DNA from: a virus
Lineage: Duplodnaviria; Heunggongvirae; Uroviricota; Caudoviricetes
IMG/VR virus record: IMGVR_UViG_2609460221_000003
Direction: 5' to 3' (one strand)
DNA length: 26,287 nucleotides
Part shown: in pieces, positions 1 through 26,287 of the stretch
Numbering within the stretch: the first letter of the stretch is position 1
Layout: the number at the start of each line of letters is the position of its first letter
Program-made: the position numbers and the translations under genes
The notes under the pieces: generated by a model
Told to the model about the DNA's origin: nothing
Database searches by the model: none
Seen by the model: the letters and a program-made list of their open reading frames with translations, nothing else

Positions 1-849
1 CGAGTGATTCGTGCTGCTGGTGGCGCTGGCGCATTGTCTGACTGGTTACTGCGCCATGTTAAATCCTGCCAGTGGCCACACGGCGATTATCACCACAGTG
101 AAACCGTCATTCACCGTTATGGTACCGGCGCAATGGTGTTGTGCTGGCACTGCGACAACCAGCTGCGCGACCAGACCTCCGAATCACTCGGGCAACTTGC
201 TCACCAAAACCTGTCTGCATGGATGATTGACGTCATACGCCATGCAATGAATGGCTCGCAGGAACGGGAATTATCGCTGGCTGAATTATCCTGGTGGGCG
301 GTCCGCAATCAGGTGGCGGACGCGCTACCGGAAGCGGTATTACGTCGTTCGCTGGGGTTGCGTGCGGAAAAAATCCGCTCAATGTACCGTGAAAGCGACA
401 TCGTACCGGGAGAGCAGACCGCCACCAGCATACTGAAACAGCGCACAAAAAATCTTGCGCCGCTGCCTCACGCCCACCAGCAACAGAACCCACCACAGGA
501 AAAGACGGTGGTCAGCATTGCCGTTGATCCGGAATCTCCGGCTCAGTATCTCCAGCGCCAGAAACCACAACGGGAAGAGATGCCTGTATACACGCGCTGG
601 GTAAAAACGCAGAAATGCATGACGTGTGGCAATCAGGCAGATGATCCGCATCACATCATTGGTCATGGACTGGGAGGGATGGGAACAAAGGCTGACGATT
701 TGTTTGTTATTCCGCTGTGTCGTAAATGCCATAACGAACTACACGCCGGGGTAAAAGATTTTGAAGAAAAACACGGTAGTCAGTTGTTGTTGCTGATTCG
801 TTTTTTAATGCACGCGAGAAATTCGGGTGTTCTGAAGTGGAAAGCATAA
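1..849 (+). CDS. Prophage nin-region protein, DUF968-like with C-terminal Cys/His zinc-finger (HNH-like) motif; 5' end truncated by window edge
   Basis: ORF open from window start, stop TAA 847-849. C-terminus has CMTCGN...HHIIGHGLGG...CRKCHNELH motif. Lies immediately upstream of rusA as in many lambdoid prophages. Family name is recalled, not searched. Confidence 0.55.
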   Translation, partial: RVIRAAGGAGALSDWLLRHVKSCQWPHGDYHHSETVIHRYGTGAMVLCWHCDNQLRDQTSESLGQLAHQNLSAWMIDVIRHAMNGSQERELSLAELSWWAVRNQVADALPEAVLRRSLGLRAEKIRSMYRESDIVPGEQTATSILKQRTKNLAPLPHAHQQQNPPQEKTVVSIAVDPESPAQYLQRQKPQREEMPVYTRWVKTQKCMTCGNQADDPHHIIGHGLGGMGTKADDLFVIPLCRKCHNELHAGVKDFEEKHGSQLLLLIRFLMHARNSGVLKWKA

Positions 850-1218
850 ATGACCGAACGCATAGAATTTGTTTTGCCTTACTCGCCGACGGTGAACACT
901 TACTGGCGACGCCGTGGCAGCACATATTTTGTATCAAAAGCCGGGGAGCGTTATCGCCGGGCAGTGGCGCTTATTGTTCGCCAGCAGCGACTGAAATTAA
1001 GCCTGTCCGGACGGCTGGCAATAAAAATTATTGCAGAGCCACCGGATAAGCGTCGTCGTGACCTGGACAATATTCTGAAAGCACCACTGGATGCGCTGAC
1101 GCACGCGGGGTTGTTAATGGACGATGAGCAGTTTGATGAAATCAATATTGTACGTGGCCAGCCAGTATCTGGTGGACGGCTGGAGATAAGAATTACAGAG
1201 GTGGGTGTGCATGAATAA
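850..1218 (+). CDS. rusA: Crossover junction endodeoxyribonuclease RusA (Holliday junction resolvase)
   Basis: 122-aa ORF; ATG at 850 abuts the upstream stop. Translation carries RusA-like segments (PDKRRRDLDNILKAPLDALTHAGLL, GGRLEIRITE) and typical length (~120 aa). Confidence 0.9.
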   Translation: MTERIEFVLPYSPTVNTYWRRRGSTYFVSKAGERYRRAVALIVRQQRLKLSLSGRLAIKIIAEPPDKRRRDLDNILKAPLDALTHAGLLMDDEQFDEINIVRGQPVSGGRLEIRITEVGVHE

Positions 1219-1900
1219 CCAGTATTTACAGTTTGTTCGTGAGCAACTCATGATTGCCACTGCAGATCTCAGTGGGTCGACAAAATGCCAGCTGGAAGCC
1301 TGGCAGGAAAATGCCCTGTTCGATACAGGGCGTTACAGACGCAAAAAAATTCGTTACCGCGATGAGGTAACCGGAAAAATGATCACGCGGGATAATCCCC
1401 CGATCCAGGGTAAACAATCACTGGCGAAAGGCTCATCAATTGCGCTGGTCAGTCCTGTTGAGTTTGCAACATCATCGTGGCGGCGTGCTGTTCTGGAACT
1501 GGAAGAACATCAGAAGGCGTGGTTGTTGTGGTGTTATGGCGGAAACATTTGCTGGGAGCATCAGATCGCGATAACGCAGTGGGGGTGGAGTGAATTTAAA
1601 ACTCAGTCCGGCTCCAGAAAAATTGCAGTGAAAACGCTGGAGCGTGTGAAGAAGTTGATCTGGCTGGCGGCACAGGATGTCAGAGGATGGGTTACCGGGT
1701 GTGAGGTCTACCAGAGACAGGAGCTTGCCAGACTGTGTGGAGTTAAGCCTGATAACTGGAGCCATAATTATGCGAACTACTGGCGTGAGATGTGCGATAT
1801 TTTTAAGCGCCTCGATAGAGAATCCTTGATTTGCTCCGTGAAAATAAGAGCGCAACAAAAAGCGACCTTTTCACGACGAGATATTGCAAAAGTCAATTAA
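1211..1900 (+). CDS. Late-gene antitermination protein Q-like
   Basis: 229-aa ORF; ATG 1211 overlaps rusA stop (ATGAATAA), RBS GAGGTGG 7 nt upstream. Position (after rusA, before a promoter/terminator pair and the lysis genes) is the canonical Q slot. Sequence-family assignment is from recall only. Confidence 0.6.
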   Translation: MNNQYLQFVREQLMIATADLSGSTKCQLEAWQENALFDTGRYRRKKIRYRDEVTGKMITRDNPPIQGKQSLAKGSSIALVSPVEFATSSWRRAVLELEEHQKAWLLWCYGGNICWEHQIAITQWGWSEFKTQSGSRKIAVKTLERVKKLIWLAAQDVRGWVTGCEVYQRQELARLCGVKPDNWSHNYANYWREMCDIFKRLDRESLICSVKIRAQQKATFSRRDIAKVN

Positions 1901-1925
1901 ATCGCGTATGTTTCGTATAAATCTG
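1884..1925 (+). promoter_or_regulatory. Putative late promoter (pR'-like): -35 TTGCAA (1884-1889), 17-bp spacer, -10 TATGTT (1907-1912)
   Basis: Sigma70-like hexamers with 17-bp spacing straddling the Q stop codon, followed about 50 nt later by a strong intrinsic terminator, as in lambda pR'/tR'. Confidence 0.35.
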
Positions 1926-1961
1926 ATATTTTGCCGATTTTGTACGTGATGGCAAAGTAAG

Positions 1962-1990
1962 AAAAAACCACCGCCAGGTGGTTTTTTTTA
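1962..1990 (+). terminator. Intrinsic terminator (tR'-like), bidirectional in form
   Basis: AAAAAA-CCACC-GCCA-GGTGG-TTTTTTTT: 5-bp GC stem, 4-nt loop, A-run upstream and 8-T run downstream. Confidence 0.7.
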
Positions 1991-2112
1991 TGTCCGAAAA
2001 TCGCGTCAGTACAGTAAACGCGCTGGTGGTTGCGAATACGGGTCTTTCAGCTTGCCGGCTTTTTCGACAAGAGTTATTGGTATGTCACGTTAACCGGAAA
2101 AGGGAAAAAGAC

Positions 2113-2310
2113 ATGCTAAAACAGCAGGATATGACAGAAGCCGCCAGAGTGGTGTTTAATGAATTAAGCGTTACCGACCCGGCGACAGTCAGGGAGATTG
2201 CACAGAATACTTACCTTTCACGCGAACGCTGCCAGTTAATACTGACCCAGCTTGTTATGGCGGGTCTGGCAGACTATCAGTTTGGTTGTTACAGACACCT
2301 TCAGTCCTGA
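2113..2310 (+). CDS. Small hypothetical protein (65 aa), possible helix-turn-helix; stand-alone moron unit
   Basis: ATG 2113 with AAGGGA upstream; stop TGA lies inside a perfect 7-bp hairpin followed by a T-run (2298-2322). The longer 110-aa track ORF from 1978 would start inside the tR' terminator, so the internal ATG is preferred. Confidence 0.4.
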   Translation: MLKQQDMTEAARVVFNELSVTDPATVREIAQNTYLSRERCQLILTQLVMAGLADYQFGCYRHLQS

Positions 2311-2322
2311 AGGCTTTTTTAT
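2298..2322 (+). terminator. Intrinsic terminator
   Basis: CCTTCAG-TC-CTGAAGG followed by CTTTTTTATTT. Confidence 0.6.
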
Positions 2323-2436
2323 TTGTGGTAAATGGGCGGCTGGTGGGTGTGGTGGTTGTTGCTTTCCCGTTGCTGAAAAAGAAAACGCCAGACTGTTAGC
2401 CGGGTATCAGTTAGCGGGAGAAATTTTTAAATACTT

Positions 2437-2650
2437 CACAATTCAGGCGGTTGACTGTTGTCTGGTTTGCGGGGAGTTTGTTAAAAGAAACTGGCATGGT
2501 GAATCCCCCTGTGCGGAGGGGCAATCAGCGAGTAGGTATATGGGATAATCGCGGATTCAGGTGCTGGTACTGAATTCACCGGGAGGCACCCGGCACCATG
2601 CAATGGCACATAGCGCCACTCTCCAGCCCCTCTCCGGAGGGGCTTTTCTG
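2437..2650 (+). ncRNA. Candidate structured RNA unit A (paralog of unit B), ending in an intrinsic terminator
   Basis: Shares three conserved blocks with unit B: GCATGGTGAATCCCCCTG(N)GCGGAGGGGC, CTGAA(T/C)TCACCGGGAGGCACCCGGCACCATG, and AGCCCCTCTCCGGAGGGG plus T-run. CATGGTG...CACCATG can pair as a closing stem. TTGACT box at 2451-2456. No plausible ORF. Confidence 0.3.
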
Positions 2651-2838
2651 TGCCGGATACATCACAGTTTCTGGAACCTTAGGTACTACAGTATCAGTCA
2701 GGGTGCTATATTTTCAGATGTGATGAAAGCCTGTCAGCAGGCAGGGCGTATCGGAAATGACCCAGTAGAGAAAACGTTGACTCAGATACCGGTGCTGAGT
2801 TACCGGGAAACCGGCATCACATGACCGCTATCCTTCCA

Positions 2839-2866
2839 GGCCCATCCGCTCCGGTGGGCCTTTTTA
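2839..2866 (+). terminator. Intrinsic terminator
   Basis: GGCCCA-(9-nt loop)-TGGGCC followed by TTTTT. Confidence 0.5.
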
Positions 2867-2904
2867 CTGCAGAAAACAGGTTCCCCGTTAAATGCTATGT
2901 TGCT

Positions 2905-3137
2905 CACAATTCAGTAAGTTGACAGTTGCCTGTCAGACTGGGCATTTGTTAAAAAAATTTCGCATGGTGAATCCCCCTGAGCGGAGGGGCGACTGGTGAC
3001 GGTATAATCTCTGATTATCAAAACGAGAATGACGCGGGTTTAGTGGCACCGGGCTGAACTCACCGGGAGGCACCCGGCACCATGTGCATGATGATACAGA
3101 TACGCGGCTTTAGCCCCTCTCCGGAGGGGGTTTCTTG
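2905..3137 (+). ncRNA. Candidate structured RNA unit B (paralog of unit A), ending in an intrinsic terminator
   Basis: Same three conserved blocks as unit A with a divergent central segment; TTGACA box at 2919-2924; CCCCTC-TCCG-GAGGGG hairpin plus GTTTCTT at 3114-3137. Confidence 0.3.
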
Positions 3138-3142
3138 TGGGC

Positions 3143-3171
3143 AAAAAAAGCCCGCGCTGGGAGACGCGGGC
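3143..3171 (-). terminator. Intrinsic terminator oriented for the minus strand
   Basis: A-run (3143-3149) then GCCCGCG-(8-nt loop)-CGCGGGC on the plus strand, i.e. hairpin followed by U-run on the minus strand. Confidence 0.4.
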
Positions 3172-3364
3172 GGCAAGGAATAAACAATAAAACGTGAAGT
3201 AATATTTCAGCTGGCGAATAATACCCCATAGTAATCACTCTGCGCAACTGCGCGGTCTTTTTCGAATTGCGGGCTGTCGTGTCTCTTCTGCCATTGTCCT
3301 GTAACTTCCGGACTTCAGCCCGCTCCTTATTTTACTCACAATATTATCCCGGCCGGGAGGATTC

Positions 3365-3477
3365 ATGGCATTTAAACACTATGACGTGGTCAGGGCGGTA
3401 TCGCCGTCAGACCTTGCGAAACGACTGACACAAAAACTGAAGGAGGCTGGCAGCCGTTTGGTAGTCCGGTGGCCATA
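3365..3477 (+). CDS. Out-of-frame N-terminal segment of the esterase gene (DUF1737-like leader), 37 codons
   Basis: ATG 3365 preceded by a strong RBS GGGAGGA at 6-nt spacing; translation MAFKHYDVVRAVSPSDLAKRLTQKLKEAGSRLVVRWP* ends at 3475-3477, overlapping the start of the main esterase frame. Confidence 0.45.
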
Positions 3478-5220
3478 ACCCCTTATACCCTGATGCAGGC
3501 GATTGCAGCAGAAGGTGATGTGGTGGTCAGTGGTGCAACTGAGCCGGATTGGTACTACGTCATCGTACTGGCCGGGCAGTCCAATGCCATGGCTTACGGT
3601 GAAGGGCTTCCGCTGCCGGATTCATACGATGCGCCCCATCCGCGCATTAAGCAACTGGCCCGTCGTAACACAGTGACTCCCGGTGGTGAAGTATGCGTAT
3701 TTAACGACATCATTCCTGCTGACCATTGTCTGCATGATGTTCAGGATATGAGTACGATTAACCATCCCCGGGCTGACCTGAGCAAAGGGCAGTACGGCTG
3801 TGTCGGACAGGGCTTACATATTGCCAAAAAACTGCTTCCGTATATCCCTAATAACGCGGGGATCCTGCTGGTACCATGCTGTCGTGGTGGTTCGGCATTC
3901 ACCCAGGGCACGGAGGGGACATTCAGCGAGTCCACGGGGGCCAGTCAGGATTCGGCTCGCTGGGGAGTGGGTAAGCCGTTATATCAGGATCTGCTTTTCC
4001 GCACGAAGGCAGCATTGCAGAAAAACCCGAAAAACGTTTTGCTGGCGATATGCTGGATGCAGGGGGAATTCGATATGACGAATGCCAGTTACGCCCAGCA
4101 GCCAGCAGCATTTCTTGCAATGGTACAGCAGTTCCGTGCTGACCTTGCCGGGCTGGCGGCGCAGTGTCACGGTGGAAGTCCGGCATCAGTCCCCTGGATT
4201 TGTGGCGACACGACATACGCGTGGAAACAAGAACACGGTACGCAATATGAAGTGGTATATGGTGCATATAAAGGTAAAGAATCCCAGCAGATTTATTTTG
4301 TTCCCTTTATGACCGATGGTAGCGGAGTTAATACACCGACAAACAACCCGTCAGAAGATCCTGATATTGCCGGGTCTGGTTATTACGGTTCGGCATCCCG
4401 AACGAACAAAAACTGGGTATCATCAAATCGCCCGACGCATTTCAGCTCATGGGCGCGTCGTGGCATTATTCCCGATCGTATGGCAACTGCTATTCTGAAC
4501 GTAGCCGGTCGCACCTTAGCCTTCATTAGTGGTAAGGCACCGGAAATCAAACCCTCGCCCGGCGGCGACACTCCATCGGGGCCGTCTGATGGTGACACAT
4601 CCGTTCGTACAGTCTCCCTGCTGCCGACAGCCGGAGAGGCTGCTGCGCAGGGCTGGACCATCACCGGCGGCAGTGTTGCGCTGGAAGATGGTGTGTTTAA
4701 GGTTACCAAGCAGAGCAATAAAACTTGGTCCCTGATGCATCCGGTGGATGACGCAGTCTCCCTGCTGACACGGGGTGGCAGACTGAGCTGTAAGTTTCGA
4801 CTGTCAGGCGCACTGACCAACAACCAGTTCGGTCTGGGAATTTATCTGTATACCGATGTAGCGTTACCTGACGTCGTGGCGATGACCGGGACTGGTAACC
4901 CGTTCCTGATGTCGTTCTTCACCCAGACCACAGACGGCAAACTGAATCTGATGCATCACAGGAAAGCAGGAAACACAAAGTTGGGCGAGTTCGGGAATTA
5001 CAGTAACGACTGGCAGACGCTGGAGCTGGTGTTCACCGCCGGCAGTGCCACGGTTACTCCGAAACTGAATGGAGTGGCTGGCCCGGCATTCCAGGTCATA
5101 AAAGACAGTCTGACACTGGGGCTGAATGCGCTGACGCTGACGGATATTACCAAAAATGCAGCGTATGGCGTTGAGATAGAAAGTCTGGTGCTGGAGATAA
5201 ATGCACCAGCATCATCATAA
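3469..5220 (+). CDS. Prophage sialate 9-O-acetylesterase (NanS-p-like, SGNH/SASA hydrolase with C-terminal extension)
   Basis: 583-aa ORF. The N-terminal part carries the esterase signature (VIVLAGQSNAMAYGEG; WMQGEFD). It sits in the usual NanS-p position between Q/toxin locus and holin. The true start is probably ATG 3365 in another frame (see findings). Confidence 0.8.
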   Translation: MAITPYTLMQAIAAEGDVVVSGATEPDWYYVIVLAGQSNAMAYGEGLPLPDSYDAPHPRIKQLARRNTVTPGGEVCVFNDIIPADHCLHDVQDMSTINHPRADLSKGQYGCVGQGLHIAKKLLPYIPNNAGILLVPCCRGGSAFTQGTEGTFSESTGASQDSARWGVGKPLYQDLLFRTKAALQKNPKNVLLAICWMQGEFDMTNASYAQQPAAFLAMVQQFRADLAGLAAQCHGGSPASVPWICGDTTYAWKQEHGTQYEVVYGAYKGKESQQIYFVPFMTDGSGVNTPTNNPSEDPDIAGSGYYGSASRTNKNWVSSNRPTHFSSWARRGIIPDRMATAILNVAGRTLAFISGKAPEIKPSPGGDTPSGPSDGDTSVRTVSLLPTAGEAAAQGWTITGGSVALEDGVFKVTKQSNKTWSLMHPVDDAVSLLTRGGRLSCKFRLSGALTNNQFGLGIYLYTDVALPDVVAMTGTGNPFLMSFFTQTTDGKLNLMHHRKAGNTKLGEFGNYSNDWQTLELVFTAGSATVTPKLNGVAGPAFQVIKDSLTLGLNALTLTDITKNAAYGVEIESLVLEINAPASS

Positions 5221-5370
5221 AAAGTGAGCCAGTCAAATGGAAGGTATCGTTAAACTCACCGGTAGTGTCAGTGGGTCGTCTGAGATGCCTGCATGAGTTA
5301 TCAGAGCCATCAGTACTTAACTGGTGGCTTTTTTTATTGTTGTCAGCTTCCGGATAACGGGAGACGGGGT

Positions 5371-5586
5371 ATGTACCAGATGGAAAAAATCACAACAGGT
5401 GTGTCATACACCACGTCAGCGGTGGGAACGGGCTACTGGTTCCTGCAGTTGCTGGACAGGGTTTCCCCGTCTCAGTGGGCGGCAATAGGCGTGCTGGGGA
5501 GTCTGCTGTTTGGGCTGCTGACATATCTGACTAACCTGTATTTCAAAATCAGAGAGGACCGTCGTAAGGCTGCACGGGGAGAGTAA
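5371..5586 (+). CDS. S: Holin, phage 21-type pinholin (class II, dual start)
   Basis: 71-aa product with two transmembrane segments and charged C-terminus ([13 protein letters not shown]); dual-start motif MYQMEK with ATGs at 5371 and 5380. Preceded by a hairpin plus T-run at about 5304-5336. Confidence 0.85.
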
Positions 5587-5590
5587 TTCA

Positions 5591-5935
5591 ATGACTCAAA
5601 ACTATGAACTGATTGTGAAAGGGATCCGCAATTTTGAGAATAAAGTTACGGTAACTTTAGCGTTACGGGACAAAAAACGCTTTGACGGTGAAATTTTTGA
5701 CCTGGACATCTCGCTGGACCGTGTTGAAGGTGCCGCGCTGGAGTTTTATGAGGCAGCAGCCAGAAGGAGCATCAGACAGGTCTTCCTGGATGTTGCTGCC
5801 GGGTTATGTGAAGGGGATGAGCAGTCGCCGGAAAAGCGCCCCGTAATTTTAGAGGCGCAGGATGTGTTGATAACCTACAGAGGAAAACTACCGGGAATAA
5901 TTACGGGTTCTCTGAAGAGTCCGCCGAAATGGTAA
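5591..5935 (+). CDS. Hypothetical protein (114 aa) between holin and endolysin
   Basis: ATG 5591 lies 4 nt after the holin stop (translational coupling), GGGGAGAG upstream; no recognisable family. Confidence 0.5.
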   Translation: MTQNYELIVKGIRNFENKVTVTLALRDKKRFDGEIFDLDISLDRVEGAALEFYEAAARRSIRQVFLDVAAGLCEGDEQSPEKRPVILEAQDVLITYRGKLPGIITGSLKSPPKW

Positions 5936-6173
5936 TTTTACCAGCATATTTTTCATCCAGTAATACAGCAAGCCGCCTGAAAGAGTCTTGTTGTTCCTGA
6001 GACCATTTGGGATTGCATGATTCAAACTGGATTGATGCCAGCGTTGATTGCATCTGTTCCCTTGGAATTGAGAATGCCAGATATGAGAAGGCGACGGTAA
6101 GGGTATTCACGTCTTCCCGAAGCCTGGAAATGCTGTCGAGCAACTCCTGTAGAGAAATGGTGTTATTGTCCAT
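5901..6173 (-). CDS. Hypothetical protein (90 aa), antisense to the lysis operon
   Basis: Minus-strand ATG at 6173 with RBS GAGGA 6 nt upstream; converges on and overlaps the 3' end of the 5591-5935 gene by 35 bp; no recognisable family. Confidence 0.4.
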   Translation of the reverse strand: MDNNTISLQELLDSISRLREDVNTLTVAFSYLAFSIPREQMQSTLASIQFESCNPKWSQEQQDSFRRLAVLLDEKYAGKITISADSSENP

Positions 6174-6278
6174 AAATAATCCTCATGATTGTATTGACCT
6201 GTTAGCAGCCTGAGGCAACAGGCTGGAACTGATAAACATATCCAGGGCTCAGAAACCGATAAATCCTGATAAATATCC

Positions 6279-6812
6279 ATGAACGCAAAAATCAGATACG
6301 GCCTGTCGGCTGCCGTTCTGGCGCTGATTGCCGCTGGTGCGCCTGCGCCTGACATTCTCGACCAGTTTCTGGATGAAAAGGAAGGTAACCACACCACGGC
6401 ATACCGTGATGGCGCGGGTATCTGGACCATCTGCCGCGGTGCCATCCTGGTGGATGGCAAACCTGTCGTTCCGGGCATGAAGTTGTCGAAGGAAAAATGC
6501 GACCGGGTTAACGCCATTGAGCGTGATAAGGCGCTGGCATGGGTGGAGAAAAACATCAGAGTGCCATTGAGTGAACCCCAGAAAGCGGGGATCGCGTCAT
6601 TCTGTCCGTACAACATTGGCCCCGGTAAGTGTTTTCCGTCGACGTTTTATAAACGAATTAATGCAGGTGATCGCAGGGGAGCGTGTGAGGCGATTCGCTG
6701 GTGGATTAAGGACGGTGGCAGAGACTGCCGTATTCGCTCAAATAACTGTTACGGTCAGGTATCCCGTCGTGACCAGGAGAGCGCGCTAGCGTGCTGGGGA
6801 ATCGACAGATAA
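6279..6812 (+). CDS. R: SAR endolysin (lysozyme, glycoside hydrolase family 24 / T4-lysozyme-like) with N-terminal signal-anchor-release segment
   Basis: 177 aa; Gly/Ala-rich weakly hydrophobic N-terminus (GLSAAVLALIAAGAPAP) followed by the catalytic E-x8-D-x5-T pattern (EKEGNHTTAYRDGAGIWT). Pairs with a pinholin as in phage 21. Confidence 0.85.
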   Translation: MNAKIRYGLSAAVLALIAAGAPAPDILDQFLDEKEGNHTTAYRDGAGIWTICRGAILVDGKPVVPGMKLSKEKCDRVNAIERDKALAWVEKNIRVPLSEPQKAGIASFCPYNIGPGKCFPSTFYKRINAGDRRGACEAIRWWIKDGGRDCRIRSNNCYGQVSRRDQESALACWGIDR

Positions 6813-6902
6813 GCAGAATATTTTGCTAATAAATGACGTTGGCCAAGGCGGACGGATAACACGAAATCCTGCGAACTGGCAAAATGTAAGTGAATAAAAG
6901 TA

Positions 6903-6941
6903 AAAACCCCGTTTGTTGGCAGCAAGCGGGGTTTTGTTTTT
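6903..6941 (+). terminator. Intrinsic terminator downstream of endolysin
   Basis: AAAAA-CCCCG-(15-nt loop)-CGGGG followed by TTTTGTTTTT. Confidence 0.6.
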
Positions 6942-7104
6942 ATGGCAGTAAGCTATGGGAGGCTGCCTTGATTGATTTTAGCAAACTGATTAGGGAGTTG
7001 CGACTCATGATTAGTCAATTACCAAACTGGAAATTTTTGCTGGTCTGGAGCATCCCTTTTTTATGGGTAGTATCCCAGTTAATTGTGGCAATTAAGGGGT
7101 AGCT

Positions 7105-7236
7105 ATGTCAGACAAACTCATAACGCCGGCAAAGGTCCTGTGTGTGATTGTCGGTATTTCATTTTCACTAATGCTGGTTGCTCTTTTTCTGTCCCTCGCC
7201 TGGGTGATGTTGTCTTCGTCGGGGCTGCTGGGGTGA
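7105..7236 (+). CDS. Small hydrophobic peptide (43 aa, single predicted transmembrane helix)
   Basis: ATG 7105 with RBS AAGGGG 5 nt upstream; MSDKLITPAKVLCVIVGISFSLMLVALFLSLAWVMLSSSGLLG; stop overlaps the next small ORF (GTGA). Confidence 0.3.
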   Translation: MSDKLITPAKVLCVIVGISFSLMLVALFLSLAWVMLSSSGLLG

Positions 7237-7355
7237 CAGTGACTGATGACATCAGCAGAGCGCTGGCTTTTGCTATTAAGTGGGTGGCTGTTGGTATTGC
7301 TGTGTCTCCGATGCTGTATGGGCTGGCAAAACTGGTCATTGCGCTGAAATCGTGA
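7233..7355 (+). CDS. Small hydrophobic peptide (40 aa), paralog of the 7367-7453 peptide
   Basis: GTG start overlapping the upstream stop; shares the motif RA(L/M)AFAI(K/R)(W/I)VA(V/I) with the next peptide, and similarity is visible at the DNA level. Confidence 0.25.
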   Translation: MTVTDDISRALAFAIKWVAVGIAVSPMLYGLAKLVIALKS

Positions 7356-7366
7356 ACTTTAAAAAG

Positions 7367-7453
7367 ATGAGTGCTGAACTTATTCGGGCAATGGCATTTG
7401 CCATTCGTATTGTGGCCATTGCTGTTCTGGTCTGGGCAATCCGTTGGTGGTGA
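7367..7453 (+). CDS. Small hydrophobic peptide (28 aa), paralog of the 7233-7355 peptide
   Basis: ATG 7367; [28 protein letters not shown]; stop TGA sits 1 nt before the Rz start. No clear RBS. Confidence 0.25.
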
Positions 7454-7454
7454 T

Positions 7455-7922
7455 ATGAACCGTGTTCTGTGTGTGGTGATTATTGTCCTGCTGGTAGCCT
7501 GTGGTGTGCTTAGTCTGGGGCTGAATCATTACCGCGATAACGCCATCACCTACAAAGCGCAGCGCGATAAAAAAGTCAGTGAGCTGAAACTGGCGAACGC
7601 GACAATTACTGATATGCAGATACGCCAGCGTGATGTCGCTGAACTTGATGCCAGATACTCGAGGGAATTAGCCGATGCGAGAGCTGAAAATGAAACTCTG
7701 CGTGCTGATGTTGCCGCTGGTCGTAAGCGCCTGCGGATCAACGCCACCTGCTCCGGTACAGTGCGTGAAGCCACCGGCACCTCCGGCGTGGATAATGCAA
7801 CCGGCCCCCGACTGGCAGACACCGCTGAACGGGATTATTTCATCCTCAGAGAACGGTTGATGACAATGCAGAAGCAGCTGGAAGGGGCACAGGACTATAT
7901 CCGCACTCAGTGCCTGAACTAA
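7455..7922 (+). CDS. Rz: Spanin inner-membrane subunit Rz (i-spanin)
   Basis: Translation closely matches lambda Rz ([16 protein letters not shown]...[11 protein letters not shown]...[13 protein letters not shown]); N-terminal transmembrane helix. ATG 7455 chosen over the longer track ORF start at 7371. Confidence 0.9.
7675..7860 (+). CDS. Rz1: Spanin outer-membrane lipoprotein subunit Rz1 (o-spanin), embedded in the +1 frame of Rz
   Basis: 61 aa, lipobox LVVSAC, proline-rich ([26 protein letters not shown]), matching lambda Rz1; fully nested inside Rz. Confidence 0.85.
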
Positions 7923-8246
7923 GTTTTGCTGATGCGCCGTATCGTCGCTGTATTCCCTCATTAACAGAGACCGCAGCCCGACAGGGAGACTCCTCTGCGC
8001 GAGTGTGCGGGGATAATCAAAAACGATACACACCGGGGTTTACCGCGTTAACGGAGCGCGGCGTTGTCCCCTCATAGTCGCCAGTCCGGTGCGATGGTGG
8101 AAGAAACAGGACGCCTCGCAAGCCCTGTTATGTCATGTGTCTGATTTGTGATTTAAGTCGGATAATTGTCGTTGCCATTAAGCAGAGGATTGATGACCGA
8201 CAGGGCGGCATTGTTAGAATAAGACTTATTCTTATCTGTGCGGGGA

Positions 8247-8579
8247 ATGAAAATGAAAAGAAATCTTCCGTTAATTATTTTGTTGTCTTCTCTGGTTATG
8301 GGCTGTACGCAACATAAAACAGATATGCCCCGACAGTTGGTTAAGGCATTACCACAATATCCGGCCTATGCAGCGGCAAATTATATAAAGGGACGGGTTG
8401 ATGTGAGGTTTGATATTGGTGCTGATGGTACTGTCACCCGAATTGAGTTTATTCGTTCAGAGCCGCACCATCTGTTTGATGAGCAGGTTGTAAAGGCGAT
8501 GGCAAAATGGCGATTTGAGAAGGACAGGCCGTGTAAAGGCGTGAAGAAAACGTTTATCTTTAGTCCTTCTGCACCCTGA
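8247..8579 (+). CDS. TonB C-terminal-domain lipoprotein (moron)
   Basis: Signal peptide with lipobox LVMGC, then a domain aligning to the E. coli TonB C-terminal domain (PQYPAYAAANYIKGRVDVRFDIGADGTVTRIEFIRSEPHHLFDEQVVKAMAKWRFE against TonB [56 protein letters not shown], recalled). Start may be 8253. Confidence 0.75.
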   Translation: MKMKRNLPLIILLSSLVMGCTQHKTDMPRQLVKALPQYPAYAAANYIKGRVDVRFDIGADGTVTRIEFIRSEPHHLFDEQVVKAMAKWRFEKDRPCKGVKKTFIFSPSAP

Positions 8580-8710
8580 TTATTTCATCAGAAATTAATT
8601 ATCACTCTGTTGTTATTCTGTACATCCCGGCAGGGTAAGTCTTGTTCTGTCGGATATGAAGATGAAATATTGTTGGAGGACAGTNGGTACCTGCTCCTGT
8701 AACCGAACGT

Positions 8711-8911
8711 TCATTTCTCGTTATTTGTCATGCTGGCCGGGCGCAGATGCGTTGCATCTGTTGCCAGCCTTCTCCTGCAGGCTTCAATAACCCACGCTGA
8801 AAAGTTACCGGACCCTTTATGCTCAAGGGCGATGTTGATCTGTTCAATCATGTGATTGGGGAAACGGATATTGCGGGTTGTGGTTCTGCGGGTACGGTTT
8901 TTCGATGACAT
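8711..8911 (-). CDS. Small ribbon-helix-helix-like DNA-binding protein (66 aa)
   Basis: Minus-strand ATG at 8911 with AAGGA 7 nt upstream; basic N-terminus followed by a strand-helix-helix pattern (RNIRFPNHMIEQINIALEHKGSGNFSAWVIEACRRRL). Divergent from the HNH gene. Confidence 0.45.
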   Translation of the reverse strand: MSSKNRTRRTTTRNIRFPNHMIEQINIALEHKGSGNFSAWVIEACRRRLATDATHLRPASMTNNEK

Positions 8912-8952
8912 ATTTATTTCCTTTACTGATTGCCATATGACGGGGATTTTAC

Positions 8953-9318
8953 ATGGCTGAGCTTCGTACACTCCAGAGCAGAATCAAAACACTGAATACC
9001 CGACGGGTGAATATTCTGAAGGGTGAACAGCGTCGTGTCAGTGGCAGTGCACGTGTTTCCCTCAAGCGTCATATCTGGCTCAGGGACGCCGGGCAGTGCC
9101 GTCTCTGTGGTCGTGTGGTTGACCTCTGTGACAGTGAACTCGATCACCGAATTGCACTTCAGTTCGGTGGTGGTAATGAGGAGACGAATCTCTGGACGCT
9201 CTGTACCGAATGCCATCGACAAAAGTCTGCTCGTGAAGCGGCGAGTGATATGCCGGACCCGACGCTGCCGGAGGTGTCCGGAGGTAGTGGCAGAGAGGAC
9301 GACATCATCGGACTGTAA
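8953..9318 (+). CDS. HNH endonuclease (terminase-associated)
   Basis: 121 aa with HNH motif CRLCGRVV...DHRIALQFGGGNEETNLWTLCTECHRQK; located just upstream of cos/terS as in HK97-type cos phages. Confidence 0.85.
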   Translation: MAELRTLQSRIKTLNTRRVNILKGEQRRVSGSARVSLKRHIWLRDAGQCRLCGRVVDLCDSELDHRIALQFGGGNEETNLWTLCTECHRQKSAREAASDMPDPTLPEVSGGSGREDDIIGL

Positions 9319-9410
9319 CCCGACCCCGGGGGGGTATCATCCGGCGTAAAAAACGATCGCTTTGGACACCGCGCCCCCTCTCACGCAGAGAAAAAATTCC
9401 CGTTTCANGG

Positions 9411-9538
9411 CAGTTAACATGTTAACTGGCTGCCCGGGCATTTTTGCGGTTTTTATCTTTATTATTCAGTTTGTTGTGCGGAAAAAATGTTAACAGGCTT
9501 TTTCAGCAAATGTTAACCAGGCAGCAGTTAACATTTGC
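9411..9538. repeat. Cluster of five TGTTAAC/GTTAACA motifs; candidate terminase-binding (cosB-like) elements
   Basis: cagTTAACATGTTAACtgg (palindromic pair, 9411-9427), aaTGTTAACagg (9487-9497), aaaTGTTAACcagg (9508-9521), cagTTAACATttg (9526-9538), in the 290-bp non-coding gap before terS. Confidence 0.4.
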
Positions 9539-9608
9539 GGCATGAGACGCCGGGAAAAATGGGCTGAACCATACCCGGCTGAGTGCGTTCTGGACCCGGG
9601 AGGAGGCT

Positions 9609-10172
9609 GTGCTGACAACGCAAAAACGAAAATTTGCGCTGGCGCTCATGTCCGGGAAAAACAAAACAGCGTCAGCCATTGCCGCCGGTTATTCGGCGAA
9701 GACCGCCAGGGTTAAAGGCTCGCAGCTGGCAAAAGATCCGGAGGTGCTTGCGTTTATAGCCCGTAAACAATGCGAGACGGTGGAGGTGGATGAGGTTCCT
9801 GTTTACCGGCAGAAAAAATCAGAGCAGGAGGATAAACCCCGTCGCCGTGAGGCGGCTGCAATACCACAGCCGGACGAAAACAATCCGGAGATGCCACCGT
9901 CCGCGGTGATGTCTCCTGGTATTGAATATATGGAGGATGGTCTTCCCGATCCGGTGAAAGCCATGGGGCGGATCCTGGTGGAAAACCTCTGCATTGATCC
10001 GAAACTGGCACTGGATGCGGCCTGGCGTCTGGCGCAGTTCACGCACCATAAAAAAGGGGATACCGGGAAAAAATCGGCAAAAGGTGATGCCGCGAAAAAA
10101 GCGGCTAACCGTTTTGCGGTGCCACCGCCACCCCGACTGGTGGTGAATAACGATAATGAGGGCAACGGATGA
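9609..10172 (+). CDS. terS: Terminase small subunit
   Basis: GTG start with strong RBS GGAGGAGG; N-terminal HTH typical of TerS (KRKFALALMSGKNKTASAIAAGYSAKTARVKGSQL); stop overlaps terL start (ATGA). Confidence 0.8.
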   Translation: MLTTQKRKFALALMSGKNKTASAIAAGYSAKTARVKGSQLAKDPEVLAFIARKQCETVEVDEVPVYRQKKSEQEDKPRRREAAAIPQPDENNPEMPPSAVMSPGIEYMEDGLPDPVKAMGRILVENLCIDPKLALDAAWRLAQFTHHKKGDTGKKSAKGDAAKKAANRFAVPPPPRLVVNNDNEGNG

Positions 10173-11830
10173 TACCTGTATGGAGCACAGCCTGCCCGGA
10201 CTGGGCAGAGCGCCTGAAAAAGGGGCTGTCGATTATTCCGGATCCGATTTATCCGGACGAGGCCGCACATGCCCTGGCGATTTTTAAACAACTGCGGATT
10301 GTGGATGCACCTGGTAGCCCTACGTTCGGGGAGTCCTGTGCACCGTGGGTGTTTGACCTGGTGGCGGCCCTGTTTGGCTCCTACGATGCGCAGACCGGTG
10401 TACGCCATATCAAGGAAGTTTTTATCCTTATCCCCAAGAAAAACTCGAAGTCCACGCTGGCCGCGGGGATCATGATGACTGCACTGTTACTGAACTGGCG
10501 GCAGGCGGCGGGTTACACGATTCTGGCCCCGACTGTGGAGGTGGCGGCCAACGCCTTCAACCCTGCCCGGGATATGGTACGACGTGACGATGATCTGGAT
10601 GACCTCTGCCAAGTACAGACCCATATCCGGACCATCACCCACCGGGTGACAGACACCACCCTGAAGGTGGTGGCAGCCGATCCGAATACGGTGTCCGGTA
10701 TCAAGTCCGTGGGTACGCTGATTGATGAGTTGTGGCTGTTTGGCAAGCAGTGCAAGGCGGAGGACATGTTACGTGAAGCCATAGGCGGCCTTGCCTCCCG
10801 CCCGGAAGGGTTTGTGGTGTATACGACCACCCAGTCGAATGAACCGCCCGCCGGGGTGTTCAGACAGAAACTGCAGTACGCCCGGGATGTGCGCGACGGC
10901 AAAATTCATGATCCGCACTTTCTGCCGGTGATATTTGAACACCCTCCTGAAATGGTGGAAAGCGGGGCTCACCTGCTGATGGAAAACCTCGCCATGGTCA
11001 ATCCTAATCTCGGCTATTCAGTGGATGAGGCCTTTCTGTACCGGGAGTACCGTAAAGCCCGGGAAGCCGGTGAAGAGACATTCCGGGGGTTCATGTCAAA
11101 ACACGCCAATGTGGAAATTGGTCTTGCCCTGCGCTCTGACCGCTGGGCGGGGGCTGATTTCTGGGAAGAGCAGGGCCGTTGTATCAGCCTGGACGATATC
11201 CTGCGTCGTGCTGATGTGGTGACGGTGGGGATTGACGGCGGAGGGCTGGATGATCTGCTGGGGATGTATGTGATTGGGCGTGACCGGGAGACCCGCGAAT
11301 GGCTGGGCTGGGGCCATGCCTGGGCGCATGAAACCGCGGTGGTCCGACGGAAGAGCGAGGCGTCCCGGTTTCAGGATCTTGTTGCCTGTGGAGATATGAC
11401 CATTGTCCGGCGTGTCGGGGATGACACGGCGGAAGTGGCGGAATATGTGCGTCGCATTCATGAGGCTGAGTTACTGGACCATATCGGTATTGACCCGTCA
11501 GGGGTGGGGCAGATTCTGGATTCACTGGCGGAAGCCGGGATCCCCGACGGAATTGTGGTGGGGATAAGCCAGGGCTGGAAACTGGGCGGGGCCATTAAAA
11601 CCACCGAGCGCAAACTGGCTGAAGGGGTGCTGGTGCATGGTGACCAGCCCCTGATGGCCTGGTGTGTCGGCAATGCCCGGGTGGAGCCTAAAGGTAACGC
11701 CATTCTTATCACCAAACAGGCCAGTGGACGGGGAAAAATTGACCCGTTGATGGCGCTGTTCAATGCGGTCTCCCTGATGTCCCTTAACCCGGAACCGAAA
11801 AAGAAAGAATATGCGGTTTTTTTCATATAA
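10169..11830 (+). CDS. terL: Terminase large subunit (ATPase/nuclease)
   Basis: 553 aa; Walker A-like ILIPKKNSKST; size and position typical of TerL. Confidence 0.9.
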   Translation: MIPVWSTACPDWAERLKKGLSIIPDPIYPDEAAHALAIFKQLRIVDAPGSPTFGESCAPWVFDLVAALFGSYDAQTGVRHIKEVFILIPKKNSKSTLAAGIMMTALLLNWRQAAGYTILAPTVEVAANAFNPARDMVRRDDDLDDLCQVQTHIRTITHRVTDTTLKVVAADPNTVSGIKSVGTLIDELWLFGKQCKAEDMLREAIGGLASRPEGFVVYTTTQSNEPPAGVFRQKLQYARDVRDGKIHDPHFLPVIFEHPPEMVESGAHLLMENLAMVNPNLGYSVDEAFLYREYRKAREAGEETFRGFMSKHANVEIGLALRSDRWAGADFWEEQGRCISLDDILRRADVVTVGIDGGGLDDLLGMYVIGRDRETREWLGWGHAWAHETAVVRRKSEASRFQDLVACGDMTIVRRVGDDTAEVAEYVRRIHEAELLDHIGIDPSGVGQILDSLAEAGIPDGIVVGISQGWKLGGAIKTTERKLAEGVLVHGDQPLMAWCVGNARVEPKGNAILITKQASGRGKIDPLMALFNAVSLMSLNPEPKKKEYAVFFI

Positions 11831-11856
11831 CCCTGTTCACACTGTAACCATCACGA

Positions 11857-11877
11857 ACCGCTCCGGCGGTTTTTTTA
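11857..11877 (+). terminator. Intrinsic terminator-like hairpin between terL and the protease gene
   Basis: ACCGC-TCCG-GCGGT followed by TTTTTTT. Confidence 0.5.
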
Positions 11878-11893
11878 TTTTCAGGAGGCTGAT

Positions 11894-12883
11894 GTGACTC
11901 TTAAACGGGCCTGTTCCCTGCTGACGGTGAAATCCTTCAGTGAGGATGAACGAGTGATCACCGGGATTGCGTCAACGCCTTCTCCGGATCGGGATGGTGA
12001 CATCCTGGAGCCGGAGGGCGCGGAGTTTGGCAGTGCGATCCCGTTTCTCTGGCAGCATGACCATTCCCGCCCGGTGGGGCAGTGTACGGTGCGCCGGGTC
12101 AGCGAAGGGCTGGAAATCACGGCAACACTGGTGAAGCCCGTACCGGATATGCCGTCGCAACTGGCTGCCCGGCTGGATGAGGTCTGGGCGGCCATTAAGA
12201 CCGGGCTGGTCAGGGGGCTGTCCGTGGGCTTCCGTCCCCATGAATACACCTTTCTGGACGGAGGCGGACTGCATTTTCTGCGCTGGGAACTGATGGAGGT
12301 GTCTGCCGTCACCGTGCCCGCGAATGCGGAATGCACCATCCGGACCATTAAATCTTACGACCGCCCGTTTTCTGCCGCGTCCGGCAACCGGAAACCGGTG
12401 GTGAAAATCGCATCTTCTGCCGGCGCTGCGGCACAGTCAACAACCGTTTTTCATAAGGAAAAGACCATAATGAATATTGGCGAACAGATTAAAAGTTTTG
12501 AAAACAAGCGTGCAGCGCTGGCAGCCTCCCTTGAGGAGGTCATGACCAAAGCCGCAGAGGAAGGGCGCACGCTGGATGTGGAGGAGGAAGAGCATTACGA
12601 CAACACCGCAGCGGAAATCCGTCAGGTGGATGCGCACCTGAAGCGCCTGCGTGAACTGGAAGCCGGTAAGGCCGCCACGGCGCAGCCGGTGAAACAGGCC
12701 GGTAACGGGAATGTGGCCGCGGTGGCTTCTGCGCCGGTGATCCGTGTGGAGCAGAAACTGGATAAGGGGATTGGCTTCGCCCGCTTTGCCAAATCGCTGG
12801 CTGCGGCTAAAGGCGTCCGATCTGAAGCCTGGAAGTGGCCCGTCGTCAGTATCCGGATGACAGTCGTCTGCATCATGTCCTGA
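11894..12883 (+). CDS. HK97-family prohead protease with C-terminal scaffold-like coiled-coil region
   Basis: N-terminal about 170 aa has the prohead serine protease pattern (FLWQHDHSRPVG...GLSVGF...EVSAVTVPAN); C-terminal about 150 aa is a charged coiled-coil (delta/scaffold-like). Frame runs into the capsid ORF. Confidence 0.8.
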   Translation: MTLKRACSLLTVKSFSEDERVITGIASTPSPDRDGDILEPEGAEFGSAIPFLWQHDHSRPVGQCTVRRVSEGLEITATLVKPVPDMPSQLAARLDEVWAAIKTGLVRGLSVGFRPHEYTFLDGGGLHFLRWELMEVSAVTVPANAECTIRTIKSYDRPFSAASGNRKPVVKIASSAGAAAQSTTVFHKEKTIMNIGEQIKSFENKRAALAASLEEVMTKAAEEGRTLDVEEEEHYDNTAAEIRQVDAHLKRLRELEAGKAATAQPVKQAGNGNVAAVASAPVIRVEQKLDKGIGFARFAKSLAAAKGVRSEAWKWPVVSIRMTVVCIMS

Positions 12884-13830
12884 AATCGGCAGTGGGCGCG
12901 GGGACCACCACGGATCCGCAGTGGGCAGGCAGCCTGTCTGAATATCAGGAATACGCACAGGACTTTATTGATTACCTGCGTCCGCAGACCATTATCGGGC
13001 GATTTGGTCAGGGCGGGATCCCTGCACTTCGTCAGGTGCCGTTCAATATCCGTGTGCACGCCCAGGTGTCCGGCGGTGCTGCCGGCTGGGTGGGTGAGGG
13101 TAAGGCAAAACCCCTGACGAAGTTTGATTTTGAATCCATCACCTTCAGTCATGCGAAGGTGTCGGCCATTGCGGTACTGACGGAAGAATTGATCCGTTTT
13201 TCCAGTCCGGCTGCTGATGCACTGGTCCGTAATGCGCTGGCGGAAGCGGTGGTGGCGCGTCTGGATACAGACTTTGTGGACCCGAAAAAAGCCGCAGTGG
13301 CAGATGTCTCCCCGGCGTCCATCACCCATGATGTGAAGGGCACGGCATCAACCGGTAACCCGGATGCGGATGCAGAGGCTGCGTTTGGACAGTTTGTGGC
13401 AGCAAACCTGCAGCCCACCGGTGCGGTCTGGCTGATGTCCAGCACCAATGCCCTGGCACTGTCCATGCGTAAAAATGCGCTGGGTCAGAAGGAATACCCG
13501 GACATGACCCTGCTGGGTGGCTCCTTCCAGGGGCTGCCGGTGATTGTCTCCCAGTACGTGGGTGACCAGCTGGTGCTGGTGAATGCCCCGGATATTTATC
13601 TGGCGGATGACGGCGGCGTGGCAGTGGATATGTCCCGCGAGGCATCACTGGAAATGCAGTCTGAGCCGGGCGGCGACAGTACCACGCCGTCCCCGGTGGA
13701 GCTGGTTTCCATGTTCCAGACAGGCAGCGTGGCCATCCGTGCGGAGCGCTGGATCAACTGGCGTCGTCGCCGTACCGCGGCGGTGGCGGTGATCACCGGA
13801 GTGAACTACGGCAGTGCGTCCGGCGGCTGA
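12835..13830 (+). CDS. Major capsid protein, HK97 fold
   Basis: 331-aa ORF with HK97-like MCP character; begins in a different frame overlapping the protease/scaffold ORF by 49 nt. Confidence 0.8.
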   Translation: MARRQYPDDSRLHHVLKSAVGAGTTTDPQWAGSLSEYQEYAQDFIDYLRPQTIIGRFGQGGIPALRQVPFNIRVHAQVSGGAAGWVGEGKAKPLTKFDFESITFSHAKVSAIAVLTEELIRFSSPAADALVRNALAEAVVARLDTDFVDPKKAAVADVSPASITHDVKGTASTGNPDADAEAAFGQFVAANLQPTGAVWLMSSTNALALSMRKNALGQKEYPDMTLLGGSFQGLPVIVSQYVGDQLVLVNAPDIYLADDGGVAVDMSREASLEMQSEPGGDSTTPSPVELVSMFQTGSVAIRAERWINWRRRRTAAVAVITGVNYGSASGG

Positions 13831-14041
13831 GTCTGATAAGGAGGACGGGAGGCGTGCGCCTCCCGTAACAGGTTATGGCAAAGATCCGATATCTGCAGGG
13901 CACGCATGATGCCCGGGCCGGGGATATCCGTGATGTGGCACAGCCGTGTGCGGAGGTGCTGGTTCGCCTGGGAAAGGCGGAGTACATCACGGTGCGACGT
14001 CCGGCAGGTCAGAAAAAGAAACGTGATGCGGAGCATGGCGA

Positions 14042-23902: not shown

Positions 23903-24645
23903 ATGACACAGACTGAATCAGCGATTCTGGCGCATGCCCGGCGGTGTGCGCCTGCGGAGTCGTGCGGCTTCGTGATAAGCACGCCGGAGGGGGAGCGGTA
24001 TATCCCTTGTGTGAATATTTCCGCAGAGCCGGAGGCGTATTTTCGTATCGCACCGGAAGACTGGCTGCGGGCAGAGATGCAGGGGGAGATTGTGGCACTG
24101 GTCCACAGTCATCCCGGTGAGCTGCCCTGGCTGAGCGAGGCTGACCGGCGGCTGCAGATAAAAAGCGCACTGCCTGGTGGCTGGTCTGCCGGGGGGAAAT
24201 TCATAAATTCCGCTGTGTGCCACATCTGACAGGACGGCGCTTTGAGCACGGGGTGACGGACTGTTACACGCTGTTCCGGGATGCATACCATCTGGCGGGA
24301 ATTGATATGCCGGATTTTCATCGCGAGGATGACTGGTGGCGCAACGGCCAGAACCTGTACCTGGACAATATGGCGGTCACCGGCTTTTACCGGGTGNCCC
24401 TGTCCTCTGCACAGCCGGGCGATATCCTGCTGTGCTGCTTCGGCGCATCGGTGGCTAATCATGCCGCCATTTACTGCGGCAACGGTGAACTGCTTCACCA
24501 TATTCCTGAACAACTGAGTAAACGGGAGAGGTATTCCGAAAAATGGCAACGACGAACGCATTCTGTCTGGCGTCACCGCCACTGGCACACATCTGCCTTC
24601 ACGGGGATTTACAACGATTTGGCCGCCGCCTCAGCCTGTATGTGA
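23903..24645 (+). CDS. K: Tail assembly protein K (MPN/JAB plus NlpC/P60 domains), frame-disrupted
   Basis: N-terminal piece MTQTESAILAHARRC... (MPN-like, HSHP motif) ends at 24229; C-terminal piece with NlpC/P60 Cys/His motif (GDILLCCFGASVANHAAIYCGNGELLHH) is in another frame from about 24217; N at 24397. 3' end uncertain (overlaps I). Confidence 0.75.
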
Positions 24646-25223
24646 ACACGGCAGCGGAAGTCATCCGGGCGCTGTCGTTACAGGTGCCGGGCTTTCGCCG
24701 TCAGATGAACGAAGGCTGGTACCAGATACGTATTGCCGGTTATGACACGGCACCGGAGGCGGTGTATGCCCGTCTTCACGAACAGCTGGGTGAGGGAACG
24801 GTCATCCACATTGTGCCGCGACTGGCCGGGGCCGGAAAGGGTGGACTGCAGATTGTGCTGGGGGCGGCAGCCATCGTGGGCTCTTTCTTCACGGCCGGAG
24901 GCTCGATGGCGTTATGGGGTACAGCCCTGAGTGCCGGTGGTTTTTCTGCCACCACGATGCTGTTTTCACTGGGTGCCAGCATGATACTGGGCGGAGTGGC
25001 CCAGATGCTGGCCCCGAAGGCAAAAACACCGGATTACCGCGCAACGGATAACGGCAGACAGAACACGTACTTTTCCTCGCTGGATAACATGATTGCCCAG
25101 GGGAACCCGATGCCGGTGCCTTACGGGGAAATGCTGGTTGGCTCCCGCCGTATATCCCAGGACATCAGCACCCGTGATGAAGGCGGGGGCGGAAAGGTCG
25201 TGGTTATCGGGCGGCAGGGGTAA
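24543..25223 (+). CDS. I: Tail assembly protein I
   Basis: 226 aa, lambda I-like (ICLHGDLQRFGRR...GVAQMLAPKAKTP...NTYFSSLDNM). Confidence 0.85.
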   Translation: MATTNAFCLASPPLAHICLHGDLQRFGRRLSLYVNTAAEVIRALSLQVPGFRRQMNEGWYQIRIAGYDTAPEAVYARLHEQLGEGTVIHIVPRLAGAGKGGLQIVLGAAAIVGSFFTAGGSMALWGTALSAGGFSATTMLFSLGASMILGGVAQMLAPKAKTPDYRATDNGRQNTYFSSLDNMIAQGNPMPVPYGEMLVGSRRISQDISTRDEGGGGKVVVIGRQG

Positions 25224-25230
25224 AAAGAAT

Positions 25231-25268
25231 AAAAAAATCCCGCAGTGATCGCGGACAGGAACTGCGGG
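25231..25268 (-). terminator. Intrinsic terminator oriented for the minus strand
   Basis: Plus strand AAAAAAA then CCCGCAGT-(14-nt loop)-ACTGCGGG; on the minus strand this is a hairpin followed by a U-run. Confidence 0.45.
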
Positions 25269-25330
25269 AGAGTTACGAAGATTAAGTGTAAGGAATTATT
25301 CTTATATCACGACAAAAAAATTAACGCAGA
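25231..25330 (-). ncRNA. Candidate small RNA (about 95 nt) between tail genes I and J
   Basis: Minus-strand sigma70-like promoter TTCACA-16 bp-TATAAT (plus coordinates 25356-25361 and 25334-25339), then about 95 nt with no ORF, ending at the minus-strand terminator 25231-25268. Confidence 0.3.
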
Positions 25331-25432
25331 GAAATTATACGCGCCACAGTCAGTGTGTGAAAATGTGAAGATATTCAGAATTTTTATGCCATTACCGGTT
25401 TTAACCAACAGGATTATCGGTGGGCATGAAAG

Positions 25433-25470
25433 AAAACCCCGGTATCTGCTGATACCGGGGTTTCTCTTTA
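25433..25470. terminator. Bidirectional intrinsic terminator
   Basis: GAAAGAAAA-CCCCGGTAT-CTGCTG-ATACCGGGG-TTTCTCTTT: perfect 9-bp stem, A-rich upstream, T-rich downstream. Confidence 0.55.
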
Positions 25471-25566
25471 GCATGGCAGAAATGTGTTTCATGCTTTTCG
25501 GGCGAAGGATATCCGACTTCTGTACGGAATGGCAAGTGGCGGTTAATTTATTCAGGGGAAGGCTGT

Positions 25567-26287
25567 ATGGGAAAAGGTGGCGGTAAGGCACACACGCCTC
25601 GTGAGGCGAAGGATAATCTCAAATCCACGCAGATGATGAGTGTGATTGATGCGATTGGTGAGGGACCGATAGAAGGTCCGGTGAAGGGACTGCAGAGTAT
25701 TCTGGTGAACAAAACCCCGCTGACGGACACGGACGGTAATCCCGTGATACACGGTGTGACCGCGGTCTGGCGTGCCGGGGAGCAGGAGCAGACACCACCG
25801 GAAGGCTTTGAGTCCTCCGGAGCTGAAACCGGACTGGGCGTGGAAGTGACGAAGGCAAAACCGGTGACGCGCACCATTACGTCCGCGAACATTGACCGCC
25901 TGCGGGTTACCTTCGGGGTGCAGTCACTGGTGCAGACCACGTCAAAGGGCGACCGTAATCCTTCCTCTGTCCGGATTCTGATTCAGTTACAGCGTAATGG
26001 CCGCTGGGTGACGGAAAAGGACGTCACCATTAACGGCAAGACCACCTCACAGTTCCTGGCCTCGGTGATTCTGGATAATCTGCCTCCCCGGCCCTTTAAC
26101 ATCCGGATGGTCAGGGAGACGGCGGACAGCACCACGGACCAGCTGCAGAATAAGACGCTGTGGTCGTCATACACCGAAATCATCGATGTGAAACAGTGCT
26201 ACCCGAACACGGCCATTGTGGGGCTGCAGGTGGATGCGGAGCAGTTCGGCGGCCAGCAGATGACGGTGAACTACCATATCCGCGGTC
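25567..26287 (+). CDS. J: Host specificity / central tail fibre protein J, N-terminal part (3' end beyond window)
   Basis: ATG 25567 opens a frame that runs without a stop to the window end; translation MGKGGGKAHTPREAKDNLKSTQMMSVIDAIGEGPIEGPV... matches the lambda J N-terminus. Absent from the ORF track because it has no stop. Confidence 0.9.
   Translation, partial: MGKGGGKAHTPREAKDNLKSTQMMSVIDAIGEGPIEGPVKGLQSILVNKTPLTDTDGNPVIHGVTAVWRAGEQEQTPPEGFESSGAETGLGVEVTKAKPVTRTITSANIDRLRVTFGVQSLVQTTSKGDRNPSSVRILIQLQRNGRWVTEKDVTINGKTTSQFLASVILDNLPPRPFNIRMVRETADSTTDQLQNKTLWSSYTEIIDVKQCYPNTAIVGLQVDAEQFGGQQMTVNYHIRG

Follow-up and report, generated by a model that had tools for sequence, protein, structure and literature searches.

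In phage lambda, late transcription starts at a constitutive promoter, pR', that follows gene Q; sigma70 brings about an early pause, a short transcript (6S RNA) ends at tR', and read-through into the late genes depends on Q. Lambda polymerase pauses at +16/17 and terminates at +193 (PMC4914094, PMC5001585). The Q82 family (PF06323) is one of three unrelated families of Q proteins, and its mechanism is still an open question (PMC9388147). At the pR' of phage 82, the transcript begins with AAA and carries a -10-like pause-inducing element with an extended -10 motif, the span of which (+9 to +14) is bracketed by insertions at +9 and +15; the pause, at +25/+26 with +25 a U, depends on GCC at +15-17, after which comes an AT-rich stretch (PMC5001585). 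The Q-binding element is located between the -35 and -10 hexamers, and a segment from -90 to +30 of 82 pR' joined to lambda tR' forms a Q-responsive module (PMC4914094). In Stx phages, which have a different Q family, the RNA made from pR' in lysogens and ended at tR' can act as a regulator: RNase E cuts the 258-nt leader to yield StxS, an Hfq-binding RNA of 74 nt (PMC7547250).

Here we describe a locus of this kind in a viral sequence. The window (the whole stretch of DNA analyzed, 26,287 nucleotides) corresponds to the late region of a lambda-like (lambdoid) prophage of E. coli, and its positions 1700-2350 are 100% identical to many E. coli chromosomes, among them that of strain 7/2 (NZ_CP023820). 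The segment around the 3' end of Q (Table 1) is very probably the pR', Q-utilization site, and tR' of a lambdoid prophage with a phage 82-family Q. Elements, register, and conservation can be seen in the sequences themselves, and from phage 82 and lambda we infer the transcription start, the pause, termination, and the action of Q. A reading of the raw sequence alone had thus located a real regulatory switch: the pR'/tR'-like late switch proposed in the first-pass annotation is supported by the Q82-family gene, the pause register, conservation, and the late genes lying 3', and its remark that the short transcript of Stx phages acts as a regulatory sRNA was also correct (PMC7547250). The window follows the same logic as lambda, but its Q belongs to a family unrelated to that of lambda (PF03589), its pause is predicted at +25/+26, and its leader RNA is expected to be only ~70 nt long. 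The module belongs to a well-known class that is common in E. coli.

Table 1 Coordinates of genes and of observed or predicted regulatory features in the window.
Feature	Position	Strand	Remarks
DUF968 gene	4-849		5' of Q
rusA	850-1218		5' of Q
Gene Q, 229 aa, phage 82-family antiterminator	1211-1900	+	Pfam match and identity to phage 82 and 434 Q
-35 hexamer TTGCAA	1884-1889	+	Within the last Q codons
Spacer, 17 bp	1890-1906	+	Contains the Q stop codon; expected site of the Q-binding element
Q stop codon TAA	1898-1900	+	
-10 hexamer TATGTT	1907-1912	+	
Predicted transcription start, A of AAA	1919	+	Inferred; 7 nt past the -10; AAA conserved
Predicted constitutive leader RNA, ~70 nt (71 nt)	1919-1989	+	Two-hairpin fold
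Putative sigma70-dependent pause element	1924-1935	+	TG (+6/+7), TATTTT (+9 to +14), GCC (+15-17)
Leader hairpin 1 (predicted)	1927-1959	+	UAUUUUGCC (+9 to +17) / GGCAAAGUA (+33 to +41); -10.3 kcal/mol, z = -3.3
Predicted promoter-proximal pause, T/A at +25/+26	1943-1944	+	From register only
Intrinsic terminator tR' (predicted)	1962-1989	+	Readable both ways; A6 1962-1967; 5-bp G+C stem CCACC 1968-1972 / GGTGG 1977-1981; loop GCCA; T8 1982-1989
65-aa ORF, first in the late transcript	2113-2310	+	Own terminator at 2298-2313; TrmB-like match too weak for the Pfam cut-off
STnc100 copy 1 (Rfam)	2465-2655	+	136 bits (gathering score 47); terminator at end
STnc100 copy 2 (Rfam)	2933-3142	+	159 bits (gathering score 47); terminator at end

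Gene Q and the predicted late promoter

The ORF directly 5' of the promoter encodes a Q82-family protein. It matches PF06323 (E = 2.2e-82), is 66.4% identical to phage 82 Q (X92588) over its full length of 229 aa and 62.9% identical to phage 434 Q, and is labeled antitermination protein Q in RefSeq. A search of solved structures with the protein (encoded at 1211-1900) found no relative, the best PDB match (E = 0.15) being unrelated. The Qin prophage of K-12 was considered as a source of a homologous, mapped pR' and dropped, its Q (ydfT) being unrelated.

The first-pass annotation placed TTGCAA-17-TATGTT astride the Q stop codon, and these coordinates are right (Table 1). Taken by themselves, the hexamers are at chance level: with 8 of 12 bases agreeing with the consensus, they fell short of the cut-off of 9 and were not listed by our promoter scan, while promoter-like sites with at least 8 matches number 25 on the plus strand of the window and ~30 in shuffled sequence, that is, background. 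It is the surrounding context that raises pR' above chance. A composite pattern joining such a promoter (at least 8/12) to TGnTAnnnT at +6 to +14 occurs once in the 26-kb window, at pR', against ~0.065 expected per strand. Third-codon entropy over Q codons 224-229 is 0.16 bits, the lowest of any six-codon window in the gene (mean 0.87), and among relatives the alanine in these last codons is always GCA and the lysine always AAA. At the sequence level, then, the 3' end of Q carries a putative sigma70 promoter. An alternative -10, TATAAA at 1916-1921, was rejected: it is without a -35 and is not conserved (relatives have TGTAAA or TGCAAA).

With +1 set at A1919, the window reads AAATCTGATATTTTGCCGATTTTGTA, so that AAA occupies +1-3, TG +6/7, TATTTT +9-14, GCC +15-17, and the AT-rich GATTTT +18-23, with T at +25. 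In this predicted register, all published features of phage 82 pR' are present: the AAA start and, at 1924-1943 in the initial transcribed region, the extended -10-like element (+6 to +14), GCC at +15-17, and U at +25 (PMC5001585). The phage 82 leader was compared through its published description (PMC5001585) rather than its literal sequence, and the direct sequence comparison covers phage 82 up to the Q stop codon, where the public record ends. Within that record, the Q gene (66% identical) also carries the -35 TTGCAA in its last codons, with a 3' end of ...attgcaaaactggattaa. The promoter spacer differs from that of phage 82 at 7 of 17 positions, and likewise from that of phage 434 at 7 of 17, and recognition of the window's spacer by its Q is our assumption.

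Phage 434 has the same layout, with TTGCAA, a 17-bp spacer, and a -10 (TATACT), followed by an AAA start, TG at +6/7, and TATGTT at +9 to +14. It differs from the window in having GTA in place of GCC at +15-17, and in a terminator ending ~54 nt from the start, giving a leader of ~54 nt without hairpin 1 compared to ~70 nt here. Phage 434 and the relatives described below, all of the same Q type, keep the positions of promoter, pause element, and terminator; a comparison of this kind had been suggested in the first-pass annotation.

By analogy, sigma70 RNA polymerase would start constitutively at about A1919 from TTGCAA-17-TATGTT. Sigma70 still held by the polymerase would then rebind the non-template strand at TGaTATTTT (+6 to +14) and, with GCC at +15-17, would cause a pause at about +25/+26. 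Without Q, the polymerase would escape and terminate at the hairpin and U8 tract (1962-1989), releasing a leader RNA of ~70 nt. When Q is supplied from the early operon, it would bind the DNA of the promoter spacer and load with NusA onto the paused complex, rendering it resistant to terminators; the modified polymerase would run past tR' and the terminators beyond it and so transcribe the genes for lysis, packaging, head, and tail.

The terminator and the predicted leader RNA

Past the predicted pause site, and ahead of the late genes, comes a terminator candidate that the terminator scan lists on both strands. The description of this element as a strong terminator holds for its perfect U-tract and its extended stem (-13.9 kcal/mol with the A:U extension, z = -4.6), but less well for the G+C core, which has just five pairs (-7.6 kcal/mol). 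Its distance from the predicted start is 43-49 nt, in agreement with the earlier estimate of within about 50 nt. Among relatives, tR' is conserved as a structure rather than as a sequence. At least 12 distinct stems occur at the equivalent position, with changes on both sides of pairs, and in an alignment of 29 sequences 88.9% of cells are paired, versus 38-53% with slid partners. Compensating changes include C-G to A-U in eight sequences and, at another pair, G-C to A-U in three. A terminator is also annotated at the equivalent site in the phage 434 record (OL657226).

The predicted leader RNA is unusually stable (-27 kcal/mol, z = -5.7) and is laid out as a free 5' end (AAAUCUGA), hairpin 1, an A-rich linker, and the terminator with its U tail. 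The 5' arm of hairpin 1 is an RNA copy of the pause element. Folding relatives one by one yielded at least four sequence versions of this hairpin, the others being AUGCUGCC/GGCGGCAU, UGCCA paired with UGGCA or UGGCG, and GUCG/CGAC. A covariation count on a MAFFT alignment was set aside: it returned zero two-sided changes, because the divergent versions were misaligned and their changes went uncounted. Support from relatives for hairpin 1 is therefore suggestive only. Phage 434, phiES15, Flotzy, and the L046 group have no such hairpin, their terminator following the pause site immediately; hairpin 1 is therefore dispensable for the switch. Since -90 to +30 of 82 pR' suffices as a Q-responsive module, conservation of +31 to +41 must have another cause; hairpin 1 could serve an sRNA role or tune termination.

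We consider it possible, though unlikely, that the leader acts in lysogens as an Hfq-dependent, trans-acting sRNA, the counterpart of StxS in prophages without Stx. If true, this would extend the StxS idea to many non-toxigenic prophages. A search of the leader against Rfam 15 gave no family at the gathering score; the best plus-strand matches were Phe_leader (28.3 bits, cut-off 55) and isrK (19.4 bits, cut-off 50), and these, together with a minus-strand match to STnc370, were rejected as driven by the terminator. A duplex search of the leader against hha was not significant. We also considered whether the leader could be HnrS, a 66-nt multicopy prophage sRNA (PMC13502914); this seems improbable, given that no convincing pairing between the leader and hha was found. 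The HnrS paper (PMC13502914) and its preprint give no sequence and no position relative to Q, and do not mention antitermination.

The minus strand of this region also holds several signals. One is a promoter-like site at 1955..1928 (TTGCCA-16-CAAAAT, 9/12), located within the leader and directed toward Q. The sequence UUUUCGGACAUA stands directly before a hairpin and U6 when the terminator is read on this strand. A cII box (TTGC-N6-TTGC, minus strand) that overlaps the palindromic -35 TTGCAA occurs in phages 82 and 434 and in 7 of 26 distinct relatives, and carries the label paQ in phage 434; the corresponding positions are 1876-1889 in the window and 2166-2179 in the related locus L001. Phage 434 thus has an intact cII box with paQ on the strand opposite its late promoter, and the window has neither: with ACGA in place of the second GCAA, paQ seems to have been lost.

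Conservation among relatives and alternative readings

Relatives were collected by scanning viral contigs, in which 598 stretches encode a Q relative and 80 loci were kept, and by adding phage 434, the PPompW prophage, phages of Klebsiella, Enterobacter, Cronobacter, and Escherichia, and genomes of 17 Enterobacterales species. The leader set was accordingly drawn from IMG/VR contigs, from phages 434, PPompW, CobraSix, RothD, phiES15, and Flotzy, and from the 17 species genomes. The latter were searched with a degenerate pattern, for which true Q82 loci made up 17 of 80, most matches being chance occurrences in AT-rich genomes.

Across Enterobacterales, ~40 distinct leader variants share the same geometry, with Q identity as low as 30-33%; the sole exception is the recombinant Salmonella SW-37, in which the C-terminus of Q has been replaced. 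The -35 TTGCAA is invariant where the Q C-terminus is shared (phiES15 has TTGAAA), and the spacer is fixed at 17 bp. The -10 is of the type TAnnTT (TATGTT, TACGTT, TACATT, TAAATT, TATATT, or TATACT), although a few distant phages have CATATT, CAGAAT, or GATATT; six bases follow before the start, which is usually AAA. Apart from SW-37, all relatives have TG at +6/7 and TAT at +9-11. The full TGATAT is found in nearly every one, including a phage with a 33%-identical Q; its counterpart in phage 434, in register, is TGGTAT. A hairpin with a T-run is present in nearly all, and the predicted RNAs are 50-80 nt long. In Flotzy (Q 33% identical) the promoter lies ~30 bp past the stop codon with the same elements present; this promoter is noncoding and yet conserved, so the conservation does not stem from coding constraint. 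These data make available ~40 naturally varying pause and loading sites of the Q82 type, and the predicted start of the late operon and its likely 5' leader can now be annotated for this prophage family.

Conservation bears on the reading in which the locus has no late promoter, the hairpin being just the end of the early Q transcript and the hexamers a chance match. The hexamers do occur at background frequency and were unlisted by the scan, and the terminator directly follows the Q stop codon. However, the -35, the 17-bp spacer, TAnnTT, AAA, and TGATAT keep their exact spacing down to 30-33% Q identity, the Flotzy promoter stands in noncoding DNA, and the synonymous sites under the -35 are frozen; in addition, the late genes would be left without a promoter next to Q. 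We regard this reading as exceedingly improbable. A slightly less remote one treats the element chiefly as the gene of a trans-acting sRNA (~70 nt, of the Hfq-binding type), with Q loading secondary or lost. The z-score of -5.7 for the predicted RNA fits that idea, as do the conservation of the hairpin 1 3' arm (+33 to +41), which is beyond the sufficient -90 to +30 of 82 pR', and the precedent that StxS sets for regulatory pR' leaders (PMC7547250). Against it, hairpin 1 is missing in phage 434, L046, phiES15, and Flotzy, no Rfam 15 family reached its threshold, and the hha duplex search was not significant; moreover, with an intact Q and a fully conserved pause element, Q loading is the simplest explanation, and a primary sRNA role appears very unlikely.

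It is just as improbable as the absence of a late promoter that the two-way terminator also ends a minus-strand RNA, either a paQ-like antisense to Q or a short RNA containing UUUUCGGACAUA. Several of the minus-strand signals could be taken in its favor: the terminator is listed at 1987..1962 (-) with -13.2 kcal/mol, UUUUCGGACAUA at 2000..1989 (-) is a perfect 12-nt complement of the start region of hha (UAUGUCCGAAAA), a sub-threshold STnc370 match covers 2031..1956 (-) (35.9 bits, cut-off 54), a promoter-like site is present at 1955..1928 (-), and paQ with a cII box is annotated here in phage 434. Other observations speak against it. Most relatives lack the A-run to which the terminator owes its two-way character. 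O157 copies have not retained the hha complement, and we estimate that ~0.14 such 12-mers would be expected in the window by chance; the complement at 1989-2000 (-) is probably a coincidence. No convincing minus-strand promoter was found upstream of 2000 when the sequence was read by eye, the number of sites in the promoter scan is about that expected by chance (6 against 5.1), and the cII box GCAA-N6-GCAA is broken, the window having ACGA. A Q-dependent pR'/tR' module thus remains our preferred reading of the locus.

Prevalence and the late operon

Among 5426 complete E. coli genomes, 1839 contain DNA similar to 1870-1962, in up to five copies each. The block from the terminator onward (1968-2060 in the window, 2500-2600 in locus L093) is more widespread still, occurring in 2328 of the 5426 with 80-90% conservation, also behind unrelated Q types. 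In an O157 prophage, the same downstream block follows a lambda-like AACGATGGG pause element; Q and its site are therefore exchanged as a cassette, and these comparisons suggest a recombination junction at tR'. What follows the terminator also varies: in the relatives L085 (PPompW_699, 2386-2626) and L071, tRNA genes (Met, Lys, Arg) come directly after tR' and replace the 65-aa ORF.

In the window, the U-tract is immediately followed by an ATG (1990) that shares the reading frame of the 65-aa ORF (2113-2310); 8 nt 5' of this ATG, GGTGG from the 3' arm of tR' resembles a ribosome-binding site. In the L024 group and O157, positions 1990-2112 carry 1-nt indels and the DNA is nonetheless conserved. 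For this stretch, a conserved 5' leader is more probable than a coding function.

The genes that follow lie on the same strand and encode lysis and morphogenesis functions. Tandem copies of STnc100 separate the first late ORF from a gene for a NanS-like esterase, which is followed on the plus strand by a P21-type holin and a DUF1327 protein and then, in order, by lysozyme, Rz, the terminase small and large subunits, portal, tail tube, tape measure, L, and I. The tape-measure gene is represented by two adjacent ORFs (PF20155, then PF06120; 19618-22100, plus strand), which may reflect a frameshift; given this split, the prophage may be defective.

Read-through in this operon would have to pass many further stops. 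The first-pass estimate of at least eight terminators beyond tR' is about right, with seven distinct plus-strand candidates at 2298-5331 and clear plus-strand terminators also at 6903, 11855, 18123, and 23055. Terminator-like sites are enriched in positions 1-6000, from Q to the lysis genes, where 20 were found compared to 5.7 +/- 2.8 in shuffles.

Follow-up and report, generated by a model that had tools for sequence, protein, structure and literature searches.

What does a lambdoid phage encode between its antiterminator gene Q and the nanS-p esterase gene when this site holds neither stx nor tRNA genes? The question is raised by the window analyzed here, a 26,287-nucleotide stretch of a caudoviricete genome (IMG/VR record IMGVR_UViG_2609460221_000003). 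Pfam assigned DUF968, RusA, and Q (PF06323) upstream of the site, and a DUF1737/SASA esterase and an S21-type holin downstream of it. The original prediction placed two units of about 200 bp here and interpreted them as duplicated sRNA genes. Our analysis supports the sRNA reading, and the RNA proved to be a known one. With a probability of about 85%, positions 2425-3324 form an sRNA island at the lambdoid moron site, flanked by Q and its late leader on one side and by the nanS-p esterase gene and the lysis genes on the other. It would comprise three tandem genes of the STnc100/EcOnc27/PasD type on the plus strand, with products that are probably Hfq-associated trans regulators, and an unrelated convergent sRNA gene on the minus strand.

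The repeated units belong to the STnc100 sRNA family

Both units were found where they had been predicted, and all three conserved blocks ascribed to them could be located. Block 1, GCATGGTGAATCCCCCTG(T/A)GCGGAGGGGC, lies at 2494-2522 and 2962-2990, and block 2, CTGAA(T/C)TCACCGGGAGGCACCCGGCACCATG, at 2570-2600 and 3054-3084. Block 3 is a CCCCTCTCCGGAGGGG hairpin followed by a U-rich run, called by the terminator scan at 2625-2644 and 3114-3129. The proposed arrangement of conserved ends around a variable core also held, as the two units align with 81% mean column identity and a 15-nt indel in the divergent middle.

In the Rfam scan that had been suggested as a check, both units matched RF02076 (STnc100) over its full length (model positions 1-206): unit 1 at 2465-2655 (136.3 bits, E 2.9e-30) and unit 2 at 2933-3142 (158.6 bits, E 5.6e-36). 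These scores are about three times the curated gathering score of 47 bits, and the E values rule out chance. Both units belong to a prophage sRNA family that had been catalogued before, STnc100 (EcOnc27/sRNA103; PasD-related), a name that the original prediction could not supply, although it was right to see duplicated, individually terminated sRNA genes in a lambdoid late region. Both qPCR primers published for STnc_100 have perfect matches in unit 1 (2495-2514 and 2568-2587), which delimit the published 93-bp amplicon. On a scaffold model built in this analysis, units 1 and 2 scored 111.1 and 108.3 bits, respectively.

The gene of unit 1 occupies 2494-2650 on the plus strand, with a scaffold (2494-2601), a linker (2602-2624), and a terminator hairpin (2625-2644) followed by UUUUCUG. 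Unit 2, on the same strand at 2962-3137, is built alike from a scaffold (2962-3085), a linker (3086-3113), and a terminator hairpin (3114-3129), and ends in a poor U-tract, GUUUCUUG. The count of two units did not stand: a third, diverged paralogue was found between them at 2694-2867 on the plus strand (scaffold 2718-2822, linker 2823-2837, terminator 2838-2861, then U5). This middle unit matches RF02076 over the full length with 30.1 bits, which is below the gathering score (E 4.4e-5 for the 261-nt stretch searched). Of 5426 complete E. coli genomes, 673 contain its sequence, and the type strain DSM 30083 is one carrier; among the matches listed it is unannotated throughout.

We also considered that the conserved blocks might be the remains of a decayed protein gene or a tRNA gene, or recombinogenic repeats without a product. 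In several genomes, NCBI places a minus-strand pseudogene ("hypothetical protein") over unit 1, tRNA-Ile and tRNA-Arg genes lie immediately ahead of these units in related prophages, and the module boundaries fall on conserved blocks. However, ARAGORN detected no tRNA or tmRNA gene in the window, as had been predicted, and no tRNA-clan covariance model matched 1850-3400 at E up to 5; a tRNA or tmRNA remnant was rejected on these two results. The tRNA-carrying prophages, moreover, have the units besides their tRNAs and not in place of them. The claim that the units hold no ORF needs qualification, as mechanical ORFs of 33-87 aa overlap them; the three that were tested lack a Pfam family, and the protein-coding reading was rejected for this reason. 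Substitutions obey the logic of base pairing rather than that of codons, and the homologues are demonstrated RNAs. Two of the outcomes named beforehand as fatal to the sRNA reading, a tRNA remnant and a degraded protein gene, were thus looked for and not found. We regard this explanation as already largely refuted and extremely improbable; the pseudogene calls over unit 1 are best explained as annotation noise on an RNA gene.

Covariation supports a common four-helix fold

In the family fold, a 5' scaffold of 105-124 nt consists of an 8-bp closing helix around a short hairpin, a variable insert, an 8-bp hairpin, and a 4-5-bp hairpin, and the 3' tail of a largely unpaired linker of 15-28 nt, the terminator hairpin, and a U-run. 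The minimum free energy (MFE) fold of unit 1 displays the closing helix with three inner hairpins, a mostly open linker, and the terminator. The fold of the middle unit, computed independently, has the same architecture (z = -2.63). Single-fold z-scores were modest (-1.8 for unit 1, -2.6 for the middle unit, and -1.5 for unit 2). In full-length unit 2 the MFE of -65.9 kcal/mol belongs to an alternative fold, compared to -60.6 kcal/mol when the family fold was enforced as a constraint; its thermodynamic optimum departs from the family fold by 5.3 kcal/mol.

Homologous loci were compared for covariation, as had been proposed. The diversity sample was drawn from viral contigs, because a search of genome contigs with the esterase protein yielded just three loci (E. 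albertii and Escherichia sp.). Among 20 scaffolds, 96.6% of the alignment cells were paired and 10 pairs had changed on both sides, and sliding the partners lowered the paired fraction to 37-49%. For 47 distinct scaffolds (100 loci), in an alignment that was fitted to the model and is biased towards structure, the paired fraction was 98.8%, with 17 of 26 pairs changed on both sides. Slid partners gave 36-49% in this larger set, and none of 500 shuffles reached the real value. The pairing pattern holds, and these results support a four-helix fold that the middle unit keeps through compensatory changes. Indeed, its closing helix AUGUGAUG/CAUCACAU differs from GCAUGGUG/CACCAUGC of the other units by paired changes.

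Two alternative long-range pairings had been suggested. CATGGTG/CACCATG is a real helix and shows compensatory changes. The other, GGTGAAT/ATTCACC, shows none and does not rise above shuffles; one of its pairs is broken in 25 of 46 distinct relatives, unit 2 among them, and this helix was dropped. An RNAalifold consensus computed from a MAFFT alignment joined the 5' block with the GGGAGGCACC region by long-range pairing, based on invariant columns only. It was set aside for the Rfam-like fold, because only the latter shows paired changes.

Candidate promoters, terminators, and a convergent gene

Each plus-strand gene would most likely have its own σ70 promoter, and its transcript would begin with GCAUGGUG, or with AUGUGAUG in the case of the middle unit. 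The candidate promoters were read by eye from a conserved TG-extended -10 element and a TTG(T/C)CT motif at fixed spacing. In the putative promoter region of unit 1 (2425-2493, plus strand), a CRP-like TTTTA-N6-TCACA element (2425-2440, centered at -61.5) is followed by TTGACT (2451-2456), TTGTCT (2458-2463), TG-t-TAAAAG (2479-2487), and a predicted +1 at G2494. The corresponding region of unit 2 (2893-2961, plus strand) contains TGCTA-N6-TCACA (2893-2908, centered at -61.5), TTGACA (2919-2924), TTGCCT (2926-2931), TG-t-TAAAAA (2947-2955), and a predicted +1 at G2962. The TTGAC(A/T) boxes noted previously upstream of both units are thus present, displaced by one base from where they had been placed. 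The middle unit has a candidate extended -10 element, TGcTATATT (2704-2712), and a predicted +1 at A2718, likewise on the plus strand.

The block TCACAATTCAG..GTTGAC.GTTG(T/C)CTG..TTTGTTAAAA lies at a fixed distance and is conserved in most STnc100-type relatives, and the conserved TG-extended -10 element sits 6-7 nt upstream of the predicted 5' end. The geometry is identical in unit 1, unit 2, and the Sakai Sp5 copy located 3' of stx2B. The 5' end of PasD2, estimated from RNA-seq coverage and Northern blot size, maps to the homologous (C)GCAUGGUG (PMC8550237 Table S6).

In 1800-3500, where 2.2 terminator-like sites would be expected, the terminator scan identified 12. It confirmed the terminators attributed to units 1 and 2 and called one each for the middle unit and the convergent gene. 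Each plus-strand gene has its own predicted intrinsic terminator at its end, with predicted RNAs of about 150-180 nt. The same density of terminator-like sites could also speak for a role in cis, in which three extra intrinsic terminators, stacked in a row, would keep read-through transcription in the lysogen from reaching nanS-p and the lysis genes, or the units would process or stabilize the Q-antiterminated late mRNA, the sRNAs being by-products. All three units are indeed sense-oriented between the late leader/terminator at about 1905-1991 and the nanS-p and holin genes, the -10 elements of units 1 and 2 (TAAAAG and TAAAAA) are weak, a generic σ70 consensus scan called no plus-strand promoter in the array, and a review finds the reason for this sRNA arrangement unclear (PMC7873438). 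However, a terminator requires the 3' hairpin alone, and a role in cis leaves unexplained both why a scaffold of 105-124 nt is kept by compensatory changes and why a promoter-like block is conserved at a fixed distance. Moreover, the relatives already occur without induction as abundant, discrete RNAs, and Hfq binds them along with mRNA partners. We therefore consider it unlikely that the array acts mainly in cis. Roles in cis and in trans are not mutually exclusive.

The partner of unit 2 is a convergent sRNA gene on the minus strand at about 3143-3324, with a terminator at 3171-3150 followed by U7. It aligns along its whole length with E2348C_1409.E2348C_1408.IGR, an sRNA from Hfq RIL-seq in EPEC (NC_011601, minus strand, 1444797-1444978; EHEC homologues EcOnc08/21/42; PMC8550237 Table S6). 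A three-way alignment of the window, EPEC, and Sakai sequences showed 87% mean column identity, and by this homology its 5' end probably lies near 3324. A weak OmrA-B-like match was also obtained (25.2 bits). AsxR and AgvB (RF02703 and RF02702) were considered for this gene and rejected in favor of the EcOnc08/21/42-type homologue, since neither covariance model matched in the window at the gathering threshold or in 1850-3400 at E up to 5.

The convergent gene completes the "sRNA dyad" known from the lambdoid moron site. As in the AsxR-EcOnc27 and AgvB-EcOnc06 dyads (Tree et al. 2014), a plus-strand STnc100-type sRNA here faces a minus-strand sRNA, terminator to terminator, between PR' and the lysis genes. 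The array differs from these dyads in its minus-strand partner, which is of the EcOnc08/21/42 type, and in the two extra plus-strand units that precede the dyad.

Relatives, exchangeable tails, and the likely function of the array

The lambdoid late location was confirmed by a gene order shared with Sakai Sp5 and E. coli prophages. In Sp5, stx2B is followed by an STnc100 scaffold, a convergent terminator at the reported AsxR position, and ECs_1207 at the esterase position. That the units stand here instead of a toxin was not upheld: the Stx2 phage Sp5 has both, with a unit of this kind placed between stx2B and the esterase gene, directly 3' of the former. Of 5426 complete E. coli genomes, 353 contain the 735-bp stretch at 2437-3171 with a coverage of at least 80%, and in E. 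coli E118 the identity over 2437-3171 is 100%. The region between the esterase and the holin gene was also considered for a PasA/PasC homologue, which was rejected: the PasA probe is absent, and 5150-6400 had no Rfam match.

In EHEC EDL933, 11 STnc100 copies are transcribed according to RNA-seq, and a Northern blot confirmed STnc100_4 (PMC5331693). The sRNA EcOnc27/sRNA103, which was crosslinked to Hfq, is the copy located 3' of stx2B (PMC4104026; PMC7873438; PMC12711010), and Hfq-CRAC and Northern blot data are available for it (PMC4104026, PMC7873438). Units 1 and 2 share with it the fold and the position 3' of moron cargo, 5' of nanS-p, and beside a convergent sRNA. In contrast to the EcOnc27 locus, the window lacks stx and has three tandem units rather than one; compared to the Sp5 copy, linker and terminator tails differ, and the middle unit falls under the Rfam threshold.

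PasD1 and PasD2 of EPEC are Hfq-associated, Northern-validated sRNAs whose RNA partners were mapped by RIL-seq (PMC8550237), and they are structural homologues of STnc100 (bioRxiv 10.64898/2026.05.13.724894); PasD2 scored 41.4 bits on RF02076. These RNAs (strain E2348/69; EHEC homologue EcOnc13) share with the units the 5' block GCAUGGUGAAUCC, the closing helix, the central 8-bp hairpin, and the position just upstream of an esterase gene. In contrast, the CCGGG/CCCGG hairpin is missing from PasD, whose promoter block also differs and contains no TCACA element. The PasD tail is different, too, and includes the seed UGUGAG beside a GGCUGCGC terminator. A probe for this tail, CCUUGUGAGUUCUGGCUGCGCAUG, had no match in the window at up to three mismatches, and the tails of all three units differ from it.

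By analogy with PasD and EcOnc27, the array RNAs would most likely act in the lysogen as trans-acting, Hfq-associated base-pairing regulators of host and prophage mRNAs. RIL-seq assigned many mRNA partners to PasD, with a common motif complementary to its linker, which contains the seed (PMC8550237). The linkers of the array would likewise hold the seeds, whereas the scaffold would confer stability or another common property. Since the three linkers differ, the three RNAs should have different targets. In RNA-seq of an hfq mutant under activating conditions, PasD showed no clear drop (log2FC +0.55 and -0.18; PMC8550237), so that a dependence of stability on Hfq is not clear-cut even for these relatives.

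Adjacent paralogous sRNAs are familiar from OmrA/OmrB and PrrF1/PrrF2, tandem siblings with separate promoters and terminators in which one part is conserved and another differs. The array resembles them in this respect. However, the conserved 5' end of OmrA/B is the seed, whereas the array conserves a structured scaffold and the putative seed region varies. PasA and PasD copies are distal rather than tandem (Zhu et al.), in contrast to the tandem STnc100-type units here. Conservation of a structured 5' domain in place of the presumed seed is the opposite of what most Hfq sRNAs show, so that the scaffold may have a function beyond regulation by linker pairing.

The scaffold might even be the active part, as an RNA that binds a protein or serves as its decoy (the partner being, for example, an RNase, a chaperone, or a regulator of phage or host) or as a stabilizing platform for exchangeable tails, with linker pairing secondary or absent. 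Conservation of sequence and structure is concentrated there while tails swap freely, the loop and junction sequences GAAU, UGUGCG, and AGGCA are almost invariant within the STnc100 type, and STnc100 copies have no validated direct target, the changes in fimZ and espA being overexpression effects (PMC12711010, PMC7873438). Yet the many mRNAs that RIL-seq joined to PasD, which has this scaffold as well, share a motif complementary to the PasD linker, and Hfq is the sole known protein partner. The middle unit and PasD retain the helices but not the loop sequences, which counts against strict sequence-specific recognition. We judge an active scaffold to be slightly less probable still than a role in cis, and regulation in trans through the linkers remains the preferred reading.

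Across the relatives, the conserved 5' scaffold combines with interchangeable 3' linker/terminator tails: 15 insert types and 13 tail types were distinguished, one scaffold type bears seven different tails, and the sequence breaks immediately after CACCAUG. Arrays of two to four units recur. Tentatively, STnc100/PasD may be viewed as a modular cassette system, in which a scaffold with its own function is joined to swappable promoter blocks and 3' seed/terminator tails and stacked two to four times at the moron site; we hold this wider reading to be possible but rather doubtful. Candidate roles of such a scaffold are those of a stabilizer, a protein-binding platform, or a processing signal. The recombination joint would lie exactly at the end of the scaffold's closing helix; reassortment and arrays themselves were observed.

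For the window, the practical value is one of annotation: about 900 bp that are blank or pseudogene in NCBI correspond to four sRNA genes, one of them below current Rfam thresholds. The new details added to the known family are the third unit, the covariation-backed fold, the convergent gene, the swappable tails, and the recurrent arrays. The family is relevant to pathogenic E. coli, as one copy lies immediately 3' of stx2B. A machine-learning study ranked sequence variants inside this copy with its strongest genomic predictors of haemolytic uraemic syndrome (HUS) (PMC12711010), and its overexpression raised fimZ and espA transcripts (PMC12711010, PMC7873438). On Hfq, PasD relatives are in contact with mRNAs of the LEE, of bfp, and of core metabolism (PMC8550237). 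Scaffold/tail reassortment and arrays of up to four units do not constitute a new type of system; they offer a modest handle on how prophage sRNAs diversify. If the modular reading were true, prophages would shuffle and multiply regulatory specificities as they do protein modules.

STnc100-type genes between Q and nanS-p

Searched against every Rfam family, the window gave exactly two above-threshold matches, both to RF02076 (STnc100; gathering cut-off 47 bits) and both full-length: unit 1 at 2465-2655 (+; 136.3 bits, E 2.9e-30) and unit 2 at 2933-3142 (+; 158.6 bits, E 5.6e-36). Since these scores lie far above the cut-off, the paired repeat is real, far above chance, and already bears a name. 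The original prediction, which had read the two units as duplicated genes of an unnamed small RNA, was right; the RNA in question, STnc100, has been catalogued and in part characterised before. The conserved blocks described for them were found in both, as were the TTGAC(T/A) boxes upstream (2451-2456 and 2919-2924) and, by sequence and terminator scan, the terminator hairpins (CCCCTCTCCGGAGGGG). When the two units were aligned, mean column identity was 81%, with conserved ends and a diverged centre carrying an indel.

The count of two, however, did not hold, as a relaxed threshold brought up a further match, over the full length of the STnc100 model, in the presumed spacer (2694-2867, +; 30.1 bits, with E 4.4e-5 on a 261-nt stretch). 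Folded alone, this middle unit takes up the arrangement seen in unit 1, in which an 8-bp closing helix encloses a short 5' hairpin, a variable stretch, an 8-bp hairpin and a hairpin of 4-5 bp, with an open linker and the terminator following. Its closing helix (AUGUGAUG/CAUCACAU in place of GCAUGGUG/CACCAUGC) is changed on both sides at four of eight pairs. The terminator scan found a good hairpin followed by U5 (2838-2861, +), and TGcTATATT at 2704-2712 is the best promoter-like element among the three units. Of 5426 complete E. coli genomes, 673 carry the middle-unit sequence, which comes in two variants (100% and ~91% identity) and has no annotation among the genome matches listed. At four E. 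coli chromosomal loci (L001, L002, L003 and L005), PGAP annotated no ncRNA and placed a 'hypothetical protein' pseudogene across unit 1 on the minus strand; the protein family behind this call is probably spurious, having been built from the strand opposite an sRNA gene.

Upstream of the units lie genes for DUF968, RusA and the antiterminator Q (PF06323). After Q comes a short leader (about 1905-1991, +), whose strong terminator (1962-1987) is bidirectional; it probably corresponds to the PR' short transcript with tR', the site that gives rise to StxS in Stx phages. It gave weak, sub-threshold Rfam matches to isrK (19.4 bits) and Phe_leader (28.3 bits). A 65-aa ORF follows (2113-2310, +; own terminator 2298-2313); related prophages have it annotated as a hypothetical protein, and its winged-helix (TrmB-like) match is weak and under the Pfam cut-off (E 9e-4). 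High-identity similarity to other prophages starts at 2341, within the 43-aa DUF3927 gene of E. coli strain 2D, of which apparently just the 3' end (about 2341-2399, +) is left in the window. This sequence pattern points to a recombination joint shortly before unit 1. Downstream are the DUF1737/SASA sialate-esterase gene nanS-p and an S21-type holin gene. Compared to E. coli E118 (otherwise 99.9% identical), nanS-p (3365-5220) has a 1-nt deletion in a G run near 3445, which splits it into a 37-aa DUF1737 fragment (3365-3478) and a 583-aa SASA/DUF6645 ORF (3469-5220). This could reflect a true pseudogene or a homopolymer sequencing error.

The units had been proposed to stand in place of the toxin, but the Sakai Stx2 phage Sp5 (locus L129) carries one beside stx2AB. 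Its order is Q, tRNAs, stx2AB, one STnc100 scaffold (the structured 5' part of a unit; L129:3952-4070) whose promoter block is the one also found at unit 2, then a convergent terminator and ORF ECs_1207 in the esterase position. Because Sp5 carries both, the units are regular residents of this site, alongside the toxin in Stx phages.

Family fold and predicted transcripts

In an alignment made with MAFFT only, 20 diverse scaffolds (three from the window, the EPEC sRNA PasD2, and 16 from viral contigs found by pattern search) had 96.6% of cells paired in an Rfam-like structure, with 10 pairs changed on both sides; sliding the partners lowered pairing to 37-49%. The alignment then served to build a covariance model, with which 128 units, 47 distinct, were detected in 100 loci. 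The 47 distinct scaffolds had 98.8% of cells paired and both-side changes at 17 of 26 pairs, values reached by none of 500 shuffles, although fitting this alignment to the model biases it towards structure. The slid controls and the MAFFT-only count agree in direction with the model-fitted result. That the units are remnants of a coding gene or tRNA is effectively excluded: the pair-change counts tell against it, the relaxed Rfam search gave no tRNA-family match with E values of up to 5 admitted, the three overlapping ORFs tested matched no Pfam family, and ARAGORN found neither tRNA nor tmRNA anywhere in the window, in line with the absence of tRNA genes predicted for the locus.

The alternative helix GGUGAAU/AUUCACC, also part of the original prediction, was rejected: it showed no compensatory changes, did no better than shuffles, and had one pair broken in 25 of 46 distinct sequences. 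For full-length unit 2, the optimum was a different long-range fold (-65.9 kcal/mol, 5.3 kcal/mol below the constrained family fold at -60.6), because CCCCUC/GAGGGG arms are common to its 5' hairpin and its terminator, which is a reservation on the family fold of this unit. These arms (2506-2521 with 2627-2642 in unit 1; 2974-2989 with 3114-3129 in unit 2) are able to swap partners, and their sharing is absent from the middle unit and PasD.

Most STnc100-type relatives have a conserved upstream block with fixed spacing, consisting of TCACAATTCAG, GTTGAC(A/T), GTTG(T/C)CTG and TTTGTTAAAA, the last sitting 6-7 bases 5' of GCAUGGUG. Each unit is most likely an independent gene. In units 1 and 2, TTG(T/C)CT would act as -35 and a TG-extended TAAAA(A/G) as -10, with predicted starts at G2494 and G2962; the middle unit would use TGcTATATT as -10 and start at A2718. 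The TTGAC(A/T) box, seven bases further upstream, is another candidate for the operative -35. We infer these promoters rather than call them, since a consensus scan called none. The predicted RNAs are 157 (unit 1), 150 (middle unit) and 176 nt (unit 2) long.

CRP-like TGTGA-N6-TCACA motifs (8-9 of 10 matches) occur at 2425-2440, 2893-2908 and L129:3883-3898, centred exactly at -61.5 from the predicted start. Among distinct STnc100-type upstream regions, 31 of 55 have the motif, and PasD-type promoters lack it; equally good matches make up 0.06% of window 16-mers. As the upstream sequences are related by descent, the motif is only a lead towards possible cAMP-CRP control.

Reassortment and tandem arrays

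Among 119 STnc100-type units, 15 types of insert (the variable stretch within the scaffold) and 13 types of tail (linker plus terminator) were distinguished. The unit-1 insert type is paired with seven different tails, while the unit-1 tail occurs on three insert types and the unit-2 tail on five. Relatives are identical as far as CACCAUG and then diverge immediately. Promoter blocks reassort too, as some STnc100 scaffolds have a PasD-type upstream block and a PasD-like terminator.

The triple of unit 1, middle unit and unit 2 was also found in at least 12 other loci, and 353 of the 5426 complete E. coli genomes have the 735-bp stretch holding it at ≥80% coverage (100% identity in strain E118). 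A four-unit array lies on a viral contig (L012:2326-3350, -), and three-unit arrays in E. albertii NBRC 107761 (L006:1147-1721, +) and at L071:2263-2854 (-); some of their scaffolds are strongly diverged (50-80 bits). Since PasA/PasD copies are described as distal, not tandem (Zhu et al., bioRxiv 10.64898/2026.05.13.724894), such arrays may be confined to the STnc100 type.

Relatives, convergent partner and proposed mode of action

EDL933 has 11 STnc100 copies, all with RNA-seq reads and one confirmed by Northern blot (PMC5331693). In eight Sakai prophages, Tree et al. (2014) described Hfq-bound sRNA pairs that converge in the moron site, 3' of PR'; the Sp5 pair 3' of stx2B consists of EcOnc27 (sense) and AsxR (antisense) (PMC4104026). 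When EcOnc27, identical to sRNA103, is overexpressed, the levels of fimZ and espA transcripts go up (PMC7873438; PMC12711010), and variants within this RNA were strong HUS predictors (PMC12711010). STnc_100 was detected in STEC outer-membrane vesicles (PMC12370729); the primers used there match unit 1 exactly and reproduce the published 93-bp amplicon. In EPEC, PasD1 and PasD2 are abundant sRNAs, detected by Hfq RIL-seq and confirmed on Northern blots, with a predicted seed, UGUGAG, just 5' of the terminator (PMC8550237), and were recognised as STnc100 structural homologues by Zhu et al. (2026). PasD2 scores 41.4 bits on RF02076, and its estimated 5' end falls exactly at the homologous GCAUGGUG.

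The window has a convergent partner as well. Directly after unit 2, a minus-strand sRNA gene (3143-3324; terminator 3171-3150, then U7) shows close alignment to E2348C_1409.E2348C_1408.IGR, an sRNA from EPEC Hfq RIL-seq with the EHEC homologues EcOnc08/21/42 (PMC8550237), and runs antisense to the nanS-p leader.

By analogy with these relatives, the unit RNAs would most likely associate with Hfq and act in trans. Folding left the linker between scaffold and terminator largely unpaired in unit 1 and the middle unit, and the linkers of the three units differ completely. With the seed placed in the linker, as in PasD, three different target sets would be expected. That the units act purely in cis, by stacking terminators or providing a processing site within the late transcript, is improbable: this leaves the conserved upstream scaffold, the promoter block and the behaviour of the relatives unexplained, though such a role could coexist with an sRNA function. 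Slightly less probable still is a function centred on the scaffold, as protein binding site or decoy, for which the unusual conservation pattern is the main argument.

To a family already known, the present analysis adds a sub-threshold third paralogue, a name for the convergent partner, the rejection of the alternative pairing, and explicit support for scaffold/tail reassortment and tandem arrays.

Follow-up and report, generated by a model that had tools for sequence, protein, structure and literature searches.

A single missing G splits the esterase gene of an Escherichia coli prophage contig into two reading frames and is probably a consensus or base-calling error

Introduction

The locus studied here raises the question of why a prophage esterase gene should have a strong ribosome-binding site and an ATG in one reading frame, and nearly all of its coding sequence in another frame, for which such a start is not apparent. 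We analyzed the whole stretch of DNA in which this gene is found (the window, 26,287 nt); it corresponds to the full length of JNOJ01000059.1, a draft contig from the E. coli assembly GCA_000740615.1 (locus tags GR07_). In a preliminary description of this DNA, the two frames had been attributed to a likely one-nucleotide indel in a run of G, and three causes had been considered, namely a sequencing error, a recent inactivating mutation, and expression from an internal start. We compared the gene with its homologues and the contig with its closest relatives, and looked for the shortened run in complete genomes, phage collections and sequencing data.

Structure of the split gene

The following elements define the locus:

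3355-3361, + strand: Shine-Dalgarno sequence GGGAGGA, read directly and kept in five divergent homologues
3365-3478, + strand: ORF of 37 codons; residues 1-27 are the true N-terminus (the first half of DUF1737), residues 28-37 an out-of-frame tail
3445-3446, + strand: GG run, the site of the missing base; GGG in three near-identical prophages
3469-5220, + strand: main esterase ORF from GTG, 583 aa, with the rest of DUF1737, the catalytic SASA/SGNH domain (GQSN motif) and, at the C-terminus, DUF6645
3365-5220, + strand: whole gene once the missing G is put back; its 618-aa product is identical to WP_000874529.1

The Shine-Dalgarno sequence of the esterase gene lies 4 nt 5' of ATG 3365, and the sequence around the start reads ...CCGGCCGGGAGGATTC ATG GCA TTT AAA CAC TAT GAC GTG.... 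The frame opened by this ATG contains 37 codons, MAFKHYDVVRAVSPSDLAKRLTQKLKEAGSRLVVRWP, followed by TAA at 3476-3478. This agrees with the preliminary description as far as the start, its Shine-Dalgarno sequence and the length of the ORF are concerned; however, the stop had been put at 3477. The main esterase frame is closed upstream by TGA at 3382-3384, is open from 3385 to its end at 5220, and reads ...TEGGWQPFGSPVAITPY.... It is indeed open from 3385 without a ribosome-binding site, as had been noted, but its first start codon is not ATG 3493, because GTG 3469 comes earlier. The two codons would give products of 583 aa (GTG 3469) and 575 aa (ATG 3493), and both lack a suitably spaced Shine-Dalgarno sequence; the sequence AAGGAGG at 3440-3446 sits 22 nt upstream of GTG 3469.

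The G run, as deposited, is G3442 G3443 A3444 G3445 G3446. Its shortened part is the GG at 3445-3446, where every homologue aligned has GGG or, in the more distant alleles, AGG. Addition of one G at this place (GG > GGG) gives ...KLKEGWQPFGSPVAIT..., which is the exact sequence of the intact relatives. The indel that had been supposed to lie in the run can thus be placed at 3445-3446, with a repaired junction that matches the intact relatives. An alignment with intact homologues, which had been suggested as a check, supports the same conclusion: the five homologues are in a single frame, and in the DNA alignment the window is the only sequence without one base, at GA[G]GGC. In the protein alignment, the two frames of the window join exactly between ...KLKE and GWQPF.... 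The Shine-Dalgarno sequence and the ATG are unchanged in all five homologues in the DNA alignment, although some of these are up to 45% divergent in protein.

Protein family, relatives and genomic setting

The leader had been taken for the DUF1737 domain of a NanS-p-type esterase, and this assignment was confirmed. In Pfam, the 37-aa peptide alone matches DUF1737 (PF08410) with 26.7 bits, above the cutoff of 24, at profile positions 1-25 of 53; the repaired protein has 57.1 bits and matches the whole domain (positions 1-53 of 53). The in-frame DUF1737 of the NanS-p type is therefore represented by half a domain in the ATG frame of the deposited sequence, and by the whole domain after one G is restored. 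The 583-aa ORF contains SASA (PF03629, 48 bits) and DUF6645 (PF20350, 69 bits). Residues 59-379 of the repaired protein are similar to E. coli NanS/YjhS (PDB 3PT5, E 1e-122), with conservation of AGQSNAMAYG (the GQSN serine block), and residues 422-614 are similar to the NanS-p C-terminal domain (PDB 6YP6, E 1e-30). The gene has a SASA/SGNH catalytic domain, a lectin-like/jelly-roll C-terminal domain, and a late-region location between Q (or stx) and the lysis cassette, all of which are characteristic of NanS-p. Judging from sequence, the gene is an ordinary, already described member of the NanS-p family, i.e., a predicted prophage sialate O-acetylesterase of 618 aa with the domains DUF1737, SASA/SGNH and DUF6645.

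The closest relatives are prophages in three complete E. coli chromosomes (WP4-W18-ESBL-09, W46 and E118), which are 99.9% identical to window 2424-26287, over 23.4-23.9 kb. In all three, the esterase gene is an intact CDS of 1,857 nt that encodes WP_000874529.1 (annotated as "DUF6645 domain-containing protein"). The repaired window protein is identical to this protein over 618 aa, and the missing G at 3445-3446 is the only difference between the genes. The exact 618-aa protein is found on 512 contigs in a collection of 15 billion proteins. At the protein level, phage 86 is 87% identical to it, the Stx1/YYZ-2008 type 83%, and the Stx2a type (e.g., VT2-Sakai) 52-55%. A homologue is present in 353 records of the phage collection, 341 of which cover at least 80% of the protein. 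Among the matches listed, all phage homologues start at residue 1 and have the leader in frame, suggesting that the leader is the normal start of the gene; the proposal of an internal start as the natural cause of the layout is thus not supported.

The gene belongs to the late operon of a lambdoid prophage. It is preceded by the Q antiterminator (approximately 1205-1900) and followed, after approximately 150 nt, by the holin (positions taken from the annotated relatives). DUF968, RusA and Q are found on the 5' side, and holin, lysis, terminase, head and tail genes on the 3' side. Phage 86 has the same gene order, with the lysis gene S downstream. The Q-esterase-holin layout is the known arrangement of NanS-p genes (PMC10462455).

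Comparison with the NanS-p genes of EHEC and Stx phages (933W, VT2-Sakai and phi24B gp84; structure 6YP6) shows the same order of domains (DUF1737, SASA, DUF6645). The position is also shared, as the gene follows Q, and stx if the phage has one, and precedes the holin. There is near-identity in the Shine-Dalgarno sequence, the ATG and residues 1-34. There are also differences, because the identity to the Stx2a-phage type is low (see above), stx is absent from the window, and the gene of the window is frameshifted as deposited. K-12 NanS (YjhS, a 9-O-acetyl-N-acetylneuraminate esterase) shares with the window protein the catalytic domain, the GQSN block and long identical stretches. However, the 337-residue chain of 3PT5 aligns only with residues 59-379, so that it has no counterpart of either the DUF1737 leader or DUF6645. 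In K-12, NanS is encoded by a chromosomal gene of the nan regulon, and not by a phage late gene. In the case of phi24B, which is of the podovirus type, whereas the window prophage is a long-tailed lambdoid with a protease-capsid fusion, the DUF1737 domain of gp84 is reported to decorate the capsid and to be removed from the esterase by cleavage at a point approximately after residue 54-57 (bioRxiv 10.64898/2026.04.10.717836, 2026 preprint).

Differences private to the contig

We defined a difference as private when the window disagrees with all three relatives (WP4-W18-ESBL-09, W46 and E118), over positions 2861-26287 (23.4 kb). Four private 1-nt deletions were found, at 3445, 12827, 20797 and 24172, each of which is a change GGG/CCC > GG/CC. 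In addition, there are seven Ns in the contig (8685, 9408, 16746, 17698, 21776, 22068 and 24397). Five of these (8685, 9408, 16746, 21776 and 24397) substitute the first base of a GGG, GGGG or CCCC run, whereas the other two (17698 and 22068) are extra inserted bases that are absent from all relatives. Private base substitutions were not found over the 23.4 kb compared to the three relatives. The sites outside of the esterase gene are as follows:

12826-12827, + strand: CCC > CC; splits the 645-aa Peptidase_S78 + Phage_capsid fusion gene (11894-13830) into 329 + 331 aa
20796-20797, + strand: CCC > CC in the tape-measure gene, from the comparison with relatives
24171-24172, + strand: CCC > CC in the gpK-like C40/JAB peptidase gene (23903-24645), a frameshift at CCCTGG
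17698, no strand: inserted N in the HK97-gp10-like gene (17307-17735), frame shifted
22068, no strand: inserted N in the tape-measure gene, from the comparison with relatives
8685-24397, no strand: five substituted Ns, each in place of the base that opens a run of 3-4 G or C

With the esterase site included, six frame-breaking events affect five genes: the esterase, protease-capsid, gp10-like, tape-measure (twice) and gpK-like genes. Apart from its private differences, the sequence is identical at every base to relatives whose prophages look functional. The split of the capsid gene at 12827 coincides exactly with the boundary that separates its protease/scaffold and capsid parts. The tape-measure gene (19618-22860; 3,243 nt in the relatives) is cut into three ORFs by the deletion at 20797 and the N at 22068.

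The distribution of these events is far from random. All nine non-insertion events are in G/C runs of at least 3 bases, which account for 9.3% of the bases (P ~5e-10), and GGG(G)C is the context of eight of these nine (P 0.003; the baseline is 38%). No event was found in any of the 552 A/T runs, nor in the 7-nt runs, although natural slippage would be concentrated in the latter. The sites 12827 and 24172 are both CCCTGG, i.e., a C followed by a Dcm site (CCWGG).

Search for the deletions in other genomes and data sets

We compared window 3412-3478, which includes the GG allele, with 5,806 homologous places in 2,371 complete E. coli genomes. None of these places matched it perfectly, and the best matches differ from the window by exactly one gap. 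No exact match of the GG allele was found in IMG/VR, where the GGG allele is present in 53 contigs, and none was found in the GTDB species representatives. Three metagenome matches to a 22-mer of the GG allele were rejected as unrelated genes with no other similarity.

The predicted products were also compared with the collection of 15 billion proteins, in which there is no exact entry for either the 37-aa or the 575-aa product. For the 583-aa product that starts at the GTG, we found one exact record, EZJ22220.1, which begins with M at this GTG and comes from another draft (E. coli 1-182-04_S4_C3, a contig of 5,796 nt). This record may mean that a second, independently assembled genome has the deletion; an equally possible origin is a first-start-codon call on a contig that begins inside the multi-copy esterase gene. 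It should be noted that the 5' end of the esterase gene occurs in up to 10-13 places per genome and is therefore a likely break point for contigs.

With regard to the other deletions, complete E. coli genomes never showed CC at 12827 (2,924 places compared), and complete genomes never showed CC at 20797 (2,821 places). The exact 329-aa fragment produced by the CC allele of the capsid gene is, however, present on 57 Logan contigs (the SRR2187xxx series and SRR18191147), which are prophages 97-99.8% identical to the window. Four other records, one of them a 4.8-Mb NCBI contig, share the tail produced by the gpK frameshift (SALPGGWSAG...) and have different alleles. The view that all four deletions are errors unique to this contig is thus weakened. 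We read the recurrences of the capsid and gpK frameshifts as likely recurrent errors at sites that are difficult for certain types of data, but some of the recurrent sites may be real mutational hot spots, and the capsid allele may be a real split of the gene. Within the SRR2187xxx series, the prophage contigs are separated by few substitutions (mostly 0-2, with 6 and 17 in two pairs), yet show sporadic CCC > CC and G6 > G5 indels among themselves. Under-calls of homopolymers thus do occur in sequencing data of such prophages.

Origin of the missing base

What we observed directly is the indel, the existence of intact relatives, and the pattern of faults along the contig; the cause of the missing base has to be judged from these. 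In our opinion, the missing G at 3445-3446 is probably a consensus or base-calling error of the draft assembly, and a sequencing error, which was among the causes named in the preliminary description, is favored accordingly by the features of the contig: its seven Ns, the three other GGG/CCC > GG/CC deletions in essential phage genes, and the lack of any private substitution. One missing G (GGG recorded as GG) would be sufficient to produce both the 37-codon leader ORF and the start-less 583-codon body, in an assembly that would tend to drop the opening base of short G/C runs or to leave it uncalled, mostly in GGG(G)C. The inserted Ns cannot be biological, and reading frames are broken by Ns in the same manner as by the deletions; from this pattern alone, we infer that the esterase deletion belongs to the same class of errors. 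Draft-assembly errors in homopolymer length have the same appearance, with single bases missing from short G/C runs only, Ns where such a run begins, no substitutions, and several essential genes broken in an otherwise identical sequence. It should be noted that homopolymer slippage is also the commonest natural indel, which counts against an artefact.

The alternative is a real deletion, in which case recent slippage would have truncated DUF1737 after residue 27 in a prophage that is decaying. We regard this as unlikely, even though several observations are compatible with it. The 583-aa product is recorded in a second draft (EZJ22220.1), the capsid and gpK frameshifts of the window recur in other data sets, and the frameshifts in the capsid and tape-measure genes, if real, would by themselves make the prophage defective. 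The esterase body would then be silent, or expressed at a low level via re-initiation at one of the internal starts, GTG 3469 (V36 of the whole protein) or ATG 3493 (M44). Such a product would be leaderless, 583 or 575 aa in length, with complete catalytic and C-terminal domains, because these are located downstream of both starts. Since GTG 3469 overlaps the end of the leader ORF, 7 nt before its TAA, the geometry would permit termination-reinitiation, and some re-initiation is conceivable. A leaderless enzyme could still be active, considering that K-12 NanS is without DUF1737, that 3PT5 aligns with the catalytic domain only, and that the domain of phi24B is reportedly cleaved off the esterase. 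The composition of the private differences, however, argues against a real mutation: there are four private deletions versus zero private substitutions in 23.4 kb. In mutation-accumulation studies of E. coli, natural substitutions outnumber indels roughly ten to one, and at this ratio four indels without a substitution would have a probability of ~1e-4. Furthermore, each deletion affects a G/C run of 3 nt and none affects a run of 7 nt, the same contig has seven Ns at the same kind of site, and the GG allele is absent from the 2,371 complete genomes with homologues.

A real deletion would be of a routine kind, inactivating an accessory gene of an already defective prophage or removing the leader of its product, and any attachment of the esterase to the capsid of this phage would be lost with the leader. 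As DUF1737 has recently been proposed to anchor the esterase to the capsid, enzyme function and virion attachment would be uncoupled in a natural leaderless form. An extended version of this scenario, in which the deletion uncouples the esterase from DUF1737, a free leaderless NanS-p is made by re-initiation at GTG 3469, and the sites GGGC/CCCTGG are recurrent hot spots that knock out the same late genes, appears considerably less probable still, although hot spots would fit the capsid and gpK frameshifts that are common to other data sets. The least credible of the explanations, and a very improbable one, is that the two-frame layout is designed, either by -1 ribosomal frameshifting (e.g., at CAAAAAC 3430-3436, near AAGGAGG) or as a natural isoform with an internal start. 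An A-rich stretch and the Shine-Dalgarno-like AAGGAGG are indeed found within the 94-nt overlap of the two frames, and a -1 shift in this overlap would yield a nearly native protein. However, the five aligned homologues have the same A-rich stretch and the same AAGGAGG and nevertheless keep the leader in frame, the phage homologues among the matches listed begin at residue 1, the sequence has no canonical X XXY YYZ heptamer, and both internal start codons are without a usable Shine-Dalgarno sequence. The GG allele is limited to this contig, plus at most one other draft, and nothing points to selection for two frames. Programmed frameshifting and a natural internal start were therefore rejected, as the two-frame layout and a slippery site are not conserved in the five single-frame homologues.

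Under the preferred explanation, a consensus or base-calling error, JNOJ01000059.1 would contain approximately one consensus fault per 2 kb, and at such a rate the frameshifts, split genes and start-less ORFs of the contig need to be checked against reads before any biological interpretation. The main value of this case is one of caution, because the underlying gene is already known and an identical protein is found on hundreds of E. coli contigs.

Other features of the window

Two copies of the STnc100 sRNA (Rfam RF02076; 136 and 159 bits) were found between Q and the esterase gene, at 2465-2655 and 2933-3142 (+ strand), and each copy finishes in a terminator-like hairpin. A cluster of terminator-like hairpins is found in the same interval between Q and the esterase gene, and terminator-like sites are enriched in the region 1900-5700 (15 found versus 3.4 expected). 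A mosaic junction is located at approximately 2424-2435; the part 3' of it matches the WP4-W18/W46/E118 prophages, whereas window 1-2430 is 100% identical to other E. coli genomes, e.g., strain 7/2. In the relatives, a module consisting of a DNA methyltransferase gene and tRNA-Ile/Arg/Arg genes is present between Q and the junction, with the tRNA genes just upstream of the place where the similarity to the window starts. This module is absent from the window, and no tRNA was detected in the window by ARAGORN.

The relatives have their own lesions. In W46, an IS200C is inserted at approximately window 2861-2877, 5' of the esterase gene (locus L002, 3586-4044). At window 5693, it is the complete genome of WP4-W18-ESBL-09 that is frameshifted (T6 versus T5) while the window is intact (locus L004, 6170-6515, corresponding to window 5591-5935); the YdfR gene is annotated as a pseudogene in WP4-W18-ESBL-09. 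Finally, a tandem repeat with a unit of 162 nt is present at 15629-16161 (3.3 copies, 94% matches, units of 54 aa), inside an 861-aa gene that is annotated as a portal protein in the relatives.

What the first reader, a model, noticed from the sequence alone, without database searches (positions are those of the whole stretch)
6942..7454. Cluster of three tiny hydrophobic peptide ORFs, two of them paralogous, between endolysin terminator and Rz
R is followed by a strong terminator and then about 510 bp before Rz, whereas in lambda R and Rz are contiguous. The gap holds a 43-aa single-TM ORF with a good RBS (7105-7236), and two short ORFs (7233-7355, 7367-7453) sharing the motif RA(L/M)AFAI(K/R)(W/I)VA(V/I) at protein and DNA level, the second ending 1 nt before Rz. 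Small membrane peptides here could be lysis regulators (antiholin-like), membrane toxins or superinfection-exclusion factors. They could also be non-coding remnants, but the duplication argues for selection.
Basis: seen in the sequence. Interest (0 to 1): 0.5.

Follow-up and report, generated by a model that had tools for sequence, protein, structure and literature searches.

The report
Small membrane peptides in lysis cassette
Between the cell-wall enzyme gene and the outer-membrane-disruption gene of this E. coli prophage lie four (not three) tiny, conserved membrane-peptide genes of unknown function; they are shuffled as cassettes through many enterobacterial phage lysis modules, Shiga-toxin phages included, and probably fine-tune host lysis.

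Summary
After the SAR lysozyme R (6279-6812) comes a strong terminator hairpin (6903-6935), then tightly packed small ORFs that end 1 nt before Rz (7455).

All four are real genes:
- pN/pS is 0.19-0.43 in the proposed frame and lowest there.
- At least 95% of related copies are intact.
- Mosaic joints fall exactly at the ORF borders.
- An ORF1 homologue in O157:H7 Sakai (ECs_1966) has ribosome footprints.

ORF2 and ORF3 belong to one family, but they are two diverged subfamilies brought together by recombination, not a local duplication.

The peptides occur in about 38% of complete E. coli genomes, and also in Salmonella, Yersinia, Enterobacter, Citrobacter and Klebsiella. They always sit at the endolysin-to-spanin junction, next to at least six unrelated endolysin types and four holin families. 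Their order and number vary.

No characterised homologue exists. No promoter was found between the terminator and the ORFs.

Best reading: these are late, Q-dependent, N-in single-pass inner-membrane peptides, translationally chained to the spanin, that act as generic accessory lysis modulators. The function is inferred, not shown.

The parts
5371..5586 (+). S21-type class II holin (pinholin-like, 71 aa); context, first gene of the lysis cassette
   Evidence: ORF. RefSeq product 'class II holin family protein' at the same place.
6279..6812 (+). SAR-type lysozyme R (177 aa); context
   Evidence: Pfam Phage_lysozyme, E = 1e-23. The N-terminal hydrophobic segment is rich in Gly/Ala/Ser.
6903..6945 (+). 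Intrinsic terminator hairpin (AAAACCCCG...CGGGGTTTT plus T-tract). It marks the 5' boundary of the shared hairpin-peptide-spanin module.
   Evidence: -25 kcal/mol, z = -4. A related hairpin precedes the peptides behind GH108, GH19 and M15 endolysins. Nucleotide similarity to the Enterobacter locus L136 starts at 6897.
6968..7102 (+). MIDFSKLIRELRLMISQLPNWKFLLVWSIPFLWVVSQLIVAIKG
   Evidence: GGGAGG lies 5 nt upstream. phrog_6632, E = 1e-12. Homologues with a conserved N-terminus occur in Salmonella, Providencia, Citrobacter, Enterobacter and Klebsiella. pN/pS = 0.24, from two alleles only. 42 of 42 copies intact.
7105..7236 (+). ORF1: 43-aa N-in single-TMD peptide. MSDKLITPAKVLCVIVGISFSLMLVALFLSLAWVMLSSSGLLG
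   Evidence: AAGGGG Shine-Dalgarno. phrog_4906, E = 4e-21. 103 clusters at 90% identity, nearly all 43 aa long. pN/pS = 0.43, against 0.80 and 1.50 in the other frames. 100 of 103 copies intact. Homologue ECs_1966/XECs191 has ribosome footprints. Homologue ORF53 is in the O104:H4 Stx2a phage P13374.
7233..7355 (+). ORF2: 40-aa peptide whose GTG start overlaps the ORF1 stop (GTGA). It is an N-terminally shortened member of the AFAIKWVAVGIAVSPMLYGLAKLVIALKS family; the usual form is 48-60 aa with the N-terminus (M)xKYKRILLRLTMKNG.
   Evidence: phrog_1115, phrog_3246 and phrog_4493, E = 6e-25 to 5e-17. Homologues. pN/pS = 0.19, against 0.76 and 7.6 in the other frames, with variable sites 13/5/26 by codon position. 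Mosaic joints at 7239 and 7355.
7367..7453 (+). ORF3: 28-aa peptide [28 protein letters not shown], of the ...IRWW subfamily of the ORF2 family. Its Shine-Dalgarno is weak. It starts 11 nt after the ORF2 stop and ends 1 nt before Rz.
   Evidence: Intermediates P0252 and P0258 link it to ORF2. pN/pS = 0.35, against 0.61 and 3.5 in the other frames, with variable sites 8/1/10. 51 of 52 copies intact.
7455..7922 (+). Rz i-spanin (155 aa), with embedded Rz1 o-spanin at 7675-7860 (lipobox VVSAC). It is the downstream partner, translationally chained to the peptides.
   Evidence: Pfam Phage_lysis, E = 7.5e-50. ORFs.

Best explanation
**What it is (shown).** The segment 6903-7454 is a terminator hairpin followed by four tightly chained genes for very small peptides (44, 43, 40 and 28 aa). 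Each has one hydrophobic helix and almost no periplasmic tail, and the positive-inside rule predicts N-in topology (clearest for ORF0, ORF1 and the longer ORF2 form). The genes lead directly into the spanin gene Rz. The gaps between successive genes are 2 nt, a 4-nt overlap, 11 nt and 1 nt.

The peptides belong to three families: ORF0, ORF1, and ORF2/ORF3. These families are exchanged gene by gene among lambdoid prophages of Enterobacterales. They always sit at the endolysin-to-spanin junction.

**How it most likely works (inferred).**
- With a terminator 25-60 nt upstream and no detectable promoter, the peptides are made only when Q-modified RNA polymerase reads through late in the lytic cycle.
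- They are then translated together with the spanin and accumulate in the inner membrane.
- There they act as accessory, non-essential modulators of the lysis programme.
- They travel with unrelated holins and endolysins, so they probably act generically on the inner membrane. The effect could be on membrane energisation or on helix-helix packing that sets holin triggering, or on the inner-membrane side of the spanin step. A cognate-holin-specific antiholin role fits less well.

**Confidence.** That these are genuine late-operon small membrane-protein genes: about 0.9. That their role is modulation of lysis: about 0.45.
For: **Coding status**
- pN/pS is lowest in the proposed frame for all four ORFs: 0.24, 0.43, 0.19 and 0.35. 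The controls are R at 0.10 and Rz at 0.43.
- Intact copies: ORF0 42/42, ORF1 100/103, ORF2 114/~119, ORF3 51/52.
- ORF1 keeps its 43-aa length across about 100 clusters.
- The cytoplasmic N-terminal motifs IDFSKLIRELR and YKRILLRLTMKNG are conserved across genera.
- Nucleotide-similarity breakpoints fall at the ORF borders: 7105/7236, 7239/7355 and 7358.
- Ribo-seq signal exists for the Sakai ORF1 homologue: RCV 0.43, coverage 0.55 in LB.

**Membrane character**
- Each peptide has one 19-aa segment with mean Kyte-Doolittle hydropathy of 1.9-2.9. The C-terminal flank is no more than 14 aa.

**Link to lysis**
- Same position in architectures A to E.
- Same position in the Stx2a phage P13374 and in Sakai prophage Sp10.
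- Same position behind GH108, GH19, Peptidase_M15_4, R21-like and a further, unidentified endolysin type (142 aa, no family assigned). The holins there are Phage_holin_8 plus 3_7, 3_1 and HP1-like.
- When the ant gene is inserted, the peptides stay next to Rz. A Yersinia remnant keeps only the peptide and Rz, 1 nt apart.

**Late expression**
- Terminator directly upstream in every cassette type.
- No + strand sigma-70 match between 6935 and 7105.

**Not essential**
- K-12 Qin has an 88%-identical R abutting its spanin gene with no peptides between them.
Against: - No experiment ties any of these peptides to lysis timing.
- There is no homology to any characterised holin, antiholin, releasin or spanin.
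- The R-Rz junction also accepts evident cargo (ant, DUF3757), so position alone does not prove a lysis role.
- The Sakai homologue shows some translation in uninduced cultures. This could be spontaneous induction, or expression in the lysogen.
- The promoter scan is a crude consensus search.
- In this window ORF2 lacks the family's conserved N-terminal domain, and neither ORF2 nor ORF3 has a good Shine-Dalgarno sequence. These two copies may be weakly expressed or degenerating.
- The IMG/VR sample was selected with an ORF2 core pattern, which biases the ORF2 intactness count.
Confidence: 0.45

Rival explanations
1. Cargo ('moron-like') genes that merely use the endolysin-spanin junction as a landing site. 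The peptides would serve the lysogen or the phage in a way unrelated to lysis. Examples are superinfection exclusion, blocking of a receptor or transporter, or regulation of a host inner-membrane protein, in the manner of AcrZ- or MgtS-type small proteins.
For: - The same junction holds obvious cargo: ant in Stx phages and in architecture E, and a DUF3757 gene in L132.
- GC content is somewhat lower (0.42-0.50) than in R and Rz.
- Gene-by-gene mosaicism is typical of accessory genes.
- The Sakai homologue shows low-level translation without induction.
Against: - A terminator lies immediately upstream rather than downstream, and only 25-60 nt separate it from the first start codon. No promoter match was found there.
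- The ORFs are tightly chained to Rz.
- Nothing matches PADLOC defence models.
- Position is constant across at least six cassette types, and the hairpin is shared.
Confidence: 0.2
2. Translational relay. What matters is that the ORFs are translated, which carries ribosomes from beyond the terminator hairpin to the weak Rz start by coupling. The peptide products would be largely irrelevant, innocuous hydrophobic by-products.
For: - Spacings are 2 nt, a 4-nt overlap, 11 nt and 1 nt, and ORF2 and ORF3 lack good Shine-Dalgarno sequences.
- The ...RWW-TGA-N-ATG junction with Rz is conserved from E. coli to Yersinia.
- Where the peptides are absent, R itself overlaps the spanin start.
Against: - Amino-acid-level purifying selection with conservative replacements.
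- N-terminal cytoplasmic motifs are conserved across genera.
- Peptides are retained when not adjacent to the spanin (L132).
- The RWW end also occurs 16-22 nt away from a different i-spanin.
- One ORF would suffice for coupling, yet two to four are kept.
Confidence: 0.12
3. Membrane toxins of the type I toxin-antitoxin kind (Hok-, TisB- or Ibs-like), or an abortive or addiction module kept silent by an antisense RNA.
For: - Size and hydrophobicity resemble type I toxins.
- A weak promoter-like match on the - strand at 7111-7082 points towards the bidirectional-looking hairpin and would give an RNA antisense to ORF0.
Against: - That match scores 9/12. The number of such matches in the region (4) is below the shuffle expectation (4.7). 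It lies in coding sequence that is not conserved in other ORF0 loci.
- No Rfam antitoxin RNA was found, and no Hok, Ldr or other toxin family in Pfam or NCBIfam.
- There is no promoter for the ORFs themselves.
- The ORFs are embedded in, and co-oriented with, the late operon.
Confidence: 0.08
4. Non-coding spacer or decayed gene remnants whose ORFs are fortuitous.
For: - Very short ORFs with no Pfam or NCBIfam family.
- A few frameshifted copies exist.
Against: - Frame-specific pN/pS below 0.45.
- Third-position bias in variable sites.
- At least 95% of copies intact.
- Diverged alleles (58-91% identity) keep their length.
- Ribosome footprints for a homologue.
Confidence: 0.03

Closest known systems
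Phage P2 LysA, an accessory membrane protein encoded between endolysin K and the spanin genes lysB/lysC (recalled from Ziermann et al. 1994, J Bacteriol 176:4974; not re-read here)
   Same: - A non-essential membrane protein gene at the same position, between endolysin and spanin, in a late lysis operon.
- Thought to adjust lysis timing.
   Different: - LysA is about 140 aa with several TMDs and is a single gene. Here there are two to four peptides of 28-60 aa, each with one TMD, in shuffled arrays.
- No sequence relationship was detected with any profile library. A direct comparison with LysA was not run.
Antiholins (lambda S107, S21-71, T4 RI/RIII, P1 LydB)
   Same: Small proteins of the lysis cassette that act at the inner membrane and set lysis time without being required for lysis.
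   Different: - Known antiholins are specific for their cognate holin. They are either an alternative start product of the holin gene or carry a soluble holin-binding domain.
- These peptides have no soluble domain.
- They travel with four unrelated holin families.
Mu gp25 releasin (DUF2730; PMC9239132)
   Same: A membrane-tethered accessory protein of a lysis cassette that contains a SAR endolysin, as this window does.
   Different: - There is no DUF2730 match.
- Releasin has a cytoplasmic domain.
- These peptides also accompany non-SAR endolysins: GH108, GH19 and M15.
Type I toxins and other tiny membrane peptides (TisB, Hok, Ibs, Ldr) and small membrane regulators (AcrZ, MgtS)
   Same: 20-50 aa, one hydrophobic helix, in the inner membrane.
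   Different: - No antisense RNA or promoter of their own was found.
- They are embedded in a phage late operon.
- No sequence similarity was detected.
PHROG families phrog_6632, phrog_4906 and phrog_1115/4493/3246 (unknown function), and the RefSeq hypothetical proteins WP_001280935 and WP_032140280
   Same: These are the same proteins: the ORFs are already catalogued.
   Different: - The catalogues give no function.
- They mix mis-started long forms. phrog_3246 corresponds to the 90-aa alternative-start ORF, and the RefSeq ORF2 form uses a CTG start.
- They do not record the lysis-cassette linkage or the link between the ORF2 and ORF3 families.

Membership tests
Holin / antiholin | Match to a holin family profile (Pfam Phage_holin_*, PHROG lysis category, NCBIfam) | tested here: not met
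   No Pfam or NCBIfam hit at E <= 1. The PHROG hits are all 'unknown function'.
Holin / antiholin | Small membrane protein encoded in the lysis cassette | tested here: met
   One TMD each. Located between endolysin and spanin in all architectures.
Holin / antiholin | Specific pairing with one holin (dual-start product or holin-binding soluble domain) | tested here: not met
   There is no soluble domain, as the flanks are no more than 14 aa on the periplasmic side. The same peptides occur with the S21-like holin here and with the Phage_holin_3_1, Phage_holin_8/3_7 and HP1-like holins elsewhere.
Holin / antiholin | Changes lysis timing or forms lethal membrane lesions | not testable with these tools
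   Needs genetics and physiology.
Spanin (i-, o- or u-spanin) | i-spanin: an N-terminal TMD plus a periplasmic coiled-coil domain. o- or u-spanin: a lipobox Cys. | tested here: not met
   The periplasmic tails are 2-14 aa. There is no lipobox in any of the four sequences. The genuine Rz/Rz1 pair follows at 7455-7922.
Releasin (Mu gp25, DUF2730) | DUF2730 homology and a functional tie to SAR endolysins | tested here: not met
   No Pfam hit. The peptides also accompany GH108, GH19 and Peptidase_M15_4 endolysins, which have no SAR domain.
Type I toxin-antitoxin | Small hydrophobic toxin ORF with its own promoter and a cis- or trans-encoded antisense RNA | tested here: not met
   The hydrophobic-peptide part is met. 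There is no Rfam antitoxin RNA, no toxin family hit and no + strand promoter. The single - strand promoter-like match is at chance level.
Moron (lysogen-expressed cargo) | Own promoter upstream and terminator downstream; expressed from the repressed prophage | tested here: inconclusive
   No promoter match was found, and the terminator is upstream, not downstream. Weak Ribo-seq and RNA-seq signal for the Sakai homologue in uninduced cultures (RPKM 30 and 12.6) cannot separate spontaneous induction from lysogenic expression.
PHROG phrog_6632 / phrog_4906 / phrog_1115-4493-3246 (uncharacterised phage peptide families) | Significant match to the family profile | tested here: met
   ORF0 E = 1.3e-12, ORF1 E = 4.5e-21, ORF2 E = 6e-25, and ORF3 E = 3.8e-6 against phrog_4493.
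P2 LysA-like accessory lysis protein | Sequence homology to LysA, with several TMDs | not tested
   No LysA sequence was compared directly. Only the shared position (between endolysin and spanin) is established. The TMD number differs: one per peptide here.

The most novel reading that the evidence does not exclude
The terminator hairpin, the tiny single-helix peptides and the spanin together form a portable 'last-step' lysis module. On this reading the peptides are an unrecognised functional class of lysis protein. They could be inner-membrane cofactors of spanin-mediated membrane fusion, or holin-independent triggers or brakes that act through the membrane potential. The module is used by about 40% of E. 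coli genomes, including Stx2 phages. Peptide number and order would then be shuffled to tune lysis, and so also toxin release.
Probability: 0.15. Interest if true: 0.75.

Novelty: new variant of a known kind. Interest (0 to 1): 0.5.

Why it matters
Lysis of Gram-negative hosts is taught as a three-step process of holin, endolysin and spanin, with a few phage-specific regulators. This work shows a widespread set of 28-60-aa membrane peptides under purifying selection. It is wedged between step 2 and step 3 in many lambdoid prophages, including the O104:H4 Stx2a phage and O157 Sakai Sp10, and nobody appears to have studied it.

If the peptides tune lysis timing or efficiency, they affect burst size, prophage fitness and the release of Shiga toxin. 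They would also give a simple genetic system: four tiny genes that occur naturally in different combinations. That system could be used to study how very small membrane proteins act.

If they turn out to be inert or mere cargo, the finding is a modest annotation improvement: a fourth gene, corrected start codons, and a family link between ORF2 and ORF3.

Tried and rejected
- **Species-representative genomes.** With the ORF2 alignment, the search for related loci found nothing that tblastn confirmed. A degenerate core pattern hit only three chance matches in Clostridia. So species representatives (K-12-like E. coli, for example) lack the family.
- **K-12 Qin prophage** was inspected for named small proteins (ynfQ/R/S/T, ydfB). 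None lies between rrrQ and rzpQ, which overlap, and none is homologous.
- **Profile and structure libraries.** Pfam, NCBIfam, PADLOC, Rfam and PDB sequence searches all gave nothing.
- **Full HMM search** of 1.84 billion representatives found only 16 representatives, all close family, with no distant characterised relative.
- **Literature searches** by accession, by lysis-cassette terms and by 'between R and Rz' found no functional study.
- **Alternative gene models were rejected.**
  - The models are the 70-aa GTG ORF 6890-7102 (it runs through the terminator), the 90-aa ORF 7083-7355, the 57-aa ORF 7280-7453, and RefSeq's 51-aa CTG form of ORF2.
  - Their extra parts lie in frames with pN/pS of 0.6-7.6 and have no counterpart in other architectures.
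- **The 73-aa ORF on the - strand (7118-7339)** was rejected. It spans the ORF1-ORF2 joint, which does not exist where the gene order is swapped.
- **The - strand promoter-like site at 7111-7082** was considered as the promoter of an antisense RNA and judged a chance match.
- **Structure prediction and fold search** were not run. Single helices of 28-44 aa would give uninformative matches.
Full report
**1. What is in the sequence**

The window is the late region of an E. coli lambdoid prophage. The genes run in this order:
- an S21-type class II holin (5371-5586);
- a YdfR/DUF1327 gene (5591-5935);
- a 90-aa gene on the minus strand (5901-6173);
- a 177-aa lysozyme R with an N-terminal SAR-like helix (6279-6812);
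- Rz (7455-7922) with embedded Rz1 (7675-7860);
- a TonB_C lipoprotein gene, an HNH endonuclease gene and the terminase genes.

A strong intrinsic terminator sits at 6903-6935 and is followed by a T-tract. It has 15 pairs and folds at -25 kcal/mol, with z = -4.0 against shuffles.

- ORF1 is 7105-7236 (43 aa), with an AAGGGG Shine-Dalgarno.
- ORF2 is 7233-7355 (40 aa). Its GTG start overlaps the ORF1 stop as GTGA.
- ORF3 is 7367-7453 (28 aa). It ends 1 nt before the Rz ATG.

ORF0 is 6968-7102, with a TTG start 5 nt downstream of GGGAGG. It encodes MIDFSKLIRELRLMISQLPNWKFLLVWSIPFLWVVSQLIVAIKG and ends 2 nt before ORF1.

**2. Are they genes?**

The segment, or parts of it, occurs in 2078 of 5426 complete E. 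coli genomes. The full-length arrangement occurs in 587 of them. Parts also occur in 203 phage records, mostly Stx-converting phages. RefSeq annotates ORF1 to ORF3 as hypothetical proteins, and PHROGs holds families for all four, all of unknown function.

I collected 120 IMG/VR loci with a degenerate pattern for the ORF2 core. From these I extracted 99 R-to-Rz intervals, 57 of them unique.

Pooled Nei-Gojobori pN/pS is lowest in the proposed frame for every ORF:

| ORF | proposed frame | +1 frame | +2 frame |
|---|---|---|---|
| ORF0 (two alleles only) | 0.24 | 0.84 | 2.08 |
| ORF1 | 0.43 | 0.80 | 1.50 |
| ORF2 | 0.19 | 0.76 | 7.6 |
| ORF3 | 0.35 | 0.61 | 3.5 |

The controls are R at 0.10 and Rz at 0.43. 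Variable sites concentrate at third codon positions: 13/5/26 for ORF2 and 8/1/10 for ORF3.

Intact copies number 42/42 for ORF0, 100/103 for ORF1, 114 of about 119 for ORF2 and 51/52 for ORF3. The sample was selected on the ORF2 core, which biases that one count. A few frameshifted or truncated copies exist (L070, L037, L041, L077, L101/102), as expected for prophage genes.

About 100 clusters of ORF1 homologues at 62-98% identity nearly all keep the 43-aa length.

ORF0 homologues occur in Salmonella, Providencia, Citrobacter, Enterobacter and Klebsiella. They keep the N-terminus (M/V)IDFSKLIRELR, which shows that the 44-aa form is the real one rather than the 31-aa ATG form.

There is experimental support. 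Hücker et al. 2017 (PMC5597208) list XECs191 among novel translated small genes of O157:H7 Sakai. In LB its RNA RPKM is 30.0, its footprint RPKM is 12.6, its RCV is 0.43 and its coverage is 0.55, and the signal is weaker in BHI. It is classed 'real' and inner membrane. XECs191 is now ECs_1966, an ORF1 homologue that lies between ant and Rz in prophage Sp10.

Non-coding remnants are therefore excluded for practical purposes.

**3. Family relations**

ORF2 and ORF3 are related. BLASTP gives E = 2e-4 directly and 8e-7 through the 38-aa form P0048, and both hit phrog_4493 and phrog_3246. The DNA similarity is weak.

A profile search of 1.84 billion representatives returned only 16 proteins, so the family is tiny. 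The hits include two intermediates:
- P0252, from Yersinia enterocolitica, has an ORF2-like N-terminus and full length but ends ...AVRWW.
- P0258 has the N-terminus MKNGL... followed by an ORF3-like helix ending ...AIRWW.

ORF2 (ending ...ALKS) and ORF3 (ending ...IRWW) are thus two subfamilies. They also occur apart from each other. Their juxtaposition here reflects cassette shuffling, not a local duplication.

The usual ORF2-type protein is 48-60 aa with a conserved basic N-terminus (M)xKYKRILLRLTMKNG. In E. coli its 60-aa start has an AGGGAG Shine-Dalgarno, and the N-terminal motif recurs in Salmonella, an unnamed enterobacterium and Yersinia. The window's ORF2 lacks this domain, and ORF3 is likewise a short form. 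Neither has a good Shine-Dalgarno, so both would depend on translational coupling.

**4. Architecture and context**

Between R and Rz the sample shows several arrangements:

| Type | Interval length | Content | Copies in the sample |
|---|---|---|---|
| A | 645 nt | ORF0-ORF1-ORF2-ORF3 (this window) | 38 |
| B | 481-495 nt | ORF2'-ORF1', order swapped | 47 |
| C | 441 nt | ORF2'-ORF3 | 3 |
| D | 704-705 nt | ORFx-ORF2''-ORFy-ORF3', with two further small TMD ORFs | 5 |
| E | 1416 nt | ant-like gene, then ORF0'-ORF1-ORF2-ORF3 | 3 |

The O104:H4 Stx2a phage P13374 and Sakai Sp10 have R-ant-ORF1-Rz.

The same peptides sit directly after unrelated endolysins in other cassettes:
- Phage_holin_8 plus Phage_holin_3_7 plus a GH108 endolysin. 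A 60-aa lipoprotein follows instead of Rz.
- An HP1/P21-like holin plus an R21-like SAR endolysin.
- A lambda-S-type holin plus a 142-aa endolysin.
- A GH19 endolysin, followed by a different i/o-spanin pair, in Enterobacter.
- A Peptidase_M15_4 endolysin.

A prophage remnant in Yersinia keeps just the peptide and Rz, 1 nt apart.

Nucleotide-similarity breakpoints coincide with the ORF borders (7105/7236, 7239/7355, 7358). This is the pattern expected when each small ORF is a functional unit.

A related terminator hairpin (AAAAACCCCG...CGGGGTTTT) precedes the first peptide behind the GH24, GH108, GH19 and M15 endolysins. Similarity to the Enterobacter locus begins at 6897. The shared unit is therefore hairpin, then peptides, then spanin.

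**5. Properties and expression logic**

Each peptide has one 19-residue segment with mean hydropathy of 1.9-2.9 and a C-terminal flank of 2-14 residues. For ORF0, ORF1 and the long ORF2 form, the positive charges lie on the N-terminal side, so the predicted topology is N-in and C-out with essentially no periplasmic domain. The helices contain small-xxx-small packing motifs, as the sequences show directly.

No sigma-70-like site was found on the + strand between the terminator and ORF1. In every cassette type only 25-60 nt separate the hairpin from the first start codon.

In lambdoid phages, late-operon terminators are overridden by Q-modified polymerase (established knowledge). The simplest reading is therefore strictly late expression, together with the spanin. 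The chain of spacings (2 nt, a 4-nt overlap, 11 nt, 1 nt) fits translational coupling through to Rz.

The peptides are not essential for this lysis system. K-12 Qin has an 88%-identical R overlapping its spanin gene directly.

**6. Most likely function, and rivals**

I favour accessory lysis modulators acting in the inner membrane (about 0.45), for these reasons:
- The position is constant across cassettes that share nothing else.
- The peptides are linked to the spanin even when cargo is inserted next to R.
- Expression is late only.
- The products are purely intramembrane.

Their independence of holin and endolysin type argues against a cognate antiholin or a releasin. It points to a generic effect, on membrane energisation or helix packing that sets triggering, or on the inner-membrane side of the spanin step. 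None of this is shown.

The rivals are:
- cargo unrelated to lysis (0.2);
- a pure translational relay to Rz (0.12), which is weakened by amino-acid-level selection and by conserved N-terminal motifs;
- type I-like toxins (0.08), for which no antisense RNA family, no toxin family and no promoter were found;
- non-coding remnants (0.03).

**7. Comparison with what is known**

There is no hit in Pfam, NCBIfam, PADLOC, Rfam or PDB sequences. No paper addressing these ORFs functionally was found.

By position, the nearest analogue is P2 LysA, a membrane protein between endolysin and spanin that affects timing. This is recalled from the literature and was not re-read. It is larger and polytopic. 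By role, the nearest analogues are antiholins and the Mu releasin (PMC9239132), but their defining features were tested here and not met.

I therefore class the finding as a new variant of a known kind, namely accessory lysis-cassette membrane proteins. The ORFs themselves are already catalogued as hypothetical proteins.

**8. Verdict**

Interest is moderate (0.5). The positives are a widespread, selected, unstudied component of a textbook system that is directly testable with simple genetics. The main limitation is that no functional evidence exists yet, and two of the four copies in this window (ORF2 and ORF3) are shortened forms whose expression is uncertain.

Noticed in passing
window 8238-8579 (+), promoter-like site 8193-8220: A 113-aa lipoprotein (lipobox LVMGC) with a TonB_C domain (Pfam E = 1e-14) lies just after Rz, the position bor occupies in lambda (recalled, not checked). 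It has its own promoter-like site, so it looks like a classical moron. PHROGs labels its family 'Rz-like spanin' (phrog_1267), which seems to be a mis-annotation by position.
   Followed up: partly
L021, L011, L035, L072, L116 (IMG/VR loci); e.g. L021 reverse strand, just after the ORF1 homologue: In the cassettes with Phage_holin_8/3_7 and a GH108 endolysin, the peptides are followed by a 60-aa Cys-rich lipoprotein instead of Rz/Rz1. Its sequence is MKRKHWTHRMPRTAAKWALVAILVPFLLVGC... (phrog_7528, unknown function). No recognisable i-spanin is present. It may be an unrecognised outer-membrane lysis factor.
   Followed up: partly
window 7442-7453; L128 3139-3150; L136 2627-2638; proteins P0252, P0258, P0269, P0271, P0273: The C-terminal motif (I/V)RWW-stop recurs on peptides of two otherwise different families (ORF0-like and ORF2/ORF3-like). 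It usually abuts the spanin start, but it also occurs 16-22 nt from a different i-spanin. It is unclear whether it reflects the spanin's translation-initiation region, recombination within the helix-coding part, or a functional membrane-interface anchor.
   Followed up: partly
window 6903-6935; L021, L136, L137 intergenic regions after the endolysin: Essentially the same terminator hairpin (AAAAACCCCG...CGGGGTTTT) follows four unrelated endolysin genes (GH24, GH108, GH19, M15). It behaves as part of the downstream peptide/spanin module rather than of the endolysin gene. A second terminator lies just upstream of the holin (5303-5331), so holin-YdfR-R is bracketed by terminators.
   Followed up: partly
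window 5901-6173 (-): A 90-aa gene on the opposite strand, between ydfR and R inside the late operon (phrog_2411, E = 1e-58, unknown function; no Pfam family). It overlaps the 3' end of ydfR by 35 nt.
   Followed up: no
L043, L028, L033 (architecture D), interval positions about 154-306 and 471-620: Two further small single-TMD ORFs (ORFx, 50 aa, phrog_12997; ORFy, 49 aa, no family) are interleaved with the ORF2 and ORF3 homologues. The N-terminus of ORFy (MIKAETT.QGAD) is shared with a Salmonella ORF2-type protein (P0050), so the peptide repertoire is larger and more chimeric than the four seen here.
   Followed up: partly
window 8685, 9408, 16746, 17698, 21776, 22068, 24397: There are single ambiguous bases (N) in the window sequence. 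None lies in the region studied.
   Followed up: no
window 7200-7355 versus RefSeq WP_042004856.1: RefSeq starts ORF2 at a CTG (7200), giving a 51-aa product that overlaps ORF1 by 37 nt. The extra 11 residues have no counterpart in other family members and lie in ORF1's coding sequence. The GTG at 7233 is the better start.
   Followed up: yes

Follow-up and report, generated by a model that had tools for sequence, protein, structure and literature searches.

The closest described counterpart of the protein analyzed here is the C-terminal domain of Escherichia coli TonB (about residues 150-239; structures 1u07, 2gsk, and 2grx). Seven residues matter for the function of this domain (Y163, F180, G186, F202, W213, Y215, and F230), three of which (W213, Y215, and F230) are conserved in only 22-26% of TonBs in general (PMC3005593). 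Exported fragments of the TonB periplasmic region inhibited TonB-dependent iron import (Howard et al., 2001, as cited in PMC9841981), and according to the same paper a TonB-box pentapeptide lowers colicin killing and phi80 infection (PMC9841981). Phages themselves encode small outer-membrane lipoproteins, i.e. Cor (phi80, N15, HK022, T1) and Llp (T5), which act on the TonB-dependent transporter FhuA from its periplasmic side and prevent phages from entering. In lambdoid prophages, Bor of lambda, Iss, and other morons of the slot between Rz and cos comprise small lipoprotein genes with their own expression signals. Calderwood and Mekalanos are said to have found in 1987 that stx1, a cargo gene of a prophage, is Fur-controlled.

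The locus compared here with these systems lies in a window of 26,287 nucleotides (the whole stretch of DNA analyzed; IMG/VR record IMGVR_UViG_2609460221_000003), in which an E. coli prophage gene on the plus strand (8253..8579, stop codon included; RefSeq WP_000828072.1, 'TonB family protein') encodes a predicted lipoprotein of 108 amino acids with a TonB C-terminal domain. This length is the most likely one because a Shine-Dalgarno-like GGGGAA (8241..8246, plus strand, read from the sequence) is suitably spaced 6 nt 5' of ATG 8253, RefSeq places the start at the same codon, and ATG 8247, the start of a 110-amino-acid reading, is not conserved, since phage 21 and some of the subfamily-1 alleles have ATA instead. 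The initial annotation had reported a 110-amino-acid product within 8135-8579; the open reading frame is indeed found in that interval, but its length has to be corrected to 108 residues from the conserved ATG 8253. Position 8135 is not the start of this gene and is instead the ATG of an unrelated 60-amino-acid open reading frame, which is unsupported, out of frame with the TonB_C gene, and was treated as spurious. The same position happens to fall near the left edge of the conserved cassette described below.

This accessory gene (moron) belongs to a lambdoid E. coli prophage and stands, as initially described, at the boundary of the lysis and packaging genes. On its 5' side are the Rz i-spanin gene (7371..7922, plus strand; RefSeq start 7455; Pfam Phage_lysis, E = 1.3e-49) and, embedded in it, the Rz1 o-spanin gene (7675-7860; Pfam Rz1, E = 4e-22), a spanin pair that is complete without the TonB_C gene. 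On its 3' side follow a convergent YlcI/YnfO (DUF3950) gene (8711..8971, minus strand), an HNH endonuclease gene (8953..9318, plus strand), and the genes of the small (9609-10172) and large (10169-11830) terminase subunits. When the region was compared by blastn with phage BP-4795, the flanks (7452-8111 and 8757-9700) matched at about 92-93%, and the interior gave no match, BP-4795 carrying an unrelated 246 bp where 8112-8756 sits. These positions delimit an AT-rich accessory cassette between the lysis genes and the HNH/terminase genes (8112..8756), which includes the 3' end of the YlcI/YnfO gene and has a GC content of 43.6% versus 54.8% for the window. Together with the long non-coding gaps on both sides of the TonB_C gene, the foreign base composition and the absence from BP-4795 bear out the moron character originally attributed to it.

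The TonB C-terminal domain was delimited by profile, alignment, and structural model to residues 26-104 (8328..8564, plus strand), equivalent to E. coli TonB 153-231. The proposed kinship with TonB predicted a significant profile match, and this was obtained with Pfam TonB_C (PF03544; 55.3 bits, E = 9.1e-15, gathering score 24.6) and likewise with NCBIfam tonB_Cterm (TIGR01352; 55.1 bits vs. a cut-off of 27.1). The close alignment noticed at first inspection is gapless over E. coli TonB 153-230, with 30 of 78 residues identical (38%). An AlphaFold2 model (pLDDT 86.5 overall and >96 over residues 30-100) has the TonB C-terminal fold, alpha-beta-beta-alpha-beta with a three-stranded sheet. It superimposes on TonB of the BtuB:TonB complex (2gsk_B) with an rmsd of 1.0 Å and a TM-score of 0.92 and on 2grx_C with an rmsd of 1.2 Å; the Foldseek comparisons with 1u07, 2gsk_B, and 2grx_C ranged over TM-scores of 0.88-0.92 and rmsd values of 1.0-1.4 Å. 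The remainder of TonB is absent, as had been stated: the transmembrane helix is lacking, the N-terminus being a predicted cleavable lipoprotein signal peptide and the alignment starting at TonB residue 153, and in place of the proline-rich spacer only about 8 residues separate Cys18 from the domain. NCBIfam models of full-length TonB scored far below their cut-off (best 73.6 bits vs. an equivalog cut-off of 315), with only model positions 157-240 matching.

All equivalents of the seven TonB residues are kept (Y36, F53, G59, F75, W86, F88, and F103, with Y to F at F88), and among 39 distinct family proteins they are present in 39, 39 (F/Y), 39, 39, 39, 39 (F/Y), and 38, respectively. The YP motif is retained as Y36-P37, and PQYPA is retained in the segment corresponding to TonB 158-171, which in TonB contacts the BtuB TonB box. 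The position of TonB Q160 is occupied by Leu in the prophage protein, and Q160L is a known functional suppressor allele of TonB (PMC2533080). Other parts of the recognition surface have diverged. The beta3 strand (TonB 225-232, VVNILFKI) reads KKTFIFSP in the prophage protein, with one of eight residues identical, and the R166 position is Tyr in 35 of the 39 family proteins. Strand beta3 is the main docking strand for TonB boxes, and R166 of TonB is reported to contact the FhuA plug; given these two divergences, the partner range of the prophage domain may differ from that of TonB.

At the N-terminus, the predicted lipoprotein signal peptide (MKRNLPLIILLSSLVMG) is followed by the Cys18 predicted to be lipidated (together 8253..8306, plus strand; TGT 8304-8306). 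The signal peptide MKRNLPLIILLSSLVMGC matches the PROSITE lipobox pattern PS51257, which calls for a Cys at positions 15-35; a basic n-region (K2, R3) precedes the LVMGC with Cys18 that had already been recognized as a lipobox, and 38 of the 39 distinct family proteins conform to the same pattern. Inner-membrane retention of E. coli lipoproteins is signaled by Asp at position +2. The +2 residue of the prophage protein is Thr, and across the 39 family proteins it is T, S, or A only and never Asp; with the retention signal absent, the +2 sorting rule predicts that the lipoprotein is sorted to the outer membrane.

A sigma-70 promoter is predicted upstream of the gene (8193..8220, plus strand), composed of a -35 element ATGACC (8193-8198), a 16-nt spacer, and an extended -10 element TGTTAGAAT (8212-8220); the consensus promoter scan gave 9 of 12 matches plus TG. 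The prophage copy shares an element TGTTAG(A/T)AT with the upstream regions of phage 21, the Salmonella type, P0035, and P0038. The palindrome GAATAAG-A-CTTATTC at 8217-8231 was found as initially described and extends to a perfect 8-1-8 palindrome of 17 bp, AGAATAAGACTTATTCT (8216..8232; arms AGAATAAG and CTTATTCT around a central A), which overlaps the -10 element and the expected transcription start and is a candidate operator. All 42 subfamily-1 loci examined carry it without a mismatch, and the phage 21 subtype lacks its right arm. Among subfamily-1 sequences, none of the roughly 10 nearby variable sites falls inside the palindrome, a count that carries no statistical power as only about 1.5 would be expected there. 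A function as an RNA hairpin was considered and rejected, the folding energy being unremarkable (z = -0.81). On the 3' side of the gene an imperfect hairpin (8627..8653, plus strand) holds a copy of the palindrome with three mismatches (8632-8648); it lacks a following T-run, and no canonical terminator was found after the TonB_C gene.

A weak likeness of the palindrome to a Fur box had also been pointed out. The best match to the 19-bp Fur consensus, AATAAGACTTATTCTTATC (8218..8236, 35 nt 5' of the start codon), agrees at 13 of 19 positions (p = 0.020 against dinucleotide shuffles). Matches of 14-16/19 are present 26-63 nt upstream of the gene in 7 of 13 diverged lineages (the Salmonella-type box being TGATAATTATTATCA), and matches of 13/19 in two more, the prophage copy included, a score of 14/19 or better being reached by 1.1% of 631 control upstream regions. 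The phage 21 subtype, the commonest in E. coli, has no Fur-like site (10/19). The resemblance is thus strengthened by the better matches of relatives at the same position, while the prophage copy itself stays at 13/19, and its own control by Fur may be proposed only with this reservation.

Relatives occupy the slot after the lysis genes in phage 21, in ST131, and in Salmonella- and Klebsiella-type prophages. Of 5426 complete E. coli genomes, 417 carry one subtype and 1225 the other; carriers include ST131, LF82, and APEC, as well as O26, O103, and O121 EHEC for subtype 1, and some are Stx1a phages. The gene is under purifying selection (dN/dS = 0.11 versus the phage 21 homolog, dS about 1.6), and relatives in several genera retain the full domain down to 33-45% identity, some subtype-2 variants having frameshifted C-termini. 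Chromosomal relatives with Fur boxes that lie outside any mobile-element context are P0039, flanked by ahpCF and a GST gene, and P0044. Other relatives adjoin a colicin operon or QatABCD. On small bacteriocin plasmids of Klebsiella, an operon that pairs an exported TolA C-terminal-domain lipoprotein with an exported TonB_C protein occurs hundreds of times. The colicin, QatABCD, and bacteriocin-plasmid contexts are suggestive of conflict among bacteria, phages, and plasmids. In the full-text literature the family was encountered in database annotations only, with no functional study found, and the genome announcement of phage 21 does not discuss its TonB_C gene.

Compared with E. coli TonB, the prophage protein thus has the same fold and the residues described above, but it is without the transmembrane helix and the proline-rich spacer, would not couple to ExbB/ExbD, is predicted to be anchored in the outer membrane by an N-terminal lipid, and has diverged in beta3 and at R166. 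The laboratory fragments of Howard et al. (2001, as cited in PMC9841981) were likewise exported and free of the TonB anchor and offer a direct experimental model for the mechanism proposed below; they were artificial, soluble, and overproduced, whereas the prophage gene is natural, apparently regulated, and predicted to yield a lipid-anchored product. The initially drawn analogy to Cor, which may be extended to Llp, concerns the proposed effect only. All significant family and fold matches of the prophage protein are TonB_C, whereas Cor and Llp share a different fold, and no relationship in sequence or fold exists between the two groups. Cor and Llp are specific for FhuA, while the expected range of a TonB-tip decoy would take in many transporters as well as colicins. 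Phage T5, which does not depend on TonB, is also blocked by Llp but should be unaffected by a TonB decoy. With Bor and Iss the gene shares its slot, as had been claimed for bor, but it does not simply replace bor, since a homolog adjoins bor/iss in phage 21 and in the ST131 strain EC958; the proteins are unrelated, and the TonB_C gene is on the late-operon strand, bor/iss on the opposite one. Like stx1 it would be a phage accessory gene under host Fur, although here the link to Fur is a prediction from a 13/19 match that is absent in the phage 21 subtype. The Klebsiella ColRNAI bacteriocin plasmids are similar in that a mobile element exports the C-terminal domain of an import motor alone. Their TonB_C protein belongs to another lineage, has an ordinary signal peptide with no lipobox, is paired with a TolA domain, and is plasmid-borne.

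We consider the chances about even that the gene encodes an iron-linked outer-membrane TonB decoy that excludes TonB-dependent phages and colicins. This reading is plausible on the basis of residue conservation, the predicted outer-membrane location, the genomic contexts, and the published overexpression experiment; from sequence we infer the location, the binding of TonB boxes, the inhibition, and the benefit to the lysogen. A tether of about 8-15 residues would hold the complete TonB C-terminal domain just below the TonB-dependent transporters. It could not be energized by ExbB/ExbD because the transmembrane helix and the proline-rich rod are absent, and it would merely occupy the targets of the TonB tip, i.e. 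the TonB boxes of transporters like FhuA, FepA, Cir, and BtuB, or alternatively those of incoming group B colicins or possibly TonB itself, at its C-terminal domain. A partial phenocopy of a tonB-minus strain would be expected, with the lysogen resisting TonB-dependent phages (T1- and phi80-like), colicins, and microcins and paying for this to some extent in its uptake of iron and B12. Expression would probably be driven from the gene's own promoter, with the operator covering the -10 element and the start site and with a near-consensus Fur box in most relatives; under Fur, the decoy would rise with the Fur-controlled receptors whose number it must match. Late read-through is also likely because the gene shares the orientation of the late operon. 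Since transporters are far more numerous than TonB, a decoy would have to be expressed at a high level. Strong blocking of TonB would be costly in iron starvation, yet the family is common in successful pathogens; this favors an effect that is weak, selective, or directed otherwise. Exclusion of the phage's own type is unlikely: in a near-identical prophage of strain WP4-W18-ESBL-09 the receptor-binding domain of the J tail-tip protein resembles that of lambda/434/21 (about 50%) rather than the FhuA-binding type.

The same conserved surface could belong to a helper of iron uptake rather than a blocker, namely a Fur-controlled outer-membrane lipoprotein that assists or tunes TonB-dependent transport. 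Such a helper might, for example, occupy transporters that are idle and so free scarce TonB for loaded ones, or keep periplasmic binding proteins in place beneath the transporters, and the prophage would give its host a growth benefit in low iron. Such a role would agree with the retained transporter-recognition residues, with the frequency of the gene in invasive lineages that need TonB for virulence, and with the Fur-like boxes across the family; for the chromosomal, non-mobile relatives with such boxes (P0039 and P0044), a housekeeping role concerned with iron is no less fitting than defense. We know of no way in which an unenergized TonB tip could promote transport, and the colicin-operon, Qat, and paired TolA/TonB bacteriocin-plasmid contexts point to protection and not nutrition. 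The exported TonB periplasmic domain, moreover, inhibited uptake in the experiment cited in PMC9841981, and we regard a helper as unlikely. A little less credence, again in the range of the unlikely, is given to a TonB-like fold re-used for another partner (peptidoglycan, an envelope protein, or a host factor), the protein then serving in lysogenic conversion or virulence as Bor, Iss, and Lom do and having no connection with TonB boxes. The TonB_C fold is in fact widely re-used in multi-domain proteins, the slot is shared with bor/iss in phage 21 and ST131, and besides the divergence of beta3 and R166 the family has its own K at 226 and Y at 166. Re-use is harder to reconcile with seven TonB residues that are invariant or conservatively substituted, including the three poorly conserved in TonBs generally, with the preserved YP motif and 158-171 contact segment, and with the link to Fur, which ties the family to iron and TonB biology.

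The position of the gene raises the further question of whether its product is made late as an aid to outer-membrane disruption, in the manner of a lysis accessory or a spanin. PHROG 1267, labeled 'Rz-like spanin', gives a match with E = 1.3e-42, and in at least seven prophage lineages, which differ in endolysin and terminase type, the gene comes right after the lysis cassette on the same strand. We nevertheless rejected this role as very improbable: separate Rz and Rz1 genes already form a complete pair, and the PHROG label is the sole link to spanins. Rz, Rz1, and unimolecular spanins show no resemblance to the protein, which has no Rz/Rz1 Pfam match and whose C-terminus is globular, without the membrane helix found there in a unimolecular spanin. 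The gene is absent from BP-4795 and many relatives, is separated from Rz in phage 21 by bor on the other strand, and has family members on chromosomes and plasmids, while its long non-coding gaps, foreign GC content, and Fur-type candidate operator mark an independent unit. The label appears to be a positional mis-annotation, and it is probably being copied into phage annotations. Older annotations as a 'partial tonB-like membrane protein' and the frameshifted C-termini of several subtype-2 variants would suit a non-functional leftover of a captured tonB gene, the least credible of these accounts given the low dN/dS at a dS of about 1.6, the retention of the full domain at 33-45% identity in several genera, and a lipoprotein signal peptide that was added and then conserved in 38 of 39 family proteins.

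Were the decoy reading true, a common prophage gene would alter the response of lysogens to TonB-dependent phages, colicins, and microcins as well as to siderophore-linked antibiotics and iron limitation, which would bear on the choice of therapy phages, on competition in the inflamed, iron-poor gut, and on susceptibility to 'Trojan-horse' siderophore-conjugated antibiotics. It would also be a natural case of a host motor domain that was captured and re-targeted as a dominant-negative inhibitor, and it would account for the joint occurrence of TolA and TonB tip genes on bacteriocin plasmids. A broader proposal, held more tentatively and at somewhat less than even chances, is that enterobacterial mobile elements use exported, unenergized C-terminal domains of import motors as a general defense against phages and bacteriocins. 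Its prophage form would be an outer-membrane TonB tip, ancestrally Fur-controlled and scaling with iron-regulated receptors; as many as about 30% of sequenced E. coli would carry it, ST131 among them, as does phage 21. On bacteriocin plasmids, its counterpart would be the pairing of a lipoprotein bearing the TolA tip with an exported tip of TonB. Such a class of superinfection exclusion and bacteriocin cross-immunity, hitherto unrecognized, would act at the energy-coupling step and not at a single receptor. The PADLOC models of anti-phage defense gave no significant match (best E = 0.038). In a scan of genome contigs with the single protein, the only contig returned was one of 418 bp in a Modestobacter assembly, which is probably contamination.

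The open reading frame at window 8238-8579 (+ strand) contains an ATG at 8253 that is conserved and used by RefSeq, and translation from this start gives a TonB_C lipoprotein of 108 aa, MKRNLPLIILLSSLVMGC-TQHKTDM-PRQLVKALPQYPAYAAANYIKGRVDVRFDIGADGTVTRIEFIRSEPHHLFDEQVVKAMAKWRFEKDRPCKGVKKTFIFSPSAP. The initial annotation had given 110 aa and a feature beginning at 8135; the ATG at 8247 is not kept in other alleles or in phage 21, and 8135 is not the start of the gene. Its reading of the product as a lipobox joined to a TonB C-terminal domain, lacking the TonB transmembrane and proline-rich regions, was borne out. The N-terminus matches the PROSITE lipoprotein pattern (Cys18, Thr at +2), and the Pfam profile search that had been proposed as a check returned PF03544 (TonB_C) with 55.3 bits (E=9.1e-15) against a gathering score of 24.6. 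The protein also passes the cut-off of the NCBIfam tonB_Cterm domain model, and only the last ~85 positions of the NCBIfam full-length TonB equivalog models align to it, at scores far under cut-off. No counterpart of the TonB transmembrane helix or proline-rich rod was found in the protein. Among solved structures the closest were the C-terminal domains of TonB from E. coli and Salmonella, with gap-free alignments, and BLASTP against full-length E. coli TonB gave 30/78 identities over TonB 153-230. AlphaFold2, given a family alignment of 18 sequences, produced a model (mean pLDDT 86.5; >96 for residues 30-100) with the topology alpha-beta-beta-alpha-beta, which superposed on TonB as complexed with BtuB (1.0 A) and with FhuA (1.2 A), TM 0.92. 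All the tests applied class the protein with the TonB_C domain family, and all exclude it as a TonB energy transducer.

Between the phage 21 subtype (subtype 2) and the window subtype (subtype 1) dN was 0.19 and dS 1.63 (ratio 0.11), with similar dN/dS in signal peptide and domain. Residues were counted over 39 distinct family proteins, 38 of which fit the lipobox pattern; the +2 residue was T, S or A only. A full Cys/Ala scan of the TonB C-terminus identified seven important residues, Y163, F180, G186, F202, W213, Y215 and F230 (PMC3005593). All 39 family proteins keep Y163, F180 (F/Y), G186, F202, W213 and Y215 (F/Y), and 38 keep F230. The last three TonB residues are 22-26% conserved among TonBs overall, yet conserved in enteric bacteria, and a role in transporter recognition has been suggested for them (PMC3005593); their essential invariance in the family argues that the phage protein may still recognise what enteric TonB recognises. 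In the equivalent of TonB 158-171, the segment contacting the BtuB TonB box (PMC3005593), the window protein keeps PQYPA and has Leu at TonB position 160, where Q160L is a known functional suppressor allele of TonB (PMC2533080). In beta3 (TonB 225-232) F230 is the sole identical residue, and Lys at TonB position 226 (33/39) and Tyr at 166 (35/39) are family-specific.

The window is a lambdoid prophage of E. coli and shares 99.93% identity with a prophage of strain WP4-W18-ESBL-09. The gene (8253-8579, +) follows a P21-type holin (5293-5586), a lysozyme (6279-6812) and Rz with embedded Rz1 (7371-7922; Rz1 7675-7860), and precedes a convergent YlcI/YnfO gene (8711-8971, -), an HNH endonuclease (8953-9318) and the terminase small and large subunits (from 9609). 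Phage BP-4795 has collinear flanks (~92-93% identity) and an unrelated 246 bp in place of window 8112-8756, an insert with 43.6% GC against 54.8% for the window. The gene is surrounded by 330 non-coding bases upstream and 131 downstream, and the insert is built like a moron. A search for a canonical terminator of the gene gave none, the only hairpin being at 8627-8653 (12-bp, imperfect, without a following T-run). Within this hairpin, 8632-8648 (AGGGTAAGTCTTGTTCT) is a copy of the upstream palindrome with 3 mismatches, for which the chance expectation is 0.06 per window.

Subtype 1 was found in 417/5426 complete E. coli genomes, and is also carried by Stx1a-converting phages, phage JLK-2012 and Lys8385Vzw. 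Subtype 2, 71% identical to it, is present in classical phage 21 (annotated 'TonB C-terminal domain protein'), ev017, Perceval, prophage CP-933N of EDL933 and 1225/5426 E. coli genomes, including ST131 EC958, LF82 and APEC strains; its position in both phage 21 and EC958 is immediately past bor/iss, in the interval from Rz to a Nu1-type terminase. A library-wide search extended the family to TonB_C proteins of 107-156 aa, mostly lipoproteins, with 33-51% identity. The Salmonella-type group (P0034) has the order spanin - TonB_C - HNH - terminase, with flanks resembling ST64B; the Klebsiella-type group (P0037, phage ST13-OXA48phi12.4) has holin - GH108 endolysin - ... - TonB_C - ... - P22-type terminase, and P0099 has Q - holins - GH19 endolysin - Rz - TonB_C - Nu1/GpA terminase. 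The slot after the lysis genes on the late-operon strand is kept in at least seven prophage lineages, which between them have four types of endolysin and three or four of terminase. P0039 and P0044 are chromosomal, without mobile-element context.

The palindrome reported in the initial annotation is present and wider than described there, being a perfect 17-mer, AGAATAAG-A-CTTATTCT, at 8216-8232. It covers the -10 and the expected transcription start of a predicted promoter (ATGACC, 16 nt, TG-T-TAGAAT at 8212-8220); its right arm is lost in the phage 21 subtype. For the window copy the weak Fur-box likeness also noted there amounts to 13/19 (best match at 8218-8236; dinucleotide-shuffle p 0.02), and several relatives reach 14-16/19 at similar positions. 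For every lineage in hand we scanned 80-120 nt upstream of starts set at the MK... signal peptide. The Salmonella-type group matched at 15-16/19 (-34, containing TGATAAT-T-ATTATCA), P0035, P0152 and chromosomal P0039 at 15/19 (-26, -30 and -36), P0038 and chromosomal P0044 at 14/19 (-29 and -63), the Klebsiella-type group at 12-14/19 (-37), and the plasmid-borne P0075 and the window at 13/19 (-30 and -35). The phage 21 type (best match 10/19), P0099 and P0142 (both 11/19) had no site. Among upstreams of 631 other ORFs from the same loci, 4.0%, 1.1% and 0.16% reached 13, 14 and 15 of 19 (8.7%, 1.6% and 0.8% in an AT-rich subset). The lineages are not fully independent, and because several of their upstreams are otherwise unalignable the recurrence is hard to ascribe to chance. 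TGTTAG(A/T)AT stands right before the box in the window, phage 21, Salmonella-type, P0035 and P0038 upstreams, so that by position the window palindrome is homologous to what look like bona fide Fur boxes. We conclude from these upstream comparisons that the family probably is, or ancestrally was, Fur iron-regulated. Fur control of the window copy itself is plausible, not established, and the perfect dyad of this copy might just as well reflect an altered operator.

A tblastn search with one family member as query matched 418 plasmids, of which 371 were from Klebsiella, many of 10-12 kb. Klebsiella ColRNAI bacteriocin plasmids of this size number in the hundreds; next to genes for a cloacin-like bacteriocin, its immunity and lysis, they bear an operon for a TolA C-terminal-domain lipoprotein and an exported TonB_C protein. 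One example is a K. pneumoniae ColRNAI plasmid of 10,060 bp (L104, NZ_CP073304.1), where a two-gene operon (4926-5659) is divergent from a cloacin/colicin E3-like bacteriocin operon with immunity and lysis genes (1894-4080). The TolA C-terminal-domain lipoprotein (PF06519, E=2.4e-24; lipobox LTAC) is here the product of the first gene, which overlaps the start of the second; the latter codes for the TonB_C protein (PF03544, E=8.9e-11), whose export signal peptide is of the ordinary kind. The two look like paired decoys of import motors. The IncFII plasmid relative P0142 (156-aa lipoprotein, lipobox LMGC; L103 2355-5471, Logan SRR28250906) adjoins a complete, divergent pore-forming colicin operon with a ColA_N + Colicin-domain colicin, an immunity gene on the opposite strand and a lysis lipoprotein. 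The plasmid relative P0075 (129 aa; L019 5348-11737) is flanked by the stability genes ParM/StbA and StbB and, on the other side, by a DUF6694 gene, after which comes a defence cluster resembling QatABCD (KAP NTPase, QatB, TatD).

For the window protein we favour, at roughly an even chance, a role as a decoy of TonB. As a predicted outer-membrane lipoprotein it would be placed beside the periplasmic face of TonB-dependent transporters, where, incapable of energy transduction, it would sit on TonB boxes, whether of transporters or of colicins on their way in, or possibly capture the tip of TonB itself, and the lysogen would resist TonB-dependent phages and bacteriocins. Fur control would be sensible for such a one-to-one blocker, which must scale with Fur-controlled receptors. 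The decoy is favoured because the overproduced TonB periplasmic domain inhibited iron import via transporters (Howard et al. 2001, the only known experiment of its kind, cited in PMC9841981), and a peptide disturbing TonB's contact with the TonB box lowered colicin killing and phi80 infection (Tuckman and Osburne 1992, cited in PMC9841981). The colicin-adjacent and Qat-adjacent relatives and the Klebsiella plasmids with TolA and TonB tips lend it contextual support. The effect would be analogous to that of Cor/Llp, to which the protein is unrelated. The tail tip of the carrier prophage is not of the FhuA type, which counts against the decoy, and any exclusion would therefore be aimed at other phages.

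It also counts against the decoy that blocking TonB would be costly in iron starvation, although successful pathogens commonly carry the gene, and that the chromosomal relatives with Fur boxes could serve a housekeeping iron role. That the protein helps or tunes iron uptake is unlikely in our estimate. Beta3 and R166 have diverged from TonB, a further point against the decoy, and re-use of the fold for another partner, as a Bor/Iss-like conversion factor, is quite unlikely. A lysis accessory or spanin is very improbable, as the window has a complete Rz/Rz1 pair and the protein is without similarity to spanins. On the same two grounds the label 'Rz-like spanin' on PHROG phrog_1267, which is this family (E=1.3e-42, full length, matching 8253-8579), was probably assigned in error from gene position, and annotation pipelines will spread it. 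A dead gene fragment has next to no probability, being contradicted by dN/dS. We infer that the gene belongs with prophage exclusion or conversion lipoproteins.

PADLOC gave no match for the protein, and a full-text literature search found no functional work on the gene. The gene itself is not a discovery, since it already stands in databases as 'TonB family protein' or 'TonB C-terminal domain protein'. What is new is the view across the family of a lipoprotein whose recognition residues are intact, the conservation of its slot behind the lysis genes, the association with Fur boxes, the figures on how common it is, and the parallel genes for TolA and TonB tips in bacteriocin plasmids. The decoy, if confirmed, would be a clear surprise to phage and TonB specialists.

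Many subtype-2 variants in the databases (P0012, P0013, P0016, P0018, P0019, P0021) have frameshifted C-termini without strand beta3, and P0012 alone represents 130 members. Errors of assembly may account for this, as may repeated inactivation near the A-rich codons of GVK(R/K). A 418-bp contig of a Modestobacter excelsi assembly (L003, NZ_SJEX01000172.1) encodes the N-terminal 67 residues of the phage 21-type E. coli protein and is almost certainly contamination of this actinobacterial assembly.

Elsewhere in the window, the lysozyme-Rz gap (7083-7453) holds several short hydrophobic ORFs of 43-90 aa, annotated by RefSeq as three tiny hypothetical proteins, where BP-4795 has an anti-repressor gene (ant). 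The 583-aa ORF at 3469-5220 has SASA (sialate O-acetylesterase) and DUF6645 domains, and we take it to be a NanS-p-type gene, of the sort that Stx phages typically carry downstream of stx. Window 1-4000 yielded no tRNA genes. Compared with the 99.93%-identical prophage in NZ_AP022069.1, the window has 7 ambiguous bases (8685, 9408, 16746, 17698, 21776, 22068, 24397) and 8 gap positions. The major capsid gene (11894-13830, near 12850) and the tape-measure gene (19618-22860, at 20811-22100) are broken into overlapping ORFs and intact in NZ_AP022069.1, reflecting either a sequence-quality artefact or real decay. The 861-aa ORF that the matching genome annotates as portal protein contains an in-frame tandem repeat at 15629-16161 (3.3 copies of 162 bp, 94% matches).

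Follow-up and report, generated by a model that had tools for sequence, protein, structure and literature searches.

Introduction

In phage SPP1, the oligomeric small terminase (TerS) recognises multiple sites at pacL and pacR. The cos site of phage lambda contains a complex cosB, arranged as R3-I1-R2-R1 between cosN and Nu1, while the cosB of N15 is simple (PMC4669245). In HK97, TerS forms the gp1 ring and recognises a single 15-bp site (+15 to +29), which is threaded through the ring (PMC11331095). For the Stx1 phage Lys8385Vzw, PhageTerm showed a cos phage with 3' cohesive ends and CGCCCCCCCT at the genome end (PMC7946995). Cohesive ends of the Acinetobacter phage fEg-Aba01 were verified by heat/cool re-annealing, and their exact position and length were obtained with PhageTerm (PMC7354433).

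We analysed a stretch of viral DNA of 26,287 bp (hereafter the window), in which the region upstream of the small terminase gene had been described, in an earlier note, as a cos-like region with short repeats. Here we compare this region with the cos sites of related phages and satellite-like elements.

Genomic setting

The window is the late region of a lambdoid prophage, with the gene order DUF968, RusA, Q, NanS-like esterase, holin, lysozyme, Rz, TonB-like gene, DUF3950, HNH, cos and head genes. Its identity to long-tailed phages of the Stx1a, Stx2a and Stx2c types, among them BP-4795, 2851, 1717 and YYZ-2008, is 93-99%. This E. coli element belongs to the long-tailed lambdoid prophages of the Stx-phage type (BP-4795 / 2851 / Stx1a group).

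The gap of 290 bp between HNH and terS claimed in the earlier note was recovered at 9319-9608, with the HNH stop codon at 9318 on the left and the TerS start codon GTG at 9609 on the right. Domain searches also bore out the adjacency of HNH, TerS and TerL. The HNH endonuclease gene, encoding a gp74-like packaging accessory nuclease, lies at 8953-9318 on the plus strand (PF01844, E=3.7e-8), and is found directly upstream of cos in almost all relatives. It is followed on the same strand by the genes for the small terminase TerS (Terminase_2; 9609-10172; PF03592, E=1.3e-8) and the large terminase TerL (ATPase and nuclease; 10169-11830; PF03354 and PF20441). Downstream of TerL lie genes for a protease, a capsid protein and a portal protein.

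An N had been noticed at 9408 and is indeed present at that position; it is a G in 47 out of 47 distinct close relatives. In total, the window contains seven Ns (8685, 9408, 16746, 17698, 21776, 22068 and 24397). Furthermore, compared with all 31 relatives that span this stretch, one base is missing at ~12829, and as a result the fused prohead protease-capsid gene is divided between two frames (ORFs 11894-12883 and 12835-13830). This split could reflect either draft-quality sequence or a real frameshift. In view of the seven Ns and the protease-capsid frameshift, the prophage in the window may be non-functional. The portal ORF (14042-16627) encodes 861 aa, with the Phage_portal domain spanning residues 54-382 only and a C-terminal extension of ~480 aa. 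The DUF3950 gene (8711-8971, minus strand) is antisense to the late operon and overlaps the start of the HNH gene; judged by eye, its product looks like a ribbon-helix-helix DNA-binding protein. A tRNA scan of the window found none.

Predicted cut site and mapped ends of relatives

By homology to the mapped ends of Lys8385Vzw, Bcep176 and fEg-Aba01, we predict that cosN comprises a 10-nt 3' cohesive end, CGCGCCCCCT, at 9370-9379 (plus strand), with nicks at 9379/9380 in the top strand and at 9369/9370 in the bottom strand. The TerS of Lys8385Vzw is 95% identical to that of the window, the surrounding region is 95-99% identical, and the phage carries an identical five-site array. Its record ends with ...GGACACCGCCCCCCCT and starts with CTCACGCAGAG..., and in the alignment this break corresponds to 9379/9380 of the window, while CGCCCCCCCT aligns to 9370-9379 (CGCGCCCCCT). 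The break thus maps inside the gap, near the repeats, where the earlier note expected cosN.

The linear record of Burkholderia phage Bcep176 has CGCACGTTCC at both ends, which is exactly the 10 nt before CTCACGC, at a position homologous to cosN. We found no paper describing how the Bcep176 ends were determined, and the terminal 10-nt duplication is taken at face value. In fEg-Aba01, a G-run and GGACAC lie before the 10-nt 3' end CGCCCCCCAT and CGCACGCACAAAAAAAATTCCC lies after it, in an arrangement homologous to the cosN of the window. Records of the vB_E264 type from Burkholderia were rejected as evidence on ends; they start a few nucleotides off the core and seem to be arbitrarily linearised.

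The comparison with phages of similar TerS that the earlier note proposed hence placed the ends of all three phages at the homologous position. The note had named termini located elsewhere, or headful packaging, as evidence against its reading; the mapped ends of the relatives are cohesive and fall inside 9319-9608, in favour of a cos site. By homology to these relatives, in which the ends have been mapped, the gap at 9319-9608 is a cos site.

Conserved core of the cos site

We aligned the core of 24 lineages, using loci that encode TerS relatives at 33-50% identity, from Atlantibacter, Kluyvera, Enterobacter, Citrobacter, Serratia, Erwinia, Pantoea, Morganella, Burkholderia and Janthinobacterium. 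The order common to all is the HNH stop codon, a run of six to nine Gs, a spacer of ~40 nt, GGACACCGC, a variable overhang and CTCAYGCRSAGAAAAAATTCCC. The G-run of the window, CCCCGGGGGGG, was located at 9324-9334, within the stretch of about 9323-9335 given in the earlier note, ~35-45 nt left of the cut site. A run of G6-G9 is conserved at the matching position in relatives from Enterobacterales, Burkholderia, Janthinobacterium and Acinetobacter and in satellites, and may represent a nuclease-positioning or termination element comparable to cosQ. The left flank of cosN, GGACAC (9364-9369), is conserved in the 24-lineage alignment and in fEg-Aba01. The right flank with its A-tract, CTCACGCAGAGAAAAAATTCCC (9380-9401, plus strand; +1 to +22), is the most conserved stretch in all lineages, and probably belongs to the recognition core of the nuclease or terminase.

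The overhang itself varies across lineages while its flanks stay conserved. Between genera (L084-L109) it drifts among CGCGCCCCCT, CGCCGCCTCC, CGCTCCCCCT, CGCACGTTCC and others next to fixed flanks, and within close relatives it varies at 9373 and 9378.

A rearranged version was seen in the PPompW prophages, in which an ISEc20 element of the IS110 family (L296 1146-2604; window-equivalent ~9331) abuts the G-run. The lysis cassette and HNH gene are missing from these prophages, and the order is Q, tRNAs, IS, cos and TerS. Their cos site has probably been left without its HNH partner.

Repeats between cosN and terS

According to the earlier note, the gap carried five clustered copies of TGTTAAC in both orientations, including one perfect palindromic pair. 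Both the cluster (9413-9534) and the palindrome were found; the repeat unit had to be corrected to the 8-mer ATGTTAAC. The hexamer GTTAAC occurs at 9413, 9421, 9489, 9512 and 9527, so that five of its nine copies in the window lie within 120 bp. All five copies of ATGTTAAC in the window fall within these 122 bp, at 9413-9420 (-), 9419-9426 (+), 9487-9494 (+), 9510-9517 (+) and 9527-9534 (-) as located by sequence search. Shuffling gave an expectation of 0.51 copies per whole window, and none of 100 shuffles reached five. The first repeat lies 34 bp downstream of the predicted nick, and the array spans +34 to +155, on the terS side.

We consider these units as candidate cosB sites. Sites 1 and 2 form a perfect 18-bp palindrome, CAGTTAACATGTTAACTG (9411-9428), which contains two ATGTTAAC units in opposite orientation. 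Site 3 is a single unit (9487-9494, plus strand) within AAAAAATGTTAACA. Sites 4 and 5 form a perfect 12-bp inverted repeat, GCAAATGTTAAC-N9-GTTAACATTTGC (9506-9517 / 9527-9538), which was absent from the earlier note.

A T/A-rich spacer at 9440-9486 lies between the palindrome and site 3. It contains ATTCAGTTTGTTG (9464-9476), with one mismatch to the IHF-like pattern WATCARNNNNTTR; this is a weak match to a common pattern, with 40 such matches in the window. The arrangement ATTCA-N4-GTTR after a T-rich tract is kept in the diverged loci L165 and L166, and a similar spacer occurs in satellite L300. The spacer may be regarded as a candidate bend between sites 1/2 and 3-5. A vestigial TerS start opens a 24-codon ORF, MLTGCPGIFAVFIFIIQFVVRKKC (9419-9493), with its stop codon inside site 3. 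The counterpart of this ORF has the same length in L165 and stops after 14 codons in L166, and the ORF is probably a by-product of the T-rich spacer.

A promoter and terminator scan of 8600-10000 yielded nothing beyond shuffle expectation; its sole promoter-like match was on the minus strand and was composed of the repeats themselves. In literature searches on GTTAAC in connection with small terminases and cos, and on cosB in connection with HNH, we found no account of these repeats.

Covariation of repeats and small terminase

The N-terminus of TerS is a helix-turn-helix (HTH) of the SF6/SPP1 type, with sequence matches to PDB entries 4zc3, 2cmp and 3zqp. In the structural model, the pLDDT of residues 1-56 exceeds 92 and helices span 19-25 and 33-41, and the modelled N-domain fits 4zc3, the DNA-binding domain of SF6 TerS, with a TM score of 0.84 and an rmsd of 1.6 A. 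The best sequence match of the TerS profile to a solved structure was PDB 21di, the small terminase of Pam5 (E = 6e-4, residues 5-79), which could be a closer structural template than SF6.

Locus L165 encodes a TerS that is 65% identical to that of the window and has the same KTARV helix. It keeps the layout of the array and has a sixth unit. All 38 site positions are identical between L165 and the window, in contrast to 62-65% of the non-site positions (Fisher p ~4e-7), which argues that selection acts on the sites.

Three further loci (L166, L167 and L164), with TerS proteins 78% and 68% identical to that of the window, keep the five-site layout, but every unit reads ATGTTTAY (ATAAACATGTTTAT, ATGTTTATA and ATGTTTACA-N8-GTAAACAT). 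Hence, motif position 6 has changed from A to T in all five copies. The TerS proteins of these loci share A25E, T32S and V35C relative to the window. In the model, the helix at 33-41 and the fit to 4zc3 place residues 32 and 35 at the N-cap and first turn of recognition helix 3 of the HTH. TerL is 96% identical between the ATGTTTAY lineages and the window, which rules it out as the determinant of specificity.

Across 219 loci with the core, which represent few independent lineages and were compared irrespective of kinship, the type of repeat follows the type of TerS HTH. The link is not one-to-one: a TerS of the KSARS type occurs with a mixed GTAAAC/GTTAAC dyad, and L103 (KTARS) occurs with GTTAAC and GTTTAC. 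More distant relatives have repeats of their own. In fEg-Aba01 there are three direct repeats of AAGTTAAA, and in Bcep176 a GTTAAT..TTTAAC pair surrounds the start of TerS. In the window, fEg-Aba01 and the satellites described below, the first unit is found +32 to +34 from the nick.

From these comparisons we infer that the five ATGTTAAC units are TerS recognition sites. The suggestion of the earlier note that the repeats are candidate TerS recognition elements has thus gained strong comparative support, from the conservation of the sites, the switch of the motif and the satellites.

Satellite-like elements and alternative readers of the repeats

Integrated satellite-like elements of ~11 kb were found in E. 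coli and Salmonella (L297 3446-14881; also L168/L169, L299 and L300). They encode an integrase, small ORFs, an AAA_25 (or D5_N) primase, a TerS-like protein of 153-162 aa, a 307-aa capsid-family protein and an AIDA-type autotransporter, and no TerL, HNH or DUF3950 was found within the element. The satellite TerS cluster has 243 members. The satellites share the G-run and the cosN core with the window, and these are followed by a repeat of their own, AAAGTTACAC; L168 has two direct copies of it, L299 from Salmonella has one, and L300 has six or more. In L300, the first copy is followed by an A/T-rich spacer.

These elements bear on the question which protein reads the repeats. The site could be a cos site in which ATGTTAAC is recognised by the HNH accessory nuclease or by the antisense DUF3950 protein instead of TerS. 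The ATGTTAAC and ATGTTTAY lineages differ in HNH to the same degree as in TerS (79% versus 78% identity), such that on the phages alone HNH could be the reader, and the DUF3950 gene encodes a small DNA-binding-looking protein 400 bp away. Yet, the satellites have retained a repeat array together with a TerS of their own but encode neither HNH nor DUF3950, which favours TerS over HNH as the reader. Moreover, the array always lies directly before the TerS start or overlaps with it, the TerS substitutions that go with the switch are located in the recognition helix of the HTH, and the promoter region of DUF3950 is inside the HNH gene rather than in the repeat gap. We therefore consider recognition by HNH or DUF3950 unlikely.

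The inverted repeats might instead act as RNA hairpins in the late transcript that tune TerS translation or mRNA stability, with the cos site limited to 9324-9401. The palindrome and the 12-bp inverted repeat can pair, both arms change compensatorily in L166, and the predicted fold of 9380-9625 is slightly more stable than that of shuffled sequences, although this difference is marginal (z = -2.0). An Rfam scan of 9200-9700 gave only a sub-threshold miRNA match (E = 0.87). Several features would not be expected of hairpins: site 3 is unpaired and switches along with the other sites, fEg-Aba01 and satellite L168 have direct rather than inverted repeats at the same position, and the last repeat ends 70 nt before the Shine-Dalgarno sequence of TerS. 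We consider such a role at the RNA level highly unlikely.

The A/T-rich array with its IHF-like match could also suggest that the units are sites for a host nucleoid protein or regulator, unrelated to terminase specificity. However, the motif differs among phages and satellites of E. coli (ATGTTAAC, ATGTTTAY and AAAGTTACAC), which would be unexpected for a host factor, and we regard this explanation as the least credible.

Possible origin of the array

The TerS start of most relatives is found ~40 nt past the nick, in the sequence ...GGAGGgt[G/A]T[A/T]AAC ATG TTA ACA..., and the first site overlaps this start codon. Alignment with these short-form relatives indicates that the ATG at 9419 is homologous to their TerS start and that the palindrome (9411-9428) is the counterpart of their start-codon dyad. 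Codons 2-3 are TTA ACA in 44 of the 45 distinct short-form sequences, whereas codons 5, 7, 8, 9 and 10 vary freely among synonyms. This difference suggests a constraint at the DNA level in addition to that on the protein. Part of the conservation of TTA ACA could be explained by A/T-rich codons after the start, which are favoured for translation.

In the window, TerS starts with GTG CTG ACA, preceded by GGAGGAGG. Separate, non-coding copies of GTTAAC occur where TerS starts with ATGCTGACA, as in Pantoea L100, Morganella L102 and the window. The window lineage has ~190 extra bp (9427-9608) with three further units. Comparison of the short and long forms suggests that the array expanded from one ancestral dyad, which overlapped the start codon of TerS.

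Such an origin raises the question whether the extra copies at 9487-9534 are functional. They could be debris of a duplicated ancestral TerS 5' end, such that only the first dyad, or none, matters. This would fit the homology of the ATG at 9419 to the short-form start, the resemblance of units 3 and 4 to TerS starts of the ATGTTAACAGG type, and the fact that short-form phages manage with a single dyad. All copies are nevertheless perfectly conserved between loci whose spacers are down to 62-65% identity, all five units switched together in L166, and L165 gained a sixth. No hexamer of the five repeats varies among 75 close viral loci either (0 of 48 distinct sequences), a comparison in which overall variation is too low to be informative, with ~2 hits expected by chance. 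We conclude that it is very unlikely that the extra copies are mere debris.

Proposed mechanism and implications

Taken together, we propose that the gap is a cos site with a 10-nt 3' end and a five-unit cosB on which TerS docks, and that the array originated from an ancestral dyad. On the comparative sequence data, we assign this reading as a whole a probability of roughly 0.75. In the proposed mechanism, the terminase, aided by the HNH protein, would nick at 9369/9370 and 9379/9380 to produce the 10-nt 3' end CGCGCCCCCT. The G-run, GGACAC and CTCACGCAGAGAAAAAATTCCC would form the core recognised by TerL and HNH, common to a large family of phages and satellites. The HTH domains of a TerS oligomer would bind the five ATGTTAAC units (+34 to +155) as a multipartite cosB, which would anchor the terminase beside cosN and set the specificity of packaging. 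The T/A-rich spacer, perhaps with IHF at ATTCAGTTTGTTG, may bend the DNA such that sites 1/2 and 3-5 are bound together, as in the cosB of lambda. With TerL positioned at cosN, packaging would run rightwards into terS-terL.

More tentatively, the data may point to an HNH-dependent 3'-cos family in Enterobacterales, Burkholderia, Janthinobacterium and Acinetobacter that combines one cut-site core with a reprogrammable TerS-cosB code. In this generalisation, to which we would give somewhat less than even odds, GTTA-centred units (ATGTTAAC, ATGTTTAY, AAAGTTACAC and AAGTTAAA) would be read by an SF6-type HTH, one base change per unit would be matched by two substitutions in the recognition helix, and the ancestral site would overlap the TerS start. 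Satellites with an integrase and primase, but without TerL and HNH, would exploit the core through their private TerS and repeats. If true, this would be a satellite hijack of helper packaging distinct from the Rpp mechanism of lambda-type PICIs.

The cos nature and the end positions have already been published for the near-identical phage Lys8385Vzw, and TerS-binding repeats at a cos site are a textbook design. The arrangement described here is a variant of this cosN/cosB design and involves no new principle. For the multipartite ATGTTAAC array, its origin at the start codon, its lineage variants and the satellite version, we found no description in the literature searched. Many Stx1-, Stx2a- and Stx2c-converting phages of EHEC have this packaging module. 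Knowledge of the exact cosN and of the probable specificity sites helps to tell intact from defective Stx prophages, to orient virion genomes, and to predict cross-packaging between phages and satellites. Furthermore, ATGTTAAC versus ATGTTTAY, with T32S/V35C, offers natural specificity variants in an HTH-type TerS that works with an HNH/TerL 3'-cos nuclease, in contrast to the single threaded site of HK97.

Comparison with described packaging systems

The closest described relatives, Lys8385Vzw, fEg-Aba01 and Bcep176, share with the window the G-run, GGACAC, a 10-nt C-rich overhang, CKCACGCRSA(G/A)AAAA TTCCC and the gene order. The reports on these phages describe the ends only, and the repeats are undescribed there.

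The earlier note assigned the locus to HK97-type cos packaging. This holds for the HNH gene and for the 3' cohesive ends. As in HK97 (gp1-gp2-gp74), HNH lies beside terS-terL, TerL belongs to the same Pfam families, and the cohesive ends are 10-nt 3' ends. In terms of the HNH-dependent 3'-overhang cos class (HK97-like, sensu Kala et al. 2014), the window has HNH adjacent to terS-terL, TerL_ATPase and TerL_nuclease domains (PF03354 and PF20441), and, by homology, a 10-nt 3' end cut between HNH and terS. The assignment does not hold for TerS, which belongs to another family than HK97 gp1 (PF03592, with an SF6-type HTH), or for the core, which has no sequence similarity to the left end of HK97. 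HK97 cos proper is therefore ruled out. In contrast to the HK97 site, the candidate sites in the window start at +34 and number five.

Several features resemble lambda. In the window, several short repeats in mixed orientation, the five ATGTTAAC units at 9413-9534, lie as candidate TerS sites between cosN and terS, with an A/T-rich spacer, which may or may not bind IHF, after the first site. Packaging specificity, as judged here from the comparison of lineages, would likewise be a property of TerS-cosB, with cosN and its flanks in common. Simple one-site and complex multi-site forms occur among the relatives, as in N15 and lambda. However, lambda has a 12-nt 5' overhang, a winged-HTH TerS (gpNu1) and no HNH partner, whereas the window has a 10-nt 3' overhang, a Terminase_2 TerS with an SF6-type HTH, and an HNH partner. 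The 3' overhang and the Terminase_2 TerS rule out membership of a homologous lambda-like cos family, and since there is no sequence homology to lambda, we consider the site an analogue.

Finally, TerS itself is of the Terminase_2 type (SPP1/SF6 G1P-like), as indicated by PF03592, the PDB profile matches and the modelled fold, and its N-terminal HTH DNA-binding domain is homologous to that of SPP1/SF6 G1P. SPP1 and SF6 are headful (pac) phages, in contrast to the family of the window, which makes defined cohesive ends.

Follow-up and report, generated by a model that had tools for sequence, protein, structure and literature searches.

In phage HK97, the prohead protease gp4 and the capsid protein gp5 are encoded by separate genes. 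In lambda C/Nu3, Mu I/Z and P2 gpO, the protease is combined with a nested or fused scaffold, and phage structural genes are known to use programmed frameshifts in some cases. Fusions of protease and capsid protein are described as common in small siphoviruses (PMC9671004) and have been reported in archaeal proviruses (PMC6563490); by description, they are like the gene studied here in that protease and major capsid protein lie in one polypeptide. Literature searches yielded only such general reports on protease-capsid fusions and no experimental work specific to the fused protein of E. coli.

The underlying fused gene is already known, and annotations of it as a fusion go back two decades. 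Phages BP-4795 and YYZ-2008 carry it as 'major head protein/prohead protease', phage 2851 as 'major head protein Gp17', and RefSeq holds the same single 645-aa gene as WP_000173030.1, named 'phage major capsid protein'. The earlier note on this DNA, made from the letters alone, had mentioned annotated prohead protease/major head fusions in some enterobacterial prophages, and BP-4795 ORF56, YYZ-2008, Stx2a_WGPS6 and JLK-2012 bear that name. The window, meaning the whole stretch of 26,287 nt that was analysed (IMG/VR record IMGVR_UViG_2609460221_000003), carries a copy that shares 98-100% DNA identity along its full length with the genes of phage 2851 Gp17 (CAQ82040.1), BP-4795 ORF56 (CAD88857.1), YYZ-2008, Stx2-converting phage 1717 and WP_000173030.1. 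Compared to the last of these, the sole difference is a C missing from the window at 12828-12829. The neighbours are those of long-tailed lambdoid/Stx phages, namely TerS, TerL, the fused gene, a 73-aa ORF and the portal gene; this order differs from that of HK97 in that the portal gene follows the capsid gene. Like lambda C/Nu3, Mu I/Z and P2 gpO, the fused gene links protease and scaffold covalently, and it could conceivably have an in-frame start in its interior. Unlike these systems, the window's family holds the capsid protein within the same ORF, and any nested product is putative here.

Domain architecture of the fused head gene

Judged from its sequence, the locus is one gene, not two, and its 645-aa product is a polyprotein predicted to consist of an S78 prohead protease, a delta or scaffolding domain, and an HK97-fold major capsid protein. 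Its parts lie at the following window positions:

11883..11888, plus strand: Shine-Dalgarno sequence AGGAGG of the gene (dG -10.3 kcal/mol), serving the GTG start at 11894
11894..13830, plus strand: whole fused gene, a CDS of 1938 nt and 645 aa in relatives, 1937 nt long in the window
12035..12349, plus strand: Peptidase_S78 domain (HK97 gp4-type prohead serine protease), residues 48-152 (PF04586, E 6e-9)
12470..12750, plus strand: predicted delta (scaffolding) domain, a helical hairpin or coiled coil, residues ~193-285 (from the structure model and the N-terminal part of TIGR01554)

The S78 domain sits at the N-terminus and scores 36.6 bits with PF04586 (cut-off 21); TIGR01543 gives 48 bits, under its cut-off of 59. 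A helical, coiled-coil-like stretch follows the Peptidase_S78 match, in line with the scaffold-like coiled coil that had been placed at the C-terminus of the protease ORF. The AlphaFold2 model, built on a 17-sequence alignment, is poor (mean pLDDT 39, pTM 0.25), and the delta-domain helices 195-222 and 229-261 are the only part with a pLDDT >70. The 331-aa ORF at the 3' end matches Phage_capsid (PF05065, E 1e-14). When the missing base is restored, the repaired protein reaches 78 bits with TIGR01554 (cut-off 27.5), with residues 204-584 covering profile positions 3-355 in one stretch that crosses residue 312; on its own, the capsid ORF of the window matches positions 153-355 only. The profile for prohead protease/major capsid fusions, NF045541 (scaf_prot_MCP2), gives 54-57 bits over the protease and linker only and does not reach its curated cut-off of 525 bits, and a PDB sequence search returned one weak capsid match, 9d9w (E 0.0019).

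Among complete E. coli genomes, ~23% carry the fused gene, and at E <= 1e-30 it matches more than 1,000 of the clusters formed at 50% identity. More than 130 of the best 150 cluster representatives at 50% identity are 630-680 aa long and align end to end, and the junction peptide RSEALE(V/I)A..YPDD is kept in fused homologues of 73-78% identity from many Enterobacterales genera. HK97 gp4/gp5 and the relatives in Snodgrassella alvi and Acidovorax (L040, L043, L039) are composed of the same modules, an S78 protease, a delta scaffold and an HK97-fold capsid protein. Compared to these unfused relatives, the window's family has lost the stop between protease and capsid, resulting in one polyprotein. 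We infer that the delta domain ends, and that maturation cleavage takes place, near the conserved IRVEQKL(E/D)KG motif; the N-terminus of the mature capsid protein is accordingly predicted near IRVEQKLDKG/IGFARF, upstream of residue 312. By analogy with HK97, the delta domain of the intact protein would drive procapsid assembly and take the tethered protease inside, where the protease would cut away itself and the delta domain.

A single-base difference from the relatives

As given in the window, the reading frame of this gene is interrupted at codon 313, and two overlapping ORFs appear in its place:

11894..12883, plus strand: 5' fragment ORF, 329 aa, GTG start (ORF list and sequence)
12835..13830, plus strand: 3' fragment ORF, 331 aa, GTG start (ORF list and sequence)
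12828..12829, plus strand: lesion, a CC run in place of the CCC of every relative checked (GAAG-CCC-TGGAAG; from the alignment)

The two ORFs share 49 nt (12835-12883) in different frames, the capsid frame being -1 relative to the protease frame, as both the ORF list and the sequence confirm for the overlap that had been noticed earlier. The capsid frame is also, as described then, open from 12826, past a TGA at 12823-12825, with the reading SLEVARRQYPDD; across the overlap, the protease frame reads GVRSEAWKWPVV. At the lesion, the window has GAAGCCTGG, with CC at 12828-12829, and every relative checked has GAAGCCCTGG. The two overlapping ORFs thus arise because the missing C shifts the frame at codon 313, inside the capsid N-arm, and restoring one C mends it. 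Residues 1-312 of the 5' fragment, which extend from the protease through the linker and the delta domain into the first part of the capsid N-arm, are authentic; 17 out-of-frame residues (WKWPVVSIRMTVVCIMS) and a stop follow. The window version is 1 nt short and meets its first stop at codon 330 of 646. The 3' fragment, from GTG 12835, covers residues 315-645 of the intact protein. The lesion site includes a CCTGG (Dcm) motif.

Aligned with E. coli Ecol_316, phage 2851 and phage BP-4795, the window shows exactly one indel in 2.1 kb, the missing C at 12827-12829. This C apart, the gene is 100% identical to that of Ecol_316, and it is 99.7% identical to that of phage 2851. The earlier note had offered a fusion gene split by an indel as one reading and an alignment with the closest head genes as the check; the alignment bears this reading out, as the relatives carry one CDS and the window lacks one C. 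Its expectation that a single-base change near 12827-12832 would join the frames holds for the position, the relatives' extra C lying at 12828-12829, and not for the product, which is 645 aa rather than about 655 aa.

The window allele is absent from all 1,247 complete-genome records of E. coli that match a 61-nt query across the site (2,885 places) and from the 30 phage matches listed, all of which span 2,102 nt, compared to 2,101 nt for the query. In IMG/VR, no contig has the CC version, compared to 72 with CCC. The best complete-genome matches (E118, WP4-W18-ESBL-09 and W46) are 99.9% identical over 22.6-23.4 kb, and none is identical. A 331-aa ORF is also found in two GenBank-only complete genomes, CP043015.1 and CP058231.1; it is not the window allele. 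These genomes carry other indels, many of them at CCWGG motifs or homopolymers, and at the lesion site an indel-rich GenBank-only assembly carries a different indel.

Causes of the missing base

The sequence around the gene carries a distinct error signature. Compared to E. coli W46, the nearest finished genome, the window differs over 23.4 kb by 1 substitution, 4 contractions of GGG/CCC runs (3444, 12827, 20797 and 24172), 5 G/C runs whose first base is an N, and 2 inserted N; the N anomalies lie at 8685, 9408, 16746, 17698, 21776, 22068 and 24397. All eleven single-base anomalies lie in or beside short G/C runs, and the chance probability that 9 of 9 would fall in G/C runs of at least three is ~5e-10. 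Four more genes of the window are broken: DUF6645, a gp10-like gene, the tape-measure gene and a C40/K-like gene. As the missing C is one of these eleven homopolymer and N anomalies, a sequencing artefact is its most likely cause, and we consider the split of the fused gene very probably a consensus or base-calling error of the source assembly, that is, technical rather than mutational in origin. A run of three C is, for its part, short for a homopolymer error, which speaks against an artefact.

A functional arrangement, in which the capsid protein is translated from GTG 12835 or reached by a programmed -1 frameshift in the 12826-12883 overlap, deserves hardly any credence. The capsid frame does lie at -1 to the protease frame with an overlap of 49 nt; yet the two-frame layout occurs in no relative, all of which are in frame with one more C, and the split falls inside the conserved capsid N-arm, where S310 and A312 are invariant, whereas relatives with two genes split at Met193. 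No slippery heptamer of the form X XXY YYZ is present in any phase in 12790-12883, and this, together with the unconserved layout, leads us to reject the programmed frameshift that the earlier note had considered. A separate capsid gene starting at GTG 12835 is rejected likewise: no Shine-Dalgarno sequence precedes this codon (dG -0.2 kcal/mol, compared to -10.3 at the gene start), it is an internal Val codon in all relatives (ALEVARRQ), and the break lies in the conserved N-arm. Nor does the arrangement correspond to separate genes of the HK97 gp4/gp5 type, in which the boundary falls behind the protease and ahead of the delta domain; the window break is at residue 312, in the capsid part. 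A genuine layout would have been supported by homologues that share both overlapping ORFs along with a functional GTG start, but no finished genome, phage or viral record checked shows this arrangement. Other copies of the arrangement come only from short contigs of automatic read-set assemblies, which bear further single-base deletions in C/G runs.

These contigs bear on whether the missing C is instead real and the fused head gene a frameshifted pseudogene of a prophage, a reading we regard as improbable. Such a gene would yield a shortened protein of protease and delta domain and, at the most, a piece of the capsid protein that lacks both the delta domain and the N-arm, so the prophage would be unable to build heads. 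Prophages are subject to decay, and visible degradation is seen in the Arsenophonus homologue (L035). An identical 329-aa product recurs among Logan contigs, where 57 short ones with the phage 2851 haplotype encode it. The deletion is seen on two haplotypes, that of the window in SRR18191147 and that of phage 2851 in the SRR2187xxx series; a real recurrent or recombining allele would also give such a pattern of one frameshift product in other public read sets. In SRR18191147, the contig differs from E. coli W46 between the end of TerL and the portal gene by the 12827 deletion as its only indel; farther upstream it has one more single-base gap relative to the window, at 9322. The nine Logan contigs examined against phage 2851 from TerL to the portal gene show 0-1 substitutions each, and they too bear single-base deletions in C/G runs that differ between sequencing runs. 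Against a real mutation stand the variation of these deletions by run and their absence from finished genomes (the TerL deletion is found in none of 668 complete-genome records), as well as the absence of the allele itself from the 1,247 complete-genome records, the phage records checked and IMG/VR. Moreover, about one indel or N per 2 kb alongside 1 substitution in 23.4 kb is far too dense and too one-sided for natural decay. More improbable still, to the point of being remote, is a single-C loss that is both real and recurrent at CCCTGG (Dcm motif), arising independently or spread by recombination on at least two haplotypes; if true, this on/off lesion would keep lambdoid or Stx-type prophages that are intact in other respects from producing heads.

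The main worth of the artefact reading is as a quality flag. Homopolymer or N errors occur in the window at a density of roughly one in 2 kb, so any pair of ORFs that overlap out of frame there is to be distrusted, the four further broken genes included.

Met193 as natural boundary and candidate nested start

The boundary between the ancestral protease and capsid genes lies at Met193 rather than at residue 312. Two features are of note there:

12470..12472, plus strand: ATG of Met193, ancestral start of the delta-domain/capsid gene (separate-gene relatives start the capsid there)
12455..12459, plus strand: AAGGA, 10 nt ahead of ATG 12470, a weak Shine-Dalgarno-like motif (dG -6.2 kcal/mol)

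M193 is invariant among the fused homologues aligned, and query residue 193 is where the alignment of stand-alone capsid proteins begins. Unfused relatives open their capsid gene with an M-x-(I/L)-x-EQI motif, as at Met193; the separate genes of Snodgrassella and Acidovorax begin with MTIEEQI and MNLQEQI. Nesting in the style of lambda C/Nu3 had been named as a possibility for the overlap. It finds no support at the split site, and the putative nested start is instead Met193, 120 codons upstream. Here, the intact gene would also yield a 453-aa delta-capsid protein, so that only a minority of subunits would carry the protease. This reading concerns the intact gene and leaves the out-of-frame overlap unexplained.

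We regard such internal initiation as possible, though on balance doubtful. Beyond the invariance of Met193 and its identity with the capsid start codon of unfused relatives, all 20 fused homologues examined have a purine-rich, Shine-Dalgarno-like motif at a distance of 6-12 nt upstream, despite their differing linkers (KGN, HKEK, NKEH, QEV). The motif is weak, however, with a dG of -4.3 to -7.1 compared to -6.1 to -12.1 at gene starts, and 5-20% of within-gene positions score equally well. As the homologues are related, the motif may have been kept by common descent or be left over from the fusion. Initiation at Met193 is nonetheless more plausible than a real, recurrent loss of the C. If the Met193 start is used, the fused head gene would constitute a nested pair, encoding both a protease-capsid protein and a capsid protein.

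Two overlapping head ORFs and one missing base

The prohead protease and the major capsid protein of the window lie on two ORFs in different frames, the downstream one shifted by -1 against the upstream one.

Head genes and domains (ORF coordinates and strand from the ORF table and the sequence; domains from Pfam)
10169-11830: TerL, immediately 5' of the protease ORF
11894 (GTG) to 12881-12883 (TGA), + strand: 5' ORF, 329 aa
Residues 48-152 of the 5' ORF, + strand: Peptidase_S78 (HK97 gp4-type prohead protease)
12835 (GTG) to 13830, + strand: 3' ORF, 331 aa
Within the 3' ORF, + strand: Phage_capsid (HK97-type)
14042-16627: portal protein, 861 aa, 3' of the capsid ORF

The ORF table and the sequence confirm the 49-nt out-of-frame overlap described in the earlier note, with the capsid frame open from 12826, following a TGA at 12823-12825. 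That note had asked whether an indel has split a fusion gene here or the arrangement is genuine, and its first reading is correct. Aligned base by base with E. coli Ecol_316, phage 2851 and phage BP-4795, 2.1 kb contain only one indel: the window reads GAAG-CC-TGG (CC at 12828-12829), whereas all three read GAAG-CCC-TGG. The missing base aside, the window and Ecol_316 are 100% identical across the 2.1 kb. With the C put back, ...AAKGVRSEA runs on into LEVARRQYPDD... at residue 312 of the repaired 645-aa protein, along which residues are numbered here. The same region is a single 1938-nt CDS of 645 aa in all records compared (Ecol_316/RefSeq, phage 2851, BP-4795).

Annotation of the single CDS
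RefSeq WP_000173030.1, 645 aa: 'phage major capsid protein'
Phage 2851, 645 aa: 'major head protein Gp17 / phage head maturation protease'
BP-4795 ORF56, 645 aa: 'putative major head protein/prohead protease'

A 2.1-kb query over both ORFs matched 1,260 complete E. coli genome records and 93 phage records, and the top matches to this 2,101-nt query cover 2,102 nt. None of the 1,247 complete-genome records (2,885 places) matched by a 61-nt query with the site at its midpoint carries the window allele; the best matches, at 98.4%, differ by the one-base gap. Among IMG/VR contigs, the 25-mer with CC occurs in none and the 26-mer with CCC in 72. We conclude that the missing C is very probably a sequencing or consensus artefact.

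The capsid domain across the break

The HK97 capsid profile TIGR01554 spans residues 204-584 of the repaired protein unbroken (profile positions 3-355), running across residue 312, while the 3' ORF alone covers positions 153-355 only. Fused proteins of 643-650 aa with both Pfam domains and 73-78% identity occur in Salmonella, Enterobacter, Klebsiella, Serratia, Pantoea, Kosakonia, Yokenella and others. An alignment of 14 Enterobacterales fused proteins shows a conserved junction peptide with S310 and A312 invariant. In a scan of one genome per species, an unbroken ORF of 644-655 aa is present at 18 Enterobacterales loci, and one of 638-677 aa, depending on start choice, in Reyranella, a Burkholderiaceae MAG and Candidimonas. 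A search of 1.84 billion cluster representatives gave 1,183 matches at E <= 1e-30; of the top 150, over 130 are 630-680 aa long and align end to end.

Where protease and capsid are separate, the boundary lies elsewhere. Snodgrassella alvi encodes a protease of 234 aa and, after it, a capsid protein of 439 aa beginning MTIEEQINAVK, the separate capsid protein of Acidovorax begins MNLQEQIKRL, and alignments to stand-alone capsid proteins of 456-478 aa start at query residue 193-196. The capsid gene of unfused relatives thus begins exactly at the position of Met193 (ATG 12470), which is therefore the natural boundary, 120 codons 5' of the window's break. The break itself falls within the capsid part, soon after a conserved IRVEQKL(D/E)KG motif, which we take to resemble the end of the HK97 delta domain.

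Programmed frameshifting, an alternative raised in the earlier note, and separate translation of a capsid gene from GTG 12835 are both ruled out, because no X XXY YYZ heptamer occurs in any phase from 12790 to 12883, GTG 12835 lacks Shine-Dalgarno complementarity (dG -0.2 kcal/mol; the gene's own start has -10.3, with AGGAGG at 11883-11888), and no relative compared keeps the two-frame layout.

Probable run-length errors in the window and in other read sets

Compared with E. coli W46 over 23.4 kb, the window has a single substitution, at 15873, alongside single-base anomalies.

Anomalies relative to W46
3444, 12827, 20797, 24172: single-base contraction of a GGG or CCC run (n=4)
8685, 9408, 16746, 21776, 24397: N in place of the first base of a G/C run (n=5)
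17698, 22068: inserted N (n=2)

Genes frameshifted by these anomalies
3365-5220: DUF6645 gene
17307-17754: gp10-like gene
19618-22860: tape-measure gene
23903-24645: C40/K-like gene

Since G/C runs of at least 3 hold 9.3% of aligned bases, the chance that 9/9 anomalies fall in such runs is about 5e-10. Where reads disagree on homopolymer length, a consensus caller puts out this combination of shortened runs and N in a run's first position. Apart from these four genes and the fused head gene, all remaining window genes are intact, and ORF oddities at 3444, 8685, 9408, 16746, 17698, 20797, 21776, 22068, 24172 and 24397 should be treated as artefacts.

It is improbable that the missing C is instead a real change, either a private inactivating mutation or a recurrent allele. 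In its favour, the identical 329-aa frameshift product occurs on 57 short Logan contigs (runs SRR2187182 to SRR2187256, plus SRR18191147), and the same deletion was therefore assembled from other read sets; because the SRR2187xxx contigs carry the phage 2851 haplotype, it also stands on a second background. From TerL to the portal gene, however, the nine of these contigs that were examined have 0-1 substitutions against phage 2851, all other differences being single-base deletions in C/G runs, which vary between sequencing runs: an AACCCTG deletion in TerL is present in 5/7 contigs covering that site and in 0/668 matching complete-genome records, while deletions at AGCCCTTT and in a G6 run appear in one contig only. 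Furthermore, one event per 2 kb in the window with substitutions nearly absent is unlike prophage decay. The 52% identical homologue in the Arsenophonus endosymbiont of Aleurodicus floccissimus (NZ_OUND01000001.1), lying in several short ORFs of 65, 148, 115 and 189 aa, is by contrast a genuinely decayed copy.

Two GenBank-only complete E. coli genomes, CP043015.1 (3478194-3483189) and CP058231.1, show the same 331-aa ORF in the head module shared with the window, with many indels. They were rejected as carriers of the window allele, their frameshifts being others; the pattern (11 indels in 5 kb of CP043015.1, many at CCWGG (Dcm) motifs) looks like uncorrected long-read assembly errors. CP043015.1 has an inserted C within AGCCCTGG, the site of the window's deletion, and given this and the Logan contigs, the site seems prone to error across more than one type of data.

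The intact fused gene and its surroundings

The head module runs TerS, TerL, protease/capsid, small ORF, portal (9609-16627). The portal gene lies 3' of the capsid gene, unlike in HK97 or lambda. Reyranella, Acidovorax, Snodgrassella and Candidimonas, all distant relatives, likewise have TerL immediately 5' of the protease gene or fused gene. The Phage_portal domain is confined to residues 54-382 of the portal protein, whose long C-terminal extension contains a 162-nt (54-aa) unit repeated in tandem 3.3 times at 94% identity (15629-16161); the lone true substitution against W46 falls inside these repeats. A 73-aa ORF at 13875-14096, 'hypothetical' in relatives, overlaps the portal start by 55 nt; a Snodgrassella ORF following the capsid gene has a similar N-terminus (MEIKYLKDMHDAAVGEVKDV, compared to MAKIRYLQGTHDARAGDIRDV in the window).

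A helical hairpin at residues 195-261 is the sole confidently modelled part of the protein. By analogy with HK97, we postulate that this delta domain would serve as an internal scaffold and that the protease, being linked to this domain, would enter the procapsid with it and there go on to cleave itself and the delta domain, so that the mature capsid protein remains. An internal start at Met193 of the lambda C/Nu3 kind, from which a delta-capsid protein of 453 aa would be made, is conceivable but rather unlikely. Met193 is invariant, with AAGGA 10 nt 5' of its ATG (12455-12472), and a purine-rich motif (AAGGA, AAAGGAAA, AAGAGG) is kept 6-12 nt upstream in 20/20 fused homologues despite varying linker residues; yet the motif is weak, 5-20% of intragenic positions score as well, and the 20 homologues are related to each other. 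Such a start has no bearing on the out-of-frame overlap, for which the nested arrangement suggested earlier fails as an account.

Protease-capsid fusions are on record elsewhere too: PMC9671004 calls them common in small actinobacteriophages, and they are present in thaumarchaeal proviruses (PMC6563490). NCBIfam NF045541 is a curated model of one such fusion family; membership of the window protein was rejected at 54 bits against a cut-off of 525. The split ORF pair holds nothing new: it is an already known gene, the fused 'major head protein/prohead protease' of long-tailed lambdoid and Stx phages.

Follow-up and report, generated by a model that had tools for sequence, protein, structure and literature searches.

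Between tail genes I and J of a caudoviricete genome (IMG/VR record IMGVR_UViG_2609460221_000003) lies a stretch of AT-rich DNA, and the question that it raises is what this DNA encodes. The window, meaning the whole stretch of DNA analyzed, is 26,287 nucleotides long. The original prediction, made from the window's letters, saw in the insert the gene of a small RNA (sRNA) on the minus strand. Comparison with related phages and prophages and with published sRNA data supports that idea, and the kind of element is already known. By analogy with its characterized homologues, the segment 25231 to 25385 (minus strand) is very probably the gene of an Hfq-dependent regulatory sRNA of the PasB and EcOnc22 to EcOnc24 family, carried as a moron between I and J and antisense to the late operon.

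An AT-rich insert separates tail genes I and J

Gene I ends at position 25223 and J starts at position 25568 (MGKGGGKAHTPREAKDNLKSTQ...), leaving a gap of 344 bp (25224 to 25567). The GC content of this insert is 41.9%, and that of 25231 to 25385 is 37.4%, compared with 60.6% for I and 57.8% for J. An AT-rich insertion of about 340 bp had been claimed, and this is what was found. The accompanying premise that I and J abut in phage lambda needs amending, since the lambda gap is 60 bp and not zero. The insert has its own promoter and terminator and a deviant base composition, and the flanking genes are nearly adjacent in related phages; these are the hallmarks of a moron. Its features are as follows.

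25231 to 25327, minus strand: predicted primary transcript of a PasB-family sRNA (97 nt), with the 3' end in the U-run at 25237 to 25231
25231 to 25268, minus strand: Rho-independent terminator (7-bp stem CCCGCAG/CUGCGGG, 16-nt loop region, then A and U7)
25276 to 25283, minus strand: candidate seed 2, AAUCUUCG, with an AUCUU core found in all aligned alleles; predicted to be unpaired
25288 to 25295, minus strand: candidate seed 1, conserved UUCCUUAC, containing the anti-Shine-Dalgarno-like UCCUU
25295 to 25305, minus strand: A-rich tract of the (A-R-N) type, AUAAGAAUAAU, which may contact the distal face of Hfq
25334 to 25361, minus strand: sigma-70 promoter, TTCACA (25361 to 25356), 16-nt spacer, TATAAT (25339 to 25334)
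25362 to 25385, minus strand: highly conserved block 5' of the -35 hexamer, AAAAATTCTGAATATCTTCACATT (RNA-sense strand)
25364 to 25379, plus strand: CRP-like site TGTGAAGATATTCAGA, inside the conserved block
25386 to 25567, plus strand: long-type J-proximal segment, backbone upstream of J that includes the J ribosome-binding region and lies outside the sRNA gene
25434 to 25463, either strand: 13-bp perfect hairpin with loop TGCT (25434 to 25446 pairs with 25451 to 25463), terminator-like on both strands
25506 to 25535, minus strand: weak promoter-like site TTGCCA-18-TATCCT (9 of 12 consensus matches), an unsupported candidate

The minus strand specifies a short transcription unit

The proposed minus-strand promoter, TTCACA-16-TATAAT, matches the consensus at 11 of 12 positions and is the best site of the region; a promoter scan of 2.3 kb returned 3 promoter-like sites, against 1.2 +/- 1.1 in shuffled sequences. 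Its position predicts a +1 near 25327. The minus-strand intrinsic terminator at 25231 to 25268 was likewise found by the scan, and folding agreed: CCCGCAG (25268 to 25262) pairs with CTGCGGG (25245 to 25239), followed by an A and by U7 at 25237 to 25231. The predicted RNA is 97 nt long, and its longest open reading frame (ORF) spans only a few codons. This bears out the ORF-less transcript of about 95 nt that had been postulated, except that its mature form may be nearer 84 nt, as discussed below.

Inspection of the RNA revealed the sequence features of Hfq contact: a U7 3' tail (the criterion being at least 6 U), an AAG-AAU-AAU tract, and a 5' U7 tract. The A-rich tract would be able to pair with the 5' U-tract (25320 to 25314).

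Upstream of the promoter, the block at 25362 to 25385 is identical among the four phage and prophage variants compared, despite the divergence of their RNA bodies. The CRP-like site within it is the sole match to TGTGA-N6-TCANA in the window. At least one such match occurs in 21% of shuffled sequences, and the center of the site, at about -44.5, is noncanonical for CRP. The site is not significant relative to chance, and we regard it as a candidate and a lead only.

The unit resembles PasB and the EcOnc22 to EcOnc24 RNAs

PasB (pathogenicity-associated sRNA B) is encoded by prophage PP6 of the enteropathogenic Escherichia coli (EPEC) O127:H6 strain E2348/69 (Pearl Mizrahi et al. 2021, PMC8550237). 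It measures 83 nt by RNA-seq, was verified by Northern blotting, shows Hfq-dependent stability, and is ligated on Hfq to the ler, perB, bfpB, bfpI, ftsZ, and galE mRNAs in RIL-seq (PMC8550237). We placed the pasB gene at 1466343 to 1466261 of NC_011601 (minus strand), between E2348C_1436 (I) and E2348C_1437 (J). PasB and the window RNA therefore share the I-J gap and the strand antisense to the late genes. They also share the promoter, with identical hexamers and spacing and a single base difference in the spacer, and 65 of 73 aligned positions around it are identical. The terminator stem and the last 25 nt, which overlap the PasB Northern probe, are the same in both RNAs; the lengths are similar, and the A-rich tract (AAG-AAU-AAU in the window, AAA-AAC-AAC in E2348/69) and the UCCUU and AUCUUC motifs are common to both. 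The two differ in that the RNA bodies are only 73 to 74% identical, the window terminator loop is 5 nt longer, and the J-proximal segment is of a 188-nt long type in the window and of an 86-nt short type next to PasB. Given these sequence differences, the targets may differ as well.

In the published data (PMC8550237), pasB has a baseMean of 482 to 1082 in uninduced cultures, compared with 5 to 15 for the flanking tail genes. Its log2 fold changes of -6.8 and -2.4 come from a DESeq2 table that is consistent with a comparison of an hfq mutant with the wild type. The claim that the unit would be expressed in the lysogen independently of late transcription matches this behavior of PasB, and by analogy the same may be expected of the window RNA.

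The published 5' end of PasB lies 14 to 15 nt downstream of the +1 predicted from the promoter, and the window equivalent of the published 83-nt RNA is 25314 to 25231 (84 nt). This offset would mean an imprecise +1, an imprecise published end, or processing of the RNA, and the mature RNA of the window may measure some 84 nt instead of about 95 nt.

The second set of homologues comes from the enterohemorrhagic E. coli (EHEC) O157:H7 strain Sakai. EcOnc22, EcOnc23, and EcOnc24 are Hfq-bound RNAs of about 85 nt on Northern blots (Tree et al. 2014, PMC4104026) and are listed at about 85 nt and as "Destabilised" in an hfq mutant in Table S2 of that study. The coordinates were corrected by a shift of +126 to +148 bp bracketed on the sRNA HnrS (about +130); after this correction, the Hfq peak falls on the I-J gap RNA. 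EcOnc22, EcOnc23, and EcOnc24 then occupy the I-J gaps of prophages Sp15, Sp14, and Sp11, respectively, antisense to the late genes; the probable EcOnc22 RNA is at 2902836 to 2902926 of NC_002695.2. (Another Sakai prophage, Sp12, at 2.24 to 2.265 Mb, runs in the opposite direction.) With the window they share, besides location and orientation, the stem CCCGCAG/CUGCGGG with its U-run, the AAUCUUC motif, and the A-rich tract. The RNAs are 73.5% identical to that of the window; they differ further in a degenerate -35, a -10 of AATAAT, and their copy number, which reaches 6 per genome. From position and sequence, we infer that EcOnc22 to EcOnc24 and PasB appear to be the same locus; we found no statement in the literature linking them. 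The architecture of a small moron-type sRNA gene, as originally read, agrees with these experimentally demonstrated homologues at the same locus.

Other known RNAs were considered. HnrS (EcOnc10/11/12) is a prophage sRNA that represses hha (Poudyal et al. 2026, PMC13502914). Like the window RNA, it is prophage borne, Hfq associated, short, intrinsically terminated, and antisense to late genes, and its AAUAAUAAUCUUCU resembles the A-rich tract and AAUCUUC of the PasB family. However, it is 66 nt long and lies downstream of the lysis genes, before terminase. Identity of the two RNAs was ruled out on the basis of the different locus, about 50% sequence identity, and a longest common word of 8 nt. 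hha was also rejected as a PasB target: the RIL-seq rows retrieved tie hha to PasC, and it is absent from the PasB partners listed under the activating condition. sRNA-17 of E. coli K1 RS218 was ruled out as well, as it is 193 nt long and its intergenic region exceeds 1 kb. In Rfam 15, nothing in the insert reached the gathering threshold. The best subthreshold match scored 19.4 bits against a threshold of 40 and was driven by the hairpin; the matches to STnc310, Yfr10, CopA, and other families were due to the hairpin or terminator only.

At least three allele classes share one scaffold

Copies of the whole module were found in 1,691 of the 5,426 complete E. coli genomes searched and in 51 phage records. 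Comparing the I-J junctions of related prophages, which had been suggested as a check, showed a divergent RNA body between a conserved promoter and a conserved terminator. The bodies fall into at least three allele classes, mutually about 74% identical, on a conserved promoter and terminator scaffold. Among the 5,426 genomes, the window class was found in 800, the PasB class in 956, and the Sakai class in 542, with possible overlap between these counts; hundreds of genomes carry the window class at 99% identity or more. An identical locus is found, for example, in E. coli 7/2 (NZ_CP023820, 1294440 to 1294536) and in SK1144 (NZ_AP018784, 2876846 to 2876942).

We collected 126 modules, which resolve into 32 distinct RNA alleles. 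The -10 hexamer is TATAAT in 96 and AATAAT in 27, so that 123 of 126 have one or the other. The terminator is also intact in 123 of 126, the exceptions being two modules with an insertion sequence (IS)-like insertion and one whose sequence is incomplete. Among the aligned alleles, the terminator stem is identical in 19 of 20, with a single A for G in the remaining one, and the loops span 2 to 16 nt. AUCUUC is common to the E2348/69 and Sakai alleles. A 5' stem shows three compensatory pairs, with 97% of cells paired compared with 41 to 64% when the partners were slid; this covariation comes essentially from two lineages, and the stem is not retained in the Sakai class. Recombinant or intermediate alleles (a3, a5, a8, a14, a29, and a31) connect the classes, a pattern that points to shuffling by recombination. 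With classes shuffled in this way on one scaffold, the target sets probably differ among them.

No annotation of the window allele was present in the records listed, and a literal sequence search of papers gave no match. This allele class is apparently undescribed in the literature. The published PasB census used an 83-nt query with blastn at word size 28 and coverage above 75% (Zhu, Shabalina and Storz 2026, 10.64898/2026.05.13.724894). With the E2348/69 PasB query and megablast at word size 28, the window gives no match; lowering the word size to 11 yields a match to the 25-nt terminator only, 30% of the query. With an 83-nt query and word size 28, therefore, only one of the three allele classes is visible. 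The family is considerably larger than the census suggests, the window class (800 genomes) and the Sakai class (542) having been missed, and this gap bears on conclusions about pathotypes that "lack PasB."

A trans-acting RNA is favored over action in cis

The homologues suggest that the window RNA most likely depends on Hfq, is made in the lysogen, and acts in trans by base pairing. Transcription by host RNA polymerase would run from 25327 to 25231, and the resulting primary RNA of about 97 nt might be shortened to about 84 nt. Hfq would bind this RNA at its U-tail and A-R-N tract. Pairing in trans would target host and accessory mRNAs and use the conserved, single-stranded UCCUU (25295 to 25288), AAUCUUC (25283 to 25277), or both.

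A motif shared by the PasB targets was not found in the original study (PMC8550237). Unrestricted RNA duplex folding of PasB alleles against the RIL-seq fragments was uninformative, as long loops let everything pair, and a contiguous k-mer test was substituted. In the E2348/69 allele, CUCCUUC is complementary over 7 to 9 nt to the fragments of ler, bfpI, and perB, and seed 2 has complementary runs to those of ler, galE, and bfpI; neither result is significant. For all six targets together, 75 of 300 shuffles did as well as the real PasB allele, which is again not significant. The seed assignment is weak.

The alternative that fares best, although we consider it decidedly unlikely, is that the RNA or its transcription acts mainly in cis on the phage late transcript, tuning the dosage of the tail tip or keeping J silent. 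This could occur by pairing with the I-J spacer of the late mRNA, with RNase III cleavage uncoupling I from J, or by transcriptional interference between convergent polymerases. In favor of this reading, all 97 nt of the RNA have a perfect complement in the late transcript, 7 nt separate its end from the stop codon of I, antisense-oriented cargo is found repeatedly at this junction, and the I-J location is constant in all three allele classes, whereas the sequence is not. Against this, the homologues are Hfq dependent and are ligated to many unlinked mRNAs in RIL-seq, lambda and many relatives build tails without such an RNA, and the late genes are essentially silent while PasB is abundant. 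Action in cis and action in trans are compatible with each other.

The hairpin before J probably belongs to the phage backbone

The original prediction placed a perfect 9-bp bidirectional terminator at 25433 to 25470. The stem is indeed perfect and folds strongly on both strands (-30 to -32 kcal/mol, z about -6.9), but it comprises 13 bp rather than 9. The flanking U-rich tracts are imperfect, namely, UUUCUCUUU on the plus strand and UUUUCUUUC on the minus strand. The proposed role, as a dedicated insulator of the unit from J, is the less likely reading. Because the 60-bp I-J gap of lambda contains a pre-J hairpin (AAACCGCC-TGCG-GGCGGTTTT), we read the hairpin at 25434 to 25463 as probably part of the phage backbone and the analogue of that of lambda. 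Short-type junctions have a different one (ACAGGCATCC/GGATGCCTGT plus TGTTTTTGTG, with a compensatory variant GCAGGCACC/GGTGCCTGT). Lambda resembles the window in gene order and in having a terminator-like plus-strand hairpin shortly before J; it differs in that its gap lacks an antisense promoter-terminator unit. Q-modified late polymerase should read through the hairpin, which could stop stray transcription from either direction in the lysogen.

The long-type segment around this hairpin (188 nt when measured from 25380 to 25567) is present in 1,446 genomes, nearly always at 99% identity or more. It adjoins J in every match listed and occurs in no other context among those matches, and its type assorts independently of the RNA allele class. 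It is about 100 bp longer than the short type, without other obvious content. This extra length could house a second minus-strand sRNA of about 70 nt (25499 to 25428), which would add to the main explanation: about 35 nt downstream of the promoter-like site TTGCCA-18-TATCCT comes a very strong hairpin, with UUUUCUUUC after it on the minus strand. We find such an RNA quite improbable. Its promoter is a weak match, no better than shuffled sequence can give, and its U-tract is not continuous; a pre-J hairpin without such a promoter is present in lambda and at short-type junctions as well, the segment is nearly invariant and gives no covariation signal, and the Rfam matches there are subthreshold and hairpin driven.

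The junction accepts other cargo

In the Sakai prophage Sp10, a sodC moron (ECs_1989) occupies the same I-J junction in the antisense orientation, and for this reason we regard the junction as a cargo hotspot. Like the window unit, the sodC moron is antisense to the late operon and has its own promoter and terminator; it differs in encoding a Cu/Zn superoxide dismutase, whereas the window has no coding cargo and carries the sRNA unit only. (The candidate H105 was rejected as an empty site, as it represents a deletion in a decayed prophage with a truncated I and gives no boundary information.) Directly downstream of sodC and its terminator, Sp10 has an entire RNA body of the window class with its terminator (1963490 to 1963600 of the Sakai genome), but the sRNA promoter is missing, and the breakpoint falls exactly at the sRNA +1. 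A breakpoint at this position, as from replacement of the promoter by the sodC cassette, argues that the sRNA is not derived from sodC. The promoterless body can be a remnant or a 3' untranslated region passenger; the RNA body can persist without its own promoter.

Sp10 and the two modules interrupted by an IS3-like end lend some color to the view that a protein-coding moron, such as the sodC cassette, decayed into the insert, leaving a promoter and a terminator with no current role. We judge this very improbable. No part of the module resembles the sodC coding sequence, contrary to the possibility, raised at the outset, of a remnant of a known protein-coding moron. The promoter and terminator are intact in 123 of 126 modules, hundreds of genomes carry the module at 99% identity or more, and homologues with the same promoter are abundantly expressed.

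Least credible of all is a plus-strand small protein from the 66-amino-acid window ORF at 25386 to 25586, an open frame called in ASU11 ("hypothetical protein") and vB_EcoS-569R3 ("tail fiber protein"), as neither it nor the longer 113- and 94-amino-acid frames have a Pfam match, it crosses the 13-bp hairpin, it has no visible Shine-Dalgarno sequence 5' of the ATG at 25386, its reading frame differs from that of J, whose start it overlaps, among the matches listed RefSeq annotates no gene on identical DNA at either the 97-nt RNA or the J-proximal segment, and it is missing from the short-type junctions that serve the same phages.

Implications for prophage-encoded sRNAs

Prophage sRNAs of the PasB and EcOnc family have been known since 2014 and 2021, and an element of this kind is ordinary for the field. 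A bolder reading, possible but unlikely in our estimation, goes beyond an Hfq-dependent sRNA gene and takes the I-J sRNA as a swappable seed cassette that rewires different host or virulence mRNAs in different lysogens and additionally acts in cis on the I-J transcript, with the reported absence of PasB from EHEC and EPEC being an artefact. The published conclusion is that EHEC and EPEC lineages lack PasB (10.64898/2026.05.13.724894). If the seed-cassette reading is true, this absence would reflect allele divergence, and the three counts together (800, 956, and 542 for the window, PasB, and Sakai classes, respectively) would put the family in a sizable share of the complete E. coli genomes. 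The ligation of PasB to ler, perB, and bfp mRNAs in EPEC makes possible allele-specific targeting in ExPEC lineages of interest.

The I-J insert carries a promoter-terminator unit

The window had been predicted to contain an AT-rich insert of about 340 bp between tail genes I and J. The I-J gap measured 344 bp, with a GC content of 41.9% (37.4% across 25231-25385); the flanking genes have GC contents of 60.6% (I) and 57.8% (J). The features of the region are as follows.

25223: stop of tail assembly gene I
25361-25334, minus strand: promoter TTCACA-16-TATAAT, 11/12 matches in a consensus scan
25327 to 25231, minus strand: predicted transcript of 97 nt, from the promoter and terminator
25268-25262 with 25245-25239, minus strand: extended terminator stem CCCGCAG/CUGCGGG, then A and U7, from folding
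25255-25239, minus strand: terminator hairpin and T-run, from the consensus scan
25434-25446 with 25451-25463, both strands: perfect 13-bp hairpin, -30 to -32 kcal/mol on either strand
25568: start of J, whose product has the N terminus MGKGGGKAHTPREAKDNLKSTQ

The scan recovered both the minus-strand sigma70-like promoter and the intrinsic terminator that had been proposed, and folding lengthened the terminator stem. The expected ORF-less RNA of about 95 nt was predicted at 97 nt and contained no ORF beyond a few codons. The bidirectional hairpin near J was indeed perfect and strong on both strands, with a stem of 13 bp rather than 9 bp. The observation of the insert is confirmed, and its interpretation as an sRNA unit is supported.

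The unit belongs to the PasB family

Among 5,426 complete E. coli genomes, 1,691 contain the insert, as do 51 phage records, and it matched no Rfam family. Five prophage sRNAs were described in EPEC E2348/69 by Pearl Mizrahi et al. (PMC8550237). PasB (NC_011601 1466343..1466261, minus strand, 83 nt, prophage PP6; Northern probe AATCCCGCAGTGATCGCGGAGCT) is flanked by E2348C_1436 and E2348C_1437 (PMC8550237 Table S6), which we identified as I and J, respectively. The window and E2348/69 loci have an identical -35 element, 16-nt spacing, and -10 element, and 65 of the 73 aligned promoter-region positions match. They also have a common terminator stem, and the final 25 nt of the two RNAs, which overlap the Northern probe, are identical. 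PasB was verified by Northern blotting, needs Hfq for its stability, and reaches a greater level in the non-activating condition (PMC8550237). The original prediction held that the unit would be expressed in the lysogen independently of late transcription; this is borne out by its homologue, since in uninduced cultures the baseMean of PasB was 482-1082 versus 5-15 for the flanking tail genes (PMC8550237). The window element falls in an already known sRNA family, in which the window copy represents a divergent and apparently undescribed allele class.

Family anatomy

Viral contigs were scanned with the promoter block, which gave 120 loci; with further known loci, 126 modules were assembled. These contain 32 distinct RNA alleles, the commonest being that of the window (n = 38). 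Of the -10 hexamers, 96 read TATAAT and 27 read AATAAT. The terminator stem is intact in 19 of 20 aligned alleles, with a single change in the other one, and its loops range from 2 to 16 nt. That the stem is kept while the loops vary points to selection on the terminator hairpin itself. Within the RNA body, the 5' U-tract, an A-rich A-R-N-type tract (AAG-AAU-AAU in the window, AAA-AAC-AAC in E2348/69), UCCUU, and AUCUUC are conserved.

RNAalifold paired the U-tract with the A-tract in a 5' stem with three compensatory pairs. Of the cells in this stem, 97% were paired, versus 41 to 64% with the partners slid, a signal owed mainly to two lineages. Because two of the pairs are disrupted in the Sakai class, we treat the modeled 5' stem as possible only. 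According to the RNA-seq coverage behind its published 5' end, PasB starts 15 nt downstream of the +1 expected from the sole plausible promoter (L005 1844-1860 versus window 25314-25327), and the proposed stem takes in nucleotides upstream of that published end. The difference would mean either that processing occurs within the U-rich 5' stretch of the primary transcript or that the end was annotated imprecisely.

In two loci (L036 and L126), the module is broken just after the -35 element by an IS3-like end (TTCACAAACTGA|ACCGCCCCGGGAATCC...). An exact copy of the 23-nt promoter block of E. coli prophages was also seen on short contigs in assemblies of two unrelated genera, from Asaia platycodi JCM 25414 (546 bp, L126) and Streptomyces flavalbus (3.4 kb, L128); its presence in these two assemblies is likely E. 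coli DNA contamination.

Predicted action and regulation

The homologues are Hfq dependent and expressed in uninduced lysogens (PMC8550237; PMC4104026), and by RIL-seq, PasB was ligated on Hfq to the ler, perB, bfpB, bfpI, ftsZ, galE, and rplX mRNAs (PMC8550237). Given the shared promoter and terminator, the window RNA would be expected to behave likewise, being Hfq dependent, made in the uninduced lysogen, and paired with mRNAs. A less likely alternative is that the sRNA acts in cis as an antisense RNA on the late transcript. No common target motif of PasB was found by the original authors (PMC8550237). For the real PasB allele, contiguous complementary runs of at least 7 nt to six target fragments clustered on CUCCUUC and AUCUUCAU, a result equaled by 75 of 300 shuffles. 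For the window allele, the structure prediction leaves AAUCUUC (25283-25277) unpaired.

A CRP-like site (TGTGAAGATATTCAGA, 25364-25379, plus strand) is located within the conserved block that immediately precedes the -35 element and is the sole such match in the window; a match occurred in 21% of shuffles, which is not significant, and the site is centered near -44.5, a noncanonical activating position. As a lead only, this putative site would fit the higher level of PasB in LB than in glucose-rich DMEM.

The I-J junction as a site of antisense cargo

I and J had been described as adjacent in lambda. They are separated there by 60 bp (15445-15504), and this gap has its own plus-strand terminator-like hairpin (AAACCGCC-TGCG-GGCGGTTTT-GTCATTT) about 20 nt before J. 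The segment from the promoter block to J is either of a long type (188 nt, as in the window) or of a short type (85 to 86 nt). Since each type occurs with both RNA classes, the junction is a mosaic around a conserved promoter. The short type has a plus-strand terminator-like hairpin, ACAGGCATCC/GGATGCCTGT followed by TGTTTTTGTG, with the compensatory variant GCAGGCACC/GGTGCCTGT. The long-type, short-type, and lambda hairpins share a position and are nonhomologous, which argues that a pre-J hairpin is a backbone feature of such tails; the sRNA unit is placed between the I stop codon and this hairpin. The hairpin, originally viewed as an insulator of the unit, is thus better described as part of the backbone; that it acts as an insulator in the lysogen is still plausible.

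The long segment hardly varies and adjoins J in every match listed. Plus-strand ORFs annotated in the insert by two phage records matched no Pfam family and run through the 13-bp hairpin. A weak minus-strand promoter-like site (TTGCCA-18-TATCCT, 25535-25506) lies upstream of the strong hairpin and UUUUCUUUC, and judging from this arrangement, 25428-25535 could give rise to another small minus-strand RNA, about 70 nt long.

In the I-J gap of Sakai Sp10, the stretch at NC_002695.2 1963484-1964334 (8485-9335 of the Sp10 locus, L140) holds sodC, a Cu/Zn superoxide dismutase moron with its own promoter and terminator, at the same junction and in the same orientation, antisense to the late genes, as the window sRNA unit. 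Directly downstream of sodC, an RNA body of the window class follows in full together with its terminator; the sRNA promoter is missing, and the break falls at the predicted +1. This body might be made as a passenger in the sodC 3' UTR. The reading of the sRNA as debris of a coding moron is disfavored by this arrangement, because the sodC cassette replaced the promoter side of a preexisting sRNA unit. The I-J junction repeatedly accepts antisense cargo.

Other sRNAs and sequence features

The window also carries two tandem copies of STnc100 (RF02076), a prophage sRNA, on the plus strand (2465-2655 and 2933-3142; 136 and 159 bits versus a gathering score of 47), and structural homology between STnc100 and PasD was reported in the 2026 Pas census (Zhu, Shabalina and Storz, 10.64898/2026.05.13.724894). 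HnrS (AUAACAAUAAUAAUCUUCUACCC...; Sakai Sp9 and Sp12) resembles the Northern-probe region of PasC (reverse complement GTACATCTACCCGTTTTAGCCAGCG). RIL-seq ties PasC to the hha-ybaJ transcript (PMC8550237 Table S3), and hha is a validated HnrS target. HnrS and PasC, both outside the window, may be homologous. Seven single N bases occur in the window (8685, 9408, 16746, 17698, 21776, 22068, and 24397), the last of which gives an X in translations of the K/I region.

Allele divergence and the extent of the family

The window RNA body shares 73 to 74% identity with PasB and 73.5% with the Sakai form, and the longest exact words that it has in common with them are 25 and 15 nt, respectively. With the published 83-nt PasB query, megablast at word size 28 found no match in the window, and a word size of 11 aligned nothing beyond the 25-nt terminator. 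Inside Escherichia, the 2026 census used word size 28 and coverage of >75%, with looser settings only outside Escherichia and Shigella (Zhu, Shabalina and Storz), so it detects the E2348/69 class only. Our allele-specific searches of the 5,426 complete genomes found the window class in 800 genomes (613 records at at least 99% identity), the E2348/69 class in 956, and the Sakai class in 542, with up to 6 copies per genome. No annotated feature lay beneath an allele match among the matches listed, and searching papers for the literal window sequence gave no match. O157 genomes have the Sakai class at this very site, so the absence of PasB from EHEC and EPEC lineages claimed in the census is probably a consequence of diverged alleles.

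EcOnc22, EcOnc23, and EcOnc24 of EHEC Sakai are homologous Hfq-bound orphan RNAs in Sp15, Sp14, and Sp11; EcOnc22 gives a band of ~85 nt that is destabilized without Hfq (Tree et al. 2014, PMC4104026 Table S2). Each of the three peaks maps to an I-J gap and is oriented antisense to the late genes. Revisions to the Sakai record after 2014 shifted its coordinates; with HnrS (EcOnc10/12), an RNA of published sequence and ends, as the reference, this shift was bracketed at two sites to between +126 and +148 bp, a value near +130 being consistent. After this shift, the EcOnc22 Hfq peak sits on an RNA running from an AATAAT -10 element (2902824-2902829) to a CCCGCAG...CUGCGGG-U7 terminator (2902894-2902926). 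We infer that EcOnc22-24 are the PasB locus. No statement of this homology was found in the literature, including the PasB paper's table and the 2026 Pas census, and the one review naming EcOnc22-24 assigns no function to them. As by-products of this analysis, the sRNA family exceeds its published size, and EcOnc22-24 and PasB would constitute one locus.
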